64,000 nucleotides of DNA, taken from Acidobacteriota bacterium (GTDB taxonomy: Bacteria; Acidobacteriota; Thermoanaerobaculia; Multivoradales; UBA5704). The first letter of the stretch is position 1. Each line of letters begins with the position of its first letter. Shown piece by piece: positions 1-64,000 of this stretch. The position numbers and the translations under genes are program-made. The DNA is taken from the NCBI GenBank assembly GCA_040005235.1, contig JBDTZG010000006.1, positions 89,496-153,495 of the forward strand, written 5' to 3'. The notes under the pieces are model-generated. The model was given only the letters and a program-made list of their open reading frames with translations. It did not search any database and was not told the origin of the DNA.

Positions 1-1124
1 TCCTCGGCCAGTCCGACATCGCGGTGGCGAAGACCGTCAACAACGCGTCCCCGGGCCTCGGCACGAACGTAATCTTCACGGTCACCGCGATCAACAACGG
101 CCCGTCGGATGCGAGCGGCGTCAAGGTGAACGACCTGCTTCCGGTAGGCCTGACGTTCGTCTCCGGCGTCGCCTCGTCGGGAAGCTACGTCAACACGACG
201 GGCGTCTGGACCATCGGCTCGCTCGCCAACGGAGCCACCGCGACCCTCACGCTGACCGCGACGGTCAATCGGGCGCAGACCCAGGTCAACCAGGCCACCT
301 CGACCGGTCAAGGTGCAGTGGACACCCAGGGCAACAACAACACGGCCACGGTCCGGTTGAACGGCATGCCGCTGATCGACATCCAGGTCGGCCAGACGGT
401 GAACAATGGCACTCCCGCGGTGAGCCAGAACGTCGTCTTCACGGTCACGGCCAAGAACCTTGGACCGGCGACCGCGAACGGGGTGATCCTCAACAGCAAC
501 CTCCCGGCGGGCTTGAGCTTCGTCTCCTCCGCGCCGTCGCAGGGCAGCTACACCCCGGGCACCGGAGCTTGGAGCGTCGGTACGCTGGCCTCGGGGGCGA
601 CCGCCACGCTGTCGCTTACGATGACCAACACGGTGGCGACCCAGCAGGTCCAAACGTTCACCAAAACGTCATCGACCGAGCAGGACCTGGTCACCGGCAA
701 CGACGCGGCGAGCGTGGTGCTCAATCCGTCGGCCGCCTTCGCCGACCTCGCGATCACCAAGATCACCACCCAGGAACCGGTGGGAGTGAGCCTCAACTTC
801 AACTACGTGATCGTGGTCACGGACCTGAGCGCGGGGACTGCGACGGGAGTCACCGTGACCGACACCCTGCCGGCAGGAGTCACCCTCGTCTCGGCGGTGC
901 CGAGCCAGGGAAGCTGCTCCGGTACGACGACCGTCACCTGCACCTTGGGGACGCTCCTCGGAGGAACCAGCGCCACGATCGACATGACGGTGACCAAGAT
1001 CGTCGGCGGATCCGTGGCAAACACCGCCTCGGTTTCTGGCGCTCAGAGCGACCCGAACCCGGCCAACAACACCAACGCGGTCACGACCACTCCGGTCACG
1101 CTGTTGGGCTTCGAGGTGGAGTGA
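1..1124 (+). CDS. DUF11 / conserved-repeat-domain surface protein, 5'-truncated by the window edge
   Basis: The frame of listed ORF 24..1124 stays open back to base 3. Three ~120-aa repeats each carry the pattern V.FTVT..N.GP..A.GV.V.D.LPAG(L/V)(T/S)(F/L)VS...SQGSY....G.W..G.LA.GATATL.LT. Stop TGA at 1122-1124. Confidence 0.8.
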   Translation, partial: LGQSDIAVAKTVNNASPGLGTNVIFTVTAINNGPSDASGVKVNDLLPVGLTFVSGVASSGSYVNTTGVWTIGSLANGATATLTLTATVNRAQTQVNQATSTGQGAVDTQGNNNTATVRLNGMPLIDIQVGQTVNNGTPAVSQNVVFTVTAKNLGPATANGVILNSNLPAGLSFVSSAPSQGSYTPGTGAWSVGTLASGATATLSLTMTNTVATQQVQTFTKTSSTEQDLVTGNDAASVVLNPSAAFADLAITKITTQEPVGVSLNFNYVIVVTDLSAGTATGVTVTDTLPAGVTLVSAVPSQGSCSGTTTVTCTLGTLLGGTSATIDMTVTKIVGGSVANTASVSGAQSDPNPANNTNAVTTTPVTLLGFEVE

Positions 1125-1142
1125 GCCGGCAGGAGTAGAACC

Positions 1143-1194
1143 AACGCCGTCCATCCAAGGCCGGTTCGCCGCCAGGCGAGCCGGCCTTTTTCGT
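1143..1194 (+). repeat. Terminator-like repeat, copy 1 (aacgccgtccatccaaggccgg..ccggcctttttcgt)
   Basis: Shares the 22-nt 5' flank (2 mismatches), the outer GGCCGG/CCGGCC stem and the TTTTTCGT tail with copy 2 at 2128-2179. The inner stem differs but stays self-complementary. Confidence 0.85.
1159..1191 (+). terminator. Rho-independent terminator after the DUF11 gene
   Basis: GGCCGGTTCGCC-GCCA-GGCGAGCCGGCC hairpin (12 bp, one G-U pair) followed by TTTTT. Confidence 0.8.
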
Positions 1195-1269
1195 AGAGAG
1201 AGACTTGCACCCGGTAGAAACCCGAAAGGCAATTCGTCTATCTCCTGATTCCGAGCTAGAATCTGCTTT

Positions 1270-1788
1270 ATGGCAAACGCCCTCCGTCTCGAAGATTTTC
1301 TACCCGCGACTCTTGAATCCCAAAATGAAACGGGAGAAGAGAAAAGCGACCTGACGGGTACCCAGGGAAGTAGAGCCGGAAACTTTCTGGCGGTACAACT
1401 GGAATTCCTTCGGGCCGCCCGAAAGCTCCGAGAGTTCGCAGCCGAGTCTAAAGAGGGCGATCAGCGGTTCGAATCCGCGTTACAGCAGATGGTCGCGGAA
1501 GCGACGGCGAAGGTTGCAAGAGGAGAAGCGCTCGATCTGACAGCCTCCGTTGAGGAACTCCGTACCGTTGAAGCTCGGTTGGAGAGCGCCTTGAAGGAGG
1601 CGGTGTCGACGTTCGGCGAGAATCGCAAATTCCCTCCGGCTGCCCAGATCATTGATGGCCTCAAGCGGAGATGCGAGCAAACGCGAGACGCACGATGGCA
1701 ACTCCTGGCCCTTCGGGCAGAGTTCGAATCCGAATCGGGGTCGATGGTCGATAAGGCCGCAGACCTCGAAAAGATTCTCGCCGACTAA
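1270..1788 (+). CDS. Hypothetical all-helical acidic protein; positional candidate antitoxin of the downstream RelE/ParE-like gene
   Basis: 172-aa ORF ending 8 nt before the toxin-like gene. GC is visibly lower than in the flanks. No recognisable RHH, HTH or AbrB motif. Confidence 0.55.
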   Translation: MANALRLEDFLPATLESQNETGEEKSDLTGTQGSRAGNFLAVQLEFLRAARKLREFAAESKEGDQRFESALQQMVAEATAKVARGEALDLTASVEELRTVEARLESALKEAVSTFGENRKFPPAAQIIDGLKRRCEQTRDARWQLLALRAEFESESGSMVDKAADLEKILAD

Positions 1789-1796
1789 ATTAAGCG

Positions 1797-2066
1797 ATGC
1801 CTCGCATCAAAGTCGTACCGCGCTTTAAGAAGGCCTACAAGCGCTTGCCGCCGCCCGTCCAGGCAGCGGCTCAAAAAGCGCTGAGGACGCTGATCGACAA
1901 CCCCCGGAACCGCGGGCTGAACCTAGAGGCGCTGAGCGGTCGTCCAGGCTCTTACTCGATCCGTGTCAATCGAAACTACCGCATTCTTCTCCAGCGGAAA
2001 GAAGATCAGGAGGGTGAGTTCTTTTCGGTCGAAGACGTCGACACCCACGACATCTATAACCGGTGA
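1797..2066 (+). CDS. RelE/ParE-family type II toxin
   Basis: 89 aa with the family layout: F.K.YKRLP..VQ.....L..L..NP...GL..E.L.G....YSIRVN.NYRIL......(8)...V..H.IY. Confidence 0.75.
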   Translation: MPRIKVVPRFKKAYKRLPPPVQAAAQKALRTLIDNPRNRGLNLEALSGRPGSYSIRVNRNYRILLQRKEDQEGEFFSVEDVDTHDIYNR

Positions 2067-2127
2067 GAGTGGGTCGCCGATCCCTTAGCCGACCGCCTTC
2101 TCCGCCGCCAAAGCGACAGTTAGGACG

Positions 2128-2179
2128 AACGCCATTCATCCAAGGCCGGCGCGTCGCGAGACGCGCCGGCCTTTTTCGT
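2128..2179 (+). repeat. Terminator-like repeat, copy 2 (aacgccattcatccaaggccgg..ccggcctttttcgt)
   Basis: Direct repeat of 1143-1194; see copy 1. Confidence 0.85.
2144..2177 (+). terminator. Rho-independent terminator after the toxin gene
   Basis: GGCCGGCGCGTC-GCGA-GACGCGCCGGCC perfect 12-bp hairpin followed by TTTTT. Confidence 0.8.
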
Positions 2180-2211
2180 GGGTAGGTTTGAGGGTAGTGC
2201 TTTTCCCGGGA

Positions 2212-2237
2212 CCGCCGAGCACCAGCTCGGCGGTTTT
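2212..2237 (+). terminator. Second hairpin plus T-tract
   Basis: CCGCCGAGC-ACCA-GCTCGGCGG followed by TTTT. 2214-2233 matches 2274-2293 (the 3' end of the ABC gene) at 18 of 20 positions. Confidence 0.5.
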
Positions 2238-2270
2238 GGCGATCTCAGGCGCCTCGGGGGTCGATCTGGT

Positions 2271-4565
2271 TCAGCCGACCACCAGCTCGGCCGCCTCTTC
2301 GCTCCGCGCCATCTGGGCGGCGACTAGGCTCGCGTAGATCCCGTCTTGGGCCACCAGCTCGTCGTGCTGGCCCCGCTCGACCAGCAGGCCGTCGTCCATC
2401 ACCAGGATCAGGTCGGCGGCGCGAATCGTCGACAGCCGGTGGGCGACCACGATGCGGGTGCAGTGGAGGGCTTCCAGCTCTTTTTGAATCCGCCGCTCGG
2501 TCACCGAATCGAGCGCGCTCGTCGCTTCGTCGAGCAGCAGGATCGCGGGCTTGCGGACCAGCGCCCGGGCGAGCGCCAAGCGCTGACGTTGGCCGCCCGA
2601 AAGCGAGGCGCCGCCGTCGGCGACCAGCGTTTCGTACCCCATCGCCATCGCCTGAACGTCGGCGTGAATGTGGGCTTTCTCCGCCGCCCGAGCGACGTCG
2701 GCGAGCGACAGGTCGGGATCGGCGAGGGCAATGTTGCCGCGGATCGAGCTGCCGAACAGGTAGGGATGCTGGGGGACCACGCCAATCTGGTTCCGGAGCG
2801 AACGGAACTCCAATTCGGCGAGGTCGAGCCCGTCGTACAGGATGCGCCCGGAGGTCGGCACGTAGAGGCCGACGAGCAGCCCGGCGAGCGTCGATTTGCC
2901 CGCGCCCGACTTTCCGACCAGGGCGACGAATGTGCCGGGGGGGATCTCGACCGAGACGTCCTTCACCACGAACGGCAGCGAAGGCCCGTAGCGGAATGCC
3001 ACCTGCTCCAGCCGAATTGCTCCCGACAGGCGCGGCGTGCGCCGGACCTTGGTCAGGTCCTGCTCGGGCGGCGTCTCCATCACGTCGTTGATCCGCTCTA
3101 GGTAGCCGCCGAGCAGCTGGAGCTGGAATGCGGTCGAAACCAACGTCGAGAGCGGGGTGAGGAAGCCGTTTGCGAGTGCGTTCAACGCCAGCATGGTGCC
3201 GAGGGTGAGCTCGCCGTTCAGCACTTGGTGCGCGCCGAACAGCATGATCACAAGCGGCGAGCCGCTCTGAAGAGCGGCGAGCATCGCGTCGACCAGCGCC
3301 TGCAACCGGCCGCGGGCGAGCGAGACGTTCAGGGTGTCGACGAACAGGTGCGACCAGTGCTCGACCGCCCGCTGCTCGGTGCCGCTCGCCTTGAGCGTCT
3401 CGATGCCTGAGAGCATCTGCACCTGATAGGTCTGCGACGCCGCCTGCGCCTGGAGCGACTCGGACATCAGATCGCCAGTCTTCCGGCGCGCGGCGAAGAA
3501 GAGGATCAGCCGCAAAACGCCGAGCCCCAGGACCAGCAGTCCCATCGACGGCGACGCGGCGAAGACGAACACGAGATAGAGGACGACCAGCGTGCCGTCG
3601 AGTACGCCGGACAGAGCGCCCGAGGTGAGGATTTCGCGCACCGTGGCGTTCGAGTTCAGGCGCATCATCAGGTCGCCCGCCGAACGCTGTTGGAAGAACA
3701 GGTAGGGCAGGTTGACCAGGTGGTCGAGGAAATCGAGCGTCATCTGCGCGTCGAGCCGGGTGCGCAACGCGAGTAGCAGGTAGGAGCGCACGAGGGAGGC
3801 GAAGTACTGGAACAGGACGATCGCGCCGAGCCCGATCGCGAGCAGTTGGAGGAGCGACAGATCCCCCTGCGGCAGGACGCGGTCGACGATCATCCCGGTG
3901 AGCACGGGCAGAGCGAGCGCGAGCAGTTGGACCAGGACGGAGATCGCGACCACCCGGCCGAGCCAGCCGGACTGGCTGAACAGTTGCCGCAGGTAGCGGC
4001 GCACGCCGGAGGGGCGTTTGTCCGCCGGCTCGAACGCCTCGCCCGGCTCGAACATCAGCGCGACGCCGGTGAACGCGGTGCGCGCCTCTTCGAACGGCAC
4101 TACGCGCCGGCCGCCACCGGGATCGACGATCGCCAGGCGATTGCCCGAGAGCAGCCGCTCGAACACGACGAAGTGGTTGAACCGCCAATGCAGGATGCTG
4201 CCCGGATCGACGAAGCGGAGATCCTCGATCCGCTCGACCTTCACCCCGCGCCCGCGCAGGCCGAACCACTCGCCGCCGCGCAGGATCGATGGGGCCGAGG
4301 CTCCCTCGCGGCCAAAGCCGACGATCTCGCGCACCTCGTCGAGCCGCATATTTTTGCCGTGGTAGCCGAGCACCATGGCCAGGCAGGCGGAGCCGCAATC
4401 GGACGCCGCCGTCTGCTGGACGTAGGGGACGCGCTTCTTTCCGCCGGCCCAGGCGGTGAGGCGGGTGAGCGCCGGGAAGCGGCCGACGAGGCCGCCTTTA
4501 GCTCGCGGAAGAGTTGGTCCGCCGTCAGGAGAGGAATCCTTCGCCGGCTCCACGGGGGCCGCCAT
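2271..4565 (-). CDS. Peptidase-C39-containing ABC exporter (PCAT, bacteriocin/RiPP-type)
   Basis: ORF 2271..4658 trimmed to the ATG at 4565, which forms a TGATG overlap with the upstream HlyD stop. C39 motif QQTAASDCGSACLAMVLGYHG includes the catalytic Cys. Also a TM exporter domain, Walker A GKSGAGKST, signature LSGGQRQRLALARAL and Walker B ILLLDEATSALD. Confidence 0.9.
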   Translation of the reverse strand: MAAPVEPAKDSSPDGGPTLPRAKGGLVGRFPALTRLTAWAGGKKRVPYVQQTAASDCGSACLAMVLGYHGKNMRLDEVREIVGFGREGASAPSILRGGEWFGLRGRGVKVERIEDLRFVDPGSILHWRFNHFVVFERLLSGNRLAIVDPGGGRRVVPFEEARTAFTGVALMFEPGEAFEPADKRPSGVRRYLRQLFSQSGWLGRVVAISVLVQLLALALPVLTGMIVDRVLPQGDLSLLQLLAIGLGAIVLFQYFASLVRSYLLLALRTRLDAQMTLDFLDHLVNLPYLFFQQRSAGDLMMRLNSNATVREILTSGALSGVLDGTLVVLYLVFVFAASPSMGLLVLGLGVLRLILFFAARRKTGDLMSESLQAQAASQTYQVQMLSGIETLKASGTEQRAVEHWSHLFVDTLNVSLARGRLQALVDAMLAALQSGSPLVIMLFGAHQVLNGELTLGTMLALNALANGFLTPLSTLVSTAFQLQLLGGYLERINDVMETPPEQDLTKVRRTPRLSGAIRLEQVAFRYGPSLPFVVKDVSVEIPPGTFVALVGKSGAGKSTLAGLLVGLYVPTSGRILYDGLDLAELEFRSLRNQIGVVPQHPYLFGSSIRGNIALADPDLSLADVARAAEKAHIHADVQAMAMGYETLVADGGASLSGGQRQRLALARALVRKPAILLLDEATSALDSVTERRIQKELEALHCTRIVVAHRLSTIRAADLILVMDDGLLVERGQHDELVAQDGIYASLVAAQMARSEEAAELVVG

Positions 4566-6658
4566 CAGCGTCGACCTCCGCCGAGCAGGACGCGAAGGCC
4601 CGGAATCAGCGCGGTCGCGAGCGGCTCGGAGCGAAGGCTCACCTCGGCGTTGCCCCACATGCCGTCATAGAACGCGTACCGGTGGCCGTCGACCGTGAAT
4701 CCCGACTCGGGCAGCCGCGCCCAGGCGAACACCACCGGGCCGGAAATCTGCGCCCCTTCTCCAACCCCCGAGCCGAGCATACGCCGGGCCTCTTCGGGGC
4801 CAAGCACCTCGTCGCTCACCGACTCGATCTGCAACCGCTGGTAGGCATAGCGAAAGCCATCGAGCTCCAGGCGGATCGGCAGTCCCGCCTCTAGCTGCGG
4901 CCGGACCTTGCCGGGCAAAAGCACGGCGACCCGCGGTGCGCCGCCGGTCTGCGCGCCGGTCGAAAGCGATGCGATCACTTGGCCCGGAACCACCTGCTGC
5001 CCGGCGCGGACCCGGACGTCGGCGACCACCCCGGCGCGCGGCGCGCGCACGTCGCGCTCGGCTAGCCGCGATTTCGCCAGCTCGATCTGGCCGGCGAGGC
5101 CGATCAACGCCGATTCGGCGCCCCGATCGCCGGGATCGCGCAATCGGGAGGCGAGTTGCAGCTCGAACTCTCCTTCCAGCTGCGAAAGCTCGGCCGCCTC
5201 CGGTCCGCCGTAGAGATGGACCAGGGTGGCTCCTTCCGCCACCCGGGTGCCGGGCGGCGCCTCGATCGAGGCGACCGTTCCGGCGGCGGTTGCGGTGATC
5301 TCGCTCCGCCCGCCGAGCCGGATGACGGCGACGCCGGTCGAGCGCTCGTGAATCCGGCCGAAGATCAGGAACAAAAGGCCGATTCCGGCCATCCCGAGCA
5401 GCAGCCACGACGCCCAATCGATCCAGACCGGCGAAATGCGCAGAAGATCGCCCTCCTTCCGCGCCGAGGTCATGTGAAAGTCGAGTGCCTCTTCGCGGAA
5501 GACGTCGAGCGCCCCTTCGCGCAGCTGGCGCTCCTCGCGCTTGCCCTGCTCGGCGAGCCGCGATTCGAGGGCGAGCTGGGCGAGAGCTGGGGCCGCCCGC
5601 TCGGCGTAGAGCGCCAACGCCGCGCGATCGGCGGCGGAGAACGGTTCGGCACCCGGATCGCGCAGGGCGGCAAGCACCGCGATGACCGGAGCCGGGACTG
5701 GCGGAGCTCCGGGAACCGCCTGGCCGTCGGGGGACGGCCCGCCCGCGGCGGGATCGCGCACCGCGATCGCGGCGAACGGCCCTTGACCGGAACCTTCCGG
5801 ATCGTCGGCCTCGCGCTCGAAGCGGGGATCGTCCGCCAGCCGCGCCGCCGCGACCGACCGGCCGGTGCGCGCGACGAAGCTGACCACGCCGACCGCCGCG
5901 CTCTCGCGCCGCTCCTCGGCGGACATGCCGCCCCGCCGCTCCCAAAGCACCTCGGTCTCGGCGTCGTACAGCAGTACGTGGGCGCGGGAGGCGCCGATCA
6001 GATCGGCCAGGTCCTCGCGTACCAGATAGGCCACGGCGGCCGGGTCGCGCTCGCCCGCCAGCCGGCCTGCGGCGGTGAGCACCCGCCGCGAAAGCTCCGC
6101 CCGCTCGTCACGCTTTGGCACCGGAAGGGCAACGGTCCCGGCGAGCGCGAGCCCTTCGGCCTGCGGCTTGACCGGGTTCGCGGCCTTGGCCGGCACCCGG
6201 TCGGTGAAGTCGTCCTGGATGCGTAGCGCCCGGAACCGGGAGATCGCGCTTTCGAGCAGAGCGGAAAGATCCTCGCCGCCGATCGACTGCAGGCTGAGGA
6301 AGAAGATCCGGTCCTCGTCGATCAGCTCCTGGAAGACGGCGGGATCGGGGCCGCCGGAGGCGAGAAGATGGAGAGTACGTGCCTCCGGAAAGCGTTCGCG
6401 CAGCGATTCCAGCAGATGCCGCGCCGGGAGACCCGAAAATCCGGGCCCCAAGGCGAGCACCGCCACTTCGCCGTCTGTCTCGGCCCGGGCAAAGCGCGCG
6501 ATGACCTCGGCTTCGGTGCGGGCGGCCTCTACATCCACGTCATCGCCGAAACGCCGACGCTGCGCCTCGGTCTCCGCCTCGGAGAATCCGGCGAGCAGCA
6601 ACGACGCCTCCGGTTCCGGGGCGCGGACCAACCTCATCGTGTCGCGGTTCGTAGCCAC
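4565..6658 (-). CDS. HlyD-family membrane fusion protein with a ~400-aa N-terminal cytoplasmic extension containing a GAF-like domain
   Basis: TM helix WASWLLLGMAGIGLLFLIF followed by HlyD lipoyl-like motifs (APPGTRVAEGATLVHLY; VRAPRAGVVADVRVRAGQQVVPGQVIASL). The N-terminal part has a GAF-like segment (VVSFVARTGRSVAAARLADDPRF ... VIAVLAAL...FSAADRAALALYAERAA). The start could instead be the ATG at 6637. Confidence 0.8.
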   Translation of the reverse strand: MATNRDTMRLVRAPEPEASLLLAGFSEAETEAQRRRFGDDVDVEAARTEAEVIARFARAETDGEVAVLALGPGFSGLPARHLLESLRERFPEARTLHLLASGGPDPAVFQELIDEDRIFFLSLQSIGGEDLSALLESAISRFRALRIQDDFTDRVPAKAANPVKPQAEGLALAGTVALPVPKRDERAELSRRVLTAAGRLAGERDPAAVAYLVREDLADLIGASRAHVLLYDAETEVLWERRGGMSAEERRESAAVGVVSFVARTGRSVAAARLADDPRFEREADDPEGSGQGPFAAIAVRDPAAGGPSPDGQAVPGAPPVPAPVIAVLAALRDPGAEPFSAADRAALALYAERAAPALAQLALESRLAEQGKREERQLREGALDVFREEALDFHMTSARKEGDLLRISPVWIDWASWLLLGMAGIGLLFLIFGRIHERSTGVAVIRLGGRSEITATAAGTVASIEAPPGTRVAEGATLVHLYGGPEAAELSQLEGEFELQLASRLRDPGDRGAESALIGLAGQIELAKSRLAERDVRAPRAGVVADVRVRAGQQVVPGQVIASLSTGAQTGGAPRVAVLLPGKVRPQLEAGLPIRLELDGFRYAYQRLQIESVSDEVLGPEEARRMLGSGVGEGAQISGPVVFAWARLPESGFTVDGHRYAFYDGMWGNAEVSLRSEPLATALIPGLRVLLGGGRR

Positions 6659-6896
6659 AAATCCTTGTCCTGATGCGAGATAAGCATCCTCTCCAGAATT
6701 GACCGAGCATAAGTTCGCCCCGCCTGCGGGTCAAGGCGAACGAAGCTTCTGTAGGTCTACGGTGCCGCGGGCAGGGTGTTGTGCGCCGGCAACGGTTCGA
6801 CGTCGGGTGAGCGACCAAGTATTACGGGCCGGTGCATGCTTCGTGTCCCGCCGTTGTGCGAAACTTCCCGCTCTTCCCGGGAAGGAATCGCATCGG

Positions 6897-8438
6897 TTGA
6901 ACCTCTTCGGCGGGCAATCCTTGATCGGTTGGCAGGATTTCGGTGTCCTGGCAGTGCTGCTTTTGACGATGGTCGCGGTCGGGGCCTTCTTCGAGCGGCG
7001 GCAGACTTCGACATCCGAATTCTTCCTTGGCAAGCGGAGCATCCCGGCCTGGGCGGCGTGCTTGGCGTTCGTTGCCACCGAGGTAAGTGCGGTCACGATC
7101 ATCGCGGTGCCGGCGACGGCGTTCCGGGAGAATTGGCAGTACCTTCAGATCTTTATCGGTTCGATCGCGGCGCGGCTGGCGATCGCGTTTCTGTTCATCC
7201 CTGCGTTCTACAAATTCGATTGCACCTCGATTTACCAGTTTCTCGGCCGCCGCTTCGGCCGCCTGACGCAAAGCACCGCGGCGATCTTCTTCTTCGTCAC
7301 CCGGCTGCTCGGCTCCGGCGTCCGATTGATGGCCGCCTGTCTCGCGGTCTCCGTGCTACTCGGTTGGCCGATCGCCCCGGTGATCATCGTGTTCATCCTG
7401 GTGAGCATCCTCTACATGGGGCTCGGCGGCATGCGGGCGGTCATCTGGACCAATGTGATCCAGGCCCTGGTGATCGTGGTGGGGGGCTTGGCGACGCTCA
7501 TCTTCCTACTCTCCCGGATCGACGGCGGATTTTCGGGCGTCGTGGCGCTCGCCGGGCCGGCGGGTCGCTTGAGCCTGTTCCATTGGGGACCGGCGCTCTC
7601 CGATCCGGCTTGGGCGCGGAAGTTCTTCTCCGATCCGAACATCGTCTGGATCGCGTTACTCAACGGCCTGTTCGGCTCGATGGCCGGGTTCGGCACCGAC
7701 CAGGATTTGATGCAGCGCCTGCTGACGGTCGATACCCGCAAATCGAGCCAACAGACGATGCTCTGGACCACCGTGGTGAGCCTGGGCGTGCTCGTGATCC
7801 ACCTGTCGATCGGTACGGCGCTGTTCGCCTTCTACCGCCAGCACCCGGCGGAAGGACTGCCCTCGAACCTGGAAACCGTCTTTCCCCATTTCATCGGCCA
7901 CGTCATGCCGAGCTGGCTGCGCGGCCTGCTCCTGTCGTCGATCGTCCTTGCGAGCATCGACTCTCCTCTCGCGGCGCTTGCGACTTCGTTCGTCACCGAC
8001 ATCTACCAGCCGCTGCGCGAATGGCTGGAACGGCCCGCCGGGGACGTTCACTATCTGCGCATCTCGCGGGTGAGCATCGTCGGCTTCGGATGCATCCTCG
8101 CCGTGCTCGCGTTCTGGTTCAGCTCGTTCGACAAGATCCTCTGGCTCGCGTTCAAGATCGGCGGCGTCACGTTCGGCTCCCTACTCGGAGTCTTCCTGCT
8201 CGGCCTGACCACCAAACGCCGGGCGAATCGCGCAAATCTGGTCGCGATGACCGCGAGCGCGGCGATCATGCTCGCCCTTTTGATTCTTTCCGAGAAGAAG
8301 ATCGTCCCGCTCGGCTGGACCTGGCTGGTCGTCCTAGGCACAGTCGTCGCCTACGGCGGAGCCTGGCTGCTCGCCCCCTGGCTCGACCACCGAGAAGAGG
8401 GCCTCGCCGGGCCGATCGTCCCTGCGGTGGAGGGGTAG
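6897..8438 (+). CDS. Sodium:solute symporter family (SSF) transporter
   Basis: Polytopic membrane protein with FFLGKRSIPAWAA...ATEVSAVTIIAVP and GGMRAVIWTNVIQ motifs. The start is set at the in-frame TTG at 6897, just before the first TM helix, and is uncertain. The listed ORF begins at 6699. Confidence 0.8.
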   Translation: MNLFGGQSLIGWQDFGVLAVLLLTMVAVGAFFERRQTSTSEFFLGKRSIPAWAACLAFVATEVSAVTIIAVPATAFRENWQYLQIFIGSIAARLAIAFLFIPAFYKFDCTSIYQFLGRRFGRLTQSTAAIFFFVTRLLGSGVRLMAACLAVSVLLGWPIAPVIIVFILVSILYMGLGGMRAVIWTNVIQALVIVVGGLATLIFLLSRIDGGFSGVVALAGPAGRLSLFHWGPALSDPAWARKFFSDPNIVWIALLNGLFGSMAGFGTDQDLMQRLLTVDTRKSSQQTMLWTTVVSLGVLVIHLSIGTALFAFYRQHPAEGLPSNLETVFPHFIGHVMPSWLRGLLLSSIVLASIDSPLAALATSFVTDIYQPLREWLERPAGDVHYLRISRVSIVGFGCILAVLAFWFSSFDKILWLAFKIGGVTFGSLLGVFLLGLTTKRRANRANLVAMTASAAIMLALLILSEKKIVPLGWTWLVVLGTVVAYGGAWLLAPWLDHREEGLAGPIVPAVEG

Positions 8439-8515
8439 GGGGCGAGGTGCGTACCCCGTGGGCCTCTTGGCAGCGGCGGCCGGTCGCGATATCACTGTCC
8501 ACCCGAAGGGACCCC

Positions 8516-9040
8516 ATGCACCTCATCCTGATCCGCCACGCCATCGCCGCCGACCGTTCGGACTTCGAATCGAGCGACGACCTGCGTCCCCTCACCGAAG
8601 AGGGGAAAAAGAAGATGCAGCGCGCCGCCCGAGGCCTGCGCGTGGCGGTGCCTTCGATCGAACTGCTCGCGACCAGCCCTCTCGTGCGGGCGGTGGCCAC
8701 TGGGGCGATCTTGGAAGAAGCCTATTCGGATCAACGACCTCGGCCGGATGTGCGGGAGGTCGACGAGCTGCGCCCGGGCGCGGAGCCGGACGAACTCTTG
8801 GCCTGGCTCGATCTTCAAACGGCCGATCCGATCGCCCTGGTGGGTCACGAACCGGATCTCTCCGAGCTGCTTTCCCGCCTGGTCGGCGCAGGTCGGCCGT
8901 TTCACCGCTTCCGCAAAGGGGGTACGGTGTGCGTCGCATTCCCAGGCCGGGTCGAAGCGGGAGCGGGAACGCTTTCTTGGGTGTTGTCTCCCGGGCTGCT
9001 GCGCGAGCTGGGGTCGAGCAAGAAGGAGGGCGGGCGATGA
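8516..9040 (+). CDS. sixA: Phosphohistidine phosphatase SixA
   Basis: MHLILIRHAIA (RH catalytic motif) and LVGHEPDLSEL. This is the C-terminal in-frame part of chimeric ORF 6776..9040; the ATG is at 8516. Confidence 0.85.
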   Translation: MHLILIRHAIAADRSDFESSDDLRPLTEEGKKKMQRAARGLRVAVPSIELLATSPLVRAVATGAILEEAYSDQRPRPDVREVDELRPGAEPDELLAWLDLQTADPIALVGHEPDLSELLSRLVGAGRPFHRFRKGGTVCVAFPGRVEAGAGTLSWVLSPGLLRELGSSKKEGGR

Positions 9041-10119
9041 GCGAAGACACCGATCCACCGCAGGCCGCGCCGCCGACCCCTCCAATCCTCTGGGCCGAAC
9101 GCGATCCCGACGAAGGGACGCGGCGGCTGGCGCTCGGCTTTCTCGACCAAGCGGCGGCGGCCAAGGATCGGATTTGCGATCCGGACGACGCCGAAGCCCT
9201 GCACGACTTTCGCGTCGGTTTGCGCCGGTTGCGCAGCACGCTCGGCACCTATCGAGATCTCCTCGGAAAGAGCGTCGGCAAGAAGCTCGCGAAACGGCTC
9301 AAGGCGTTGGCGGATTCGACCGGCGAGGGGCGCGATGCGGAGGTGGCGCTCGCCTGGATCGACGAGGTTGGGCAGGCCGACCCTCCCCCTGTCCCTTCCG
9401 CCAAGCCGGGGCACCGGTGGCTCCGTTCGCGACTCGCCGCGGTGCGCGAACGCGCCTACGCCGAGATCGCCCAGAGGATCGTAGAGGGATTCGAGCCGCT
9501 CGCCGAGCGCCTGCACGAGCGGTTGTCGGTGTATCGCGCGGAAGTTCGGCTCGATGGGTCGAGTGCGCCGCGCCGATTCGGCGAGGTGGCCGCCGCCGAG
9601 CTTGAGCGTTTGGGACAACGGATCGAAAAAGATCTGGCCGCGATCGACTCGGCCGAAGACGAGGAAAACTCTCATCGAGCCCGGATCACCGCGAAGCGGA
9701 TGCGCTACCTCCTCGAGCCGTTCGCCGCGGAAAGCCCGGAGGCGCGCGCCGCGGCGAAGAGGCTGAAGCAGCTCCAGGAGCTACTCGGGGAGCTGCACGA
9801 CGCCCACGTCCTGGAGCGGACACTCGCCGAAGCCACGGCGGAAGCCGGAGCGGAACGCGCGCGGCGGCTGTTCGATCTGGCTCTCTCGGAGGCGACCCCG
9901 GCCGATCTTGCCGCCGCTCGCCGCCGTCCGCTCGAAAGCGGGCTGTTCGATCTCGGACGAAGAAACCGCGGGCGGCGCGACGCGCTGTTCGCGCGGCTGG
10001 CGATGGGCTGGCTCGCCAGGTCCGAACGCTCCGGAACGCCGAAAGATCTCGCGGGTCTCGCGCGGGATCTGGTCCGGGCGGCCGAAGCGCTCGCGACGGT
10101 TTCGAATCAATCCGGGTAG
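9037..10119 (+). CDS. CHAD domain-containing protein
   Basis: ATGA overlap with the sixA stop. Repeated CHAD helices LHDFRVGLRRLRSTL and HRARITAKRMRYLLEPF. Confidence 0.8.
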   Translation: MSEDTDPPQAAPPTPPILWAERDPDEGTRRLALGFLDQAAAAKDRICDPDDAEALHDFRVGLRRLRSTLGTYRDLLGKSVGKKLAKRLKALADSTGEGRDAEVALAWIDEVGQADPPPVPSAKPGHRWLRSRLAAVRERAYAEIAQRIVEGFEPLAERLHERLSVYRAEVRLDGSSAPRRFGEVAAAELERLGQRIEKDLAAIDSAEDEENSHRARITAKRMRYLLEPFAAESPEARAAAKRLKQLQELLGELHDAHVLERTLAEATAEAGAERARRLFDLALSEATPADLAAARRRPLESGLFDLGRRNRGRRDALFARLAMGWLARSERSGTPKDLAGLARDLVRAAEALATVSNQSG

Positions 10120-10523
10120 ACGAACGTCACGGTCTTATCCACCTCGGGCAGCAGAGTCCGGTGGACCGGACAGTGATGCGCGGCGCGTTCGAGCTTTGTC
10201 CTCTGATCGGTGTTGAGGCCCGCGGGCATGCGGATCTCGACCGGGATCGCGCCGATCCGCCGCGGATCGTTCGCCATGTGCTTTTCGATCCGGAAGGTGA
10301 ATTCCTCCGCCGCGATGCCGTCGCGCTCGGCGACGATCGCCATCGTGGTCACCATGCATGAGCCGAGCGCGGCGGCCACCAGATCGGTGGGCGAAAACGA
10401 GCTGCCGTCTCCCTTGTTGTCGACCGGGGCGGCGGTGCGAAGGACCGCGCCCGAGGGGCCGTGGACCATCTCCGTCTTCAAATTGCTCAGGTATTTTCCC
10501 GTGATCTCGACGGCCATCTTCAA
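10107..10523 (-). CDS. OsmC/Ohr-family protein
   Basis: 138 aa with both conserved Cys contexts: SPTDLVAAALGSCMVTTM and AAHHCPVHRTL. Confidence 0.85.
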   Translation of the reverse strand: MKMAVEITGKYLSNLKTEMVHGPSGAVLRTAAPVDNKGDGSSFSPTDLVAAALGSCMVTTMAIVAERDGIAAEEFTFRIEKHMANDPRRIGAIPVEIRMPAGLNTDQRTKLERAAHHCPVHRTLLPEVDKTVTFVYPD

Positions 10524-10541
10524 ATCTCCTTGGAATCGTTG

Positions 10542-11360
10542 TCAATCCAGCTCGGTGAAGAACGAAAGGTAGTCGTCGATCACCCGGTCGATCGAGGTCT
10601 GCTCGCGCACCCGGCGCATCGTTTCCAGGCCTGCCAGCCACTCGGGTCCGCCGAACGTGGCGCGCGCCTTTTCGATCCCGGCAAGCACGTCCGCCTCGCC
10701 GGACGAAGCCACATAGTAAGGATAGTCCGGGCCGAGCATCTCGATCGCGCTCTCGTCGCGCGTGGTGATCAAATTCGCCGCACAGGCCGCCGCGGTCGAT
10801 ACCTTGCAATTCGGTTTGTAGAGGAGCTCGGGACCCGGCTCGCGCACGGAAAGGTGGCAGTTGTAATCGAGCGCGCGACGGAAGTAATCGTCGTCGAAGC
10901 AGTCGATTCCCGGCAACCGGCCCCAGAGCCGGAGCGATCGGGCGAGCCCGACGTAGGCGATCCGCAGCGACGCCCCCTCCAGCCGGTTCGGCTCGTAGCG
11001 CGGATCCCACTGGTGGTGGATGATTCGATTCTTCTGCCCCGGCCGGCCGAAATCCTCGATCTGCCGGCGGTTCTTCCAGATCATGCCGTCGAAGAGAAAC
11101 CGGTTCTTGATCCGTCGTTTGAACACCACCGTGTCCTGCACGTCGAGCACCGTCCGGTTGCCGTTCCGCTTCGCCCGCAGAAGGTGCCACCAACGCGAAG
11201 TCTTGATGAACACCAGGATCGCATCGCGAACCGTTCGCACGTCGTCAGGGTACACCGACCACGCGTCGTGCCCGCGAGTCCGCAACGCCTCGGCGATCTG
11301 ATCGCCGGCCATGACGGTCGAACCCTTGTCGTAATACTTGACGAAGAAGACTTTGCGCAT
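10542..11360 (-). CDS. Hypothetical protein; a glycosyltransferase-like fold is possible but not recognised with confidence
   Basis: 272-aa ORF with compact spacing to its neighbours and coding-like composition. Confidence 0.5.
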   Translation of the reverse strand: MRKVFFVKYYDKGSTVMAGDQIAEALRTRGHDAWSVYPDDVRTVRDAILVFIKTSRWWHLLRAKRNGNRTVLDVQDTVVFKRRIKNRFLFDGMIWKNRRQIEDFGRPGQKNRIIHHQWDPRYEPNRLEGASLRIAYVGLARSLRLWGRLPGIDCFDDDYFRRALDYNCHLSVREPGPELLYKPNCKVSTAAACAANLITTRDESAIEMLGPDYPYYVASSGEADVLAGIEKARATFGGPEWLAGLETMRRVREQTSIDRVIDDYLSFFTELD

Positions 11361-11372
11361 GGGGGGCGGGCG

Positions 11373-11765
11373 TTACGCTCCGAACATCGCGGGCGACAGG
11401 CCGATGTCCACGATGCTGCAACCGGGGCGGATGGGAATCCCCAGGCTGCGGGCTTCTTCGAGTACCTTCGAATCGTAGGCGCCGGGATTGAGCCAGACTT
11501 CGCCGGCTTTGGCGGCTTCGATCTCGGAGAGGTAGTCGAGCGTCACCGGCGGCGGCAGGTAGACGCTGATGCGATCGAGCGCTTCGGGGACGTCGGCGAG
11601 CTTCGTGAACGCGGGAAAGCCTTCGATTTCTTTTTCGGTCGGGTTGATCGGAAAGACCTGATAACCCGCGTGGGCGTAGGCCCGAACGCATTTGTTACCG
11701 AACTTGTTGCGGTTCGACGAGGCTCCGAGCACGGCGATGGTCGGCATGTGGATGTTCCTCCTCAA
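11373..11765 (-). CDS. CoA-binding domain protein (YccU/YneT-like)
   Basis: IAVLGASSNRNKFGNKCVRAYAHAGYQVFPINP Rossmann-type CoA-binding motif. Confidence 0.8.
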   Translation of the reverse strand: MRRNIHMPTIAVLGASSNRNKFGNKCVRAYAHAGYQVFPINPTEKEIEGFPAFTKLADVPEALDRISVYLPPPVTLDYLSEIEAAKAGEVWLNPGAYDSKVLEEARSLGIPIRPGCSIVDIGLSPAMFGA

Positions 11766-11785
11766 GATCTAGAACGCGTGGGAGC

Positions 11786-13756
11786 TCACGCGCCTTCCGG
11801 GCGCACGACCATCCGGTCGTCGCCCATTCGGCGCGTGGCGCCCGTCGAGTCGAGATGTTCGAGCAGCGGGATCGCCCATTTGCGCGTTAGTCCGAAATGG
11901 TCCTTGAACTGGCCGACGTTGAAACGTGGCCAGCCGGTTGCGAACAGCCGGCGTTTCAGCTCGGCGACCGCGGAGGCGGCGAGGATCAGGCCGGAGGGGA
12001 GCTTGATCAGCTCACCCTTCGCCACCAGGTGGCGGATCACTCCGTCCACGATCTGGGGTTTGGCGGAGAGCGCCTGCCCTAGGTCGCCGGGCGAAGGGGG
12101 GGCGAGACCGCCGGCATCGAAGCGCGCGAGCACTTGAGTCGACAGGTCCGACTCCTCCGAGGTGAGCTGCGAGCCGCGGCCGGGGAGCGTCACCTGATCG
12201 CCTGAGACCTGAAGGATCTTCTGCTTGGCGAGCCAGTCGAGGTAGACATCCGCCAGCTCCGCGCCGCGACCGCGCACGATGCGGCGTACGGCATCCGCCT
12301 TGGGAATCGCGACCGCCAGCCGGTCGCGCTTGAAATGCTCGGCCAGCACCTTGGCGGCCCGCTCCGCCAGCCGCTGGTAGGTCGCGGGAGCGAGAAATCG
12401 CCGGCCGCGGCCGGGGCCGGGCGGCACGGCGAGGAGCTTGCCTTGGTTGGTCAGTCGGCGGAGATCCGCTTCGATCGCGATTGGGCGCACACCCAGCCTC
12501 CGCGCGAGGTCGTCGATCTCCGCGCCGCGCTCTCCCGACTCCAGCACCCAGAAGCCGAGCGCCGCAGACAGCTCGCCCGAGCTCCCGAGCGCAGCCAGTG
12601 CGGGGGTAAGGAGCCTTCCGCGATAGGGCCGCCAGGCAGGATCGAGGATCTCACCGCCGCCGAGCGTCGCGGCGGGCGAGGGACGCCGGACGACGAATCG
12701 ATCGCCGCGCCGGGCGACGACCGGCGCCGCGAGGCGGATCTCCGCCAGGCCGCGCTCGCCGGGGGCCAGCTCTGCCGGATCGAGCGGACGGAGGCGGCCG
12801 TAGACCTCGCTCGCGAACAGGTGCAGTCGGATCGGCACGAAGCCCGAAAGGGAAGCGGGTGCATCGGGCAGCAGCTCGAAACGGACCAGCAGCCGCGCAC
12901 TCACGGCGAAGGTTCCCGGTTCGACGAGCGTCAACCCACGCGACATCGCTTCGAGCGGCAGTCCGGCGATCTGGAGCGAGGTCCGCTCACCCGCTTCCGC
13001 CAGCTCGCGCGGCTCGCCGTGGACCTGAATGCTCCTCACCCGCACCCGCTCGCCGCCGGGTAGAACCTCCAGCGTGTCGCCGGTCCGGATCGCGCCGCTC
13101 GCGAGTGTGCCGGTGACGATCACCCCGAGGCCCTTGAGGTGGAACGCCCGATCGATCGGCAATCGAGTGGGCAGGCGGGGAAGGAGCGCCGCTTCGGCCG
13201 GCGTCGTTGCCTCGACCGCCGCATCCAGCATCGAAGGCTCGTACTCGGCACGATCGGCGAGCGCCAGGATCGCCGCCTCCAGCTCAAGGATTCCTTCACT
13301 TGTTGTGCTCGACACCGGCAGGATTGGCGACCCGGCAAATGGAGTCGCGGCAAGCAGCTCTTCGACTTCAAGCTGCGCCAGCTCGCGGAGGTCTTCGGTC
13401 ACCAGATCGATCTTGGTGAGCGCGACCAGTCCGTAGGGGATGCCGAGCAGCGAGCAGACGGCCAAATGCTCGCGGGTCTGGGGCTTCACCCCTTCGTCGG
13501 CCGCCACCACCAGCAGCATTGCGCGGATGCCCCCGAGCCCGGCGAGCGCGTTGTGCAGAAACCGCTCGTGGCCGGGGACGTCGACGAAACCGATCTGCAG
13601 ATCGCCGCGGGAGAGGTGGGCGAAGCCGAGATCGATCGTGATTCCCCGGGCTTTCTCCTCCGCCCAGCGATCGCAATCGATGCCGGTGAGCGCCCGGACG
13701 AGCGAGGTCTTGCCGTGGTCGATATGCCCGGCGGTGCCGATCACGAATCTGCGCAT
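11786..13756 (-). CDS. selB: Selenocysteine-specific translation elongation factor SelB
   Basis: [27 protein letters not shown] and LTKIDL GTPase motifs, plus a long winged-helix C-terminal extension (656 aa total). The start overlaps the yqeY stop (TGATG). Confidence 0.92.
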
Positions 13757-14211
13757 CAGCGGGACTGGAGGATCTCTTTGCTGATCCGCGAGAGCGTCGC
13801 CCCGTCCGCGCCTGCGCCGAACTTCTCGCGCAGCGCCTTCATCAGCACCCCCATGCCCGCTCCGGGAGCCAGGCCCTGGGCCGCCGCGATCTCCTCGGCC
13901 GCGGCGCGGATCGTCGCCTCGTCCACCTGGGCCGGAAGGTAGGAGGAGAGGATCTCCTTCTCGCGCAGCTCCTTGGCTGCCAGCTCAGGGCGGTCGCCTT
14001 TGGTGAATTGCTCCGCCGCCTCGTCGCGCTGCTTGATCGCCCGGCGGACCAAGACGACGAATCCGGCCTCATCCACCTCGCCGCTCTTGATCGCCTCGTT
14101 GTTCAACTCCGTGAGCAGCATGCGGAGCGTCGACAACCGCTCTTTCTCGCCCGCCTTCATCGCGGTTCGCAGATCGATTTCCAGCCGGTGTTGCGGAGTC
14201 TCGGTAGCCAT
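13756..14211 (-). CDS. GatB/YqeY domain protein
   Basis: 151 aa starting at the ATG at 14211 ([33 protein letters not shown]...). The rest of listed ORF 13756..15357 is an Arg/Pro-rich out-of-frame extension across pdxA. Confidence 0.85.
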
Positions 14212-14264
14212 GCCGGGATTATCCCGGATTTCGGTCTCGGGTGCCTGGAAGGAAGGGCTGCGCC

Positions 14265-15314
14265 CTACGCGGATGGGGTGAGAGATTTCCGCGGCAGCCT
14301 GCCCGCGATCAGCTCCAGCGTCGTCTCGACCACCTTCTCCAGCGGCCCGGCGTCGGCTTTGCCTTGACCGGCGATGCCGAAGGCGGTGCCGTGGTCGACG
14401 GAGGTACGCAAAAACGGCAGGCCGAGCGTCCAGTTGGTGGCGAGACCGAAGCAGGCGGTCTTGACTGCGATCAGCCCCTGGTCGTGGTACAGCGCGAGCA
14501 CCCAGTCGAACTCGCCCTGACGGGCGCGGGCGAACAGCGAATCCGCGCTCTCGGGACCCTGGACGTCGAGGCCCTGGTTCCGCGCCTGAGCGACGGTCGG
14601 CGCGAGCAGCGCTTCGTCCTCGGCGCCGAGCAGGCCCCCTTCGCCCGCGTGGGGATTCATCCCGGCGAGCGCGATTTTTCCTCCGGCGTGGCGGTTCAGG
14701 CATTGGAGCGCCTGGAGAATGGCCTCGGGCGTCACCGCGTCGAGCGCTTCGCGCAACGGCATGTGGACCGTGAGCAATGCGACCTGGAGATCGGGCGCCA
14801 AGAACGCCATCAAGTAGTCGCGGCCGTAATGTTCGAGACCGCAGACTTCGGCCAGATAGTCGGTATGGCCGACGAAATCGGCGCGGTGGTATTTCGCGAT
14901 CGAGCTCTTGGCAATCGGCGCGGTGACCAGCGCATCGGCGACCCCGGTGCGGGTGAGCTCGATTCCGCAATCCAGCGCCGCCATCGCCCCTGCGGCGTCG
15001 TGGGCGCCGGAATGGCCGAACGAAATGGGCCGATTCGGTTCGCCGATCGGGTCGAGCACGGCGATCGAACCGTTCGGGTCGGCGAATGCCGCGAGATCCT
15101 CCCGTTTGGACAGGGAGCCGAGATAGGTCAGCCGCTCCCAGGGGGCATCGGCCAGGACGGGACGGAGCGCTTCGAGCGCCGCGCGCTCCGCCACCAGCAG
15201 CGGCTGCCAGGCCTCCGAGCCCGCGCCCGAAAGGAGCTTCAGGAGGATTTCGGGGCCGATACCCGCGGGATCGCCCTGGGTGAGGGCGAGGATGGGGCGC
15301 GCAAGCTTGCTCAC
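14265..15314 (-). CDS. pdxA: 4-hydroxythreonine-4-phosphate dehydrogenase PdxA
   Basis: LTQGDPAGIGPEI, GHTDYLA and SVDHGTAFGIAG motifs. GTG start at 15314 forms a GTGA overlap with the upstream gene's stop. Confidence 0.9.
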   Translation of the reverse strand: MSKLARPILALTQGDPAGIGPEILLKLLSGAGSEAWQPLLVAERAALEALRPVLADAPWERLTYLGSLSKREDLAAFADPNGSIAVLDPIGEPNRPISFGHSGAHDAAGAMAALDCGIELTRTGVADALVTAPIAKSSIAKYHRADFVGHTDYLAEVCGLEHYGRDYLMAFLAPDLQVALLTVHMPLREALDAVTPEAILQALQCLNRHAGGKIALAGMNPHAGEGGLLGAEDEALLAPTVAQARNQGLDVQGPESADSLFARARQGEFDWVLALYHDQGLIAVKTACFGLATNWTLGLPFLRTSVDHGTAFGIAGQGKADAGPLEKVVETTLELIAGRLPRKSLTPSA

Positions 15315-15682
15315 TCCGCGGGAACCCGGGAGACCGCGGCCCGCTTGCGGGTCCCACGTTGCTGCTCTCGCAGCTCCTCTTCCTTGAACAGGTAGCGGAT
15401 GTGGTGCTTCTGGATCAGGAGGTTCGGTCCCTGGTGGCGGTTCAACTTGATCGCCCCCTTGTCGTACCACTCGATCCAACCGCGCAGCTCCTCGTCGTTG
15501 TCGAGGATGACCACGATCGGCGTCTTTGCCGCCATCTGCTTCAGGTAATAGAACTCCTCGGCGTTGGTCTGCTCCGGGGGGCTCTGCTTACGGCGCAGGC
15601 TGCGCGCGGGTGTGTCTTTCTTGATGTCGTTCATGTCGGGACGAATCAGTTTTCGAATAGCCATAGGGGAGTGGAGGCTCAC
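15311..15682 (-). CDS. Sm-like / Hfq-fold RNA-binding protein (putative)
   Basis: The core TPIVVILDNDEELRGWIEWYDKGAIKLNRHQGPNLLIQKHHIRYLFK follows the Sm1-Sm2 pattern (PV.V.L.NG..L.G.I..FD...I.L.......L.YKHAI). The start is uncertain (15682 or the ATG at 15664). Confidence 0.5.
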   Translation of the reverse strand: MSLHSPMAIRKLIRPDMNDIKKDTPARSLRRKQSPPEQTNAEEFYYLKQMAAKTPIVVILDNDEELRGWIEWYDKGAIKLNRHQGPNLLIQKHHIRYLFKEEELREQQRGTRKRAAVSRVPAE

Positions 15683-15694
15683 GGCTGAAGGTGA

Positions 15695-16441
15695 TCAGGC
15701 ACCGGTGTCGTCGTAGTTCGGCACCGTAGGGGAGCGGCGTTCCGGATTCTGCGTCTTGTACTGGTCGTCCTCGTAGGCCAGGCAACAAAGCAGGCGTCCG
15801 CATTGGCCGGAGATCTTCGACGGGTTGAGCGAGAGGTTCTGCCGCTTCGCCATCTGGATCGAAATCGGACGGAAATCCTTGAGCCAGGTGGAGCAACATA
15901 GCGTCCGGCCGCACACGCCGATGCCGCCCAACAGGGCCGCCTCGTCGCGCGCGCCGACCTGGATCATCTTCACTTTGACCGAGAAGCGCGCGGACAAGTC
16001 GCGCACCAGCTGGCGGAAGTCGATCCGCCCTTCGGAGGTGAAATAGAAAGTCGCTTTCTTGCCCGACAGCGCGAAATCGACGCGCGAGATCTTGAGGTCG
16101 AGCTTGAGCGCGCGCGAGCGCTCCTGGGCGAAATGCTTGCCTTCGATCTGGCTCGCCTCCTGCCGCTCGAAGGCGGCGAAATCGTCCTCGTCGGCGGGGC
16201 GTAGTATCGGGCGCGCGGATGATTTCTGGCACGGCTTGAACACCGGCATCGGCGACTGTTCGACGTGACCGAACGCGGGACCGGATTCGAGATCGACGAC
16301 CACCCGCTCGCCGCGGGCGAAGATACGGCCGGCGGTGCCGCAGAGGGTGAGGTTTGTTTCATCGCGGAAGCGGACGCCGACGAAACTGTCTTCGACCGCC
16401 GTGGACATGCCTTTGAACGAGCAACCGGAACAACCGCTCAT
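15695..16441 (-). CDS. PSP1 domain protein (YaaT/RicT-like)
   Basis: Cys clusters CGRTLCCSTWL and GQCGRLLCCLAYE, typical of the PSP1 C-terminal domain. Confidence 0.85.
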   Translation of the reverse strand: MSGCSGCSFKGMSTAVEDSFVGVRFRDETNLTLCGTAGRIFARGERVVVDLESGPAFGHVEQSPMPVFKPCQKSSARPILRPADEDDFAAFERQEASQIEGKHFAQERSRALKLDLKISRVDFALSGKKATFYFTSEGRIDFRQLVRDLSARFSVKVKMIQVGARDEAALLGGIGVCGRTLCCSTWLKDFRPISIQMAKRQNLSLNPSKISGQCGRLLCCLAYEDDQYKTQNPERRSPTVPNYDDTGA

Positions 16442-16633
16442 GGAAGGTCCGCCTTCGAAACTATCTCGCTCGGCATCATCGCCCGGCGAGCGTTGCAGGA
16501 TGGATACCAGGCGGTTGCCGGGGGGCAGGCCGCACGGGTACCGCCAATTTGACCTCTACTGTATCCCCTCGGTGCGGGCGGACACCTTCCAAGGAGCGTT
16601 TCCGGCTTCGAGTAAGTCAGCGCTAAGAAACTA

Positions 16634-17944
16634 TCACGAGCCCTCGAACCGCACTCCGGAGAGCACCCGCCGGCCGATGTCGCGGCGAAACACCTTGCCC
16701 GGCCAATCGATCGCCGGCACCGCGGCGTAGGCCCGGCCGAGCGCCTCGGAAAGATCGTCCCCGGTCGCGCAGACGTTGAGCACTCGGCCCCCTGCGCTGA
16801 CCAGGACGGGGCCGGCCTTCGTATCCACGCCTTGCCGGGTGGCGGTCCCGGCGTGGAAGATCCGCACTCCGGGGAGCGCCGCCGCCTGGTCGAGGGCGCG
16901 GATCGGCTCGCCGGTCGTCGGCCGGTCCGGATAGCCGGGGCTCGCGAGGACGATCGCCGCGGCCGACTCAGGGCGAAACGTCAACTGCTCCTGCTCGAAT
17001 TTGCCCGCGGCTCCCGCGGCGAGCACCGGGAGGAGGTCGTCTTCGAGGCGCATCATCAACACCTGCGCCTCGGGGTCGCCGAAGCGGGCGTTGAATTCGA
17101 GCACCTGCGGCCCTTCCGGCGTGATCATCAGTCCGGCGTAGACGACGCCTACGAACCGCCGCCCTTCGGCGGCCATCCCCGCCACGGTGGGCTTGAGCAC
17201 CCGTTCGACCACCTCGGCCGCCTGCTCAGGAGAAAGCGCTCCCGACGGGCTGTGGCAGCCCATGCCGCCTGTGTTCGGGCCGGAGTCGCCGTCGCCGATC
17301 CGCTTGTAGTCCTTCGCGGTCGCCAGGGGCAACACCCGTTTGCCGTCCGACAGACCCATGAACGAGACCTCTTCGCCGGGCAGATACTCCTCGATCACCA
17401 CCCGGTCGCCAGCGTCGCCGAACCGGCGCTCAGCGAAGATCGCCCCAATCGCGGCCTCGAATTCCACCACGTCGGAGGGGAGGAACACCCCTTTTCCCGC
17501 GGCGAGACCGTCCGCCTTGACGACGACCGGGAAACCTAACGTCGCTTGAGCCGCGCGCGCCTCGTCCGCGCTCTCGGCGAGCGCGAAGCGGGCGGTCGGA
17601 ATGCCGTGGCGCGCCATGAACAGCTTGGCGAACACCTTCGAGCCTTCGAGCTCGGCGGCCGCCCGGCTCGGCCCGAACACGGCAAGTCCCCGGGCGGCCA
17701 GCTCGTCGGCGAGGCCGAGGGCGAGCGGCACTTCCGGACCGACCACCGTGAGATCGATCTTTTGCTCGGCGGCGAAATCGGCGAGGCGGGAGATCTGCTC
17801 GACCGCGATCGGCACAAGCTCCGCAATCTCGCCGATCCCGGGATTTCCCGGCGCGCCATAAAGCCGGGAAAGAAGCGGGCTCTGGGCCAATTTCCAACAG
17901 AGCGCGTGCTCGCGGCCGCCGCCGCCGACCACCAGAACCCTCAT
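16634..17944 (-). CDS. purD: Phosphoribosylamine-glycine ligase PurD
   Basis: [16 protein letters not shown]-terminus and ATP-grasp body, 436 aa. Confidence 0.92.
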
Positions 17945-18936
17945 CGGTTCGATTCTCCGTTTCTTCCCGCCGCTTGCAGAGCGGTGACCGCCATGGCATC
18001 CACGATGTCTTCGACCGAGCAGCCGCGCGACAGGTCGTTGACCGGCCGGGCGAGCCCTTGCAGCAGCGGCCCGACTGCGCGGGCGCCCGCCAGCCGTTCG
18101 GTCAGCTTGTAGGCGATGTTGCCGGCATTGAGATCGGGGAAGATCAAAACGTTCGCCTGACCCGCAACCGAGCTGCCCGGCGCCTTCCGCTCCGCGATTT
18201 CGGGAACCAGCGCCGCGTCGGCCTGCAACTCGCCATCGAGCGCGAATTGAACCCCGCGCACGCGCAGGATGTCGAGCGCCCGCCTCACCTTCTCCACCCG
18301 AGGGTGGCTCGCGCTGCCGCGGGTCGAAAACGACAGCAGGGCGACTCGCGGCTCCTCGCCGAGTAGGACGCGGCAGCTGGTCGCCGCGGCTTCCGCGATA
18401 TCCGCCAACTGGTCGGGATCGGGATCAGGGACCACGCCGCAATCGCTGTAGATCAAAGATCGGCCGTCGGGCAGCGCCATCAAAAAGCAAGAGGAGACCG
18501 TCGCAAGGCCCGGTCGCGGGCCGATGGTGCGCAGCGCCGCCCGCAATGTCTCGGCCGTGGTCGCCCTGGCCCCCATCACCGCTCCGTCCGCCCGGCCGGA
18601 GAGGACCAGCAGATCGGCGAAATAGAGAGGGTCCAGAATGCGCTTGGCCGCCTCAGGAATCGCCCCGACGGTCAGTCCTCGCGCGGCCAGCCGCTCGGCG
18701 AGCAGCGCCTGCAACTCCGGCAGGTCGGGATGGCTTCCCGGATCGATCCGGGTGAGCGAGATCGCCGAGGTACCCAAGATCGACCCCGGCGGCACGATCA
18801 CGATCGGCCGACAGATCCCCAGCTCGATCGCCCGCACGGCCGCCGCGATCACTCGCGGGTCATCCCCCTCGGGCAGGACGATGGAAGCCTGAGCGGTCGT
18901 CGCTCGGGCGCGGATGGCTGAGAGAGGGTTGATCAC
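17941..18936 (-). CDS. pta: Phosphate acetyltransferase (short-form Pta)
   Basis: [19 protein letters not shown] and [17 protein letters not shown] motifs. ATGA overlap with the purD start. Confidence 0.88.
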
Positions 18937-19128
18937 GGGAGAGCGGGCATTCCTGATTTCTAGTCTACCTAAGAAGCGTCAATCGTTGGCGAAGCGGCCC
19001 GGGAAATTTGACTATGGATCGAGTGCGTGAAGTGCTGGAAAGCGAGCCCAGAAGAAAGGACTTGAAGTACAATGGACCAATAGACGACCCTCCCGCTCGT
19101 CGATGAGAATTATACCGAAGGGAGTCCT

Positions 19129-21450
19129 ATGACACCTTCAACGAATCCGGAGCGACAGCAGCCCGACCATCCGGAATGGTGCCGGGTCACGCTTGCGAGT
19201 ATCGGTGAAGCTGTCATCACGACCGATGCCGAGGGTCGCGTCACTTTCCTCAACTCCTTCGCCGAGACATTGACCGGTTGGACGCAAGACGAGGCGATTG
19301 GAGTCCCGCTCGACAGAGTCTTCAAGACCATCGACCAAGTATCACGCAACTCGGTTGAGAGCCCGAGCGTACGGTCGTTGCGGGACGGCGTGATCGTCGG
19401 ACTCGCGAACCACTCGCTGCTCCTCGCGAAGGACGGCACGGAGCGGCCGATCGAGGACTGCGCCGCGCCGATCCGGAGCGCGACAGGGAGCATGGTCGGG
19501 GTCGTCCTGGTCTTTCGAGACATCACCGCACGCTTTCATCAAGAGCAGATACTGGCCAGCGCGGCGAGCTATACCGCGAGCATCATCGCGACTTTGCGCG
19601 AGCCGTTCGTCGTGCTCGATCGGGATCTGCGGGTCAAGACGGCGAATCGGGCGTTCTACGAGGCTTTTCATACCGAAGCGGACGTGACGGAAGGGCAACT
19701 CCTCTCCGAGCTCGGCAACGGGCAGTGGAACATCCCCCGGCTGCGGAGCCTGCTCGACGAAATTCTGGTCGACCGGCAGACCGTTCATGATTACAACGTG
19801 GAGCACGACTTTCCCGACATCGGCCGCAAGCACATGCTTCTCAACGCCTGCCGCTTTCAGTCGGCGAACGGCGACCCGGACCTCATCCTGCTCGCGATCG
19901 AGGACGTCAGCGCGCGAAAACGCGCGGAAGCCGACGTCCAAATCTCCGAAGCGCAGTACCGGCGGCTGTTCCAGACGGCCAAGGACGGCATCATCATCCT
20001 CGACGCCGAAACCGGAAAAGTGATCGATGCCAACCCGTTCATGACGGAGTTGCTGGGCTATTCGTGCGACGAGTTCCTGGGCAAGGAGCTTTGGGAGATC
20101 GGCTTGTTCTCGGACAAGCTCGCGAGCCAATCCCTTTACCGCGAGCTCCACGAACAGGGCTACATCCGCTCCGATCACTTGCCGTTGCAGGCCAAGAGCG
20201 GCCAGCGGGCCGAGGTCGAATTCGTCTGCAACACGTATCAAGTGAACGGCAAGAGCGTCGCTCAGTGCAACATCCGGGACATCAGTGAACGGAGCCGGTT
20301 GGAAAAGAAGATTCACGAGCAGACGGTGGCGCTCGCCGACTTGCACCGCCGGAAGGATGAGTTTCTCGCGATGCTCAGCCACGAGCTCCGGAGCCCGCTC
20401 GCTCCAATCGCGAACGCCGTCCACATGCTGCGGCTTCAGCCGAGCGAAACCCCGCTCCAACTCCAGGCCCGCACCATCATCGAACGCCAGATGACGCTCC
20501 TCACGCGGCTGGTCGACGACCTGATGGAAGTCTCCCGCATCACGACCGGTAGGGTGCAGCTTCGTCTTGAGCGAGTCTTGGTCAACGGCATCGTGGAACG
20601 CGCGGTGGAGACGGCTCGGCCGATCATCGAGCGCCACCAGCACGAGCTGACGGTCTCGCTCTCACCTGAGCCGATCTGGCTTTACGCCGACGCGTCCCGG
20701 CTGGAGCAGGTGGTCGTAAACCTTCTCACCAACGCTGCCAAATACACCCCCGAAGGCGGCCAAATCGGGCTGGCCGTGGAGATGTCGGACGACGAGTGCG
20801 TGCTGCGCGTGCGCGATACGGGTGTCGGCATCGCATCCGAGCTGTTGCCTCGGATCTTCGACCTGTTCACCCAAGCGGAACAGTCTCTCGACCGCTCGCA
20901 AGGCGGTCTGGGGATCGGACTCGCCGTCGTTCAGCGGCTGGTCGAGTTGCATGGGGGGCGCGTGAAGGTCCTGAGCGAGCTCGGACAGGGCACCGAGTTC
21001 GTCGTGCATCTGCCCGTCATGCCGTTCAACCCGAAGGAATCCCTTCTGCCCCTCGCCGAAGCCGCTTCGCCGATTGCGCATCGTTTGCGAGTCTTGGTCG
21101 TCGACGACAATGTGGACGCGGCGGTCAGCTTGGCGATGTTGTTGAGGATGTCGGGCCACGACGTCTGGATGGCGCACACGGGTTCGACGGTCGTCGAGGC
21201 GATGAGCGAACATGATCCGAACGTCGTCTTGCTCGACATCGGCTTGCCGGGCCTCGACGGCTTGCAGGTCGCGAGACGGATTCGCGAGCTACCCAGGCAC
21301 GCAGATGTCGTCCTGGTCGCCATGACCGGCTACGGACAGGAAGCGGACCACGAACGTTCACAGGCAGCGGGGTTCGATCACCACTTGGTCAAGCCCGCAG
21401 ACTTCAGTAAAGTCCAAGAGATCCTGGCGAACGTAAAACGGGCCGTCTAG
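19129..21450 (+). CDS. Hybrid sensor histidine kinase (multiple PAS domains, HisKA, HATPase, receiver)
   Basis: PAS segments, H-box LAMLSHELRSPL, N/G boxes (NLLTNAAKYTP, DTGVGI, GGLGIGL) and a C-terminal REC domain (LRVLVVDDN...LLDIGLPGLDG). Confidence 0.9.
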   Translation: MTPSTNPERQQPDHPEWCRVTLASIGEAVITTDAEGRVTFLNSFAETLTGWTQDEAIGVPLDRVFKTIDQVSRNSVESPSVRSLRDGVIVGLANHSLLLAKDGTERPIEDCAAPIRSATGSMVGVVLVFRDITARFHQEQILASAASYTASIIATLREPFVVLDRDLRVKTANRAFYEAFHTEADVTEGQLLSELGNGQWNIPRLRSLLDEILVDRQTVHDYNVEHDFPDIGRKHMLLNACRFQSANGDPDLILLAIEDVSARKRAEADVQISEAQYRRLFQTAKDGIIILDAETGKVIDANPFMTELLGYSCDEFLGKELWEIGLFSDKLASQSLYRELHEQGYIRSDHLPLQAKSGQRAEVEFVCNTYQVNGKSVAQCNIRDISERSRLEKKIHEQTVALADLHRRKDEFLAMLSHELRSPLAPIANAVHMLRLQPSETPLQLQARTIIERQMTLLTRLVDDLMEVSRITTGRVQLRLERVLVNGIVERAVETARPIIERHQHELTVSLSPEPIWLYADASRLEQVVVNLLTNAAKYTPEGGQIGLAVEMSDDECVLRVRDTGVGIASELLPRIFDLFTQAEQSLDRSQGGLGIGLAVVQRLVELHGGRVKVLSELGQGTEFVVHLPVMPFNPKESLLPLAEAASPIAHRLRVLVVDDNVDAAVSLAMLLRMSGHDVWMAHTGSTVVEAMSEHDPNVVLLDIGLPGLDGLQVARRIRELPRHADVVLVAMTGYGQEADHERSQAAGFDHHLVKPADFSKVQEILANVKRAV

Positions 21451-21465
21451 AGTCATCTACGGCCG

Positions 21466-21990
21466 ATGACGTCGCCGGTTCAATCAAAAAAGATCGAACT
21501 TTTCCGAAAAAAGAGTGAGCTCGAGCGCCTAAAGAGCGAACTCGAACCGTTCGAAAGCGAACTTTTCCGAAAAAAGAGTGAGCTCGAACCGTTCGAGAAC
21601 GTTCTCGAGGAGTTTGAAAGCGAACTTGAGCGCCTGAAAAGTGATCTCGAACCGTTTGAGAGTGAACTCGGGGAGCTGAAAAGTGAACTTCAGGAGCTCG
21701 TAAGTGAACTTCTGAGGCCTGCGCGGCCTCTACCGCGCCGCCCGGAACACCAGCGAGGCCCAGAAGCTTTCCCAGTCTGCGTCTTTTGTGTCTTTCGGCG
21801 CCTCGATCATGTGGACGGCTTTGATCAGCCAGATCTCCCCTCCGGCGGGGCCGGCGGGGAGCTTGAAACGGACCCGGCCCTGGGCGTCGGTGCGGGCTTT
21901 CTGCGCTCCCGCTTCCGGCTTCGAGTGGGGGAGCGCCACCACCAGGGCTCCGGCGAGCGGCTGGCCTTTGTAGAGCAGGCGGACCGGTAG
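21466..21990 (+). CDS. Heptad-repeat (coiled-coil) small protein; the 3' end is doubtful
   Basis: This is the only open frame over the 21-bp repeat array. Differences between repeat units at the S-E-L codons are mostly synonymous (AGT/AGC, GAA/GAG, CTC/CTT). After 21720 the frame runs antisense through the convergent DUF4198 gene for ~260 nt with junk-like sequence, and no clear SD is present. Confidence 0.4.
   Translation: MTSPVQSKKIELFRKKSELERLKSELEPFESELFRKKSELEPFENVLEEFESELERLKSDLEPFESELGELKSELQELVSELLRPARPLPRRPEHQRGPEAFPVCVFCVFRRLDHVDGFDQPDLPSGGAGGELETDPALGVGAGFLRSRFRLRVGERHHQGSGERLAFVEQADR
21490..21720 (+). repeat. Tandem repeat, 21 bp x 11 units
   Basis: Units begin at 21490, 21511, 21532 ... 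21700. Consensus is (A/G)A(A/G) AG(T/C) GA(A/G) CT(C/T) NNN NNN NTN. Contains the palindromes ctcgaac-c-gttcgag and gagaacgttctc. Confidence 0.9.
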
Positions 21991-22545
21991 GTCGGCGTCG
22001 GCCGGCAGCTCGAAGGGGTTCTTCTCGGCGACCAGCTCCAACTCCATTCCGACCGGTTTGTCGAATCCGGTTCCCGACGTGCCGCCGACCGCGAGCAGCG
22101 CCTTGACGCAGCGGGAGTACACCTCGCGGCTGGGCTTGTCGCTCTCGTTCTTCTTCTTGCGCAGGTCGATGATCCGCTCCAGCCCTTCGAGCCGCAAGTA
22201 GTCCTCGAACTTCTGCGGTTCGAGGCTGACCGAGGCACGGTTGGTGTCGTAGACGATCTGGTAGATCCCGGCCGGGCCGACCGAGGCGTAGCCTGCCGGT
22301 TCGCCGCCGCGGATGCCCTGGACCTGCTTTTCGCCGTTCGGGCCGAGGATCGCGAAGCGTTCGATGCGCGCCGGGTCGCGCGGCACCGGATCGCCCACGA
22401 AGTTCTCGCCCACCCGCAGGCGGACCCCCAGTTGGGCATTGGGCGCCGGGGAGAGATTCATCGGCTCGATCCAGAAGTCGTGGGCGACGGCGGGGGTGGC
22501 CGCGAGAAGCAAGGCGAGGGCGATCGATCGGTTCATGGCGTCCAT
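21730..22545 (-). CDS. DUF4198 domain periplasmic protein
   Basis: Signal peptide MNRSIALALLLAATPAVA followed by the HDFWIEP signature. The start is ATG 22545 or 22536; the listed ORF extends to 22623. Confidence 0.75.
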   Translation of the reverse strand: MDAMNRSIALALLLAATPAVAHDFWIEPMNLSPAPNAQLGVRLRVGENFVGDPVPRDPARIERFAILGPNGEKQVQGIRGGEPAGYASVGPAGIYQIVYDTNRASVSLEPQKFEDYLRLEGLERIIDLRKKKNESDKPSREVYSRCVKALLAVGGTSGTGFDKPVGMELELVAEKNPFELPADADLPVRLLYKGQPLAGALVVALPHSKPEAGAQKARTDAQGRVRFKLPAGPAGGEIWLIKAVHMIEAPKDTKDADWESFWASLVFRAAR

Positions 22546-22656
22546 TCTTGGGCGGAGTGTATCGAGAGTCGAGGGTCTACCGTCTTTCAAGGAAAAACGG
22601 GGCGGGCCTCTCCGAGCGCCCACCCCGTCCGCCCCTCTCAGGAGGGCGCCGCCGGT

Positions 22657-24135
22657 CTACTCCGGCGAGCCGGAGAGCTCGTGCGGCGAGCCCGGGATCG
22701 GCGTGGTCAGGTACGGGAACGTCGCGTCGAACTGGCTGGCGTCCTGGAGCGTGCCGTCGGTGAACGGCAGGTTGCCGGAGGGCGCGTCGGCCGGGTTGCA
22801 GAACACACCGGGGAAGGCGTGGCAAAGGACGCCCATGGCGACGCGCAGCTCGGCGTCCACCACGTCATCGCCCGGACGGCGGCCGTTCGGGAAGCCCGCG
22901 TTGTCACCTCCGAGCACGCCCAGGTTGTTCTGGCTCGCCTTCGGGGTCGCTGCGATCGCGGTGTTCAGACGCTGCATTTCGGCCGGGCCGCCGAGCTGGT
23001 TCAAGCCCGCGACGCCGGTAAGGAATGCCGCCACCAGGTCGGTGCGCGGAAAATTGTTCGGAGCGCGAACGCCGGCCGAACCGAAGAGGATCTCCAGCAG
23101 CTCGGGCAGCGTCGGGTTGGTCACGTAGTCGGCGAACTGGCCGTCGGCGTTCGGCCGGCTGGCGTTGAACTTGTTCTTGTCCTTCAAACCGATGACGATC
23201 TCGTTGACCAGCGGCATGCCGAGGCGCGAGACCTGGACGAACTCACCGCTCTGCGCTTCCGCCTGGTCGAATCCCGGGGCGTTCTTAAGCGTGCGGGTGC
23301 GCGGCAGGGCCGCCGTGGTCCAGCCGCCGATCACGGTGCTGCTCTGAGAAACCAGGCAGGAGGCCGGCACTTCAAGCGCAATCGTGGTGATGTTCTTGTC
23401 GGCAAGCTGGTTGGGGATCGCGTCGCGCGGTCCGAGCGGGTTCGAGAGGTTCACCAGGTCGAAGATTTCGCCGAGGTTGACCGCGAACGACTCTTTACGC
23501 TGGCCGACGAAGACCCGTCCCTCGCCGCAGCCGGGGATGTCGATCGAGTGGAGGAACTGGCCCGCGTACGCGGCGTAGTTGGGGATCGTCTTGTTGCCGA
23601 CGTTGTCGAGCGGCTTGGCAAAACGCGTGCTGTGACTGACCGCGTTGGTGATCGGCTGCGTCGTGCGGCCCGGATTGGAGAAGGCGCCGCGGACGACCCA
23701 CATGGTGTAGGTCTCGGGGGTGTTCAGGGTCGCGGCACCGGGAGTGGTGACCGGACCGGCGTACTCGATCGGGATCGAAACCTGCTTGCCGCCGACCGGC
23801 AGCTGGATATCGCGCAGGCCGGTGTTGAACTTGAACTGGAAGGAGATGTCCTCAATGCCGTCACCGCCCTGGTCGACGTGGATGCGGTAAAACGCGTCCG
23901 GGTCGAGCGAGAAGTAGTTCGGGCCGCCGTAGGCGTCCTGGAGCGGGAGGTAGTTGGCGATCAAAGTGACGAACCCCGCGCGCCCGGGCTCGTAGCTGTT
24001 GAACATGTAGAAATCGGTGCCGTCGACTTTCGGGGTCTCCGTGATCAGCGGGGCCTCTCGGTGGCTGGAGGCCGCCGCGGGTAGTGCGATGAGCACTCCG
24101 AGCAGCGCCAACGCGGTGATGTTGAGCTTTCTCAT
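22657..24135 (-). CDS. DUF4331 domain secreted protein
   Basis: Signal peptide, then SSHREAPLITETPKVDGTDFYMF, characteristic of the DUF4331 N-terminus. Confidence 0.8.
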   Translation of the reverse strand: MRKLNITALALLGVLIALPAAASSHREAPLITETPKVDGTDFYMFNSYEPGRAGFVTLIANYLPLQDAYGGPNYFSLDPDAFYRIHVDQGGDGIEDISFQFKFNTGLRDIQLPVGGKQVSIPIEYAGPVTTPGAATLNTPETYTMWVVRGAFSNPGRTTQPITNAVSHSTRFAKPLDNVGNKTIPNYAAYAGQFLHSIDIPGCGEGRVFVGQRKESFAVNLGEIFDLVNLSNPLGPRDAIPNQLADKNITTIALEVPASCLVSQSSTVIGGWTTAALPRTRTLKNAPGFDQAEAQSGEFVQVSRLGMPLVNEIVIGLKDKNKFNASRPNADGQFADYVTNPTLPELLEILFGSAGVRAPNNFPRTDLVAAFLTGVAGLNQLGGPAEMQRLNTAIAATPKASQNNLGVLGGDNAGFPNGRRPGDDVVDAELRVAMGVLCHAFPGVFCNPADAPSGNLPFTDGTLQDASQFDATFPYLTTPIPGSPHELSGSPE

Positions 24136-24468
24136 TGGTGAACTTCTCCTGTCGTGTTGGGTTCGGTTACTTCTATGTTCAGAGGGGTTCTACGCGCACT
24201 TTTCGGTTTTGGATGACGCACGGGAACAATCGTCACGAAGATTCTTTGTGTGCCTGTGACGCTTTGTTCTTCGCTGTCAGGCCTTAGCTGAAGAGTCGAG
24301 CAAAACGAAGCCTCCGCAAATGCTGTGCCACACGAAACGACCAATACAGGAGGGGCACTCGGGAGAAACTTGCGGGCCTTGGGGGCTGGCCCTCGGGCAT
24401 CGCGGGTCGGCGTAGACGCCTTATACTGGGTATTCAGGCGTCCGGATGGACGTTCGAGGAGCCCGCTT

Positions 24469-27400
24469 ATGCGTCGTCGTCCCGCTCTCTCTCTCGGCCT
24501 CCTGCTTTCTTTGTCCTTACTGGCTTCCGCGGCTTCGGCCACCAGCTATGTCTTGGCGAGCGACGAAAATCTCGCCGCGCGCTCCGACGCGATCGCCCTC
24601 GTGCGGGTGACGGACGTCGAATCGTCCCCGGCCGCTGGACTGCCCGCGACCGACGTGCTGGTCGAAATCGAGCGTCTGGTGCAGGGGAGCGTGGGGGGCA
24701 GCTCGATCGTCGTCCGCATCCCCGGCGGCACCCGGGATCGGACCACCTGGAAGGTCTGGGGCGCGCCCGCCTTCAAGCGCGGCGAGCGGGCGCTCCTGTT
24801 CCTGGTCGCCCAGGACGACGGCACGTACCACATCCGTCACTTGATGCTCGGCGCATTCCACGCGGTTTCGGCCTCCGGACGGAGGCTCGCCTTGCGCGAC
24901 CTTTCGGGGGCGGCGGAGGTGCCGCTGGCCGGGCGGACCGAAAATTCGGCGCAGTGGCGGCAGCCGCGCGACCTCGATCGGTTCGTCGCCTGGCTCGCCG
25001 ACCGAGCGGCGGGCAAGGCGCGCGCCGCCGATTATTTTGTTTCGCCTTCCGAGCGGATCGCCGATTTCACCTTCCTGGAGGACCAGGGGCTCAAGGTCCG
25101 CTGGTTCGAGTTCGACCAGGGGCAGAGCATCTCCTGGCGGACGGAGACCTCCGGCCAGCCGGGTCTCGCCGGAGGCGGCGCCACCGAATTCCAGCATGGC
25201 CTCGCGGCCTGGAACGCCGACGCTGCTACCAACGTCGCCTACACCTACGCCGGCCAGACCGCAGGCGGCTCGATCGACCATCAGGACGGCACGAATTCCT
25301 TGCTGTTCAATCGAACGATTCCCGACGTCGATCCTTATGACTGCGATCGAGGCGGCGTGCTGGCGGTCGGTGGTCCCTGGCTCGACCAGGATACCCGCGG
25401 CACCTATCGCGGCGAGACCTACCTGCTCGCGCTCGAAGCCGACATCTTTACCAACGACAATCTCGCCTGCTTCTTCGCCAGCAGCGGCAGCCCGAGCCAG
25501 GCGGCCGAGGAGCTGCTCACCCACGAGCTGGGCCATACGCTCGGACTGGGGCACTCCTGCGGCGACGACGACAGCGGCGCCTGCAACTCGGCCGACAAGA
25601 CCAACGCGATCATGCGCGCGTTCATCCACGACGACGGCCGGGGGGCCCGGTTGGGCAACGACGATCGCGCCGGGCTGGCCGTCCTCTATACCCCTTCGGG
25701 GGGAGGAGGGGGCGGCGGCGGAACCCCGCAGGCCCCGGCAGGGCTCGCCGCCGCGCTCTCGGGCCTTGCCGCGAACCTCTCCTGGCAGGATCGCTCGACC
25801 AACGAGATCGGTTTCCGTATCTATCGCGGTCTGGACGGCGGCGCGCTCGCTTTGCTCGCGACCCTCCCCGCGGGCGCCGTTTCCTATGTCGACGGCGGTC
25901 TTGCCCCCGGGCACCGCTACGACTACGAGGTGGCCGCGTTCAACAACCGGGGCGAAAGCGGGCGCAGCAACCACGTGACGGTGAACGTGCCGAACGCCCA
26001 GCCGGTCACCGTGACTCTGGTGCCCATCCCGGCCGTCGTTGCGGGCGTGGTGGCGCACTTGGCAGCGACGACCACCGGGCCGGTGGTGCGCGCGGAATGG
26101 AACCTCGGTGGTATCGCCCGCGCGTTCTCCCCCGGACCTTGCAGCCCGGGCCGATTCTGCGCCGATCACCTGTACGACATCCCTGGCACTTATACCGTCC
26201 ACGTCACGGTATTCGGCGACCTCGGCCAGACCGCCGAGGCGACCGGCCAGATTATCGTGGGCGGTTCCGCGGTCGATCTGCCCGGCGAGGATTCGTTCCT
26301 CCAGAGCGTGATCTTCGGCCCGCGCGGAGCGACGGGGGTATTCAAGTCGGACCTCTGGCTGCACAACGACGGCCCGGCCGACACCCGGGTGGGGCTGGTC
26401 TACCTGCCGCGCGGAGCGGGCAACCCGAATCCGGACCGGCGCGAGATCACGCTGCTCGCGGGCACCTCGCAGTACCTGCCGAACGTGCTGGGCAACCTGT
26501 TCGGCGAAACCAGCACCCAAGGGTCGCTCGGGCTCGAATACCGGCGTCCGGTCGCCGCCGCGGCCTCTCCAGGGCATACCTTCGCATTCGCCCGCTCGTT
26601 CCTCGAAGTGGCGGGGGGTAGCTTCGGCCAACTGGTGCCGGAAGAGGGCGAGACGACCTGGTCGGCGGAGGCCAAAGTAGTCGCCGGAGTGCTCGAAGGA
26701 ACGGGCTTTGCGAGCACGCTCGCCGCCGCGAACCTCGACGCCGCAGGGGGGCGGGTGGATGTCGACCTGTTCGACGCCCAGGGCGTTGCGGTCGGTGCGA
26801 CCGCGAGCTTCCCGCTCGGGGCGCGGACCACCCGTTCGCAGCCGATCGCCAACCTGTTCCCCGCGGCCAAGGACCGGACCGGGCCGTTCACCGCACGCTT
26901 CACCTCGACGGGCGTGCGCTTCGCCGCGTCGGCGACCCTGCTCGAAACGGGGTCGCAGGATCAAATCTTCCTACCTGCTGTGCCGCCGCCGCCGGCCGAA
27001 AGCTCGCTCGATCCGCAGATCTCCGAGGGGGAATTGTTGATCCCCCGGGTGGTGCGCGGCCAGGGGCAGTTCGGCACGCAGCTCACCACCAAGCTCGTGC
27101 TCTGGAACTCGACCGACCAGCCGCGCGACCTGACTTTCTCGCTCTGGCTGCGCGGGCAGGACAATTCGGGGGCGCAGATGATCGTCCGGTCGCTGCCGGC
27201 GCGCGCCGCTCTGTTGATCGACGACGTCGCCAAGGACTTGTTCGGCCTCGACGAGGCGACCGGCGCGTTGCGCATCCTCTGGCGCGGGCCGGTCGGTCCG
27301 GGACCGCGGATCTTGGCGCTCGGCTTTGCCACCACCGCCGGCCCGCCCGCCCTGCGGTTCGGCATGCTGGTCGACGCGCGCCGGCCGATCTTGGAAGGGA

Positions 27401-27723
27401 GCCGCCACGCGGTCGATTTCGGGGCCGAGCAACTGCCGATCTCGCGCTCGAGCTACGGCTTGATCAACCTGAACAATGCGCCGACCACCGTGCGCCTCAC
27501 CCTCGCGGATGAGAAGGGGACCGTTCTTGGCCAGACCACTTTTTCGCTCAAAGCCCGCCAGCACTTCGAGCGGACTCTTCTCGGCGTGTTCACCGGGCTC
27601 GCCAACGGTTCGAACTGGCACGTGACGACGGAGGTCGTCGCGGGCGGCGACGTGTTGACCTACCTGGCCAACATCAACGCGACCGGCGACATCTTTTACG
27701 TGCCAGGTCGACCGCTCGATTAG
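24469..27723 (+). CDS. Large secreted metzincin-type zinc metalloprotease with FN3 and PKD-like domains
   Basis: The ATG at 24469 gives the signal peptide MRRRPALSLGLLLSLSLLASAASA. Zinc motif HELGHTLGLGHSC, a Gly7 linker, an FN3-like segment (LSWQDRSTNEIGFRIYR...YDYEVAAFN), a PKD-like segment (YDIPGTYTVHVTVFGD), then a ~500-aa C-terminal region of unknown type. Confidence 0.8.
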   Translation: MRRRPALSLGLLLSLSLLASAASATSYVLASDENLAARSDAIALVRVTDVESSPAAGLPATDVLVEIERLVQGSVGGSSIVVRIPGGTRDRTTWKVWGAPAFKRGERALLFLVAQDDGTYHIRHLMLGAFHAVSASGRRLALRDLSGAAEVPLAGRTENSAQWRQPRDLDRFVAWLADRAAGKARAADYFVSPSERIADFTFLEDQGLKVRWFEFDQGQSISWRTETSGQPGLAGGGATEFQHGLAAWNADAATNVAYTYAGQTAGGSIDHQDGTNSLLFNRTIPDVDPYDCDRGGVLAVGGPWLDQDTRGTYRGETYLLALEADIFTNDNLACFFASSGSPSQAAEELLTHELGHTLGLGHSCGDDDSGACNSADKTNAIMRAFIHDDGRGARLGNDDRAGLAVLYTPSGGGGGGGGTPQAPAGLAAALSGLAANLSWQDRSTNEIGFRIYRGLDGGALALLATLPAGAVSYVDGGLAPGHRYDYEVAAFNNRGESGRSNHVTVNVPNAQPVTVTLVPIPAVVAGVVAHLAATTTGPVVRAEWNLGGIARAFSPGPCSPGRFCADHLYDIPGTYTVHVTVFGDLGQTAEATGQIIVGGSAVDLPGEDSFLQSVIFGPRGATGVFKSDLWLHNDGPADTRVGLVYLPRGAGNPNPDRREITLLAGTSQYLPNVLGNLFGETSTQGSLGLEYRRPVAAAASPGHTFAFARSFLEVAGGSFGQLVPEEGETTWSAEAKVVAGVLEGTGFASTLAAANLDAAGGRVDVDLFDAQGVAVGATASFPLGARTTRSQPIANLFPAAKDRTGPFTARFTSTGVRFAASATLLETGSQDQIFLPAVPPPPAESSLDPQISEGELLIPRVVRGQGQFGTQLTTKLVLWNSTDQPRDLTFSLWLRGQDNSGAQMIVRSLPARAALLIDDVAKDLFGLDEATGALRILWRGPVGPGPRILALGFATTAGPPALRFGMLVDARRPILEGSRHAVDFGAEQLPISRSSYGLINLNNAPTTVRLTLADEKGTVLGQTTFSLKARQHFERTLLGVFTGLANGSNWHVTTEVVAGGDVLTYLANINATGDIFYVPGRPLD

Positions 27724-28079
27724 GGCCCAAGGACCCCGGGACGGACGCGCTCTCCGCCCCCGGGGAAGGCGGGAGAAAGAAGCCGGATCCCGCCCACCTT
27801 CCGCCCTTGACATCAGGGCGCCGTTCGTTGTCCGAAAAAGCTCCCCCGTCACCGGTTCGGCACTCCCTTAAAGCCGGGGGTATCGCGTGGATGCGCGAGA
27901 GGAAAAATTTCAAACTATTGATTCCATTGACATTACGTGGATTGCACAACAAACTGTTCAATCCGGTCAAAATGTCGGTCGCAACTCTGTTTTCTCGTCG
28001 TCACATGGCGCTTTCCCACAGAGTTTTCCACAGATCCTGCGGGAAACCCGGAAAGCTCAATGGCCACCACCACTTGACC

Positions 28080-30074
28080 CTAATGGCGGTTAATTTCGAC
28101 CGGGGGACGAAGGTCGCCGAGGCGGCAATCGGCGGCTGAAAAAAGCTCCGCCGAGGTGGTCGGCAGCCGGGTGGCCGCGGGAATCTCCGACCCCTCTTCC
28201 GCGCCGGAACGAATCCCCACTCCGCCTAAGTAGGCGCCCCACGGGAGGCGGCGAAACCAGTGGAGCGAGAAGCTGGCATCCGGGGTCTCCGCGCCGAAGG
28301 TGAGAAACGAGACCTCCCGCTCGGCCGCCGGTTCCCGCGCCGCAGCCAGGACCAGCGCCCGCCGCCATCCGGGCTCGACGCCGGAGAGCCGCTCGATCCG
28401 GGCAACCGCCGCGCGCCGCAGCTCACCGCGGCCCGGCTCATCGATCGCCTGGAGCAGCAACGGTTCGGCGAGCAGTGCCCGGGCGGCAACCGAGGCGGCA
28501 TCCGCGGGGGCCGGTTCGGCCCGCAGACGAAGCCAGGGGGCGAGCCCGTCGAACGGCGCCGCCCGGCAGGCGCGATCGAGCGCCGCGCCCGACCAGGGCC
28601 GGTGCGCGTCGATCCCCAGCTCTCCGGCCAGCAGCCAGAGCGGTGCGACGTCGCCCGCCGCCTGCGCTGCGCGAAGGGCATCCTCCGCATCGACCTCGGG
28701 GTCGCGTGCCCGATATGCCGCCCGCCGTGCCCGGTAGAGCCCGAAGGAAGGGTCTTCCGCGACGGCGGCATCGAGCGCCGCAATCGAGCGCGCGCGGTCG
28801 GTACCGATTGCCCGGTCGTATCTCTGGTGGGCGAGATCGAGCGGGAAAATAAGCACCAGGGCGGCGAGGGCCGCCGCGCGCAGCAGACCTACCGCCCGGC
28901 GGCTTGGCGGGACAGTCTCGGCCAGGCCGGGAGCGATCGCCGCACCCCCCGCGAGCACCGCCGCGACCGCCAGCGCGGTAACCGACCAGGCGCCGGAAGC
29001 GAAAGCGACCACCGCTCCGCCGAGCAGACCGAGAAGTCCGGCGCGCCGCAGCGGATCGGGCGCCGCGCGCTCCTCCCGAAGGCGCACACGGCCGAAGGTG
29101 AATGCGAGGCCGAGCGCGAGGATCAGGCCCGTTCCGCCCAGCTCGTAGCCGACCGTGAGCGGCAAGGCATGCAGCTCACCCACCGCTTCGCCGGGCGGGT
29201 TCGCTCCGGGAATAGGCACCAGAAACGGCGCGATCGTCCACGGGGTCGCCCCCGGTCCCCAGCCGAGCAGCGGGCGCTCGGCCCAACCGGAGAGCCCCGC
29301 CTTTAGGTACACCTGTCGCGCCGCGGCCGAAGCGTCGCTGCCGGAAAGGATCGAAAACCCGCGCGGGGCGAGAGCGACCGCAAACAGCAGCACCGCGAGC
29401 CCTAGAATCCGGCGTAACCGGCGGTCGCGCACCCAGAGGGCCGCGATGCCCGCCTCGACCAACCCCGCCGCGAGCCCGGCCGCCGAGCGAGAGACAACCA
29501 GCGCGAGGACTCCGAGAAGCCCCGCACCGATTCCGATCCCAAGGTGCCATCGCGCGGCGGGTTTCGAGACCGCCGGGAGCAGTGCGAGCGGCAGCACGAT
29601 AGTGAGCCACCCTGCGAGCAACCCGTGGTGGCCGAGCGGCAGGGAAGGGCGAGCCGAAACGCCGGCCGACCAGGCGACCAAAGCGTAGGCCGAAACCAGG
29701 GCCACGACGACCGCGACCGCGACCGTCGACCGCTCCCGCTCCGCGGCAAAGGCATGGGCGACAACCGGCATCAACAGGGCGAGAAGCACCGCCACCACGA
29801 TTCCCGCGCGCCCCGCCCGTGGTACCGGAGAGGCGAACAGGCTTGCGAGTGCCGAGATCGCCAACGCGACAGGCAGGTAGCGTCTGGATTTCCCCAACGC
29901 CAACGGGTCGAACGGTGCGCCGACGCGGCCGGCGAAACCGAACACCGCCAACCCGATCGCTAGATGGCCGAGGATCGCCCCGGCCGCGGTGGCCCCGCCG
30001 ACGAATGTCCCGGCATATCCGGCAAACAGAGCGAGTAGGAGTGCGGGCATCCACGCCAGAAACCGATCGCTCAT
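28080..30074 (-). CDS. O-antigen ligase/polymerase-like (Wzy_C) membrane protein with a soluble Ala-rich C-terminal domain
   Basis: At least 10 predicted TM helices, a loop ERPLLGWGPGATPW, and a TPR-like helical tail. Confidence 0.65.
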   Translation of the reverse strand: MSDRFLAWMPALLLALFAGYAGTFVGGATAAGAILGHLAIGLAVFGFAGRVGAPFDPLALGKSRRYLPVALAISALASLFASPVPRAGRAGIVVAVLLALLMPVVAHAFAAERERSTVAVAVVVALVSAYALVAWSAGVSARPSLPLGHHGLLAGWLTIVLPLALLPAVSKPAARWHLGIGIGAGLLGVLALVVSRSAAGLAAGLVEAGIAALWVRDRRLRRILGLAVLLFAVALAPRGFSILSGSDASAAARQVYLKAGLSGWAERPLLGWGPGATPWTIAPFLVPIPGANPPGEAVGELHALPLTVGYELGGTGLILALGLAFTFGRVRLREERAAPDPLRRAGLLGLLGGAVVAFASGAWSVTALAVAAVLAGGAAIAPGLAETVPPSRRAVGLLRAAALAALVLIFPLDLAHQRYDRAIGTDRARSIAALDAAVAEDPSFGLYRARRAAYRARDPEVDAEDALRAAQAAGDVAPLWLLAGELGIDAHRPWSGAALDRACRAAPFDGLAPWLRLRAEPAPADAASVAARALLAEPLLLQAIDEPGRGELRRAAVARIERLSGVEPGWRRALVLAAAREPAAEREVSFLTFGAETPDASFSLHWFRRLPWGAYLGGVGIRSGAEEGSEIPAATRLPTTSAELFSAADCRLGDLRPPVEINRH

Positions 30075-30077
30075 CCC

Positions 30078-30836
30078 CTACCGCCCCCGGATTTGTTCGA
30101 GCACCAGCCGGCTCTTCAATTCGTGCTGGAGGAATCCGCAGCGCACTTCGGCGCACAATGCCTCGACCTGACGCAAAACCTTCTCGCCGGGAGGAGGCTC
30201 GGCCGCGAGCGCCGGGCCGACGCGGCCGATCCGCAGCAGGAATTCGATCGTCCCGGGCAGCAAGGATTTCAGGGGCCGCCCATCGCGCCCGCCGCACTCG
30301 GCGCATAGCAGACTGTCGCCGCCGCGCGGCAGGACCGCCCCCTTGGCAGTGAAGTCGCCGCCGCATTCCGGACAGTCGCGCGGCGCGGGGAAGATCCCGG
30401 CCAGGCGCAGCACCCAGGCTTCGAAATAGCGCGCGACCGCATCGCGATCGACGCCGCCGAGCAACGCTTCGAGCGTCGCGTCGAGCAGCCGGTAGAGCGG
30501 TTCGCTCGGCTCGTCCTCCTGCGCGAACTCGATCAGATGCTCGGCGAGGTAGGAGCCGAGCAGGATGTCGTCCAAGTCTTCGAGCAACTTTCCCGCTGGA
30601 CGGATCAGCTCGACCGAGGAAATTCTCACCAGGTCGCTTCCGTCCTTTTGAAACCAGGTCATCGCCGCCTTGGCGAGCGGCTGGAGCTCCCCGGCGAATC
30701 GGCTGTGGCGTGCCCGGGAACCCTTCGCCACCCCTTTCTTCTTGCCGTGCTCGCGGGTGAGGAAGACGACGATTCGATCGCGGTCAGAAAGATCGGCGAC
30801 GGAGAGGATCAGAGCTTCGGCGGATTCGAGCGGCAC
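30078..30836 (-). CDS. recO: DNA repair protein RecO
   Basis: N-terminal OB fold (AEALILSVADLSDRDRIVVFLTREHGKKKGVAKGSR) and a Cys4 zinc motif (CPECGG...CAECGG). Confidence 0.88.
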   Translation of the reverse strand: MPLESAEALILSVADLSDRDRIVVFLTREHGKKKGVAKGSRARHSRFAGELQPLAKAAMTWFQKDGSDLVRISSVELIRPAGKLLEDLDDILLGSYLAEHLIEFAQEDEPSEPLYRLLDATLEALLGGVDRDAVARYFEAWVLRLAGIFPAPRDCPECGGDFTAKGAVLPRGGDSLLCAECGGRDGRPLKSLLPGTIEFLLRIGRVGPALAAEPPPGEKVLRQVEALCAEVRCGFLQHELKSRLVLEQIRGR

Positions 30837-30874
30837 GGCGGACGGCAGTGTATCCGCCTGGTAGGCTAGGCAGA

Positions 30875-31909
30875 ATGATCGGCAGAAAGAAGAACGGCGG
30901 CGGCGCAGCCGTGGCGGCGGATTCGGCCACCCTGCACGACCCCAATCATGACCCCAACCGCGACCTCGGTTTCGGCGCGGTGGTCTCGCGCGAGAGCCGG
31001 CAGCGGCTGCTCAACCGGAACGGCGGCTTCAACGTCGTCCGCGAGGGGCTCGGCTTCTGGCAGTCGCTCTCGCCCTATCATCTGCTGCTCACCACCAGCT
31101 GGCCGCGGTTCCTCGGCTTGGTCCTGCTCACCTACCTCGGGATCAACGCGCTGTTCGCCGCCGCGTTCTTCGCCTGCGGCCCCGCCGCCCTGTCCGGAAT
31201 CGACCACTCGGCCAGCGCGATGGGCCTCTTCCTCCAGGATTTCTTCTTCAGCGTCGAGACCTTCGCTACGATCGGCTATGGCACGCTCAGCCCCCAGAGC
31301 CTCGCCGCGAACTGGCTGATGACCATCGAATCGCTCGCCGGCTTGCTCGGCTTCGCGCTCGCCACCGGTTTGGTGTTCTCGCGCTTCGCGCGGCCGGGGG
31401 CCTGCATCCTGTTTTCCGACAAGGCGATCTTCGCGCCTTTCCGCGACGGCACCGCGCTCATGTTCCGGATCGCCAACCGGCGTTCGACCCAGCTGTTCGA
31501 GGTGAAGACCAAGGTGATCATGGGCCGGTTCCGTAAAGGCACCCCCGGGGCCGGCCGGGAGTTTCTACCGCTCACCCTTGAGCGCGACCGGGTGGATTTC
31601 TTCCCGCTCTCCTGGACGCTGGTCCACCCGATCGACCCTTCGAGCCCGATGTGGGGTTGGACCTACGAACAGATCCAAGCCGCCAGCACCGAGCTGCTGG
31701 TGATGATCCAGGGCTTCGACGAGACGTTCTCGCAAACGGTCCATACCCGCTCGTCGTACACCGCAGACGAGATGATCTGGGGCGCCCGCTTCACCAACCT
31801 GTTCAACCCGCCGATGCCCGACGGCACCATCTCGATCGACGTCGGTAAGCTCCACGACACCGAGCCCGCCGAACTGCCGGTTCCACTCGCCCTGCCGGAA
31901 AGCCCGTAA
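30875..31909 (+). CDS. Inward-rectifier-type K+ channel (KirBac-like)
   Basis: Two TM helices flank the pore helix and TIGYG selectivity filter (SVETFATIGYGTLSP), followed by a beta-rich cytoplasmic domain. ATG at 30875. Confidence 0.85.
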   Translation: MIGRKKNGGGAAVAADSATLHDPNHDPNRDLGFGAVVSRESRQRLLNRNGGFNVVREGLGFWQSLSPYHLLLTTSWPRFLGLVLLTYLGINALFAAAFFACGPAALSGIDHSASAMGLFLQDFFFSVETFATIGYGTLSPQSLAANWLMTIESLAGLLGFALATGLVFSRFARPGACILFSDKAIFAPFRDGTALMFRIANRRSTQLFEVKTKVIMGRFRKGTPGAGREFLPLTLERDRVDFFPLSWTLVHPIDPSSPMWGWTYEQIQAASTELLVMIQGFDETFSQTVHTRSSYTADEMIWGARFTNLFNPPMPDGTISIDVGKLHDTEPAELPVPLALPESP

Positions 31910-31920
31910 GCGGGCGGCCC

Positions 31921-32526
31921 TTGGCACCCATGCCTTCCGAATACGATCCGCTTTTCGCGCGCGCCCAACGGGGAGACGAAAGCGGCGACCTCGAACCGGT
32001 TCGCGACCGCTTCCTCGCCGCTTCGAAGCCTTACCTGCGCGCCTACTGGACCTGGCTCGCTTGGGCGTTGATCCTCCCCGCGGCGGCGTTTCTCACCCCG
32101 ACGGCGCTTTCGTACCGCGGCCCGCGCGGCGTGTTGTTCCTCTGGTCGATCGCGATCCTGCTCGGCGGAGCGGTCGAGTTCGTGGCGATCCGCAAAGCCG
32201 GCCAAACCGCCCCGGTCAGCGGCCTCGCCCGCTGGGCTCTCCGCGCGCAAGGAAACCTCTCCTTCGTCGCTGTCCTGCTCTCCGGCCTACTGTTTTGGGT
32301 CGACGCGGCCTGGGCCGTGCCGGGCGTCTGGCTTCTGCTGCTCGGCCACTCGTTCTATATCTTGGGGGGAATCTCATTCCCGCCGTTTCGCCGTTACGGC
32401 CTGATCTACCAGATCGGAGGCTTCGCCGCGCTCTGGCCAGGCGGCGCTCCGCTTCTGGTGCTCGCCGTCACCCTGTTTATGGGGAACCTATGGATGGCTT
32501 GGGCAGTCTGGCGGGAGCGGGCTTAG
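31921..32526 (+). CDS. Hypothetical integral membrane protein
   Basis: 201-aa ORF with 5-6 hydrophobic helices. The start could be the ATG at 31930. Confidence 0.55.
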   Translation: MAPMPSEYDPLFARAQRGDESGDLEPVRDRFLAASKPYLRAYWTWLAWALILPAAAFLTPTALSYRGPRGVLFLWSIAILLGGAVEFVAIRKAGQTAPVSGLARWALRAQGNLSFVAVLLSGLLFWVDAAWAVPGVWLLLLGHSFYILGGISFPPFRRYGLIYQIGGFAALWPGGAPLLVLAVTLFMGNLWMAWAVWRERA

Positions 32527-33677
32527 ATCGCCGTCCCCCGATAGACCGCCCCGATGAACGGCCCGGATTCGAAGGCCGCGCGGTCGATCTGGCTTTGGAA
32601 GCAGACGCCGCGGGGGCCGTCGGGTTGCAGAACCATGCGAATCGATTCGGCGAGGGCCGAGGTCGTGGTGGTCTGGATCGCCTTCAATCGCCGGGCTCCG
32701 ATCTGCATCGGGCCGACCCTGTAGGCGATCTCCCGGCGATGCAGCTCGCCGTAAGCGTTCTTTCCCTGAACGGCGGCATAAACCAGGACGAGGTCATCGC
32801 CGTCGGTGTGCGGCACCTGTTCGAGCATCCGGTGGTGGAGGAACTGCGCCGCGTCTTCTCCCGGCGGGCGCTCGGCGAGCTGCGCTTCGACCCAGGCGTA
32901 GTGGCCCGGATAGCGGAGCGTCTTGTAATCCAGGTTGCGCACCTTGCCGGCGAGGGCGCGCGGCAGGTCGGCGGCGCCGCCTGAGGTGAGCGCCTCTTCG
33001 TAGAGGATGCCGCCGAGCAGCAGATTGCGCCGCTCAGAAAGGGAGGGAAGCTCGGTGGTCGCAAAATCGCGCACGGCGATCGCTGGCTTGACGTATTCGG
33101 TCGCGACGCCGATCGAGCTCCAGGTGAAGCCGTAGCAGTGTGGCGAGGGGGCGTGCGGGGTAAGGGCGCCCACCCGCATTTCGATCGAATCGACCGCGGT
33201 GACGCCGTGGTCGCGGCAGAAGTCCAAGAACAGGCCGTGCCCGAGGATGTTGACGTAGCCGGGGGCGATGCCGGTCTGGACCACGAAACCGGTATCGGCG
33301 CCGCGGGCGATCTCGACCACCTGGTCCGTCTCGTGGACGTATTCGGTCAGGTTCGCATAGTGCAGGTTCCGTTCTCGGGCGAAACGCGCCATGCGCGGTG
33401 CCTCGGCCCCCGGCAGACAGTCGAGCAGGGCGTCGCCGCCGTCGAGAATCTGCTCCAGCTCGGGGCTCGAACCGGTCGCCGGCATCAGGAAAGGCTCGAC
33501 CGTGCCAGGCCGGCTCGATCCATCGGCGATCCAGGCGGCGGCCGTTTTCGCCCGCGGCAGGTCGACGTCGCCGATCCATAGTTCGACCTCGAAATCTGCC
33601 AACTCGCGCAACATCAGGCCTACCGCGCTGCCCATCCCGCCGGCGCCCGCGATGACGATCTTGTGCCTGGCATCCAT
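32523..33677 (-). CDS. Saccharopine dehydrogenase-family NAD(P)-binding oxidoreductase
   Basis: KIVIAGAGGMGSAVG Rossmann motif. Length and layout match saccharopine/lysine dehydrogenase-like proteins. Confidence 0.75.
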   Translation of the reverse strand: MDARHKIVIAGAGGMGSAVGLMLRELADFEVELWIGDVDLPRAKTAAAWIADGSSRPGTVEPFLMPATGSSPELEQILDGGDALLDCLPGAEAPRMARFARERNLHYANLTEYVHETDQVVEIARGADTGFVVQTGIAPGYVNILGHGLFLDFCRDHGVTAVDSIEMRVGALTPHAPSPHCYGFTWSSIGVATEYVKPAIAVRDFATTELPSLSERRNLLLGGILYEEALTSGGAADLPRALAGKVRNLDYKTLRYPGHYAWVEAQLAERPPGEDAAQFLHHRMLEQVPHTDGDDLVLVYAAVQGKNAYGELHRREIAYRVGPMQIGARRLKAIQTTTTSALAESIRMVLQPDGPRGVCFQSQIDRAAFESGPFIGAVYRGTAI

Positions 33678-33813
33678 GATTTGGAGAGCCCCCGCCCCCT
33701 AGGAACCGATTGGAATCAGGATTGAGTCGGAAATTTAGCGGTCTACGGGCGTCCTAAAACCGCCCGCGGCAAAGCCGGCGGATGCTAGCACCCGGTCCTT
33801 AAAGGGGTCAAAC

Positions 33814-35232
33814 CTACGGCACTGCATAGCCGAGAGCTTCGAGCTTCTTCCTCTGCTCGGGAGAGATCTCCTGCTTTTTCGCCTTGCCGGTTCCGGGGAG
33901 GGCGGCAAAACGCTGGTCGAGATGACGGGCCAGATCGCGAACGTGGGCCGGATCGCCCAGGGCGAGGTTGGTCCGCTCGCCGGGATCCTTCTCCAGGTCG
34001 TACAGCTCGGCCGGGGCGATCGGGTAATGCCCGGGAGGGGCCTTCGGAATGCAGACCGGCTCATACCCCTGGGGGTTCCAGATCAGCTTGAAGCGCCCTT
34101 CGTGAATCGTTCGGATGGGACCTAGGCCGTACTCCGAAAACGACGGTTTGCCGGCGCCCCCCGCACCTGGCCGTTCGAGGTAGGGTACGAGGGACCGGCC
34201 GTGCTCGACCGGAGGGGCTATCCCCAGCAGGGCGTAGATCGTGGGGGTCACGTCCGCCAGCTCGACCCGCTGCGGCACGCTCGCGCCGGCCGGGACCAGG
34301 CCGGGGGCGACGATAGCGAACGGTACGTGGAGGGCGTCCTGGTAGACCGAGCAGGAGTGGTAAAGATAGCCATTGTGACCGTACAGCTCCTCACCGTGAT
34401 CGGCGAGTAGGACGATCAGCGTCCGGTCGAGCTTGCCCGCCGCGCGGAGGCCGTCGAGCAGGTTGCCCACGTGGCGGTCGCTGCCGATCACGGCGGCATC
34501 GTAGATCGCGTCGAGATGGGTGAGATCGCGCGGGGAGAGAGCGAGCTTTTCCAGATGGACCCGGTCGAGCTGCCAGCGTTTCGTGCCGAGCGGCCCTTCA
34601 TACCCCGGGTCGAGCACCCGGGCCGCGAGATCGCCGCCGTTGTAATACGGGCCGTGGGCGCCGAACAGGTGGATCCAGAGCAGGAACGGCTGCTTGCCCT
34701 CTCGCGAGCGACCCCAATCGATGGCGCGCTGGACCGTTTTGCCGTCCTCGCCGCCGGTGCAGGCGAACGCGTCCCACCCTTGGTGGTTCGCCTTGCACAT
34801 ATTGGAGAGGAACGCCCCGGTCTGGTAGCCCGATCCTTTCAGCTCGATCGGCAGAGTCGGAAGACCGTCCGGAAAGCCATAGCCGTTTTCGAGCACGCCA
34901 TGCCCTGACGGATAGAGCCCCGAAAGGACGGTCGCGAGAGAAGGCCAGGTGGCGGCCCGCTGCGCGTCCGCGCCGTCGAAGCGCACCCCCTGGCCGATCA
35001 GCTGGTCCATTCGCGGGCTGTTTTCTGGACCCGGCCTCTGGGGCCGGTAGCCGTAGGCGCCCATCCGATCGGCGCGCAGCGTATCGACCGAGAGCAGCAG
35101 GACGTTCCACCCCTTCGCCGCCCCGGCGAGCACCGGCCGTTCCGGCGGCTTTTCGCGCGGGCAGCCGGCGAGCAGAGCGACGAACGGGATCAGCAGGAGG
35201 AACGGTATCGGGCGTTTGGCAGAGGCAAACAT
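33814..35232 (-). CDS. Sulfatase-like hydrolase/transferase (alkaline phosphatase superfamily), lipoprotein
   Basis: Lipobox LLAGC. Motifs LLLSVDTLRADRMGAYGY (Thr at the nucleophile position rather than Cys/Ser-x-P-x-R) and LADHGEELYGHNGYLYH. Confidence 0.8.
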   Translation of the reverse strand: MFASAKRPIPFLLLIPFVALLAGCPREKPPERPVLAGAAKGWNVLLLSVDTLRADRMGAYGYRPQRPGPENSPRMDQLIGQGVRFDGADAQRAATWPSLATVLSGLYPSGHGVLENGYGFPDGLPTLPIELKGSGYQTGAFLSNMCKANHQGWDAFACTGGEDGKTVQRAIDWGRSREGKQPFLLWIHLFGAHGPYYNGGDLAARVLDPGYEGPLGTKRWQLDRVHLEKLALSPRDLTHLDAIYDAAVIGSDRHVGNLLDGLRAAGKLDRTLIVLLADHGEELYGHNGYLYHSCSVYQDALHVPFAIVAPGLVPAGASVPQRVELADVTPTIYALLGIAPPVEHGRSLVPYLERPGAGGAGKPSFSEYGLGPIRTIHEGRFKLIWNPQGYEPVCIPKAPPGHYPIAPAELYDLEKDPGERTNLALGDPAHVRDLARHLDQRFAALPGTGKAKKQEISPEQRKKLEALGYAVP

Positions 35233-35371
35233 CGAGGCCGAGATTGTAGCCTGGTCGGGCGCCAGAGACCTGGCCGCATCCTCACCTCATCCTCACCTCG
35301 AATCCATCGCCATCCACATCCCCACGCCGTACCTTCCCTTCGAACGCTTCACCCCTTCGGAGGAACCCTCC

Positions 35372-36202
35372 ATGCTCTCTTCCCCTTTCTCCCGCCGTCA
35401 TCTGCTCGCCGCCGGATCAACTCTTCTGCTCGCCCGCCCGGGCTTCTCCGCCGACCCGGCGAGCGTCGCATCTCCTCCTGCCTCCCCTTCCCCCGTGCCC
35501 GACACCTTCCCGGCCGAACCGGCGGAGTTGGTGCGCGAGATGGTCGGGGTTTCCCATTTCAAACTCGCCCGGGTCCGCGAGCTGGTGGAAGCTCGGCCGG
35601 CGCTCGCCCGGGCGACGTGGGATTGGGGATACGGCGATTTCGAGAGCGCGCTTGGTGCGGCGTCTCATGTCGGCAACCACGAGATCGCCGAGCTTTTGAT
35701 CGCCCACGGGGCGCGCCCCGATCTGTTCTCGGCGACCATGCTCGGGCACTTGGAAGTGGTCAAAGCCTGGATCGCCGCCGTGCCTGGCGCGCAGAAGATT
35801 ACCGGCCCGCACGGAATCACCTTGCTGTCCCATGCGAAGGCCGGGGGCGAGAAGGCGCTCCCCGTGTTGCGCTACTTGGATGCCCTCGGCGACGCCGACC
35901 CGAAAGCCGCTCTCCAGCCGCTCGCCGACGCCGATCGCGACGCCGTGCTCGGCAGCTACCTGTTCGGCCCGGGCAAGCAGGACGTCCTGGTGGTCGAAAT
36001 GGCCCAGGTGAGCGCCGCCGGCAAAAGCCTCGCGGTGCGCCGGGGGGACGGTACGCCCCGGGCGCTTTCCCACCGAGGCGAGCGAGCGTTTTCCCCGGCG
36101 GGGGCCGAGGCGGTCCGCCTGCGCTTTTCGGCGGAAACGCCCGCCGCAACCTTCACGGTCTGGGACCGCGGGCTGCTGGTTACGGCGAAGCGGGCGGGGT
36201 AG
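35372..36202 (+). CDS. Exported ankyrin-repeat protein (Tat-type signal)
   Basis: GGAGGA SD 8 nt upstream of the ATG at 35372. Signal MLSSPFSRRHLLAAGSTLLLARPGFSA. Ankyrin repeats (ALGAASHVGNHEIAELLIAHGARPD ...). Confidence 0.75.
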   Translation: MLSSPFSRRHLLAAGSTLLLARPGFSADPASVASPPASPSPVPDTFPAEPAELVREMVGVSHFKLARVRELVEARPALARATWDWGYGDFESALGAASHVGNHEIAELLIAHGARPDLFSATMLGHLEVVKAWIAAVPGAQKITGPHGITLLSHAKAGGEKALPVLRYLDALGDADPKAALQPLADADRDAVLGSYLFGPGKQDVLVVEMAQVSAAGKSLAVRRGDGTPRALSHRGERAFSPAGAEAVRLRFSAETPAATFTVWDRGLLVTAKRAG

Positions 36203-36323
36203 CTTTTTCCCTGGAGCGCCGCGGGTACAATCCCCTCTGTCACGCCGATGTCACCCCGTGACATCCGCGCTCGTGGCAGCATCTCGTGCCGCTCCGCCTT
36301 TCCGCCGTTTGAGGACCCATCCC

Positions 36324-38429
36324 GTGGCCACCGCCAAGAAACGCCCCCGCCGCACCCCGCCCTCGGTTTCCGAGGCGCCGGCCCTGTTCTTCAATCGCGA
36401 GCTCTCCTGGATCGATTTCAACGCCCGGGTGCTGGCGGAGGCGGAGGACGGAACGAACCCGCTGCTCGAACGGCTGCGATTCGTCGCGATCTTCGACAGC
36501 AACCTGGACGAGTTCTTCATGAAGCGGGTCGGCGGCTTGAAGCAGCAGGTTGCGAGCAACCTGCGGCAGTTGACGCCGGACGGCCGAACCCCGGTTCAGC
36601 AGCTCACCGAGATCCAGGATCGGGTGCGCCCCCTACTCGATCGGCAAAGGCGCCTGCTGCGCGAGGACCTGCGCCCGGCGCTCGGCCTCCACGGGTTGGA
36701 GATCGTCGGCTGGGATCGCCTCAATATCCAGGAGCGAAGCTATCTGGGTGGCGAGTTCGAGAAGCGGTTGTTTCCGATCCTCACGCCGCTCGCGGTCGAT
36801 CCGGCACATCCGTTCCCCTTCATTTCGAATCTGTCGATCTCGCTCGCGGTCGCGGTGCGCGCGCCGGACGACGAGAAGGTCCGTTTCGCCCGGGTAAAGG
36901 TGCCCGGCAGTCTGCCGCGTTTTCTGCAGCTGCCGGACACCCTCCGCTACGTGGCGCTCGAAGAGGTGATCAAGCATCACCTGGTGCGCCTGTTTCCGGG
37001 GATGGAGATCGTCGCCTGCCATCCGTTCCGGGTCACCCGGAACGCGGACGTCCAGCGCTACGAGGAACCCGCCGACGACCTGCTCGAATCGATCCAGGAA
37101 GAGCTGCGCGAGCGGCGCTTCGCCACGGTGGTGCGGATCGAGATCGAGACCGGCATGCCGGATTGGATGTGCGAGCTGCTGTGCGATGAGCTGGAGATCG
37201 CGACCGACGAGGTCTTCGAGGTCGAAGCCCCGCTGGGCTTGAAAGACCTGACGGTGCTCTGCGCCGCGCCTCTTCCGGCGCTCAAGTTCGGGACCTGGAC
37301 GCCGCAGACGCCGCCGCGCCTCCATGCCGAGCCGGGCGAGGAGGTCGACATCTTCCGCGCCATCGCGGCGGGCGATCTTCTGGTCCATCATCCCTACGAT
37401 TCGTTCCCGGCGAGCGTGCAGCGCTTTCTCGATGCTGCGGCCGACGACCCGGCAGTGCTCGGGATCAAGCAGACGCTCTACCGCACGTCGTCCGACTCCT
37501 CGATCATGCGCTCGCTGATCCGCGCGGCCGGTGCGGGCAAGCAGGTTGCGGCGACGATCGAGCTCAAGGCGCGCTTCGACGAAGAGCGGAACATCGGCTG
37601 GGCCGAGGCGCTCGAAGAGGCGGGCGCCCACGTCGCTTACGGCGTGGTCGGCTTCAAAACCCACACGAAGGTCGCCCTCGTCGTCCGGCAGGAGAAAGAC
37701 GCGATCCGCACCTATGTCCACATCGCGACCGGCAATTACAACGCCGAGACCGCGCGGGTCTACACCGACCTTGGCCTATTCTCGTGCAGCGAGGCGCTCG
37801 CGGCGGACGTCGGCCAGCTGTTCAACGTGCTCACCGGCTACGTCCATCAGCCGACGTTCGAAAAACTGCTGGTGGCGCCGTTCAACATGCGTCGCCGCTT
37901 CCTGGAGCTGATCGCGCGCGAGGTCGAGCATCAGAAGGCGGGGCGCGGCGGCCATGTGCTCGCCAAGATGAACTCGCTCGAAGACCCGCAGATCGTGGAA
38001 GCTTTGTACGACGCGAGCGCCCAAGGGGTCCGGATCGATCTGATCGTCCGCGGCATCTGCCGCCTGCGTCCGGGGGTCCCGGGGCGGAGCGAGACCGTCC
38101 GGGTGCTGTCGATCGTCGGCCGGTTTCTCGAACACGCCCGGATCTTCTATTTCGGCAACGGCGGGGCGCCCGAGTACTTCATCGGCTCGGCCGACTGGAT
38201 GTCGAGAAACCTCGACTACCGGGTGGAAGCGATCGCCCCGGTCGAAGATCCGGCGCTCCAGGCGGAGCTTCTCGAAGTGATCGACCTCCAGCTGGCGGAC
38301 AACGTCAAAGCCTGGGATCTCCACGCCGACGGCACCTACGTCCAACGCCGCCCGGCCCCGGGCGAGGAGCCGCGCAATTCCCAGGAGCTGCTGATGGCCC
38401 GGGCGGCGGCACGGACAGGAAAGGCGTGA
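36324..38429 (+). CDS. ppk1: Polyphosphate kinase 1
   Basis: FFNRELSWIDFNARVL N-terminus, GFKTHTKVALVVR (phospho-His region), and two PLD-like C domains. The start is uncertain (GTG 36324 chosen; the listed ORF begins at 36258). Confidence 0.9.
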   Translation: MATAKKRPRRTPPSVSEAPALFFNRELSWIDFNARVLAEAEDGTNPLLERLRFVAIFDSNLDEFFMKRVGGLKQQVASNLRQLTPDGRTPVQQLTEIQDRVRPLLDRQRRLLREDLRPALGLHGLEIVGWDRLNIQERSYLGGEFEKRLFPILTPLAVDPAHPFPFISNLSISLAVAVRAPDDEKVRFARVKVPGSLPRFLQLPDTLRYVALEEVIKHHLVRLFPGMEIVACHPFRVTRNADVQRYEEPADDLLESIQEELRERRFATVVRIEIETGMPDWMCELLCDELEIATDEVFEVEAPLGLKDLTVLCAAPLPALKFGTWTPQTPPRLHAEPGEEVDIFRAIAAGDLLVHHPYDSFPASVQRFLDAAADDPAVLGIKQTLYRTSSDSSIMRSLIRAAGAGKQVAATIELKARFDEERNIGWAEALEEAGAHVAYGVVGFKTHTKVALVVRQEKDAIRTYVHIATGNYNAETARVYTDLGLFSCSEALAADVGQLFNVLTGYVHQPTFEKLLVAPFNMRRRFLELIAREVEHQKAGRGGHVLAKMNSLEDPQIVEALYDASAQGVRIDLIVRGICRLRPGVPGRSETVRVLSIVGRFLEHARIFYFGNGGAPEYFIGSADWMSRNLDYRVEAIAPVEDPALQAELLEVIDLQLADNVKAWDLHADGTYVQRRPAPGEEPRNSQELLMARAAARTGKA

Positions 38430-38591
38430 AGAAAGACGGAATCGCCTCCGGGAAGAGGTGCGATGCTCCCCGGCATCGAGGCACCGGCTCTCGGCCGAAG
38501 TACTTTGGAATCCGTTCTTTGTACCCAGGTTACCGGATCCGATGCGTCACGTTTCGGCAGCGGGGCTCAGGCTGCGGCAAGCAGACGCACA

Positions 38592-38802
38592 GCGCTGTGC
38601 ACCCCTGCAATTCTCCAATGCACCTGTGCGCCGGCAGATTGCACAGGTGCAAAACGCTGGAGCACCACTGCAAAGTTGCAGCGCACCTTTGCGCCGCGGC
38701 AGTGCGCCTGTGCAGTAGGAAATTGCACAAGTACAGAATGCTGGCGCACCACTACAAAATCGTAGCGCACCTATGCACTGCGGCGTTGCACGGGTGCAAA
38801 AC
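38592..38802. repeat. Tandem repeat of 3 units (64, 84, 63 bp) rich in short palindromes
   Basis: Units are 38592-38655, 38656-38739 and 38740-38802. Shared core: GCTGG(A/C)GCACCACT(G/A)CAAA..G.AGCGCACCT.TGC...GCGGC...TTGCAC(A/G)(G/A)GT(G/A)CA(A/G)AA(C/T). All six frames are open across it. Confidence 0.85.
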
Positions 38803-38870
38803 GCCGGCTGCCGAAGCCTCGATACAGTAGACCAGCATCTCCCGCCCACCGTGGCGGATGGGGAGAAGCT

Positions 38871-39167
38871 ATGCTTCATCTCAGTTCTTTCAGGCGGAAG
38901 GAAATCGCCCATCGACGCTTTGGCGGAAGCCCCGATCCTTAGAACCGAGCGACGCTCGCGCGCCGATTCTGGGGGCAGGGCTTGGCGACCGAGTCCGCCC
39001 GGGCCGCCCTCGACCACGCCTTCGCCGTTTGGCGAAAGGATCTCGTCATCAGCCTTATTCACCCGGAGAACCGCGCCTCCGTTCGGGTGGCCGAACGGCT
39101 CGGGGAGAGCCTCGTCGGCCGCATCCCTCACGGCGGGCGGGAGATGCTGGTTTACGGTACCCACCGG
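38871..39167 (+). pseudogene. GNAT (RimJ/RimL-like) N-acetyltransferase remnant with internal deletion/frameshift
   Basis: One frame reads APILRTER (a typical GNAT N-terminal strand) and another frame reads RRFWGQGLATESARAALDHAF...ISLIHPENRASVRVAERLG (GNAT motif A and C-terminus). The ~100 aa normally between them are missing, and the ATG at 38871 hits a TAG after 23 codons. Confidence 0.5.
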
Positions 39168-39230
39168 GCGAGGCCTACGGCCCGGATAGCCTTCGCCGTG
39201 GCGGCGGCTCCCATCCTGTCCTTCCCCCAG

Positions 39231-39978
39231 GTGAGGCTCGAAGAGTGGCTGGAGGCCCAGGCGGCCTGGATCGAGGTCAAGGCGCTGACGCCCAAAGCCC
39301 GGCGGGACAAAGTGCGGCTTACACGCTCGCTGCACAACCTCGGATTTCTGGAGACGCTCCTAGAAGCGGGTACATCGGCCTCCACAGCCGAGAGCGAAGA
39401 ATACTTCGTCCTCGCCTTGCTTGCAGCCCAGCAGCTCCCTTCCCCTAGGGTTTCCGCCGAGCTACAAAACGACCTGTGTGCCGAGTGCTGCGCCGAGATC
39501 GCGAACGCCCGGCGCCGGTTGGCCAAGTGGGGCGCTTCCCGAGATGCACTGAGGAAGGCGAACGATTATTTCGAGAAAGGTTCCAGGAGTGGAGTGGTAG
39601 AGGGAAAGTTGCTCTGCGTAGCAGCGGCGATTGCAGGAGGTGATAGCCGGCGATCTCGAACACGGCCTGGTGAAAGACCTCTTTCTCGACCTGGTCTACT
39701 TGTTCGGTTTCTACCTCACGCAAGGCCAAACCTCTGAAGCGATTGCCCTTTGCCGCCGGGCCGGCGAGGAGCTGTCTCTACTCGATGACGAGGAAGGAAG
39801 CGTCGAGATCGCGCGCGACCAGATGCGGCAGGTTTGGCACAACCTGGAGCAGGAAGTGAGGCGGGGCACCGTCGACCTCAGCGCGACCGTGGTTCTGCGG
39901 AAATACATCAAGGCGCACTGGCGGTTCCCGGCCGACGAGATGCCCGCATTCGGAGGAGCTGGCCCAGACCACCACTGA
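39231..39978 (+). pseudogene. Hypothetical helical protein split over two frames (shift near 39620-39640)
   Basis: ORF 38982..39737 and ORF 39631..39978 both have coding-like helical sequence and overlap by ~100 nt in different frames. The second frame opens right after a TAG at 39619-39621. Confidence 0.3.
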
Positions 39979-39994
39979 GCTGGCCCAGGAAACC

Positions 39995-40040
39995 AAAAAA
40001 AGACCGGATCGCTCCGTCCGGGGGGACGAAAGGATCCGGT
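39995..40040 (-). terminator. Rho-independent terminator downstream of the Spy/CpxP-like gene
   Basis: Minus strand reads ACCGGATCCTTTCGTCC-CCCC-GGACGGAGCGATCCGGT followed by CTTTTTTT. Confidence 0.8.
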
Positions 40041-40141
40041 GGGGGATGACAGGCGCGGAGTTGGGACTACTTGGCTTGCCGCGCGAGGTAGAGACTAGGG
40101 TCGCGAGCGGTCGAAGACGTCGCCCTTCTGTGGCGATCCGG

Positions 40142-40726
40142 TTACAGCGGCCGGTCGTTGCCGTCGGGTCCCGGTGCGGGCCGCCCTTTTCGTTCCCGGC
40201 GCCCTTCGCGACGCCCCCGCTCGCCGGACAGCAGCCGGGGGTGGGCCTGCTTCCACTCCTGATAGCGGGCGAGTTGATCCTCGGTGAGCAGGGTGGAAAG
40301 CTGCTGGTCGAACTGTTCGAGCGCGCTTTTGAGCGCGCCGCGCCCCGATCGCACCTGGATCATCAATTGGCCGATCCGCTGCGCATCGGGCTGCGGTGCG
40401 TCCAGCTCGGCCTTCAGCTGCAGGCGCAGAGAGCGGTGCGACTCGCGCAATGGGGACATGTCGGTTCGCATCTGTTCGACCAGGTCGGCCACCTTGGCGC
40501 TCTGGGTCGAGTCGAGCGCCAGATATCGCGTGATCGCCTCGCCGTGTCCGAAGCGGCGCCCGCGGTCGGCCTTGTCGGAAGCGCTACGGCCCGTGCGGTG
40601 CGCGGCGAGCCCTTGGCTGTCGGCGGAGATCGAGGCGTGCGATGCGACGACACCGACGAGGGCGAAAACGCCGAGGGTGCCGAGAAGAGGTAGGAGGAAA
40701 CGGGGGCGGCGGAGGGTTCTTGTCAT
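40142..40726 (-). CDS. Spy/CpxP-family periplasmic protein (LTxxQ motif)
   Basis: Signal peptide and helical body with LLTEDQLARYQEW (LTxxQ). Confidence 0.75.
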   Translation of the reverse strand: MTRTLRRPRFLLPLLGTLGVFALVGVVASHASISADSQGLAAHRTGRSASDKADRGRRFGHGEAITRYLALDSTQSAKVADLVEQMRTDMSPLRESHRSLRLQLKAELDAPQPDAQRIGQLMIQVRSGRGALKSALEQFDQQLSTLLTEDQLARYQEWKQAHPRLLSGERGRREGRRERKGRPAPGPDGNDRPL

Positions 40727-40878
40727 CGGGTTCTCCTTCGTCAGATCCGAGGTGAAGGGCTCCTCGGGCAGTCGAGGGAAGAAACCCCGCCGGCGGGATT
40801 TTCTTGCGGTTTCTCGGTCAGGTTGCGCAGAGCCCCGCCGCCCCGATGATAGGGTTCCGCCTCACCCGGGAGAACGCG

Positions 40879-41979
40879 ATGAGCGAGGAAATTCTGCGAC
40901 GCACCCCTCTGTACGATCTGCACCGCGAAGCGGGCGGAAAGATGGTCCCGTTCGCCGGTTGGGAAATGCCGGTCCAATATACCGGCGTGATCGAAGAGCA
41001 CACGGCGGTCCGCGAGCGGGCGGGGTTGTTCGACGTCTCGCATATGGGCGAGTTCCGGGTCGACGGCAAGGGCGCCACCGCCTTTTTGGATGCCTTGACC
41101 CCCAACCACGTCGCCAAGCTCGCCATCGGCCGGGCGCACTACAGCGGCCTGCTGAACGAGGGCGGCACCTATATCGACGACCTTTTGATCTATCGCCTGG
41201 GGGACGAGTCCTACCTGGTGGTGGTGAACGCCAGCAACGTCGATCGCGATTTCGCCTGGATCGCCGAGCGCGCGCCGACCGGGGTGACGGTTGAAAACGT
41301 CTCCGACGCTTACGCTCTGCTCGCGCTTCAGGGGCCGAAGGCGGTCGAAATCCTTGCCCAGCTCACTTCGACCGACCTGTCCGCGATCCGCTACTACGGC
41401 TTCGCCATGGGCGAGGTCGCCGGGGTCCAGGCGTTGATCTCGCGCACCGGCTATACCGGAGAGGACGGCTTCGAGCTGTACGTGCCGCCGGACGGCGCCC
41501 CCGCGGTCTGGCGCAAGCTGTTCGAGGTCGGCGCGGCGCACGGACTTCAGCCGGCGGGCCTGGGCGCGCGCGACACCCTGCGGCTGGAAGCCGGCATGGC
41601 GCTCTACGGCCACGAGCTGAACGAGACGACCACGCCGTTCGATGCCGGGCTCTCCTGGGTGGTCAAGCTCGACAAAGGGCATTTCGTCGGCCGCGACGCT
41701 CTGGTCGCGCAAAAGGCGCGCGGCCTCACCCGGCAGCTCGCGGGCTTCGAGATCGAGGGGCGCGGAATCGCCCGCGAGGGCCATGCCGTGCAGGTCGATG
41801 GCGCCGCGGTCGGCGCGGTCACCAGCGGCACCTGGAGCCCGACGTTTCAAAAGGCGCTCGGCCTGGCCTACGTGCCGGTCGGGCAGGCGGCGGAGGGGAC
41901 CGGAATCGCAATCGAGGTGCGCGGCAAGGCACTGCCCGCCCGGATCGTCAAAACCCCGTTCTACCAGCGGAGCAAATAG
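40879..41979 (+). CDS. gcvT: Glycine cleavage system aminomethyltransferase GcvT
   Basis: The ATG at 40879 gives [34 protein letters not shown]. Confidence 0.93.
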
Positions 41980-42119
41980 GATTTTCTCCGGCTTGGCGCC
42001 AGTGCTATAACCTGCGCCGAAGTTCACCATTCGCGGCGGGAGTCGCTCCTTGGGTGCCCCCGCCGACGTTTACCGGCCCGACTCTCAAGTCCGGCCGACC
42101 TGGAGGGCATTCTCACAAC

Positions 42120-42506
42120 ATGTATCCCAGCGACTATCTTTATTCGAAGGAGCACGAGTGGGTGCGGGTAGAGGATGACGTTTGCACCCTCGGGATCACC
42201 GAGTACGCCCAGGCGGAGCTCGGCGAGGTGGTGTTCGTCGAGCTGCCCGAAGTGGGCCAGGTCTTCGATTCCGGCGACGAGATCGGCACCATCGAATCGG
42301 TCAAGGCGGTGGCCGAGATCTATACCCCGCTCGCGGGCGAGATCCTGGAGATCAACGAGGCGGTGGTCGACGATCCCGAGATCCTGAACGAGGATCCGCA
42401 CCACGAAGGGTGGCTGGTCAAGATGCGTTTCTCCTCGGCCGACGACATCAAGAGCCTGATGAACGCCGAGGAGTACGAGAAGTTCGCGACCGAAGGCGGG
42501 GAGTAA
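42120..42506 (+). CDS. gcvH: Glycine cleavage system H protein
   Basis: GGAGGG SD upstream of the ATG at 42120. Lipoyl-lysine motif TIESVKAVAEIY. Confidence 0.93.
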   Translation: MYPSDYLYSKEHEWVRVEDDVCTLGITEYAQAELGEVVFVELPEVGQVFDSGDEIGTIESVKAVAEIYTPLAGEILEINEAVVDDPEILNEDPHHEGWLVKMRFSSADDIKSLMNAEEYEKFATEGGE

Positions 42507-42509
42507 CCC

Positions 42510-45446
<2,937 letters not shown>

Positions 45447-45467
45447 GATTCGGGAGGAACCTGGCGC

Positions 45468-45842
45468 GTGAGACGCCTGGGGGCGGCGCTCGCCGGGCTG
45501 TTTCTGGCCTGTTGGGTGGTCGTCCTGCTGGGCGAATTGGACGTCGTGGACCTCGCCGGGCACCTGCCGCTCGGTCTTTACCCGCTCTACAGCCTGGCCG
45601 TTTCGCTCGGCTGGGGAGCGGGGATCGCCTACTCCCGCCTGCGCCGCAAGGTCGAGCCGCGCAGGCGCTTCGCCTGGTTTCTGGTCTGCGTGCTCGGCCC
45701 CTTGGGTCTCGTCTTCCTGCTCCGCGCGATGGCCCCGGCCGCCGAGCAGGAGGCGGCGCCGCTGGTGCCCTACCTCGCCTTCGGAGTGTTCTCGGTCTTT
45801 TTCCTTATGCCGGCGATCCTGCCCGGTCCGTGGAGCCGTTGA
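45468..45842 (+). CDS. Hypothetical small membrane protein
   Basis: 124 aa with four hydrophobic helices. Confidence 0.5.
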   Translation: MRRLGAALAGLFLACWVVVLLGELDVVDLAGHLPLGLYPLYSLAVSLGWGAGIAYSRLRRKVEPRRRFAWFLVCVLGPLGLVFLLRAMAPAAEQEAAPLVPYLAFGVFSVFFLMPAILPGPWSR

Positions 45843-45846
45843 GGTC

Positions 45847-46209
45847 TCATCCTCCCGAGGGCTTGACCTTCCAGCCGCGCTTTTCCAGCTCGGCGACCAG
45901 GGCATCGCGATGGTCGCCCTGGATCTCGATCGTTCCGTCTTTGACCGTTCCTCCCGAGCCGCAGCGCCTTTTGAGCTCCCCCGCCAGCCGGGCGAGATCC
46001 TCTCCTGCCAAGGGGACCCCCGTGACGATCGTGACCCCTTTGCCCGCGCGACCCTTCGTCTCTCGCCCCACGCGCACGATGCCATCGGCCGAACCGGCCG
46101 GCGCCGCGGGCCGGCTGCACGCGCAGCGCTCGACCGGCCAGCCGCATTTCGGGCAGACCCGCCGCTCGGTCGAGTAGACCAGCCCGCTCCTTTTACTCTC
46201 CGGCGCCAA
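45847..46209 (-). CDS. yciH: Translation initiation factor SUI1/YciH family
   Basis: LVYSTE N-terminus, GKGVTIVTG and GGTVKDGTIEIQGDHRD. TTG start at 46209, overlapping the LanB-like stop by 17 nt. Confidence 0.85.
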   Translation of the reverse strand: MAPESKRSGLVYSTERRVCPKCGWPVERCACSRPAAPAGSADGIVRVGRETKGRAGKGVTIVTGVPLAGEDLARLAGELKRRCGSGGTVKDGTIEIQGDHRDALVAELEKRGWKVKPSGG

Positions 46210-49200
46210 TTTTTCCGCCGTCGACCTCCACCTTCCCCTTCCGAGCCCGGGCCGCCCGGGCTTGGTATTCGCGGTGGAGGAGTCCGTAGATCACCGCCTC
46301 GTGGGCTCGGGCGGCGGAGCGGATCATGCGGTTGAGGTGCATGTGGATCAAGCTCCCGGCGAGGTCGACCCTTTGCAGCTCGCCCGCGGCTTCGAGGCGC
46401 GCGAGCTCGGCGAGGGCCGGGGCGGAGCGGCGGGAACGTTCGGCGAGGATCGCGTAGCCGGGAGCCAGAGGATCGTCCTCCGCGGGCTCGGGGGCGAGCA
46501 GGGCGGCCAGGCTCTTCTTCTCGGTCCGGTATTTCTGGTCGATCGAGACGTCCAGGCTCTTCTGGCCGCCGAATTCCTTGGCGAAGTTCTCGCGCATCGC
46601 GCCCATCAGAGTGATCTTCCGCTCGTCCGCGATCCCCAAGTCGGCGAGGATCAGATCCGCGCCGCGGAACGCCAGGCGCCAGCGGGCGTCTGCCCCCTCG
46701 TCCCCTTCGAGCGTCTCGACGATGCTCAAGGAGGCGTCGCTGTCGAATCCGAACAGCGTCTCGCAGATGGGCATGCCGAGCGCACCTCCGTATCGCTCGG
46801 TCTCGCGCTCGTAGGTGTCGAGCTGAATCTTCCAGGCGCGACCGTCGGCGAGCAGCGGAGACACCGCCTTTTCCAGCCGCGGAAGGGCGTGGAGCAGCAG
46901 GGTGTGGGGATCGCCATGCAGGCGGATCCTCAGATGCCATTCGGGATCGCCGTAGCGAATGAAGAACCAGGAATCTACATCGCCCACGCTGAGCGCCTCG
47001 CGGATCGCCGGGCCGATCGCATCGCGCATGATTCCGTCCGCGGTCGAGTTTCCCGTATAGACCTTGAGGTAGAGCCACTCCGAACCGGGCGGGAAGCTGC
47101 GCCGGAGGATCGATTGGGTGGTGGCGGTCGACTTGGGAGGCTGTGCCGCAGGCAGGGTCGCCGCGCCGTCCGACTCACCCTTCGCGTTGTCCGCAGTCGC
47201 CGGAACCGCCGCAGCTCCGGCCGGCTTGCGGTCGTAAGGGACCACGATCTCGTGGAAGAACCGCCCTTCGGGTCCCGTCACGCAGAGCTTGTCCGGCCCG
47301 GGGAACAGCTCGTGGAGGACCGCCTGCTTGCGCTCCTCGATCAGGTCGAAGAACGTATCCAGCTCCAGCGGGTTCTCGAAATCGACCAGCAGCTCGTTGT
47401 CGCCATCGGCGAGCGTTGCGAGGCGTGGGATCTTCCGCCGCTCGCGCCAGGCCCGCGCCGCGGCGAGCAGGCCGGCGCCTTTCGCCTTCTTGAGCGTCTC
47501 GATCTCTTCCTCGGTCATCCTCCAGGTCGCGCGGGAAAGGATCGTCCGGCCCAACCGCACGCGCGGCAGGAACGCCGCGCCGTCGAACTGCCCCCAGCCC
47601 CAATAAAGACCGGCGGCCACGTTCTGCGATTGAAGGGTGCAGAGGAAGCGGTAGAGCCCCAGGCTCCCCATCGCGAAGTTGTGCGCGGACGAAAGCCGCG
47701 GAATCACCTCGCGGCGCAGTGAACGCGAGCGGATGACGATCCGGTTGCCGGTGACTGTGACGTCCAAATCTGAGACCGCAATCTGTTTGTCGGCCGGCGC
47801 GCCGGAGCGGCCGAGGAACGGAATCTCGTATTCGCGCAGCACGGGCCGGGCGAGGATGTTGCCGATCCGGCCCTGTGGCAGGTGGACCACCTCGGCGAAG
47901 ATCGCGCCGGGCTGGTGGGCCTCTTCTGCGCGCAGGTGATCGAGGGTCAAGCGGGTCAGTTCTGCGTCCGCATGGCAGAATCGGCCGAGCAGCCGCGCGC
48001 CGGACGGCCCGCCCGCGCCGCGCCAGAGCACCTCGAAGCGCCCCGCGTCCAAATCCTCTTCCGAAGCGGCGGACAGCGTCGCCATCACCTGGAAGGAATC
48101 GGGCAGCGGGGCGGCGTCGGTCACCTTGAGCTTCTCGACGTCGGAATCGGAGATCTCGATCTCAGTGATGCCCGAAGCGAGTGCGGTTTCGAGCTTGCTC
48201 ATCATCACCGCTTGGAAGTTGCCCCAGGGAACGGTCTGCGCGGCCGCCGGGCCGCCGAGTGCCACCCCTGCGAGCAGGGGCGAGGCCTCCGCCCCGGCGC
48301 TGCGCGATTTTTCGTAGCCGATCCCCACCTCTTCGTCCAGCACTTCAAGCAGCGGCACCCACCGGCCCTCGCCGTAGCGTTCGCCGAAATCGCGGCGAAA
48401 ATTGTCCAGCGACTCCAACCGCGAGCGGCCGAACATCTTGTGCAGTACCTCGACCCCCCGCGTCAGCTCGGCGGTCACCGCCGCCCCTAGCGCGGCTTCG
48501 GCGACCGGCTTCACCATGTCGACCTGGAAGAGCCGCGACAGCTCGACCGGCGTCGGCAGCTCTTCCAGGCTGCGCTCGATCTCCCGGTAGCGCTCGGGAT
48601 CGGAGCCGACCCCCGCCGCGTCGATCGCCGCGATCGCATCGCGGGTCGCGAGCAGCCGCTCCCGCACCTTGTGGCCGATCGCCAGATCGGGCAGCGCCGC
48701 GAGCTGATCGAGTAGATCGTGGATCGACTCCTGCCCGGTCACCGGCAAGCCGAAATCGGGCACCAGCAGTTGGCTCTGCACCAGCTCGGTCAGATACTCG
48801 TCGGCATCCTCCCGCGTGATCTCGCCGTCGGGGTCCGAATCGACCAGAGCCTGGGCCAAATCTTCAATCCGCGCTCCGCCCTTGGCGCGCGCGAGCGTCT
48901 CTTCCAAGTACGAAGTGGGGGTCACCGCGACCAGGTGGTGCGAACGAACCTTCCCGTCCAGCCGCGCCTCGGCGTAGCGCATGCGCCCCGCCGCGTCGTA
49001 CAGGCTGCTGTTGGGCAGATAGGAGAGCGCGGCGCGGACGGTGGGGTCCTTGATCAGCTCCTCGACCAGGGCGAATAAATAGTCCATGTCGAGCCGCGTG
49101 TGCCGGTCGTACCGGGCGCGCGGAGCCAACCGCAACCGGGTGGGCTCGTCCACGCCGACCAGGCGCCCAACCGAGCAGCCCGAGAACAGACCGAAAGGCG

Positions 49201-49570
49201 TCGGCCGGGCGCACATTCGCAACACGTACCGAACGAGCGCCCGCTCGGCCCGCTGGCCCTTTTTCCCGTCCGGCTCTTTTTTCCACAAGTCGAGCCCGTC
49301 GGAGAGCGAAGGTGAAGCCAAGAACACCGACTCGCGCACCTCCGGCCGTTCGAGCAAAGCCCGCAGTCGTTCGCGCAACAGAGCTCGATCGGCGGCCCAG
49401 GCGGCGGCAAACTCCTCTTCCGCCTCGGCGGAAGTCCCCGGAGACGCCAACCCCGCTCCCCAGGCCTCCAGCTCTTCATAGGGATAGAGAGGAGTGCGGA
49501 AAGCAAAAAACCCCGACGGGGCAAAGGGGAATTCGGAAGCGGTCTTCGACTTGTCTTTATCGCGGCTCAC
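46193..49570 (-). CDS. Full-length LanB-type lanthipeptide dehydratase family protein (N-terminal glutamylation domain plus C-terminal SpaB_C/elimination domain)
   Basis: N-terminus SGFFAFRTPLYPYEEL is typical of Lant_dehydr_N. The C-terminal segment WLYLKVYTGNSTADGIM...WFFIRYGDPEWHLRIRLHG is typical of the SpaB_C / thiopeptide-type domain. 1125 aa, GTG start at 49570. Confidence 0.85.
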   Translation of the reverse strand: MSRDKDKSKTASEFPFAPSGFFAFRTPLYPYEELEAWGAGLASPGTSAEAEEEFAAAWAADRALLRERLRALLERPEVRESVFLASPSLSDGLDLWKKEPDGKKGQRAERALVRYVLRMCARPTPFGLFSGCSVGRLVGVDEPTRLRLAPRARYDRHTRLDMDYLFALVEELIKDPTVRAALSYLPNSSLYDAAGRMRYAEARLDGKVRSHHLVAVTPTSYLEETLARAKGGARIEDLAQALVDSDPDGEITREDADEYLTELVQSQLLVPDFGLPVTGQESIHDLLDQLAALPDLAIGHKVRERLLATRDAIAAIDAAGVGSDPERYREIERSLEELPTPVELSRLFQVDMVKPVAEAALGAAVTAELTRGVEVLHKMFGRSRLESLDNFRRDFGERYGEGRWVPLLEVLDEEVGIGYEKSRSAGAEASPLLAGVALGGPAAAQTVPWGNFQAVMMSKLETALASGITEIEISDSDVEKLKVTDAAPLPDSFQVMATLSAASEEDLDAGRFEVLWRGAGGPSGARLLGRFCHADAELTRLTLDHLRAEEAHQPGAIFAEVVHLPQGRIGNILARPVLREYEIPFLGRSGAPADKQIAVSDLDVTVTGNRIVIRSRSLRREVIPRLSSAHNFAMGSLGLYRFLCTLQSQNVAAGLYWGWGQFDGAAFLPRVRLGRTILSRATWRMTEEEIETLKKAKGAGLLAAARAWRERRKIPRLATLADGDNELLVDFENPLELDTFFDLIEERKQAVLHELFPGPDKLCVTGPEGRFFHEIVVPYDRKPAGAAAVPATADNAKGESDGAATLPAAQPPKSTATTQSILRRSFPPGSEWLYLKVYTGNSTADGIMRDAIGPAIREALSVGDVDSWFFIRYGDPEWHLRIRLHGDPHTLLLHALPRLEKAVSPLLADGRAWKIQLDTYERETERYGGALGMPICETLFGFDSDASLSIVETLEGDEGADARWRLAFRGADLILADLGIADERKITLMGAMRENFAKEFGGQKSLDVSIDQKYRTEKKSLAALLAPEPAEDDPLAPGYAILAERSRRSAPALAELARLEAAGELQRVDLAGSLIHMHLNRMIRSAARAHEAVIYGLLHREYQARAARARKGKVEVDGGKIGAGE

Positions 49571-49628
49571 AGTCGCGGGAAGCTATCACCGGTCGGCCGT
49601 TTGCTGGAATGCCCTGGGAAGGCTCCCC

Positions 49629-50732
49629 CTACTTCGACTTCACCCGCGTCCAGATCTCGTCGTACAGCTTCGAGGCGTCGCCCACGTCGCCCACCAGTTC
49701 CAGCTTCGCCATCATTTCGGGGGTCGGGTAGATGGCCGGATTCGCCAGATCTTCGGGCTTGACCAGCGGGTGCGAGGCTCTGTTGGGGGTGGCGTACTGA
49801 TTGAAGTTCGAGAGCTGCGCTCCGATCTTCGCGTCGAGGATGTAGTCGATGAATTTCTCGGCCCAGTCGGCGTGGGGAGCTTTGGCGGGAATCACCATGC
49901 TGTCGACCCAGATCACGCCGCCTTCGTCGGGGACGAAGAACTGGGTGTCCGGGTCGTCGGTCATACCGCGGGCGGCATCGCCGTTATAAACCACCGCGGC
50001 GGTGACCTCCTTGCCGAGGACTTTGTTCTTGCCGCCCACTCCGCCTTCGAAGCCTTGCGAGCGCTTCTTCGCTTCGATCAGCAGGGCTCCCGCCGCTTCG
50101 ATTTCGGCCGGGTTCGTGGTGTTGACGCTCTTGCCCTGGAACTTGAGGGCGGAGCCGAGCATTTCGCGGATCGAGTCCATCATCAGGAACGGTCCGGGTT
50201 GCTGCTTCGGGTCGAACAGCAGGTTCCAGGACGGGTTGTAGCTTTTTGCCTGGGACTTCCGGAGGTAGATCCCGACCGTTCCCCACTGGTAGGCCGCGGT
50301 GTACTTGTTGCCCGGATCGAACGCAGGGTTGGCGAACTTCTCGTCCAGGTTCGCCAGATTCGGGATGTTCGCGTGGCGCAGCTCGGCGAGCAGGCCGAGG
50401 TGGATCATCCCCGGGACCACGTAGCTGCTCGGCACCACGAGGTCGTATTGCGAGGTGCCGCCCGCCTGGAGCTTGGCGATCATGCTCTCGTTGTCTTCGT
50501 AGACCTCGGTGGTCACCTTGCAGGTATATTTCTGCTCGAACGACTTGACGATCGCGGGATCGATGTACTCGCTCCAGATGAACAGGTTGATGCTGCACGG
50601 CCCCGTGGGCTCGGTCGGTCCGGCGTTCTCGGCGATGGCGGGGGGCGCCGGGGCCTCGGCCTTCTTGGCGCAGGCGGAGAACCCGGGCAGGAGGAGCGCC
50701 AGGGCGACGAGGAACAAGCTGAATTTGCGCAT
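49629..50732 (-). CDS. potD: Spermidine/putrescine ABC transporter substrate-binding lipoprotein
   Basis: The ATG at 50732 gives MRKFSLFLVALALLLPGFSAC (lipobox), followed by a PotD/PotF-type body. TGATG overlap with the potC stop. Confidence 0.88.
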   Translation of the reverse strand: MRKFSLFLVALALLLPGFSACAKKAEAPAPPAIAENAGPTEPTGPCSINLFIWSEYIDPAIVKSFEQKYTCKVTTEVYEDNESMIAKLQAGGTSQYDLVVPSSYVVPGMIHLGLLAELRHANIPNLANLDEKFANPAFDPGNKYTAAYQWGTVGIYLRKSQAKSYNPSWNLLFDPKQQPGPFLMMDSIREMLGSALKFQGKSVNTTNPAEIEAAGALLIEAKKRSQGFEGGVGGKNKVLGKEVTAAVVYNGDAARGMTDDPDTQFFVPDEGGVIWVDSMVIPAKAPHADWAEKFIDYILDAKIGAQLSNFNQYATPNRASHPLVKPEDLANPAIYPTPEMMAKLELVGDVGDASKLYDEIWTRVKSK

Positions 50733-51535
50733 CACGATTCTCCCGAGGTGCGGCGCGGGCGCTGGAAGAACAGCCCGGCCAGGGTTCCAATCACGGAAAC
50801 GAGAACGATCAGGGTGGAGAGCGCATTGATGTCCGGCGTGATGCCGCGCTTGACCGAAGAGTAGATCAGGATTGGCAGCGTGCCGGCGCCCGGTCCGGTG
50901 GTGAAGAAGCTGACCACGAAATCGTCGAGGCTCAAGGTGAACGCGAGCATCGCGCCCGCGACCACGGCGGGGAGGATCATCGGCAGGGTCACATGGCGAA
51001 AGGTCTGAAAGGCGGTCGCCCCGAGGTCGCGGGCCGCCTCTTCTACGCTTGGATCGATGCCGATCATGCGGGAGCGGATGACGATCGCGACGAACGGGAT
51101 TTGGAACGTCACGTGGGCGACGACCATTGTCGACATCCCCAGCTCGAAAAGGCCGAGATGGTCGCGGACCAGCGAAAAGAACATCAGCATCGCGATCGCC
51201 ATCACGATGTCGGGAATCACGACGGGTATGTACATCAGGCGCGAGAACAGCTTTTTGCCCGGAAAGCGGTAGCGCGAGAGGCCGTAACCCAGGAGCGTGC
51301 CGAGGACGGTTGCGATGCCGGTACTCGAAAGGCCGAGGATCAGAGTGTTTTTGGCCGCGTCGATCTTCTCGCGGCTGTCGAACAGCTTGGCGTACCAGTC
51401 GACCGTGAACCCCTGCCACGGGCCGCCGTGGCGGGCGGAGTTGAAGGAGTAGACGATCACCACGGCGATCGGCGCATAGAGGAAGACGAAGAGGATCGCG
51501 GCCCAGATCCAGAGCGGCAGCGAGGGTTTTCTCAC
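50732..51535 (-). CDS. potC: Spermidine/putrescine ABC transporter permease
   Basis: GTG start at 51535 (GTGA overlap with the potB stop). EAA loop EAARDLGATAFQTFRHVTLP. Confidence 0.88.
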   Translation of the reverse strand: MRKPSLPLWIWAAILFVFLYAPIAVVIVYSFNSARHGGPWQGFTVDWYAKLFDSREKIDAAKNTLILGLSSTGIATVLGTLLGYGLSRYRFPGKKLFSRLMYIPVVIPDIVMAIAMLMFFSLVRDHLGLFELGMSTMVVAHVTFQIPFVAIVIRSRMIGIDPSVEEAARDLGATAFQTFRHVTLPMILPAVVAGAMLAFTLSLDDFVVSFFTTGPGAGTLPILIYSSVKRGITPDINALSTLIVLVSVIGTLAGLFFQRPRRTSGES

Positions 51536-52467
51536 AAAAGCGCCTCTTCGCTGTCGCGCCCCGCGGTGCGAGCGTAAAACGACAGGCCGAGCATTACGAC
51601 CGCCATGCCGACGCAGGCGATCGCCGCGCCGAACGGCCAGTCGCGGCTCGCACCGAATTGCTGCTGGATCGCGTTGCCCAGCAGCACCGTCCGCGCTCCG
51701 CCGAGCAGGTCCGGAATCACGAACTGGCCGACCGCCGGGATGAACACTAGGATCATCCCCGCGATCATGCCGGGCTGCACTTGCGGCAGGATCGCATGGC
51801 GCAGGACGCGCGACCCGTCGGCGCCCAAATCCATCGCCGCCTCGGCAATCGACCAGTCGAGCTTTTCGAACGACGAATAGAGCGGCAGGACGAAGAACGG
51901 CAGGTACGCCGCGAGCATGCCGAGGTAGACCGCGCCGAGGCTTGGGTAGAGCGGCCGGCCCGCCTCCGCGAGGCCGAGGGCGGAGGCGAGCTTCGCCGCC
52001 AGGCTCTGGGGCCCCAGCAGGATCTGCCACGCGTAGGTGCGGATCAGCAGATTGGTCCAGAACGGAATGACCACGAGCGTGAGGGCGATCTGTTTGGCGC
52101 GTGGCGGCAGCTGGACGATGAAGTAGGCGAGCGGAAACCCGGCGAGCAGGCAGACCGTGGTCGTCCCCGCCGCGAGCACCAGGCTGCGCAGAATCACCAG
52201 CGGATAGAGCGGGTCGAAACCGAACGCGCCGAAGCCGGCGAGACGGCTGTAGTTTTCACCCGTGAGCGGCAACCCGATCTCACCGTACGAGCCGCGGGTC
52301 AAGAAGCTCATGGCGACCACCGCGAGCAACGGCACGAGCAGAAAGACGTTTACCCACAGGATGCCCGGTCCGCTGGTGAGCGCGGAGCGCACGAGCTGGC
52401 GCGCCGGGGTGAGCCGCTCGCCGAAGCGGATCTCTATCTCACGCTTGCTGCGAACCTTGTTCGCCAT
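51532..52467 (-). CDS. potB: Spermidine/putrescine ABC transporter permease
   Basis: EAA loop EAAMDLGADGSRVLRHAILP. TGATG overlap with the potA stop. Confidence 0.88.
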   Translation of the reverse strand: MANKVRSKREIEIRFGERLTPARQLVRSALTSGPGILWVNVFLLVPLLAVVAMSFLTRGSYGEIGLPLTGENYSRLAGFGAFGFDPLYPLVILRSLVLAAGTTTVCLLAGFPLAYFIVQLPPRAKQIALTLVVIPFWTNLLIRTYAWQILLGPQSLAAKLASALGLAEAGRPLYPSLGAVYLGMLAAYLPFFVLPLYSSFEKLDWSIAEAAMDLGADGSRVLRHAILPQVQPGMIAGMILVFIPAVGQFVIPDLLGGARTVLLGNAIQQQFGASRDWPFGAAIACVGMAVVMLGLSFYARTAGRDSEEALL

Positions 52468-53636
52468 CAGTCGTCCAGCACCAGCAGCCCCGCGGGGGGA
52501 AGCACGGCGGTTGCTGTCTGGCCAAGGTCGAACCCTTGCGAGCCGATCCGCGCGTTCATCGCGTAGGCGGTGAGTATCAGGCCGCCCGGCGCGTCGAGCA
52601 GATAGTGGGTCTCCGAGCCGATGTAGATCAGCTCGCGAACGGTGACCGGCACCCGGTTTTCGCCCTCTTCCGCGGCGGCCCCTGCGGCCCCGGCGGACAC
52701 CAGGCGCACTTTCTCAGGGCGAATCGCAAGGGTGAGGGCCTCCCGTGGGGACTCCGGAGTGGTGGGTGGTGCGGGCGCGCCGTGCCCTTCGACGCGCAAC
52801 TCGCCGAACGGCGTTTCGACCCGCACGGCAAGCCCGTCGCGCCGGACCGCCTTCCCCTCGATCAGATTGCAGGTGCCCAAGAACTGGCTGACGAACCGGG
52901 TGCGCGGCCGTTCGTAGATTTCTTCCGCCTCGCCCAGCTGCTCGATCCGCCCGGCGCGCATGACCGCGATCCGGTCGCTCATCACCAGGGCCTCTTCCTG
53001 GTCGTGGGTGACGAAGACGAAAGTGATCCCAAGCCGGCGCTGGAGCGCCAGAAGCTCCACCTGCAGCTCCTTCCGGAGCTTCGAGTCGAGCGCGCCGAGC
53101 GGCTCGTCGAGCAGCAGCACCTTCGGCTCGTTGATCAGCGCTCGGGCGAGCGCCACCCGCTGCTTCTGGCCGCCGGAAAGCTGGGCAGGCTTGCGATCGG
53201 CGAACGTGGCGATCTGCACCAGGTCGAGCATGCGTTCGACGCGCAGGGCGACTTCGCCCCCGGGCACCTTCTTCATCCGCAGTCCGAAGGCGACGTTGTC
53301 GCGCACGTTCATGTGGGGAAACAGCGCGTACGACTGGAAAACCGTGTTCACCGGACGCCGGTGAGCGGGGATTTCGCCCACGTCCTGGCCGTCGATCCGC
53401 ACCGTGCCCGCATCCGCCACGTCGAGTCCAGCGAGGATGCGCAGGAGGGTCGTCTTGCCGCAGCCGGAGGGGCCGAGCAGGGTCAGGAACTCTCCCGGCC
53501 GGATTGCGAGCGACACCCCATCGAGCGCCACGAACGAGCCGAATTCGCGCCGGAGCCCCAAGACCTCGACCGAGGTGGCGCGAGCCGTGCCCGCCGCCCC
53601 CTGCCCCCCCTTCGGCTCGCTTGGCGTTTCCGCCAT
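52467..53636 (-). CDS. potA: Spermidine/putrescine ABC transporter ATPase
   Basis: Walker A GPSGCGKTT, signature LSGGQKQRVALARAL, Walker B LLLDEPLGALD, and a TOBE-like C-terminal domain. Confidence 0.9.
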   Translation of the reverse strand: MAETPSEPKGGQGAAGTARATSVEVLGLRREFGSFVALDGVSLAIRPGEFLTLLGPSGCGKTTLLRILAGLDVADAGTVRIDGQDVGEIPAHRRPVNTVFQSYALFPHMNVRDNVAFGLRMKKVPGGEVALRVERMLDLVQIATFADRKPAQLSGGQKQRVALARALINEPKVLLLDEPLGALDSKLRKELQVELLALQRRLGITFVFVTHDQEEALVMSDRIAVMRAGRIEQLGEAEEIYERPRTRFVSQFLGTCNLIEGKAVRRDGLAVRVETPFGELRVEGHGAPAPPTTPESPREALTLAIRPEKVRLVSAGAAGAAAEEGENRVPVTVRELIYIGSETHYLLDAPGGLILTAYAMNARIGSQGFDLGQTATAVLPPAGLLVLDD

Positions 53637-53823
53637 GCCGGTTCCCCCTTCGTGCGAGGTCTAGAAGATCGAAAGTCCGGCGAGGATAGCAAGGATCCCG
53701 GGCCGGGACGGTTCTCCGGCGCTCGGGCGTCGTCGCCCTTCGGGTTGGTTTTCGCACTGTGTTCGTAAGGGTCGTGGATGCCGCGACCCGATTTCCCCTC
53801 AAAGGGGGAGAAGGGAAAACGCT

Positions 53824-54162
53824 ATGAGTCGCTCGAAGCTCTTGCCGCTGTTCCTGTTTGTCGTCGTCCTCGCGTTGTTCGCCCTGCCGGGCTCCGCCGC
53901 TTCCGCCCCGGTGGCTCCGGCCGCCGCTCCGAGCGTCGCGGCACCGGCCTGCGGGATTGACGCGGGTTTGCTGTTTTCGACCGGTGTGAGCGCGGCGCCC
54001 AAGTCGTGCGGCGCGGCCCCGGCGGCGCAGGTCGGAGTGCCGGAGCCCGAGTTCCTCGCCAAGCGGCTTGGCTACTGCCATTGCGGCTGCTCATCCGCGC
54101 GGTGTCAGACCAGCGCGGATTGCGGCGGCTCCTCGTGCGACCCCTTCATCAGCTGCTGCTGA
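53824..54162 (+). CDS. Small secreted protein with a Cys/Ser/Thr-rich C-terminal tail
   Basis: GGGGGAGAAGGGAAAA purine tract upstream of the ATG. Sec signal MSRSKLLPLFLFVVVLALFALPGSAASA, an Ala/Pro-rich middle, and the tail LGYCHCGCSSARCQTSADCGGSSCDPFISCC (8 Cys, 7 Ser/Thr in the last 28 aa). Confidence 0.6.
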   Translation: MSRSKLLPLFLFVVVLALFALPGSAASAPVAPAAAPSVAAPACGIDAGLLFSTGVSAAPKSCGAAPAAQVGVPEPEFLAKRLGYCHCGCSSARCQTSADCGGSSCDPFISCC

Positions 54163-54217
54163 GGAGCGCCGTTCGCCCCCTCTCGCCCGGCTGTAGAGGG
54201 AGAGAGGGGGCCCCGGA

Positions 54218-55336
54218 CTACCCTTGATTCAGATCCATCGGCCGCCCTTTCCAGGGCGCCAGCCGGCCGCGCCGGTGGTCGAGGCCGCAGAGGATCGCGA
54301 GGGCCGCGAGCGCCAGGGCGTCGAACGGGTAGATCAGTCCATAAACGGGCGAGTTGTCGCTGCCCCGGCGGACGATCCCGGAGGCTGCCGCACCCGCCGT
54401 CCAGACCAGAAGAGCCGCCGGCCAGTCAGCCCTTAAAAGCGCGGCGACGAAAATTGTCACGGGAATAGCAAGCACTGTCACCAGGCGCGCGAGCCGGGCG
54501 GTCTCCCCACCGAATAGGCAGCCCAGGATGCGCCGCCAGCCGGCCCAAGTCTCGCGTCCCCCGAGATACATGCGCACCGAGAGGAGCGGCGAACGGAAAA
54601 ACGCGGTGCGGAAGCCCTCCGCCTGAAGTGCGGCGGCGATCGCCACGTCGTCCATCGGAGCACCCTTTACCCGGTCAAAGCCGCCGCAGGCATCCCAGGC
54701 ATCTTTTCGCAAGAGTAAGAATTGCCCGTTGGCGACCGCGGGACCTTCGCCGCGCGCGGAGTTCCGCCAATCTCCGAGCAGGAAATCGAGATACGCATAG
54801 GCGACCGGTGTGAGCAGGTTCTCGCCCAGGCCAAGGACTTCTTGGCGGCCGGCAATCGAGAGCAAAGCGAAGCCGCCGCTTTCTGCCGCGGCGAGTGCTC
54901 GGGCGAGCAGCTCCGGCGCGGAGCGCGCGTCGGCGTCGGTGGTCAGAATCCAAGGCGCGTCGAGCCCGCGCCAGCCGAAATCGAGTGCGTGGACCTTGCC
55001 GCGCCAGCCCGCCGGGAGGGGCTCTACCGGGAGGATCTCCACCCGCGGCTCGGCATCGAATCGGCCGTGCGCAAGCGCCGCCGTCCGGTCGGTCGAGCCG
55101 TCGTCGAGGATGCGGATCCGCGGCCCGGCGGTCTGCAGGAGGAGCGCTTCGACGCAAGGCACGACGTTTCGCTCTTCATTGCGAACTGGCACGAGGACTG
55201 CATTGGAATTGGAAGCGGGAGCTGCGGGAGCGGCGGGAGGGAGCGCGGGGGCCGAACTTCGACGCTCCTCGATCGCGGCCGCGGCGGCCAGCAAGCAGCC
55301 CGCGGCGCATAGAGCGGAAAGGAAGAGCAGGCTCAT
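54218..55336 (-). CDS. Membrane-anchored family 2 glycosyltransferase
   Basis: N-terminal TM helix, VLVPVRNEE, ILDDGSTDRT, TDADA (DxD) and C-terminal TM helices. Confidence 0.8.
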   Translation of the reverse strand: MSLLFLSALCAAGCLLAAAAAIEERRSSAPALPPAAPAAPASNSNAVLVPVRNEERNVVPCVEALLLQTAGPRIRILDDGSTDRTAALAHGRFDAEPRVEILPVEPLPAGWRGKVHALDFGWRGLDAPWILTTDADARSAPELLARALAAAESGGFALLSIAGRQEVLGLGENLLTPVAYAYLDFLLGDWRNSARGEGPAVANGQFLLLRKDAWDACGGFDRVKGAPMDDVAIAAALQAEGFRTAFFRSPLLSVRMYLGGRETWAGWRRILGCLFGGETARLARLVTVLAIPVTIFVAALLRADWPAALLVWTAGAAASGIVRRGSDNSPVYGLIYPFDALALAALAILCGLDHRRGRLAPWKGRPMDLNQG

Positions 55337-55397
55337 GAGAGATAGGAAGCGCGCACCAGGTGCCTACGAGTCCGCCCTGCGAGGTGCGCGCTTCGGG

Positions 55398-55631
55398 TCA
55401 GGCGAGCTTCGCTTGGAGGGCGTCGGCCACTTCGCCCGGCGTGGGGAAACGACCTTCCTGCTTCTTCGAGAAGATGACCTGATCGTCGAGGGTGACGTGG
55501 AAGGTGCCGCCGTGCCCTTTGACCAGCTGGGCTTCGAGGCCGAACCTGGTTCTAATTTCGTCCGCCAGACCGACGGCTCGGGGAAGATAGCCTCAGGCAG
55601 TACAGTATTCGATGACAAATCTATGATCCAT
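55398..55631 (-). CDS. SelW/Rdx-family selenoprotein with in-frame UGA (Sec) at 55595-55593
   Basis: Hand translation of the minus strand gives MDHRFVIEYCTA-U-GYLPRAVGLADEIRTRFGLEAQLVKGHGGTFHVTLDDQVIFSKKQEGRFPTPGEVADALQAKLA*. This shows the CxxU redox motif in the canonical IEYCxxUGY context and the Rdx hallmarks G.F.V......IFSK...GRFP. An AAGGAG SD lies 8 nt upstream of the ATG at 55631. selB is in the same window. The gene is absent from the ORF track because of the TGA. Confidence 0.8.
55535..55580 (-). promoter_or_regulatory. Candidate bacterial SECIS hairpin
   Basis: Starting 12 nt after the UGA, CGAGCCGUCGGUCUGG-(15 nt)-CCAGGUUCGGCCUCG can form an imperfect ~14-bp stem (4+3+7 bp, including G-U pairs, a bulge and an internal loop). 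Folded by eye only. Confidence 0.45.
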
Positions 55632-56085
55632 CCAAATTCTCCTTTCGTACGGATTATATAGAGAGGACGTCGGTTCCGCCCTTGCTGCCCGTCAAAGAGC
55701 GCCGCGCCGGAAAATTCTCCCGGTACCGGTCGAAAAGGCCTGCCGAAATGCCCCGTCGATACGGCGGGAATACTGAAACTCGTTTGTGGTTGTATCTATG
55801 GTGCGTGTCGATAGTCAAAGCGAGACAAACTTCCGAAGAAAGTTCACTTACCCCCTAGATTTCTGGTTCAGAGTCTCTATAATATCGTTTCAACGATCGG
55901 AGAAAGGCGCCGAAGCAAGGGCAGTTCTCGGGTCGTTGGCGGGGACTCAGGCAGGGTCGTGGAGGGGTGCGTTACCGGTTACATCGGTCGAATTGGCGGT
56001 CGGATTGTGGCGTCACCGAACGTCTGGTGGGATTTGAAGACGAGACGTATTCCGTACAAACTTTATGACCTCGGAGGTAGTAAAA

Positions 56086-56433
56086 ATGAAATCCACCCCA
56101 GCGAACATGTCCACGAAAGAGATGGCTCAGATCCGGCAGAACCTCGAAGGGACGCCGGACATCGAGGAAGCGGCCGAGCTGATGAACCTGGCGGGCAATT
56201 CGACCCGCTTGAAGCTCCTCTATCTTCTGGACAACATGAAAGAGCTCTGCGTGTGCGATCTGGCCGAGATGCTCGGCGTGTCGGTCTCCGCAGTCTCGCA
56301 GCACCTGGCGAAGCTCAAGGCCTACGGGCTCGTCGCGCCGCGCCGCGACGCTCAGACGATCTACTACCGTCTGACCGAGCACCCGTTCAACGCGAAGCTC
56401 CGCGACAACTTTTTTCGTCAGTTCCAGGTCTGA
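56086..56433 (+). CDS. ArsR/SmtB-family metalloregulator
   Basis: GGAGG SD upstream of the ATG at 56086. ELCVCDLAEMLGVSVSAVSQHLAKLK contains the CVC metal site and the HTH. Confidence 0.88.
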   Translation: MKSTPANMSTKEMAQIRQNLEGTPDIEEAAELMNLAGNSTRLKLLYLLDNMKELCVCDLAEMLGVSVSAVSQHLAKLKAYGLVAPRRDAQTIYYRLTEHPFNAKLRDNFFRQFQV

Positions 56434-56471
56434 GTCGGGGCCCGCTTCGGCGGGCAGGCGGTATCGGTAAG

Positions 56472-56511
56472 GAACGCGGCCGGGTAGTCTTTCCGGCCGC
56501 GTTCGCCTTTT
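56472..56511 (+). terminator. Rho-independent terminator, possibly bidirectional
   Basis: GAACGCGGCCGG-(9 nt)-CCGGCCGCGTTC followed by GCCTTTT. It lies between convergent genes. Confidence 0.75.
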
Positions 56512-56527
56512 CGGGGGGCCCAGGCGG

Positions 56528-57001
56528 CTAGCCCGGCTTAACGGTCATCAGCAGAACCAGGATGACGATTCCGAGCGCGTTCACGTCGCCGAGAATTCCC
56601 GGCAGCTTGTTCGCCATCAGCCGATCGAGCTCCGGATTCGATTCTCCCGCGGCGACCGCCGCCTCGACCGCTGCGGCAAGCTGCAGGACCTTGGGCGCGA
56701 TGTAGAACAGGGTGATCGAGAGCATCGCGAACCAGATCGCCGAAGAGAGGATGACCCAGAGCGAATCGAATCGATAGCCGCGGGCGGCCACCAGGTAGAG
56801 GCCGAGCACCCCGGCGACGACCGAGCCGGGAACGCTGAACACCTTCACCGACCGCGCCAGCAGGCGGATACCGAACGCCTTGGCCCGGAAGTCCCGGACC
56901 TTCTTGGTCTGGGCGCGGATCACCGTGCTGCCGAAGACTCCCGCGGTGAGCCAGAGCGCGGCGAGTACGTGAAGGAAGAGAATCCAGCTCGAACCGGTCA
57001 T
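56528..57001 (-). CDS. Small integral membrane protein (DUF2269-like)
   Basis: 157 aa with four TM helices. The family assignment is by recollection only. Confidence 0.5.
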   Translation of the reverse strand: MTGSSWILFLHVLAALWLTAGVFGSTVIRAQTKKVRDFRAKAFGIRLLARSVKVFSVPGSVVAGVLGLYLVAARGYRFDSLWVILSSAIWFAMLSITLFYIAPKVLQLAAAVEAAVAAGESNPELDRLMANKLPGILGDVNALGIVILVLLMTVKPG

Positions 57002-57122
57002 TTCGCGACCTCCCTTTAAGGTTGGCTCGAAACTCTACCATCCGATCCGGGAACGGAGATTAGAATCGTCGCGCCCGTCGCGTTCGTTTTCCACCCTAGA
57101 GCCTCAAGGAGCCGGTGCCGCC

Positions 57123-57827
57123 ATGTCGAACCATCCGCGACCGAAGTTCACGTTTCTCGGCCATGCGACCGTGCGTTGCGATCTGCCCGGCGGCGAGGTC
57201 ATTCTGATCGACCCCTGGTTGGACAATCCGTCCTGTCCGCCCTCGGGCAAAGACCTTTCCCGGCTCGACGCGATCCTGGTTACTCACGGACATTCCGACC
57301 ACATCGCGGACGTCGCCGAGCTGGCCAAGCGTTTCGGCGCCCGGGTGATCGCCAACTACGAGATCATCACCTGGCTCGCCGCCCAAGGGGTGAAAAACGG
57401 GACCGGCATGAACCTGGGCGGCTCCGTGGAGGTTCTGGGCCTGCGCGTCACGATGGTCCGCGCCGATCATTCGAGCGGCCTGCCGGACGGCGGCTACGGC
57501 GGCATCGCTTCGGGGTTCGTGGTCGCGATGCCCGAGGGGGGCTTCACCTTCTACCATGCGGGCGATACCGCCCTCTTTTCGGACCTGCAGCTGATCGGCG
57601 AGCTGTATCGCCCGGAGCTGGCGTTCCTGCCGATCGGCGACCTGTTCACTATGGACCCCGAGCAGGCGGCGCGCGCCGCCCGTTTCCTGGGTGTCCGCAA
57701 GGTGATTCCGATCCACTGGGGGACCTTCCCGGCACTCACCGGAACGCCGGACGAGCTGGCGCGCGCGCTCGACCAGTTGGGGGCGGCCTGCGATCTGATC
57801 ACACTCGCCCCCGGCGAGTCCTACTAG
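57123..57827 (+). CDS. Metal-dependent hydrolase, MBL fold (UPF0173-like)
   Basis: FLGHATV...LIDPW...ILVTHGHSDH motif series, 234 aa. Confidence 0.85.
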   Translation: MSNHPRPKFTFLGHATVRCDLPGGEVILIDPWLDNPSCPPSGKDLSRLDAILVTHGHSDHIADVAELAKRFGARVIANYEIITWLAAQGVKNGTGMNLGGSVEVLGLRVTMVRADHSSGLPDGGYGGIASGFVVAMPEGGFTFYHAGDTALFSDLQLIGELYRPELAFLPIGDLFTMDPEQAARAARFLGVRKVIPIHWGTFPALTGTPDELARALDQLGAACDLITLAPGESY

Positions 57828-57860
57828 CCGCTCGCGCACTTTCCCTTCGGCCGATCCGCC

Positions 57861-58526
57861 ATGGCGACCAGCACCGTCGAGGACTATTTGAAGCACATCC
57901 TGCTCGCCGAAGAGCGCGAGCCGGACGCCCGGGTGTCGATGGGGCACGTGGCCGCGGCGCTGGGCGTCTCGCCCGGCACGGTGACCGCGATGATGAAAAC
58001 GCTCGCTGACGGCGGCCTGGTCGAGTACGAGCCGTACAGCGGCGTGCGCCTCTCCGCCCCGGGGCGCCAGCTCGCGACCCACGTTCTGCGCCGTCACCGT
58101 CTGATCGAGCTGTTCCTGGTCGAGGTGATGAAGATGGACTGGAGCGAGGTCCACGCCGAAGCCGAGCACCTGGAGCACGCCGTCTCCGACCGGTTGATCG
58201 AGCGGATGGACGAGATGCTCGGCTTTCCCTCGGTCGATCCGCACGGCGACCCGATCCCCGACAGCCACGGCGTGGTGCGCAAACCCGATCACCAAAGCCT
58301 CCTGCTCTGCCCGCTCGGGCTGCCGCTGCGCGTGGCCCGGGTCGCCGACCAGAGCCGCGACTTCCTGCGGCTCCTGGAGCGCCGGGGGTTGAAGCCCGGC
58401 AGCCCCCTGGTCGTCGAGTCGCGGGAAGAGGCGGCCGACGCGGTAACCTTGAAGCTCGCGGCCGGCGAACCCCTCACCCTCGGCTTCCGCGCGGCGTCGA
58501 AGATCTTCGTCGAGGGGGCCGGATAG
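57861..58526 (+). CDS. DtxR/IdeR/MntR-family metal-dependent transcriptional repressor
   Basis: N-terminal wHTH (TVEDYLKHIL...VAAALGVSPGTVTAMMKTL), metal-site residues (HAEAEHLEH) and an SH3/FeoA-like C-terminal domain. Confidence 0.88.
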   Translation: MATSTVEDYLKHILLAEEREPDARVSMGHVAAALGVSPGTVTAMMKTLADGGLVEYEPYSGVRLSAPGRQLATHVLRRHRLIELFLVEVMKMDWSEVHAEAEHLEHAVSDRLIERMDEMLGFPSVDPHGDPIPDSHGVVRKPDHQSLLLCPLGLPLRVARVADQSRDFLRLLERRGLKPGSPLVVESREEAADAVTLKLAAGEPLTLGFRAASKIFVEGAG

Positions 58527-58571
58527 CGGCGTTTCAGTCGCTTTTCGGGCTCTCACCCGCTCGCTCGGCCT

Positions 58572-58940
58572 GTGCCGGCCCGCCGCTCGGAAGTGCAGGA
58601 CTGCATCCTGGCGGAAGACGCTGAGGACTATCTCAGTTTCCACGACTTCCTCTGGCAAGTACACGAGACGCTTGGGATATGGCTTCCCGGGGCGGTGCGG
58701 TCGCGGGTTCTTGTTCTTATTAAGAGTTACCTTGAGGGTGGCTACATTGTGCCGGGATTTCCAGTTGATCTGGGGCCAGAGTTTGCTGCATGGGACTTAC
58801 CAGTCGACGAATCGATGGCCGGGATCACCAAAGCATGGGACGAGCTCGATGAACTGCCAGCCGTGAGCGGGGAAAGACGACCCTTTGCCGGGGTAGGCCC
58901 CGGTCGCAGAGTGGGGCAGCCCTCTTCCCCCTGTTGGTAG
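58572..58940 (+). CDS. Hypothetical protein in a local low-GC patch
   Basis: 122-aa ORF with an uncertain non-ATG start and visibly lower GC over ~58600-58880. No family recognised. Confidence 0.4.
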   Translation: MPARRSEVQDCILAEDAEDYLSFHDFLWQVHETLGIWLPGAVRSRVLVLIKSYLEGGYIVPGFPVDLGPEFAAWDLPVDESMAGITKAWDELDELPAVSGERRPFAGVGPGRRVGQPSSPCW

Positions 58941-59057
58941 TGGCCCGCCCCGAAGCCCACCCCTAGATCTTGCGCTGGCGGGGCCTGACAACCGCGCCGT
59001 GGGGTGATAAGTTCCCGCTCGCGGCCCGCCCCCTTTTCGGCGGTGCCGCCCGATCCG

Positions 59058-59942
59058 ATGCCCTGGCAACAGGCGACCCTCTGGCAAATCGAGGCCCTGC
59101 CTCCACCGCCCCCACTGCGCGCTTGCGTGCTTGGTTCGGGGAGCGCGGGCAATGCGGTGATCGTCGAATCTGCCGGCCGGCGGATTCTGATCGACGCCGG
59201 ATTCTCCTGCCGCGAGCTGGAAAAGCGGATGCGCGCGGTGGGGGTCGAGCCGGCCTCGATCGAAGCGCTCCTGATCACCCACGAGCACATCGACCACAAC
59301 CGGGGGGCGGCCCGGCTCGCCAAGCGCCACAAGATCCCCGTCTATGCGACCGCCGGGACCTTCTCCGGGACCGAGCTGGGTCCGGAGCAAACCCGGGCGG
59401 CCACCGTGATCCGCTCCGGCGAGCACCGCCATATCGCGGGTTTCTCCGTCGAGCCGTTCGCGATCCCGCACGATGCGCGCGAACCGATCGGTTTCGTGAT
59501 CGAGGACGGGGCCGGCCGGCGCCTGGGGCTGTGCGGCGACATCGGCAATCGCAGCCGGCTCGCCTGGGGGCGGCTTGCGGACCTGGATCTTTTGATCCTC
59601 GAAACCAACCACGACCTCGACATGCTCCGCAACGGTCCGTACCCCTGGTCGCTCAAACAGCGCGTCGCGGGGCGTCACGGGCACCTATCTAATCGGGAGG
59701 CGGCCGAGGGGATGCCCGAGCTGCTTTCGCACCGCCTGCGTTGGATGGTGCTCTATCACTTGTCGCGAACCAACAACCTTCCGGCCCTGGCGGCCGCGGA
59801 GATCGGCGAGGTCCTCGAACGCGAGGGCGCCTCGCCTGAACTCTGCGTCTCGGACCAGGACCGGCCGACCCCATGGCTCGAGATCGTCGCGGCTTCCGCC
59901 GCGATCCCGGGCACGATGGCGGCATTTTCGGAGGCCGGATGA
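59058..59942 (+). CDS. MBL-fold metallo-hydrolase (YycJ/PhnP-like)
   Basis: VLGSGSAGNAVIVE...LIDAG...LITHEHIDH motifs. The ATG at 59058 was chosen within listed ORF 59004..59942. Confidence 0.8.
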   Translation: MPWQQATLWQIEALPPPPPLRACVLGSGSAGNAVIVESAGRRILIDAGFSCRELEKRMRAVGVEPASIEALLITHEHIDHNRGAARLAKRHKIPVYATAGTFSGTELGPEQTRAATVIRSGEHRHIAGFSVEPFAIPHDAREPIGFVIEDGAGRRLGLCGDIGNRSRLAWGRLADLDLLILETNHDLDMLRNGPYPWSLKQRVAGRHGHLSNREAAEGMPELLSHRLRWMVLYHLSRTNNLPALAAAEIGEVLEREGASPELCVSDQDRPTPWLEIVAASAAIPGTMAAFSEAG

Positions 59943-60196
59943 TCCAAGCGCGCGTCACCGTCTATCCGCGGCGCGAGATCCTCGATCCGCAAGGCAAGGC
60001 GATCGGGGATGCCCTCTCCCGCCTCGGGTTCCAGGGCGTCGTCTCGGTTCGGGCGGGCAAGAGCTTCGAGATCGAGCTGGACAGCGCCGAAGTGAGCGGC
60101 GCCCGCCGTCAACTGGAGGACATGTGCGAGCGGTTGCTCGCCAACACGGTCGTGGAGGATTACGAGATCGAAATCCTCGGCGAGGATGGACGATGA
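59939..60196 (+). CDS. purS: Phosphoribosylformylglycinamidine synthase subunit PurS
   Basis: MIQARVTVYPRREILDPQGKAI..., 85 aa. ATGA overlap with the upstream stop. Confidence 0.9.
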   Translation: MIQARVTVYPRREILDPQGKAIGDALSRLGFQGVVSVRAGKSFEIELDSAEVSGARRQLEDMCERLLANTVVEDYEIEILGEDGR

Positions 60197-60912
60197 AGGT
60201 CGGCGTCGTCGTCTTTCCCGGATCGAACTGCGATCACGACGTCTACCACGCGTTTTCCCACGTGCTCGACTGCGAAGCGATGTTCCTCTGGCACGGTGAC
60301 GAGACGATCCACGGCTGCGATCTGGTCGTTCTGCCCGGCGGATTCGCCTACGGCGACTACCTGCGCGCCGGGGCTCTCGCCGCGCTCTCGCCGGTGATGT
60401 CCGCGGTTCGTCGCCACGCCCGCGAGGGAGGGCTCGTGCTCGGCATCTGCAACGGCTTCCAGGTGCTGCTCGAAGCGGGGCTGCTGCCCGGCGCCATGCG
60501 GCGGAACCAGGGGCTTCGGTTCCTCTGTCAGGACGTCTATCTGCGGGTCGAGCGGAACGATCTGCCGTTCACTTCGCGGCTCAGAGTGGGCCAGGTGCTG
60601 CGCCTGCCGATCGCCCACGCCGAGGGCAATTACGAGGACTCCCCGGAGCGGCTCGACGCGCTCGAAGACCGGCGCCAAGTGGTTTTCCGCTACTGCGGGC
60701 CCGACGGTTCCATTTGCGCGTTCGACGCCGAGCTGAACCCGAACGGCGCGGCGCGGGCGATCGCGGGCATCGCGAACGAGCAGGGCAACGTGTTCGGCCT
60801 GATGCCGCATCCGGAGCGCTCGGTGGAATCGCTGCTCGGCAACTCGGACGGCCTGGCGATGCTCGCCGGAACGGTCGCTTCGCTCACCCCCCTCGGGGAG
60901 GCTCGCGCGTGA
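60193..60912 (+). CDS. purQ: Phosphoribosylformylglycinamidine synthase glutaminase subunit PurQ
   Basis: [14 protein letters not shown], catalytic GICNGFQ and MPHPER. ATGA overlap with the purS stop. Confidence 0.92.
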
Positions 60913-63170
60913 GCGGGCCGAGCGTCACTCCGTCGTCCACGGCATCGCCGCCCCCCCGACTGCCGAACGAGCCGGCGGTGACTCCGGCCCTCGCCGCGGA
61001 GCGCGGCCTCTCGGGCGAAGAGTATGGGCAGCTGCGCGCCATCCTGGGTCGAGATCCGTCGTGGACCGAGCTGGGGGTCGCATCGGCGCTCTGGTCGGAG
61101 CACTGCTCCTACAAGTCGTCGAAGGTCTACCTGCGCGAGTTTCCGACCTCCGGGCCGCGGGTTCTCCAGGGGCCGGGAGAAAACGCCGGAGTGGTGGACG
61201 TCGGCCACGGCTGGGTCGCCGTGTTCAAGATGGAGTCGCACAACCACCCGAGTTATATCGAGCCCTATCAGGGGGCGGCGACCGGCGTCGGCGGCATCCT
61301 GCGCGACATCTTCACCATGGGAGCCCGGCCGATCGCCTGCCTGAACGCCTTGCGCTTCGGCGAGATCGACGCCCCGCGCATGCGCTATCTGATCGACGGC
61401 GTGGTGCGCGGCGTGGGCGATTACGGCAACTGTTTCGGCGTGCCCACGGTGGGGGGCGAGACCGCGTTCCATCGCTGCTATAACGGGAACATCCTGGTCA
61501 ATGCGTTCGCCCTGGGCGTCGCCCGGCATGACGAGATCTTCAAGGCGCGCGCCTCGGGGGCCGGCAATCCCATCCTCTACGCGGGAAGCCGCACCGGCCG
61601 GGATGGCATCCATGGCGCGACCATGGCGTCGGAATCGTTCGATATCGAGTCGGAGGCGAAAAGGCCGACCGTTCAAGTGGGCGATCCGTTCACCGAGAAG
61701 ATCCTGCTCGAAGCCTGCCTCGAAGCGATGAAGACCGGTGCGATCGTGGCGATCCAGGACATGGGCGCCGCGGGGCTCACCAGCTCGACGTTCGAGATGG
61801 CCGGCCGGGGAGGCACGGGGATGCGGCTCGACCTGGAGAAGGTGCCGCTGCGCGAGCCGGGGCTTTCCCCCTACGAGATGATGCTCTCGGAGTCCCAGGA
61901 GCGGATGGTCGTGCTCGCCAAGCGCGGACGCGAAGAAGAGGTCGAGCGGGTCTTCCGGCGCTGGGGATTGGAGATCGCCGAGATCGGCGAGATCACCGAC
62001 GGCGGCCGGGCGCTGCTCTGTTTTCATGGCGAGACCTACGCCGACATTCCAATCGAGCCGCTCACCGAGCAGGCTCCCGTCTATCGCCGGCCGACCGCGC
62101 CGCCGCCCGATCTCGCCGCGCGGTGGGAGGCGCCTACCCTGCCTGAGATCGGCCATCCGGTCGAGACGCTCGAACGGCTGCTCGACACGCCGGATTTCGG
62201 CAGCAAGCGCTGGATCTGGCGCCAGTATGACCATACCGTCCGCACCAACACCGTTCGCGGTCCGGGCGGGGACGCCGCGGTGGTCCGGTTGAAGGGCACC
62301 CCCTCGGCACTCGCGCTCACGGCGGACGTCAATCCGATCTATTGCCAGCTCGATCCCGAGCGGGGCGGAATGCAGGCGGTGGCCGAAGCGGTGCGGAACC
62401 TCGCCTGCGTGGGCGCCGAGCCCGTGGGCTTGACCGACTGCCTGAACTTCGGCAATCCGCAGAACCCGCACGTCGCCTGGCAGCTTCAGCAGTCGGTGCT
62501 CGGCCTCTCCGCGGCCTGCCGGGCGCTCGACGTGCCGGTCATCTCGGGTAACGTCTCGCTCTACAACGAGACCCAAACCGAGTCGGGGCCGCAATCGATC
62601 TACCCGACCCCGGCGGTTGCGATGGTCGGCCTGATCCCCCTGCTGGGGCACCTGCCGGAATCGCACTTCGAGCAGGCGGGTGACCGGATTCTCCTGCTCG
62701 GCCGCGACCGGGCGGAATTCGGCGGCTCGGCCTGGCTGCGCCTGCTCCATGACCTCGAACAGGGCCGGCCCCCGGAGGTGGACCTTGACGCGGAGAGTAA
62801 ACTGGCTCTGCTGTTGCGCGAGCTGATCGGCGCGGGGCTCCTGTCGACCGCCCACGATCTTTCGGAAGGGGGATTGGCGATCGCCGCCGCCGAAGCCTGC
62901 TTCGGCCGACGCTTAGGCGCCCGGCTGGAAGTTTCCACCCCGCTCGAATTGTTCTCAGAAACACAAGCGCGGGCGCTGGTCGCCTGCCCGCCGGCCCACT
63001 CGATCGAGATCCTCCGCGCGGCGGAACGGCACGGCGTTCCGGCGAGAGAGATCGGCGAGGTCGGCGGTGACGATCTGGCGTTCGAAGTCGGCGGGGAAAC
63101 CTTCCGGGCGCCCGTCGCCCGGCTCGAAGCGATCTGGGAACGGGCGCTGCCGAAGGCGCTAGGCCTCTAA
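60909..63170 (+). CDS. purL: Phosphoribosylformylglycinamidine synthase subunit PurL
   Basis: GTG at 60909 (GTGA overlap with the purQ stop). Motifs [11 protein letters not shown] and [26 protein letters not shown]. Confidence 0.93.
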
Positions 63171-63203
63171 AGCGAGACGGTTCCAAGGAGAAGACACAAG
63201 CGA

Positions 63204-64000
63204 ATGTGCGGAATCTTCGGCATCGAGGGGACGGACGAGGCTTCGTACCTCACCTATCTCGGCCTGTACGCCCTTCAACACCGCGGCCAGGAGAGCGCGG
63301 GGATGGCGACCTGGGACGGCACGCAGCTGCGCTACGAGCGGGGGATGGGGCACGTCTCCGAGCTGTTCAAGGAGCACGTCCTCAAACGCCTGCCCGGCAG
63401 CTCGGCGCTCGGCCATACCCGCTATTCGACCTCGGGCACCAGCGTCATCGGCAACGCCCAGCCGATCGTGGTCAAGACCTCGATGGGGCCGCTCGGCCTG
63501 GTCCACAACGGCAATCTGACCAACGCGATGGCGATCCGCAAGAGGCTTGAAAGCGAAGGCTCGATCTTCCAGACCACCAGCGACACCGAGGTGATCCTCC
63601 ACCTGATGGCGAGGAACCCGCGGCGCTCGATCGTCGAGAGTTTCCTGCTCGCGCTCGAAGAGATCCGCGGCGCCTACTCGCTTCTCTTGATCACCGACCA
63701 GGGATTGATCGCGGCGCGCGATCCGAACGGTTTCCGGCCGTTGGCCGTCGGTGAGCTGCCCGGCGGCGTTCACTGCTTCTCCTCCGAGAGCTGCGCCTTC
63801 GACCTGCTCGAAGCGCGGCCGATCCGCGAGCTGGAGCCGGGCGAGGTGATGATCGCCCACGACGGCCGGATCGAGAGCTATCACCAATCGATCGCGCCGG
63901 AGCCCACCCGCTGCCTGTTCGAGCACGTCTATTTTGCCCGGCCGGACAGCCGCATCTTCGGCGATTCGGTCTCGCTCGCCCGCCTCGCGATGGGCGCCCG
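63204..64000 (+). CDS. purF: Amidophosphoribosyltransferase PurF, 3'-truncated by the window edge
   Basis: AAGGAG SD, then the ATG at 63204. Hand translation gives MCGIFGIEGTDEASYLTYLGLYALQHRGQESAGMATWDG...GHTRYSTSG. The frame stays open to the window end and is not in the ORF track because there is no stop. Confidence 0.92.
   Translation, partial: MCGIFGIEGTDEASYLTYLGLYALQHRGQESAGMATWDGTQLRYERGMGHVSELFKEHVLKRLPGSSALGHTRYSTSGTSVIGNAQPIVVKTSMGPLGLVHNGNLTNAMAIRKRLESEGSIFQTTSDTEVILHLMARNPRRSIVESFLLALEEIRGAYSLLLITDQGLIAARDPNGFRPLAVGELPGGVHCFSSESCAFDLLEARPIRELEPGEVMIAHDGRIESYHQSIAPEPTRCLFEHVYFARPDSRIFGDSVSLARLAMGA

What the first reader, a model, noticed from the sequence alone, without database searches (positions are those of the whole stretch)
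46193..49570. Orphan full-length LanB-type dehydratase embedded between potD and a SUI1/YciH gene
The 1125-aa protein has both halves of a class I lanthipeptide dehydratase: the tRNA-Glu-dependent glutamylation domain and the SpaB_C elimination domain. The window contains no LanC cyclase, no split-LanB partner, no YcaO or radical-SAM enzyme, and no adjacent short precursor ORF. The gene starts 58 nt after potD on the same strand, and its stop overlaps the start of a translation-factor-like SUI1/YciH gene by 17 nt. It therefore appears to be co-transcribed with housekeeping genes rather than within a biosynthetic island. Either its substrate is encoded elsewhere or this LanB acts on a non-canonical substrate. 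In-window candidates for dispersed partners are the Cys/Ser/Thr-rich peptide at 53824-54162 and the C39 exporter at 2271-4565.
Basis: partly seen in the sequence, partly recalled or inferred. Interest (0 to 1): 0.65.

Follow-up and report, generated by a model that had tools for sequence, protein, structure and literature searches.

The report
Lanthipeptide dehydratase from a scattered cluster
This is an intact, evolutionarily maintained peptide-dehydrating enzyme (class I LanB) of a soil acidobacterium whose usual partner genes were deleted from beside it or lie elsewhere in the genome, so it is an ordinary enzyme in a fragmented gene cluster rather than a new kind of system.

Summary
Window 46193-49570 (-) encodes a full-length, catalytically intact class I lanthipeptide dehydratase. 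It starts 58 nt after potD and overlaps a SUI1/YciH gene by 17 nt. The 64-kb window holds no LanC, precursor or other RiPP enzyme.

It is not a housekeeping-operon oddity. The protein belongs to a large, mostly Thermoanaerobaculia LanB family that normally sits beside a LanC cyclase, precursors with the curated "lant_leader_L1a" leader, and a C39-ABC/HlyD exporter.

In the window's closest relatives, the interval between LanB and SUI1 holds a variable cassette (PIG-L protein, 57-aa precursor, membrane protein). The window has a clean ~1.25-kb deletion there, and the 46-nt scar creates the overlap.

LanB is still under purifying selection (omega 0.14 in a precursor-less pair). The in-window C39-ABC/HlyD pair 42 kb away is orthologous to the exporter adjacent to LanB in the sister lineage. 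A related MAG carries a stand-alone precursor far from its LanB, and the window strain's metagenomes hold the same precursor type at matching depth.

Best reading: a dispersed but canonical class I lanthipeptide pathway. Still open: no LanC lies near LanB anywhere in this clade.

The parts
46193..49570 (-). lanB: full-length class I lanthipeptide dehydratase, 1125 aa (glutamylation domain residues 74-739, elimination domain 832-1100)
   Evidence: Pfam and NCBIfam matches. PDB relatives are 9G04, MibB 5EHK and NisB 4WD9. All mapped NisB catalytic residues are conserved. omega is 0.12-0.15 with no stops or frameshifts.
46188..46233 (-). 46-nt deletion scar between the LanB and SUI1 homology blocks. 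It supplies LanB's last codons and stop and the TTG start of SUI1. The sister L087 has 1,248 nt here carrying PIG-L, LanA and their promoter region.
   Evidence: blastn of the window junction against L087. Junction alignments with L001 and L004. A contig joint skipping 1,721 nt relative to L003 appears in two independent metagenome assemblies.
45847..46209 (-). SUI1/YciH translation-factor gene (120 aa, TTG start). It is a syntenic neighbour, not a demonstrated functional partner.
   Evidence: NF005297 at 166 bits and PF01253. Relatives start with ATG and are separated from LanB by 40-1,720 nt, often with opposite-strand genes in between.
49571..49628 (-). 58-nt potD-lanB intergenic spacer with no recognisable promoter or terminator
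   Evidence: Sequence and promoter/terminator scan.
49629..50732 (-). potD-type periplasmic binding protein (367 aa), last gene of potABCD. Context only.
   Evidence: SBP_bac_8/6/1 matches and the L083 gene calls. potD lies upstream of LanB only in L003, L006, L084 and the window.
2271..4658 (-). C39-peptidase ABC exporter (LanT/PCAT type), the likely leader-cleaving exporter of the pathway, 42 kb from lanB on the same strand
   Evidence: Peptidase_C39, ABC_membrane and ABC_tran domains. 85.5% aa identity to the L031 transporter next to LanB, and 64-66% to six others directly upstream of LanB. 81% nt identity over 3.4 kb to L031. omega 0.19.
4565..6658 (-). GAF/HlyD-type membrane-fusion protein paired with the exporter
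   Evidence: HlyD_3 and GAF domains. 42-49% identity to the proteins 2.2 kb upstream of LanB in L030, L037, L039 and L053. omega 0.30 against L031.

Best explanation
The gene encodes a working class I lanthipeptide dehydratase. By homology it glutamylates Ser/Thr side chains of a leader-bearing precursor peptide using Glu-tRNA(Glu) (N-terminal domain), then eliminates glutamate to leave dehydroalanine or dehydrobutyrine (C-terminal domain). It is the surviving core of a small lanthipeptide gene cluster that has become fragmented in this lineage. The sister lineage (L031/L095) still has a contiguous cluster: HlyD/GAF, C39-ABC, LanA2, LanB, LanA1. In the window's subclade LanB sits between potD and SUI1, followed by a variable cassette (PIG-L-family protein, a convergent 57-58-aa LanA1 precursor, a membrane protein). 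In this genome the whole cassette was deleted, fusing the LanB 3' end onto the SUI1 start. LanB most likely acts in trans on one or more LanA1-type precursors (leader MK+KL+LxRxTxRxL...DG(N/G)G, core ...CPT+xC..SCYNTCLGGIC) encoded elsewhere in the genome. The modified peptide would be leader-cleaved and exported by the C39-ABC/HlyD pair at 2271-6658. Shown here: enzyme identity, intact active sites, purifying selection, the deletion, exporter orthology, and dispersed precursors in a related genome. Inferred: activity, which peptide is the substrate in this genome, use of this exporter, and how or whether thioether rings are closed, since no LanC was seen.
For: Domains and catalytic residues: NisB Y80, R83, R87, T89, D121, D299, R464, R784, R786, E823, R826 and H961 map to Y115, R118, R122, T124, D161, D351, R530, R881, R883, E923, R926 and H1076. 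Each is conserved in 76-79 of 79 family members (residue roles from PMC4341554). Family context: 51 of 80 genome loci have an adjacent LanC (PF05147) and 25 have an L1a-leader precursor (NF038153 at 27-29 bits against a cutoff of 22). Cassette and deletion: L084, L087 and L089 have LanB-PIG-L-LanA-(membrane protein)-SUI1, and L003 keeps LanA plus a decayed M23-like gene. The window has 46 nt where L087 has 1,248 nt, and the joint is present in independent assemblies. Phylogeny: L031 is sister to the subclade (100% bootstrap) and LanA-bearing L087 is sister to window+L001 (99%). Selection: omega for window vs L001 (both LanA-less) is 0.137, 95% CI 0.10-0.18, and 0.06 in the glutamylation domain. 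LanA-bearing pairs give the same range. Exporter orthology and selection. Dispersed precursors: P0126 is a stand-alone LanA1 on DATMZU010000707.1, the same MAG as L002 (LanB 91% identical to the window's), with no LanB, LanC or exporter within 10 kb. A contig in the window strain's two metagenomes encodes the identical C-terminal 22 residues at depth 17.4 and 12, against 16.9 and 10.2 for the window contig.
Against: No precursor has been shown to be in this genome; the depth-matched contig is only circumstantial. No LanC lies within the flanks available for any locus of this clade, although the precursor cores are Cys-rich. So either a cyclase lies elsewhere or the chemistry departs from the canon. 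The exporter link rests on orthology alone. There are no expression data. If the LanA deletions in the window and in L001 were independent and recent, the low omega would mostly reflect the time before the loss.
Confidence: 0.7

Rival explanations
1. Stranded relic: after its precursor cassette was deleted, LanB has no substrate and is intact only because too little time has passed for decay.
For: The adjacent LanA, PIG-L and membrane-protein cassette is gone. The window holds no LanC or LanA. The LanB-SUI1 interval is an indel hotspot with repeated losses in L001, L002, L004, L006 and L007.
Against: omega is 0.137 (CI 0.10-0.18) over dS 0.25 between two cassette-less genomes, and is the same in cassette-bearing pairs. 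Every catalytic residue is intact. The exporter pair is intact and constrained. Six species-level lineages without the cassette all keep a full-length ORF. A dispersed precursor exists in the L002 MAG, and the same type exists in this strain's metagenomes.
Confidence: 0.12
2. LanC-independent variant: in this clade (L027, L029, L033, L035, L031/L095 and the window's subclade) the LanB pathway works without a LanC. Rings would close spontaneously or through a non-LanC protein, or the products would keep dehydro residues and free thiols.
For: No LanC lies within the flanks available for any of more than 14 loci of this clade, whereas LanC is immediately convergent to LanB in most other Thermoanaerobaculia loci. 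LanB+LanA pairs persist there with Cys-rich cores. LanC-anchored mining would have missed such loci (PMC7268733).
Against: Only up to 10 kb per side could be examined and no whole genome was searchable. Components of this family are demonstrably dispersed (exporter 42 kb away; an orphan LanA). Nine of 41 well-flanked loci have neither LanC nor LanA, so absence nearby is weak evidence. The cassette proteins PIG-L, 376 aa and 654 aa have signal-peptide-like N-termini, so they are poor candidates for a cytoplasmic cyclase.
Confidence: 0.13
3. Non-canonical substrate: LanB modifies SUI1/YciH or another housekeeping protein, which would explain the translational overlap.
For: The 17-nt overlap with SUI1 and the 58-nt gap after potD in this strain. 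LanB-SUI1 adjacency holds throughout the subclade.
Against: The overlap is unique to this strain. Relatives have 40-1,720 nt between the genes, often with opposite-strand genes, and an ATG-initiated SUI1. Outside the subclade LanB is never next to SUI1 or potD. SUI1 has no L1a-type leader. The family's conserved partners are LanA, LanC and LanT.
Confidence: 0.03
4. Thiopeptide- or linear-azole-peptide-type dehydratase, as the NCBIfam name 'thiopeptide-type bacteriocin biosynthesis protein' might suggest.
For: TIGR03891 matches the C-terminal domain.
Against: That model covers the shared elimination domain. No YcaO, cyclodehydratase, dehydrogenase or [4+2] cyclase is present in the window, and none appeared among the recurring neighbour-gene clusters or the annotated gene calls of the related loci. 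The precursors carry a curated class I lanthipeptide leader.
Confidence: 0.01

Closest known systems
NisB / MibB (class I lanthipeptide dehydratases; PDB 4WD9, 5EHK)
   Same: Same two-domain architecture over the full length. All mapped glutamylation-site and elimination-site residues are identical.
   Different: The sequence relationship is distant (E 2e-50 to MibB, 4e-24 to NisB). The host is a Gram-negative acidobacterium. No lanC or lanA lies beside it, and the export module is a C39-ABC plus a GAF/HlyD fusion protein rather than NisT/NisP.
Class I lanthipeptide clusters with 'lant_leader_L1a' precursors (NCBIfam NF038153)
   Same: Precursors next to LanBs of this family match NF038153 above its cutoff. 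Their cores are rich in Ser, Thr and Cys. They carry a GG-type cleavage motif that suits a C39 exporter.
   Different: In this genome the precursor is not in the 64-kb window. The subclade's own LanA1 sequences (L003, L031) fall below the NF038153 cutoff and form a small distinct family of about 11 sequences.
Thiopeptide / goadsporin-type LanB dehydratases and split LanBs (e.g. TsrE-like elimination proteins, PDB 7CWW)
   Same: They share the elimination-domain fold family (TIGR03891 hit; weak 7CWW hit).
   Different: Here both domains are fused, and no azole-forming or pyridine-forming enzymes accompany them.
Small LanB / PEARL peptide-aminoacyl-tRNA ligases (e.g. PDB 6EC7)
   Same: They share the tRNA-dependent N-terminal domain family (weak hit to 6EC7).
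   Different: PEARLs lack the elimination domain. This protein has a complete, conserved one.

Membership tests
Class I lanthipeptide dehydratase (LanB) | Full-length N-terminal glutamylation domain (PF04738) | tested here: met
   568 bits, model positions 1-648 of 649.
Class I lanthipeptide dehydratase (LanB) | C-terminal glutamate-elimination domain (PF14028 / SpaB_C) on the same polypeptide | tested here: met
   220 bits over residues 832-1100; TIGR03891 at 212 bits.
Class I lanthipeptide dehydratase (LanB) | Catalytic residues of both active sites (NisB Y80, R83, R87, T89, D121, D299, R464; R786, E823, R826, H961) | tested here: met
   All are identical in the query and conserved in 76-79 of 79 relatives. 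Residue roles are from PMC4341554.
Class I lanthipeptide dehydratase (LanB) | Glu-tRNA(Glu)-dependent dehydration of Ser/Thr in a leader-bearing peptide | not testable with these tools
   This needs a biochemical assay. It is inferred from homology only.
Class I lanthipeptide biosynthetic gene cluster | LanC cyclase (PF05147) encoded with LanB | tested here: not met
   There is no LanC in the 64-kb window, nor in the available flanks of any locus of the window's clade. 51 of 80 family loci do have one. The rest of the genome could not be searched.
Class I lanthipeptide biosynthetic gene cluster | Precursor peptide (leader plus Ser/Thr/Cys core) encoded with LanB | tested here: not met
   None is in the window. 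One is adjacent in relatives L003, L084, L087, L089 and L095. The L002 MAG has a dispersed copy, and a matching sequence occurs in this strain's metagenomes.
Class I lanthipeptide biosynthetic gene cluster | Dedicated exporter or leader peptidase | tested here: inconclusive
   A C39-ABC plus HlyD/GAF pair lies 42 kb away and is orthologous to LanB-adjacent exporters. The functional link is untested.
Thiopeptide / LAP dehydratase system | Co-occurring YcaO cyclodehydratase and, for thiopeptides, a [4+2] cyclase | tested here: not met
   None is in the window. None appeared among the recurring neighbour-gene clusters or the annotated gene calls of related loci, which were not scanned exhaustively.
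Small LanB / PEARL | Stand-alone glutamylation-type domain without an elimination domain | tested here: not met
   The elimination domain is present and conserved.

The most novel reading that the evidence does not exclude
A whole clade of Thermoanaerobaculia full-length LanBs (the window's subclade, L031/L095, and L027, L029, L033, L035) makes Cys-rich lanthipeptide-like products without any LanC. Thioether rings would form spontaneously or through an unrecognised cyclase. The LanB would be kept as a fixed chromosomal 'modifier' while precursor cassettes come and go beside it and elsewhere in the genome.
Probability: 0.15. Interest if true: 0.6.

Novelty: new member of a known kind. Interest (0 to 1): 0.3.

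Why it matters
The case shows how an apparently orphan RiPP enzyme in a housekeeping context can be explained by comparative genomics: a cluster that fragmented and lost its adjacent precursor cassette. It cautions against reading tight gene overlaps as functional coupling. It also flags a practical gap. Lanthipeptide mining anchored on LanC, or on a neighbourhood of about 7 genes, misses such dispersed systems; 9 of 41 well-flanked loci in this family have a solitary LanB. It defines a small new precursor family (LanA1, ...SCYNTCLGGIC) from uncultured soil Acidobacteriota. It also identifies a LanC-less clade that would be worth a biochemical test.

Tried and rejected
(1) The 112-aa Cys-rich ORF at 53824-54162 as a precursor. 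Rejected: it has a Sec-signal-like N-terminus, no Pfam or leader hit, and is syntenic with the GT2 gene in L006.
(2) A hidden LanC, precursor or cassette gene in the window. A LanC HMM, two leader/precursor HMMs, tblastn with the PIG-L, 276-aa, 376-aa, 654-aa and M23-like proteins, and an intergenic short-ORF scan were all negative.
(3) PIG-L as a general partner or alternative cyclase. It occurs only in the L084-L089 lineages and has a signal-peptide-like N-terminus.
(4) Two LanB paralogs in the DATMZM MAG. Rejected: the L095 LanB is 99% identical to the L031 LanB, so L031 and L096 are two pieces of one locus.
(5) Extending beyond the window through edge proteins. Only short Logan contigs were returned.
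(6) RNA evidence for co-transcription. No RNA runs were found, and the sigma-70/terminator scan was uninformative. The one terminator-like hit at 49522-49510 lies inside the LanB coding sequence.
(8) Literature search for LanC-less full-length LanB systems in Acidobacteria found nothing specific in the held library.
(9) tRNA and Rfam scans of the window found nothing.
Full report
**Observation.** Window 46193..49570 (-) is a 1125-aa ORF with a GTG start. Its codon-position GC (GC3 0.84) is that of a real gene in this 67% GC genome. Pfam finds Lant_dehydr_N over residues 74-739 (568 bits, whole model) and Lant_dehydr_C over 832-1100 (220 bits). NCBIfam TIGR03891 covers the C-terminal domain. 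The potD-type binding-protein gene ends 58 nt upstream. A SUI1/YciH gene (45847..46209, TTG start, NF005297 at 166 bits) overlaps the LanB stop by 17 nt. An independent Logan assembly of the same strain (L083) has identical gene calls. The rest of the window is housekeeping: gcvTHP, potABCD, purD, purL, pta, ppk, selB, recO and others. The exception is a C39-ABC/HlyD pair at 2271-6658. No LanC, YcaO or radical-SAM gene and no precursor is present.

**The enzyme is intact and maintained.** Residue-level alignments to NisB (4WD9) map every residue implicated in glutamylation (Y80, R83, R87, T89, D121, D299, R464) and in elimination (R784, R786, E823, R826, H961) onto identical residues of the query: Y115, R118, R122, T124, D161, D351, R530, R881, R883, E923, R926, H1076. 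Each is conserved in 76-79 of 79 family members (roles from PMC4341554). Within the window's subclade all LanBs are full length without stops, and pairwise dN/dS is 0.12-0.15. For window vs L001 it is 0.137 (95% CI 0.10-0.18), and 0.06 in the glutamylation domain.

**The family.** The protein has more than 2,000 homologs, and those that carry a source name are labelled Thermoanaerobaculia or Acidobacteriota. A scan of one genome per GTDB species found 275 relatives, of which 80 loci were kept. They also include Myxococcaceae, Gemmatimonadota, Planctomycetota and others at about 50% identity. Neighbourhood analysis gave three recurring partners:
- **Cyclase.** A LanC (PF05147, 114 bits) lies next to LanB in 51 of 80 loci. 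It is usually convergent and immediately downstream in Thermoanaerobaculia.
- **Precursors.** Short precursor genes share a [KR]KLxLxRETLRxL leader, a GG-type motif and Ser/Thr/Cys-rich cores. Several match the curated model NF038153, 'lant_leader_L1a, class I lanthipeptide', above its cutoff.
- **Exporter.** A C39-ABC lies directly upstream of LanB, with a GAF/HlyD protein accompanying it in four loci.

This is therefore a canonical class I lanthipeptide family. Among the 41 loci with at least 5 kb on both sides, 31 have LanC, 14 have a detectable LanA and 9 have neither. Solitary LanBs recur in this family.

**The housekeeping context is a deletion product.**
- **Synteny is narrow.** potD-LanB-SUI1 synteny exists only in the window's own subclade (at least 85% identity). 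Even there LanB and SUI1 are 40-1,720 nt apart.
- **Relatives carry a cassette.** Searching with the 56-aa precursor found between LanB and SUI1 in L003 recovered a small LanA1 family (P0121-P0131) and more loci of the subclade. L084, L087 and L089 carry LanB, then a PIG-L-family protein, then a convergent LanA1 (with a 276-aa membrane protein or an M23-like protein), then SUI1. L003 keeps LanA1 and a decayed M23-like gene. L006 and L007 keep only the membrane protein. L001 has a toxin-antitoxin-like insert. L004 and the window have nothing.
- **The scar.** Against its LanA-bearing sister L087 (99% bootstrap), the window has 46 nt (46188-46233) where L087 has 1,248 nt. These 46 nt provide LanB's last codons and a TTG start for SUI1, whose relatives start with ATG.
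- **The joint is real.** Two independent metagenome assemblies show the same joint.

The overlap with SUI1 is a strain-specific scar, not a conserved operon feature.

**The cluster is dispersed, not gone.**
- **Sister lineage.** L031 plus L095/L096 are pieces of one locus, since their LanBs are 99% identical. It is sister to the subclade with 100% bootstrap and has a contiguous cluster: HlyD/GAF, C39-ABC, LanA2, LanB, LanA1, then a 376-aa and a 654-aa gene.
- **Exporter.** The window's C39-ABC is 85.5% identical to L031's (81% nt identity over 3.4 kb) and 64-66% identical to six other LanB-adjacent transporters. Its GAF/HlyD partner is likewise shared. Both are under purifying selection, with omega 0.19 and 0.30.
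- **Precursors can be separate from LanB.** P0126 is a stand-alone gene on DATMZU010000707.1, the same MAG as L002 (LanB 91% identical to the window's). It sits among unrelated genes: YCII, ECF sigma factors, a CoA-transferase and a BNR-repeat protein.
- **A candidate in this strain.** In the two metagenomes that hold the window strain, a separate contig encodes ...PTRGCHTFQGPSCYNTCLGGIC*, identical to P0126's last 22 residues. Its depth is 17.4 and 12, against 16.9 and 10.2 for the window contig. This is circumstantial evidence that the strain carries a dispersed LanA1.

**Mechanism proposed.** By homology, LanB binds the L1a-type leader. It glutamylates core Ser/Thr with Glu-tRNA(Glu) and eliminates glutamate to give Dha or Dhb. 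Cys residues then add to form (methyl)lanthionines. The C39-ABC/HlyD system cleaves after the DG(N/G)G motif and exports the peptide. Shown here are the identity, active sites, selection, deletion, exporter orthology and precursor dispersal. Inferred are the activity, the actual substrate, use of this exporter and the cyclisation step.

**What remains odd.** No LanC lies within the available flanks of any locus of the clade comprising L027, L029, L033, L035, L031/L095 and the window's subclade. Yet their precursor cores are Cys-rich. A trans-encoded LanC therefore cannot be excluded, and it is likely given how dispersed the other parts are. LanC-anchored mining (PMC7268733) would miss such loci. 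This is the basis of the 'novel case'.

**Rejected readings.**
- **Decaying relic.** Argued against by selection, intact active sites, the retained exporter and the dispersed precursors.
- **SUI1 or a housekeeping substrate.** The overlap is unique to this strain, there is no leader, and the association is absent outside the subclade.
- **Thiopeptide or LAP dehydratase.** No azole or pyridine machinery is present, and the precursors carry a lanthipeptide leader.
- **PEARL.** The elimination domain is present.
- **The 112-aa Cys-rich ORF as substrate.** It looks like a secreted protein and is syntenic with the glycosyltransferase gene.

**Verdict.** This is a new member of a known kind: a functional class I LanB from a fragmented cluster in an uncultured soil and root Thermoanaerobaculia bacterium. 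Interest is modest (0.3). The LanC-less clade and the cassette-like turnover of precursors are the parts worth following up.

Noticed in passing
window 1136-2179: A 59-nt direct repeat (1136-1194 and 2121-2179, 83% identical; each copy is a GC hairpin plus T-run terminator) brackets a lower-GC3 two-gene module: a 172-aa protein with no family (1270-1788) and an 89-aa ParE-like toxin (1797-2066). The module sits between the DUF11 gene and the stop of the C39-ABC gene. Toxin-antitoxin-type inserts also sit at the LanB/SUI1 edge in L001 and L084/L085.
   Followed up: partly
window 38590-38810: A non-coding array of about ten 21-nt units, each carrying GCACnnnTGC-like half-palindromes (TRF reports period 84 = 4x21 at 38638-38798). 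It lies in a lower-GC stretch (0.57-0.60) just upstream of what looks like a truncated GNAT-type acetyltransferase remnant. An inverted repeat follows at 38823-38863 / 39119-39159. There is no Rfam hit. It could be an iteron- or operator-like array.
   Followed up: partly
L003 13404-13446 and 13494-13531: A palindromic element of about 40 nt between LanB and LanA in L003. One arm occurs on many different contigs of the window strain's metagenomes (depth 147 against about 17). That points to a dispersed REP/MITE-like repeat in these Thermoanaerobaculia. It is absent from the window.
   Followed up: partly
L084 10224-11078, L087 6571-7425, L089 1906-2760: A PIG-L/LmbE-family protein (284 aa, PF02585) with a signal-peptide-like N-terminus is encoded 15 nt after LanB on the same strand in three lineages of the subclade only. 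Its role in a lanthipeptide cassette is unknown.
   Followed up: partly
L095 97-3435 (also L097): Two unannotated genes sit upstream of LanA1 on the same strand in the sister lineage: a 654-aa and a 376-aa protein. Both have signal-peptide-like N-termini and no Pfam hit on record, and the 376-aa one is Cys-rich. They may be immunity or processing proteins.
   Followed up: no
window 53824-54162 (+): A 112-aa protein with a Sec-signal-like N-terminus and a Cys-rich C-terminus (...CHCGCSSARCQTSADCGGSSCDPFISCC) and no family match. It is conserved beside the GT2 glycosyltransferase gene in L006. It is probably a secreted small protein, not a LanA.
   Followed up: partly
window 21466-21990 (+): This ORF contains 21/42-nt periodic tandem repeats (21495-21683) that encode a repetitive coiled-coil-like segment. 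It overlaps the 3' end of the convergent DUF4198 gene call (21730-22623), so one of the two calls may be wrong.
   Followed up: no
window 40727-40803 and whole window: No glycine riboswitch or any other Rfam family reached gathering score, despite a gcvT-gcvH-gcvP operon at 40804-45446. There is also no tRNA gene in 64 kb, although selB is present at 11786-13756.
   Followed up: no
L015, L022, L023, L025, L050, L054, L059 (and L006, L007): Other LanBs of this family are also solitary, with neither LanC nor an L1a-leader precursor within at least 5 kb on either side. That is 9 of 41 well-flanked loci, so dispersal or loss of partners is common in the family.
   Followed up: partly

Follow-up and report, generated by a model that had tools for sequence, protein, structure and literature searches.

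A probable SelW-like selenoprotein gene, with an in-frame UGA and a conserved candidate SECIS hairpin, in a Thermoanaerobaculia-like acidobacterium

The minus strand of the 64,000-nucleotide stretch of DNA analysed here (64 kb, hereafter the window) carries at positions 55398-55631 a gene of 77 codons that very probably encodes a SelW-like (Rdx family) selenoprotein, with selenocysteine (Sec) at codon 13 and a TGA stop codon at its end. The in-frame UGA is followed by a 17-nt mini-hairpin at 55577-55561 (-) which, judging from the comparison of related loci, is likely to be the SECIS element of this selW gene. SelW-like proteins are a long-established family of bacterial selenoproteins, and the window gene is a previously uncalled member of it.

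Read on the minus strand from the ATG at 55631, the translation is MDHRFVIEYCTA*GYLPRAV...AKLA*, with an internal TGA at 55595-55593 and 64 sense codons between it and the final TGA (55400-55398), in full agreement with the initial annotation. The first TGA lies near the N-terminus in the context IEYCTAUGY, and would be the Sec codon of a CxxU redox motif, Cys10-Thr-Ala-Sec13 (55593-55604, -). Gene callers missed selW because Sec is written as a UGA stop codon: the ORF list holds nothing in its frame and shows over it, as had been pointed out before, a sole 84-aa ORF with a TTG start in another frame (55364-55618, -). Concerning the signals upstream, a Shine-Dalgarno sequence, GAAAGGAG, is located at 55639-55646 (-), 7 nt from the ATG, and is kept in upstream alignments of related loci; the AAGGAG reported earlier is indeed there (55644-55639), although its distance from the ATG had been given as 8 nt. 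In the same alignments a TATAAT is conserved about 20 nt 5' of this Shine-Dalgarno (55653-55658, -), and in most of 27 aligned loci TATAAT, TAGAAT or TATACT recurs at a constant distance from it, so that conservation suggests a putative -10 box of a selW promoter. A consensus promoter scan gave no full -35/-10 pair upstream of selW.

Family membership was evaluated with U read as C. The window protein reached 71.4 bits on the Pfam Rdx model PF10262 (E = 7e-20, cut-off 22.6), 59.9 bits on TIGR02174 (cut-off 34.2) and 90.9 bits on the NCBIfam equivalog NF041051, "SelT/SelW/SelH family (seleno)protein" (cut-off 88); these scores, all above the curated cut-offs, bear out the SelW-like identity first proposed from motifs, and C10-T-A-U13 is the CxxC/CxxU motif, placed behind the first beta-strand, by which the Rdx or SelT/SelW/SelH family is recognized. 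The 64 residues after the TGA score by themselves 49.2 bits on Pfam Rdx (E = 6e-13), and the region beyond the TGA is therefore protein-coding. Sequence matches in the PDB were 3DEX (8e-13), 2FA8, 2OBK, 2OKA, 2OJL, 2P0G and human MIEN1 (2LJK). The Rdx structures, such as 3DEX (SAV_2001) and 2FA8 (Atu0228), are homologous over residues 3-71, and their CxxC aligns to the CxxU of the window; these two top aligned matches have the CxxC motif, whereas the window has CxxU, and the chains exceed the window protein in length by about 25-30 residues. Homology to solved Rdx structures implies that the window protein would share their thioredoxin-like fold. A word-index protein search with the U-to-C protein returned no match, which reflects the sensitivity limit of that search for a 77-aa query. 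We also observed that the segment GGTFHVTLDDQVIF gives multi-stretch matches (13 matched stretches) to a 1367-aa protein, P0001, and matches the "Cake" designs of the PDB (6TJF/6TJE; Cake5, Cake6). These are probably motif-level similarities and not homology, and they call for caution when matches to the short SelW family are mined.

Relatives were collected with HMMER, searching exhaustively with the residues after the UGA as query; this yielded 305 cluster representatives. Many of these are fragments of 51-64 aa that start at query residues 9-10, as expected from gene callers stopping at the Sec-UGA, and the full-length representatives carry CxxC or "CxxW". DNA look-ups revealed that the W of the "CxxW" homologues is a TGA translated under another genetic code. 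We then scanned for loci in one genome per species, using a narrower alignment (A2) since a first one (A1) was too diverse for locus finding; 261 relatives were found, and the best 80 loci were analysed. Almost all of these 80 belong to metagenome-assembled genomes (MAGs) of Thermoanaerobaculia, which make up the majority, Holophagales or other Acidobacteriota, the closest being JBBSBW010000016.1 with 91% identity; the window can thus be assigned to a Thermoanaerobaculia-like acidobacterium. Across the best 80 of the 261, the conserved pattern is IEYCxx*[N/G]YxPRAAGLA...GGVFEV...FSKK..GRFP.

These loci bear directly on the idea that the window gene is a pseudogene, that is, a CxxC Rdx gene in which a nonsense mutation changed TGC/TGT to TGA, so that translation stops after 12 codons. 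A single base change turns a Cys codon into TGA, Cys forms of the SelW family exist and the window hairpin is weak in isolation. However, among the best 80 of 261 loci, which come from many genera, the same TGA stands at the CxxU codon in 80/80, both its flanks are conserved and the frame is kept through it; the protein is conserved over the 64 codons after the TGA, the part that scores 49 bits on Rdx, and a dedicated SelB is encoded nearby. The initial annotation had proposed that a true stop would leave no conservation downstream, and the sequence after the TGA proved both conserved and coding. On this sequence evidence the pseudogene reading appears effectively refuted by the UGA conserved in 80/80 of these loci, and we regard it as scarcely credible.

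The Sec reading also has to be weighed against one in which the UGA is decoded as Trp, Cys or Gly, by a near-cognate tRNA or a reassigned code, the 17-mer being then a matter of peptide and codon-usage constraint only. Code 4 has been applied to some homologous contigs, giving the "CxxW" proteins mentioned above, and selA, selD and selC are not seen in the 64-kb window. In the window, however, TGA is an ordinary stop in at least 8 genes, including those for SelB, ArsR, PotA, PotB and selW itself, and the code is therefore not reassigned; taken together, the conserved UGA, the conservation on both sides and the normal TGA stops exclude global recoding as well as a pseudogene. Moreover, the redox Cys of CxxC homologues was found at the U position, forming the classic Sec/Cys pair. 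A SelB is present. In the hairpin described below, Gly+8 is written GGT against the local preference for GGC, exactly where the loop needs GU; stem changes are compensated; and the codons at +6 to +10 differ from the Sec consensus in the few CxxC homologues examined. Decoding without Sec is thus very improbable in our judgement.

Two of the relatives deserve separate mention. One Thermoanaerobaculia MAG (L021) holds tandem paralogues at 5018-5260 and 5359-5610, a Cys form (CVAC) together with a Sec form (CGMU), and in the Cys copy the loop-closing pair of the hairpin is lost (GCG for GCC, uncompensated). In a metagenome contig (L089, positions 268-492; ERZ25083853 NODE_105292; protein P0018) the SelW-like redox motif reads TGA-GGA-ATG-TGA, which makes it a variant with two selenocysteines (UxxU); one hairpin only, GCGGCU-AGUUU-AGCGGC, lies downstream. 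The same motif occurs in P0066. In a 2022 review UxxU is given for selenoproteins of the Prx-like and mercuric-reductase-like kinds, and for SelW-like proteins CxxU only.

The candidate SECIS of the window has the sequence GCCGUC-GGUCU-GGCGGA, and the consensus is GCCGCC-GGUCU-GGCGGC, with the stem starting 15 nt and the loop 21 nt after the UGA. We aligned the hairpin region of 81 sequences without gaps over 75 columns; the distance from UGA to loop is an invariant 21 nt in all of them, and columns 31-47, corresponding to window positions 55577-55561, are nearly invariant in nucleotides. Codon entropy was computed among the sequences that share the majority residue. At +6 to +10 (A-A-G-L-A), the only codons where it drops, it is 0.17, 0.10, 0.21, 0.43 and 0.17 bits, against 1.67 bits at Pro+4, 2.19 at Arg+5, 1.60 at Ala+11 and 1.44-1.62 in the other Gly columns. 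These other columns favour GGC, while at Gly+8 the codon is GGT in 58/60 sequences. It should be noted that part of the nucleotide conservation could stem from the conserved A-A-G-L-A peptide plus codon bias.

The pairing itself is also conserved. The core 5 bp of the mini-hairpin pair in 81/81 sequences, through stem changes from C-G to U-A (L040, L058), to G-C (L023) or to U-G (the window and L051), and RNAalifold found the same helix independently, together with a GUC triloop closed by G-U or A-U. The set was then extended by six Sec homologues of greater divergence, 5 of them from contigs of 28-43% GC; in 4 of these 5 low-GC homologues the hairpin is kept at the same position with U-A replacing C-G, while L093 (peptide AQVVA) is without it. 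Over the resulting 87 sequences there are 7 compensatory (double-sided) changes at two stem positions, a number reached by 0/500 shuffles; covariation is confined to two positions because the element is so conserved. A strict pattern, consisting of an open-frame UGA followed after 14-29 nt by a stem of at least 5 bp with an RGUYU loop, gave 79 matches in 708 kb on both strands (1.4 Mb), namely 77 SelW sites and 2 junk frames. By contrast, 5 true CxxC homologues have other residues and codons than the Sec forms at +6 to +10, Ala+6 being GCG in 3/5 versus 0/81 Sec forms; their stem is mostly broken, and 2 keep a fossil-like hairpin. A SECIS-like fold after the UGA, which the initial annotation had anticipated, thus exists with comparative support from the entropy trough, the pairing, RNAalifold and the compensatory changes.

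The element that the initial annotation had put forward is, however, a different one: an imperfect hairpin of 46 nt at 55580-55535, within whose 5' part the shorter, conserved mini-hairpin lies. That this longer hairpin, or some other extended structure, is the SECIS in place of the 17-nt mini-hairpin could find support in the minimum free energy (MFE) fold, where UGAGGC can pair with a downstream GCCUCG, GCCUUG or GCCUUA in the window and L001-L003, forming an enclosing lower stem. Nevertheless, over the 81 sequences the long helix pairs in only 65.6% of the cells, a level reached by 481/500 shuffles; it is absent from the RNAalifold prediction; and most relatives have AAC after the UGA, so that the lower stem cannot form there. 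We therefore consider an extended SECIS a most improbable alternative, and the mini-hairpin remains the likely element. Elsewhere in the window, further UGA-plus-hairpin candidates at 30949 (+), 38041 (+), 35400 (-) and 2247 (-) were rejected, as their frames are non-coding (GC3 of 0.44-0.76) and translate into junk. Rfam gave nothing in the window at gathering thresholds, and only chance-level matches at relaxed thresholds in 55380-56120.

We compared the mini-hairpin with the published bSECIS model, which describes an apical loop of 3-9 nt on an upper stem of 4-16 bp, a G in the first two loop positions within N1-G-[G|U]-N-N2 where N1 and N2 are able to pair, a distance of 16-37 nt from UGA to apical loop and an MFE of at most -7.5 kcal/mol (PMC13188914). 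The selW hairpin has the 5-nt loop GGUCU, in which N1 is G and N2 is U, on a stem of 5 bp (window) or 6 bp (consensus), and its 21 nt from UGA to loop fall within the range of the model. All 81 sequences have U at position 41 and either G or A at position 37, and the two can therefore pair as G-U or A-U. The hairpin MFE is -11.6 kcal/mol for the consensus and -9.5 for L001, and -6.8 for the window, slightly short of the -7.5 kcal/mol of the model. With 5 bp, one of them U-G, the window has the weakest hairpin in the set, owing to the U-G wobble, which comes with Val in place of Ala at +7, and to the missing sixth pair. Single-sequence folds of the 69-nt context (-21 kcal/mol) and the 132-nt context were no stabler than shuffles (z = 0.16 and 0.74). 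Stability by folding alone does not reveal this SECIS, and the comparison among loci is decisive.

The best-known reference is the SECIS of E. coli fdhF, whose minimal SelB-binding hairpin we take to be GGUUGCAGGUCUGCACC; of 5426 E. coli genomes, 5419 carry exactly this sequence under fdhF. Both elements lie in the coding region just past the UGA and combine a short stem with a loop containing GGUC(U), and the hexamer GGUCUG is common to the two. They differ in the distance of the loop from the UGA, 21 nt in selW and 18 nt in fdhF, that is, one codon more, and in the stem, which in selW is a GC-rich helix of 5-6 bp without the bulged U of fdhF, a nucleotide important for SelB binding in that SECIS. 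Also, the lower stem of the fdhF element, which includes the UGA, is not conserved in the selW loci.

Regarding the Sec machinery, SelB, the Sec-specific elongation factor, is encoded at 11786-13756 (-), 42 kb from selW, where the initial annotation had placed it: the protein scores 338.9 bits on TIGR00475 against a cut-off of 242 and includes the SECIS-binding domain, the C-terminal winged helix (Pfam SelB-wing_3) at residues 610-649, plus Beta-barrel_SelB. selA, selD and tRNA-Sec were not found in the 64-kb window, in which neither a tRNA nor an Rfam match was detected and ten mid-size ORFs proved to encode other enzymes. In its region (11373-15479, -) selB does not stand beside selA; a CoA-binding-domain protein is downstream and, as read from translations alone, a GatB/YqeY-like protein and pdxA are upstream.

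From these elements the following mechanism can be proposed. The mRNA would start from a promoter just upstream, and translation from the ATG at 55631. At UGA13, SelB with its Sec-tRNA(Sec) would bind through the C-terminal winged helix to the hairpin at 55577-55561 (stem CCGUC/GGCGG, loop GGUCU), 15 nt downstream, and selenocysteine would be inserted in place of termination. The terminal UGA of selW is without such a hairpin, and there translation would stop. The product would most likely be a small thiol/selenol oxidoreductase with a Cys10-x-x-Sec13 centre.

The membrane GT2 glycosyltransferase (54218-55336, -; Pfam Glycos_transf_2 and Glyco_transf_21) is co-oriented with selW and starts 61 nt past its stop, in agreement with the initial annotation, and is a putative operon partner. 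No record identical to the GT2 protein came up in an exact look-up. Among the best 80 of 261 loci, GT2 is directly downstream of selW on the same strand in 51, its start lying usually a few to about 25 nt from the selW stop. This short spacing indicates that selW and GT2 form an operon, and from the sequences selW appears to head a conserved one. In the 61-nt spacer of the window (55345-55392, -) there is a perfect 9-bp inverted repeat, GCGCGCACC...GGTGCGCGC, with no U-run after it; L001 has a counterpart of 8 bp and L004 a related one, and other loci have almost no spacer. The repeat is confined to the subclade of the window and is thus not a general feature. Past GT2, an ORF of 112 aa at 53824-54162 (+) has an N-terminus resembling a signal peptide and is rich in Cys at its C-terminus (CHCGCSSARCQTSADCGGSSCDPFISCC); it gave no Pfam match, and a homologue was found only in L003 (65%).

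On the other side, divergent from selW as stated before, lies a gene for an ArsR/SmtB metalloregulator with an ELCVCDL motif (56065-56433, +; NF033788, 83.7 bits), whose true start is probably the ATG at 56086, which a conserved GGAGG precedes. ArsR is near selW in 42 of the best 80 of 261 loci and is there 82-100% identical, mostly at least 89%, while SelW and GT2 of the same loci are only about 50-57% identical; the regulator thus appears unusually constrained. An MBL-fold hydrolase is nearby in 41 of these 80 loci.

The intergenic block between ArsR and selW contains further conserved sequences. On the ArsR strand, at about 55860-55900, there is a conserved TATAAT with a T[AG]G[AC]TT -35-like hexamer 17 nt upstream, and in most loci this TATAAT overlaps a dyad, ACAATC-TC-GATTGT; the region is plausibly an autoregulated arsR promoter and operator. 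In minus-strand reading, about 55790-55850 holds an A/T-rich tract, TTGTCTCGCTT, about 14 nt and CGCACC. Over about 27 loci the corresponding pattern is TTGTCCCG[CT]T-N13-15-GCACC[TA]TA after the A/T-rich tract, 150-240 nt upstream of the Sec-UGA, with small variable hairpins between the TTGTCCCG and GCACC motifs. For the block as a whole RNAalifold gave no consensus structure on either strand, and there was no Rfam match. We also considered a small ORF there and discarded it, since the A/T-rich tract carries indels that disrupt the frame from one locus to another.

What SelW does in this context can be approached from its neighbours. Since selW would be co-transcribed with GT2 in most relatives, the redox partner or pathway of SelW is probably tied to GT2. 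The latter has sub-threshold similarity to CruG and HpnB, lipid-directed GT2 enzymes, and with this distant likeness it probably acts on a lipid. A bolder proposal, to which we give little weight, is that SelW is the dedicated redox partner of GT2 and not a free-standing antioxidant, the two belonging to a metalloid/thiol-stress module under the ELCVCDL-type ArsR repressor. If true, this SelW-GT2-ArsR module would for the first time give a bacterial SelW-like protein a physiological role and a partner.

In the literature, 10 SelW-like selenoproteins were counted in sequenced bacterial genomes by Zhang et al. 2006 (PMC1794560), who described a family with few or no Cys homologues in Sec-using organisms and since whose work selenoproteins in Acidobacteria have been on record. 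The 2022 review lists "SELENOW-like protein, pfam10262, CxxU". In Campylobacter jejuni, Ribo-seq and MS data support translation of selW (80 aa) beyond the UGA. The window gene resembles that of C. jejuni in the domain, in the CxxU near the N-terminus, in length (77 vs about 80 aa) and in having had its UGA taken as a stop, and differs in its host, a Thermoanaerobaculia-like acidobacterium, and in forming a putative selW-GT2 operon beside ArsR. Our literature search found no paper linking Thermoanaerobaculia with selenocysteine and no description of a selW-GT2 operon beside ArsR.

The present finding does not overturn current understanding, and a specialist would not be surprised by it. For annotation, it recovers a real gene overlooked by standard ORF callers, and it indicates that in public protein sets many relatives appear as fragments of 51-64 aa or as "CxxW" mistranslations; the SECIS consensus, UGA, 15 nt, GCCGCC-GGUCU-GGCGGC, could be used for automatic annotation in Acidobacteriota and beyond. 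The gene also offers a case of dual constraint, in which the codons of a peptide motif, A-A-G/S-L-A, would double as the hairpin that SelB binds. Use of selenocysteine by this Thermoanaerobaculia lineage is indicated, the insertion itself being what the conserved UGA, hairpin and SelB point to. The conserved selW-GT2-ArsR neighbourhood opens a testable route to what bacterial SelW-like proteins do, and the link of SelW with GT2 or ArsR may prove to be a functional one.
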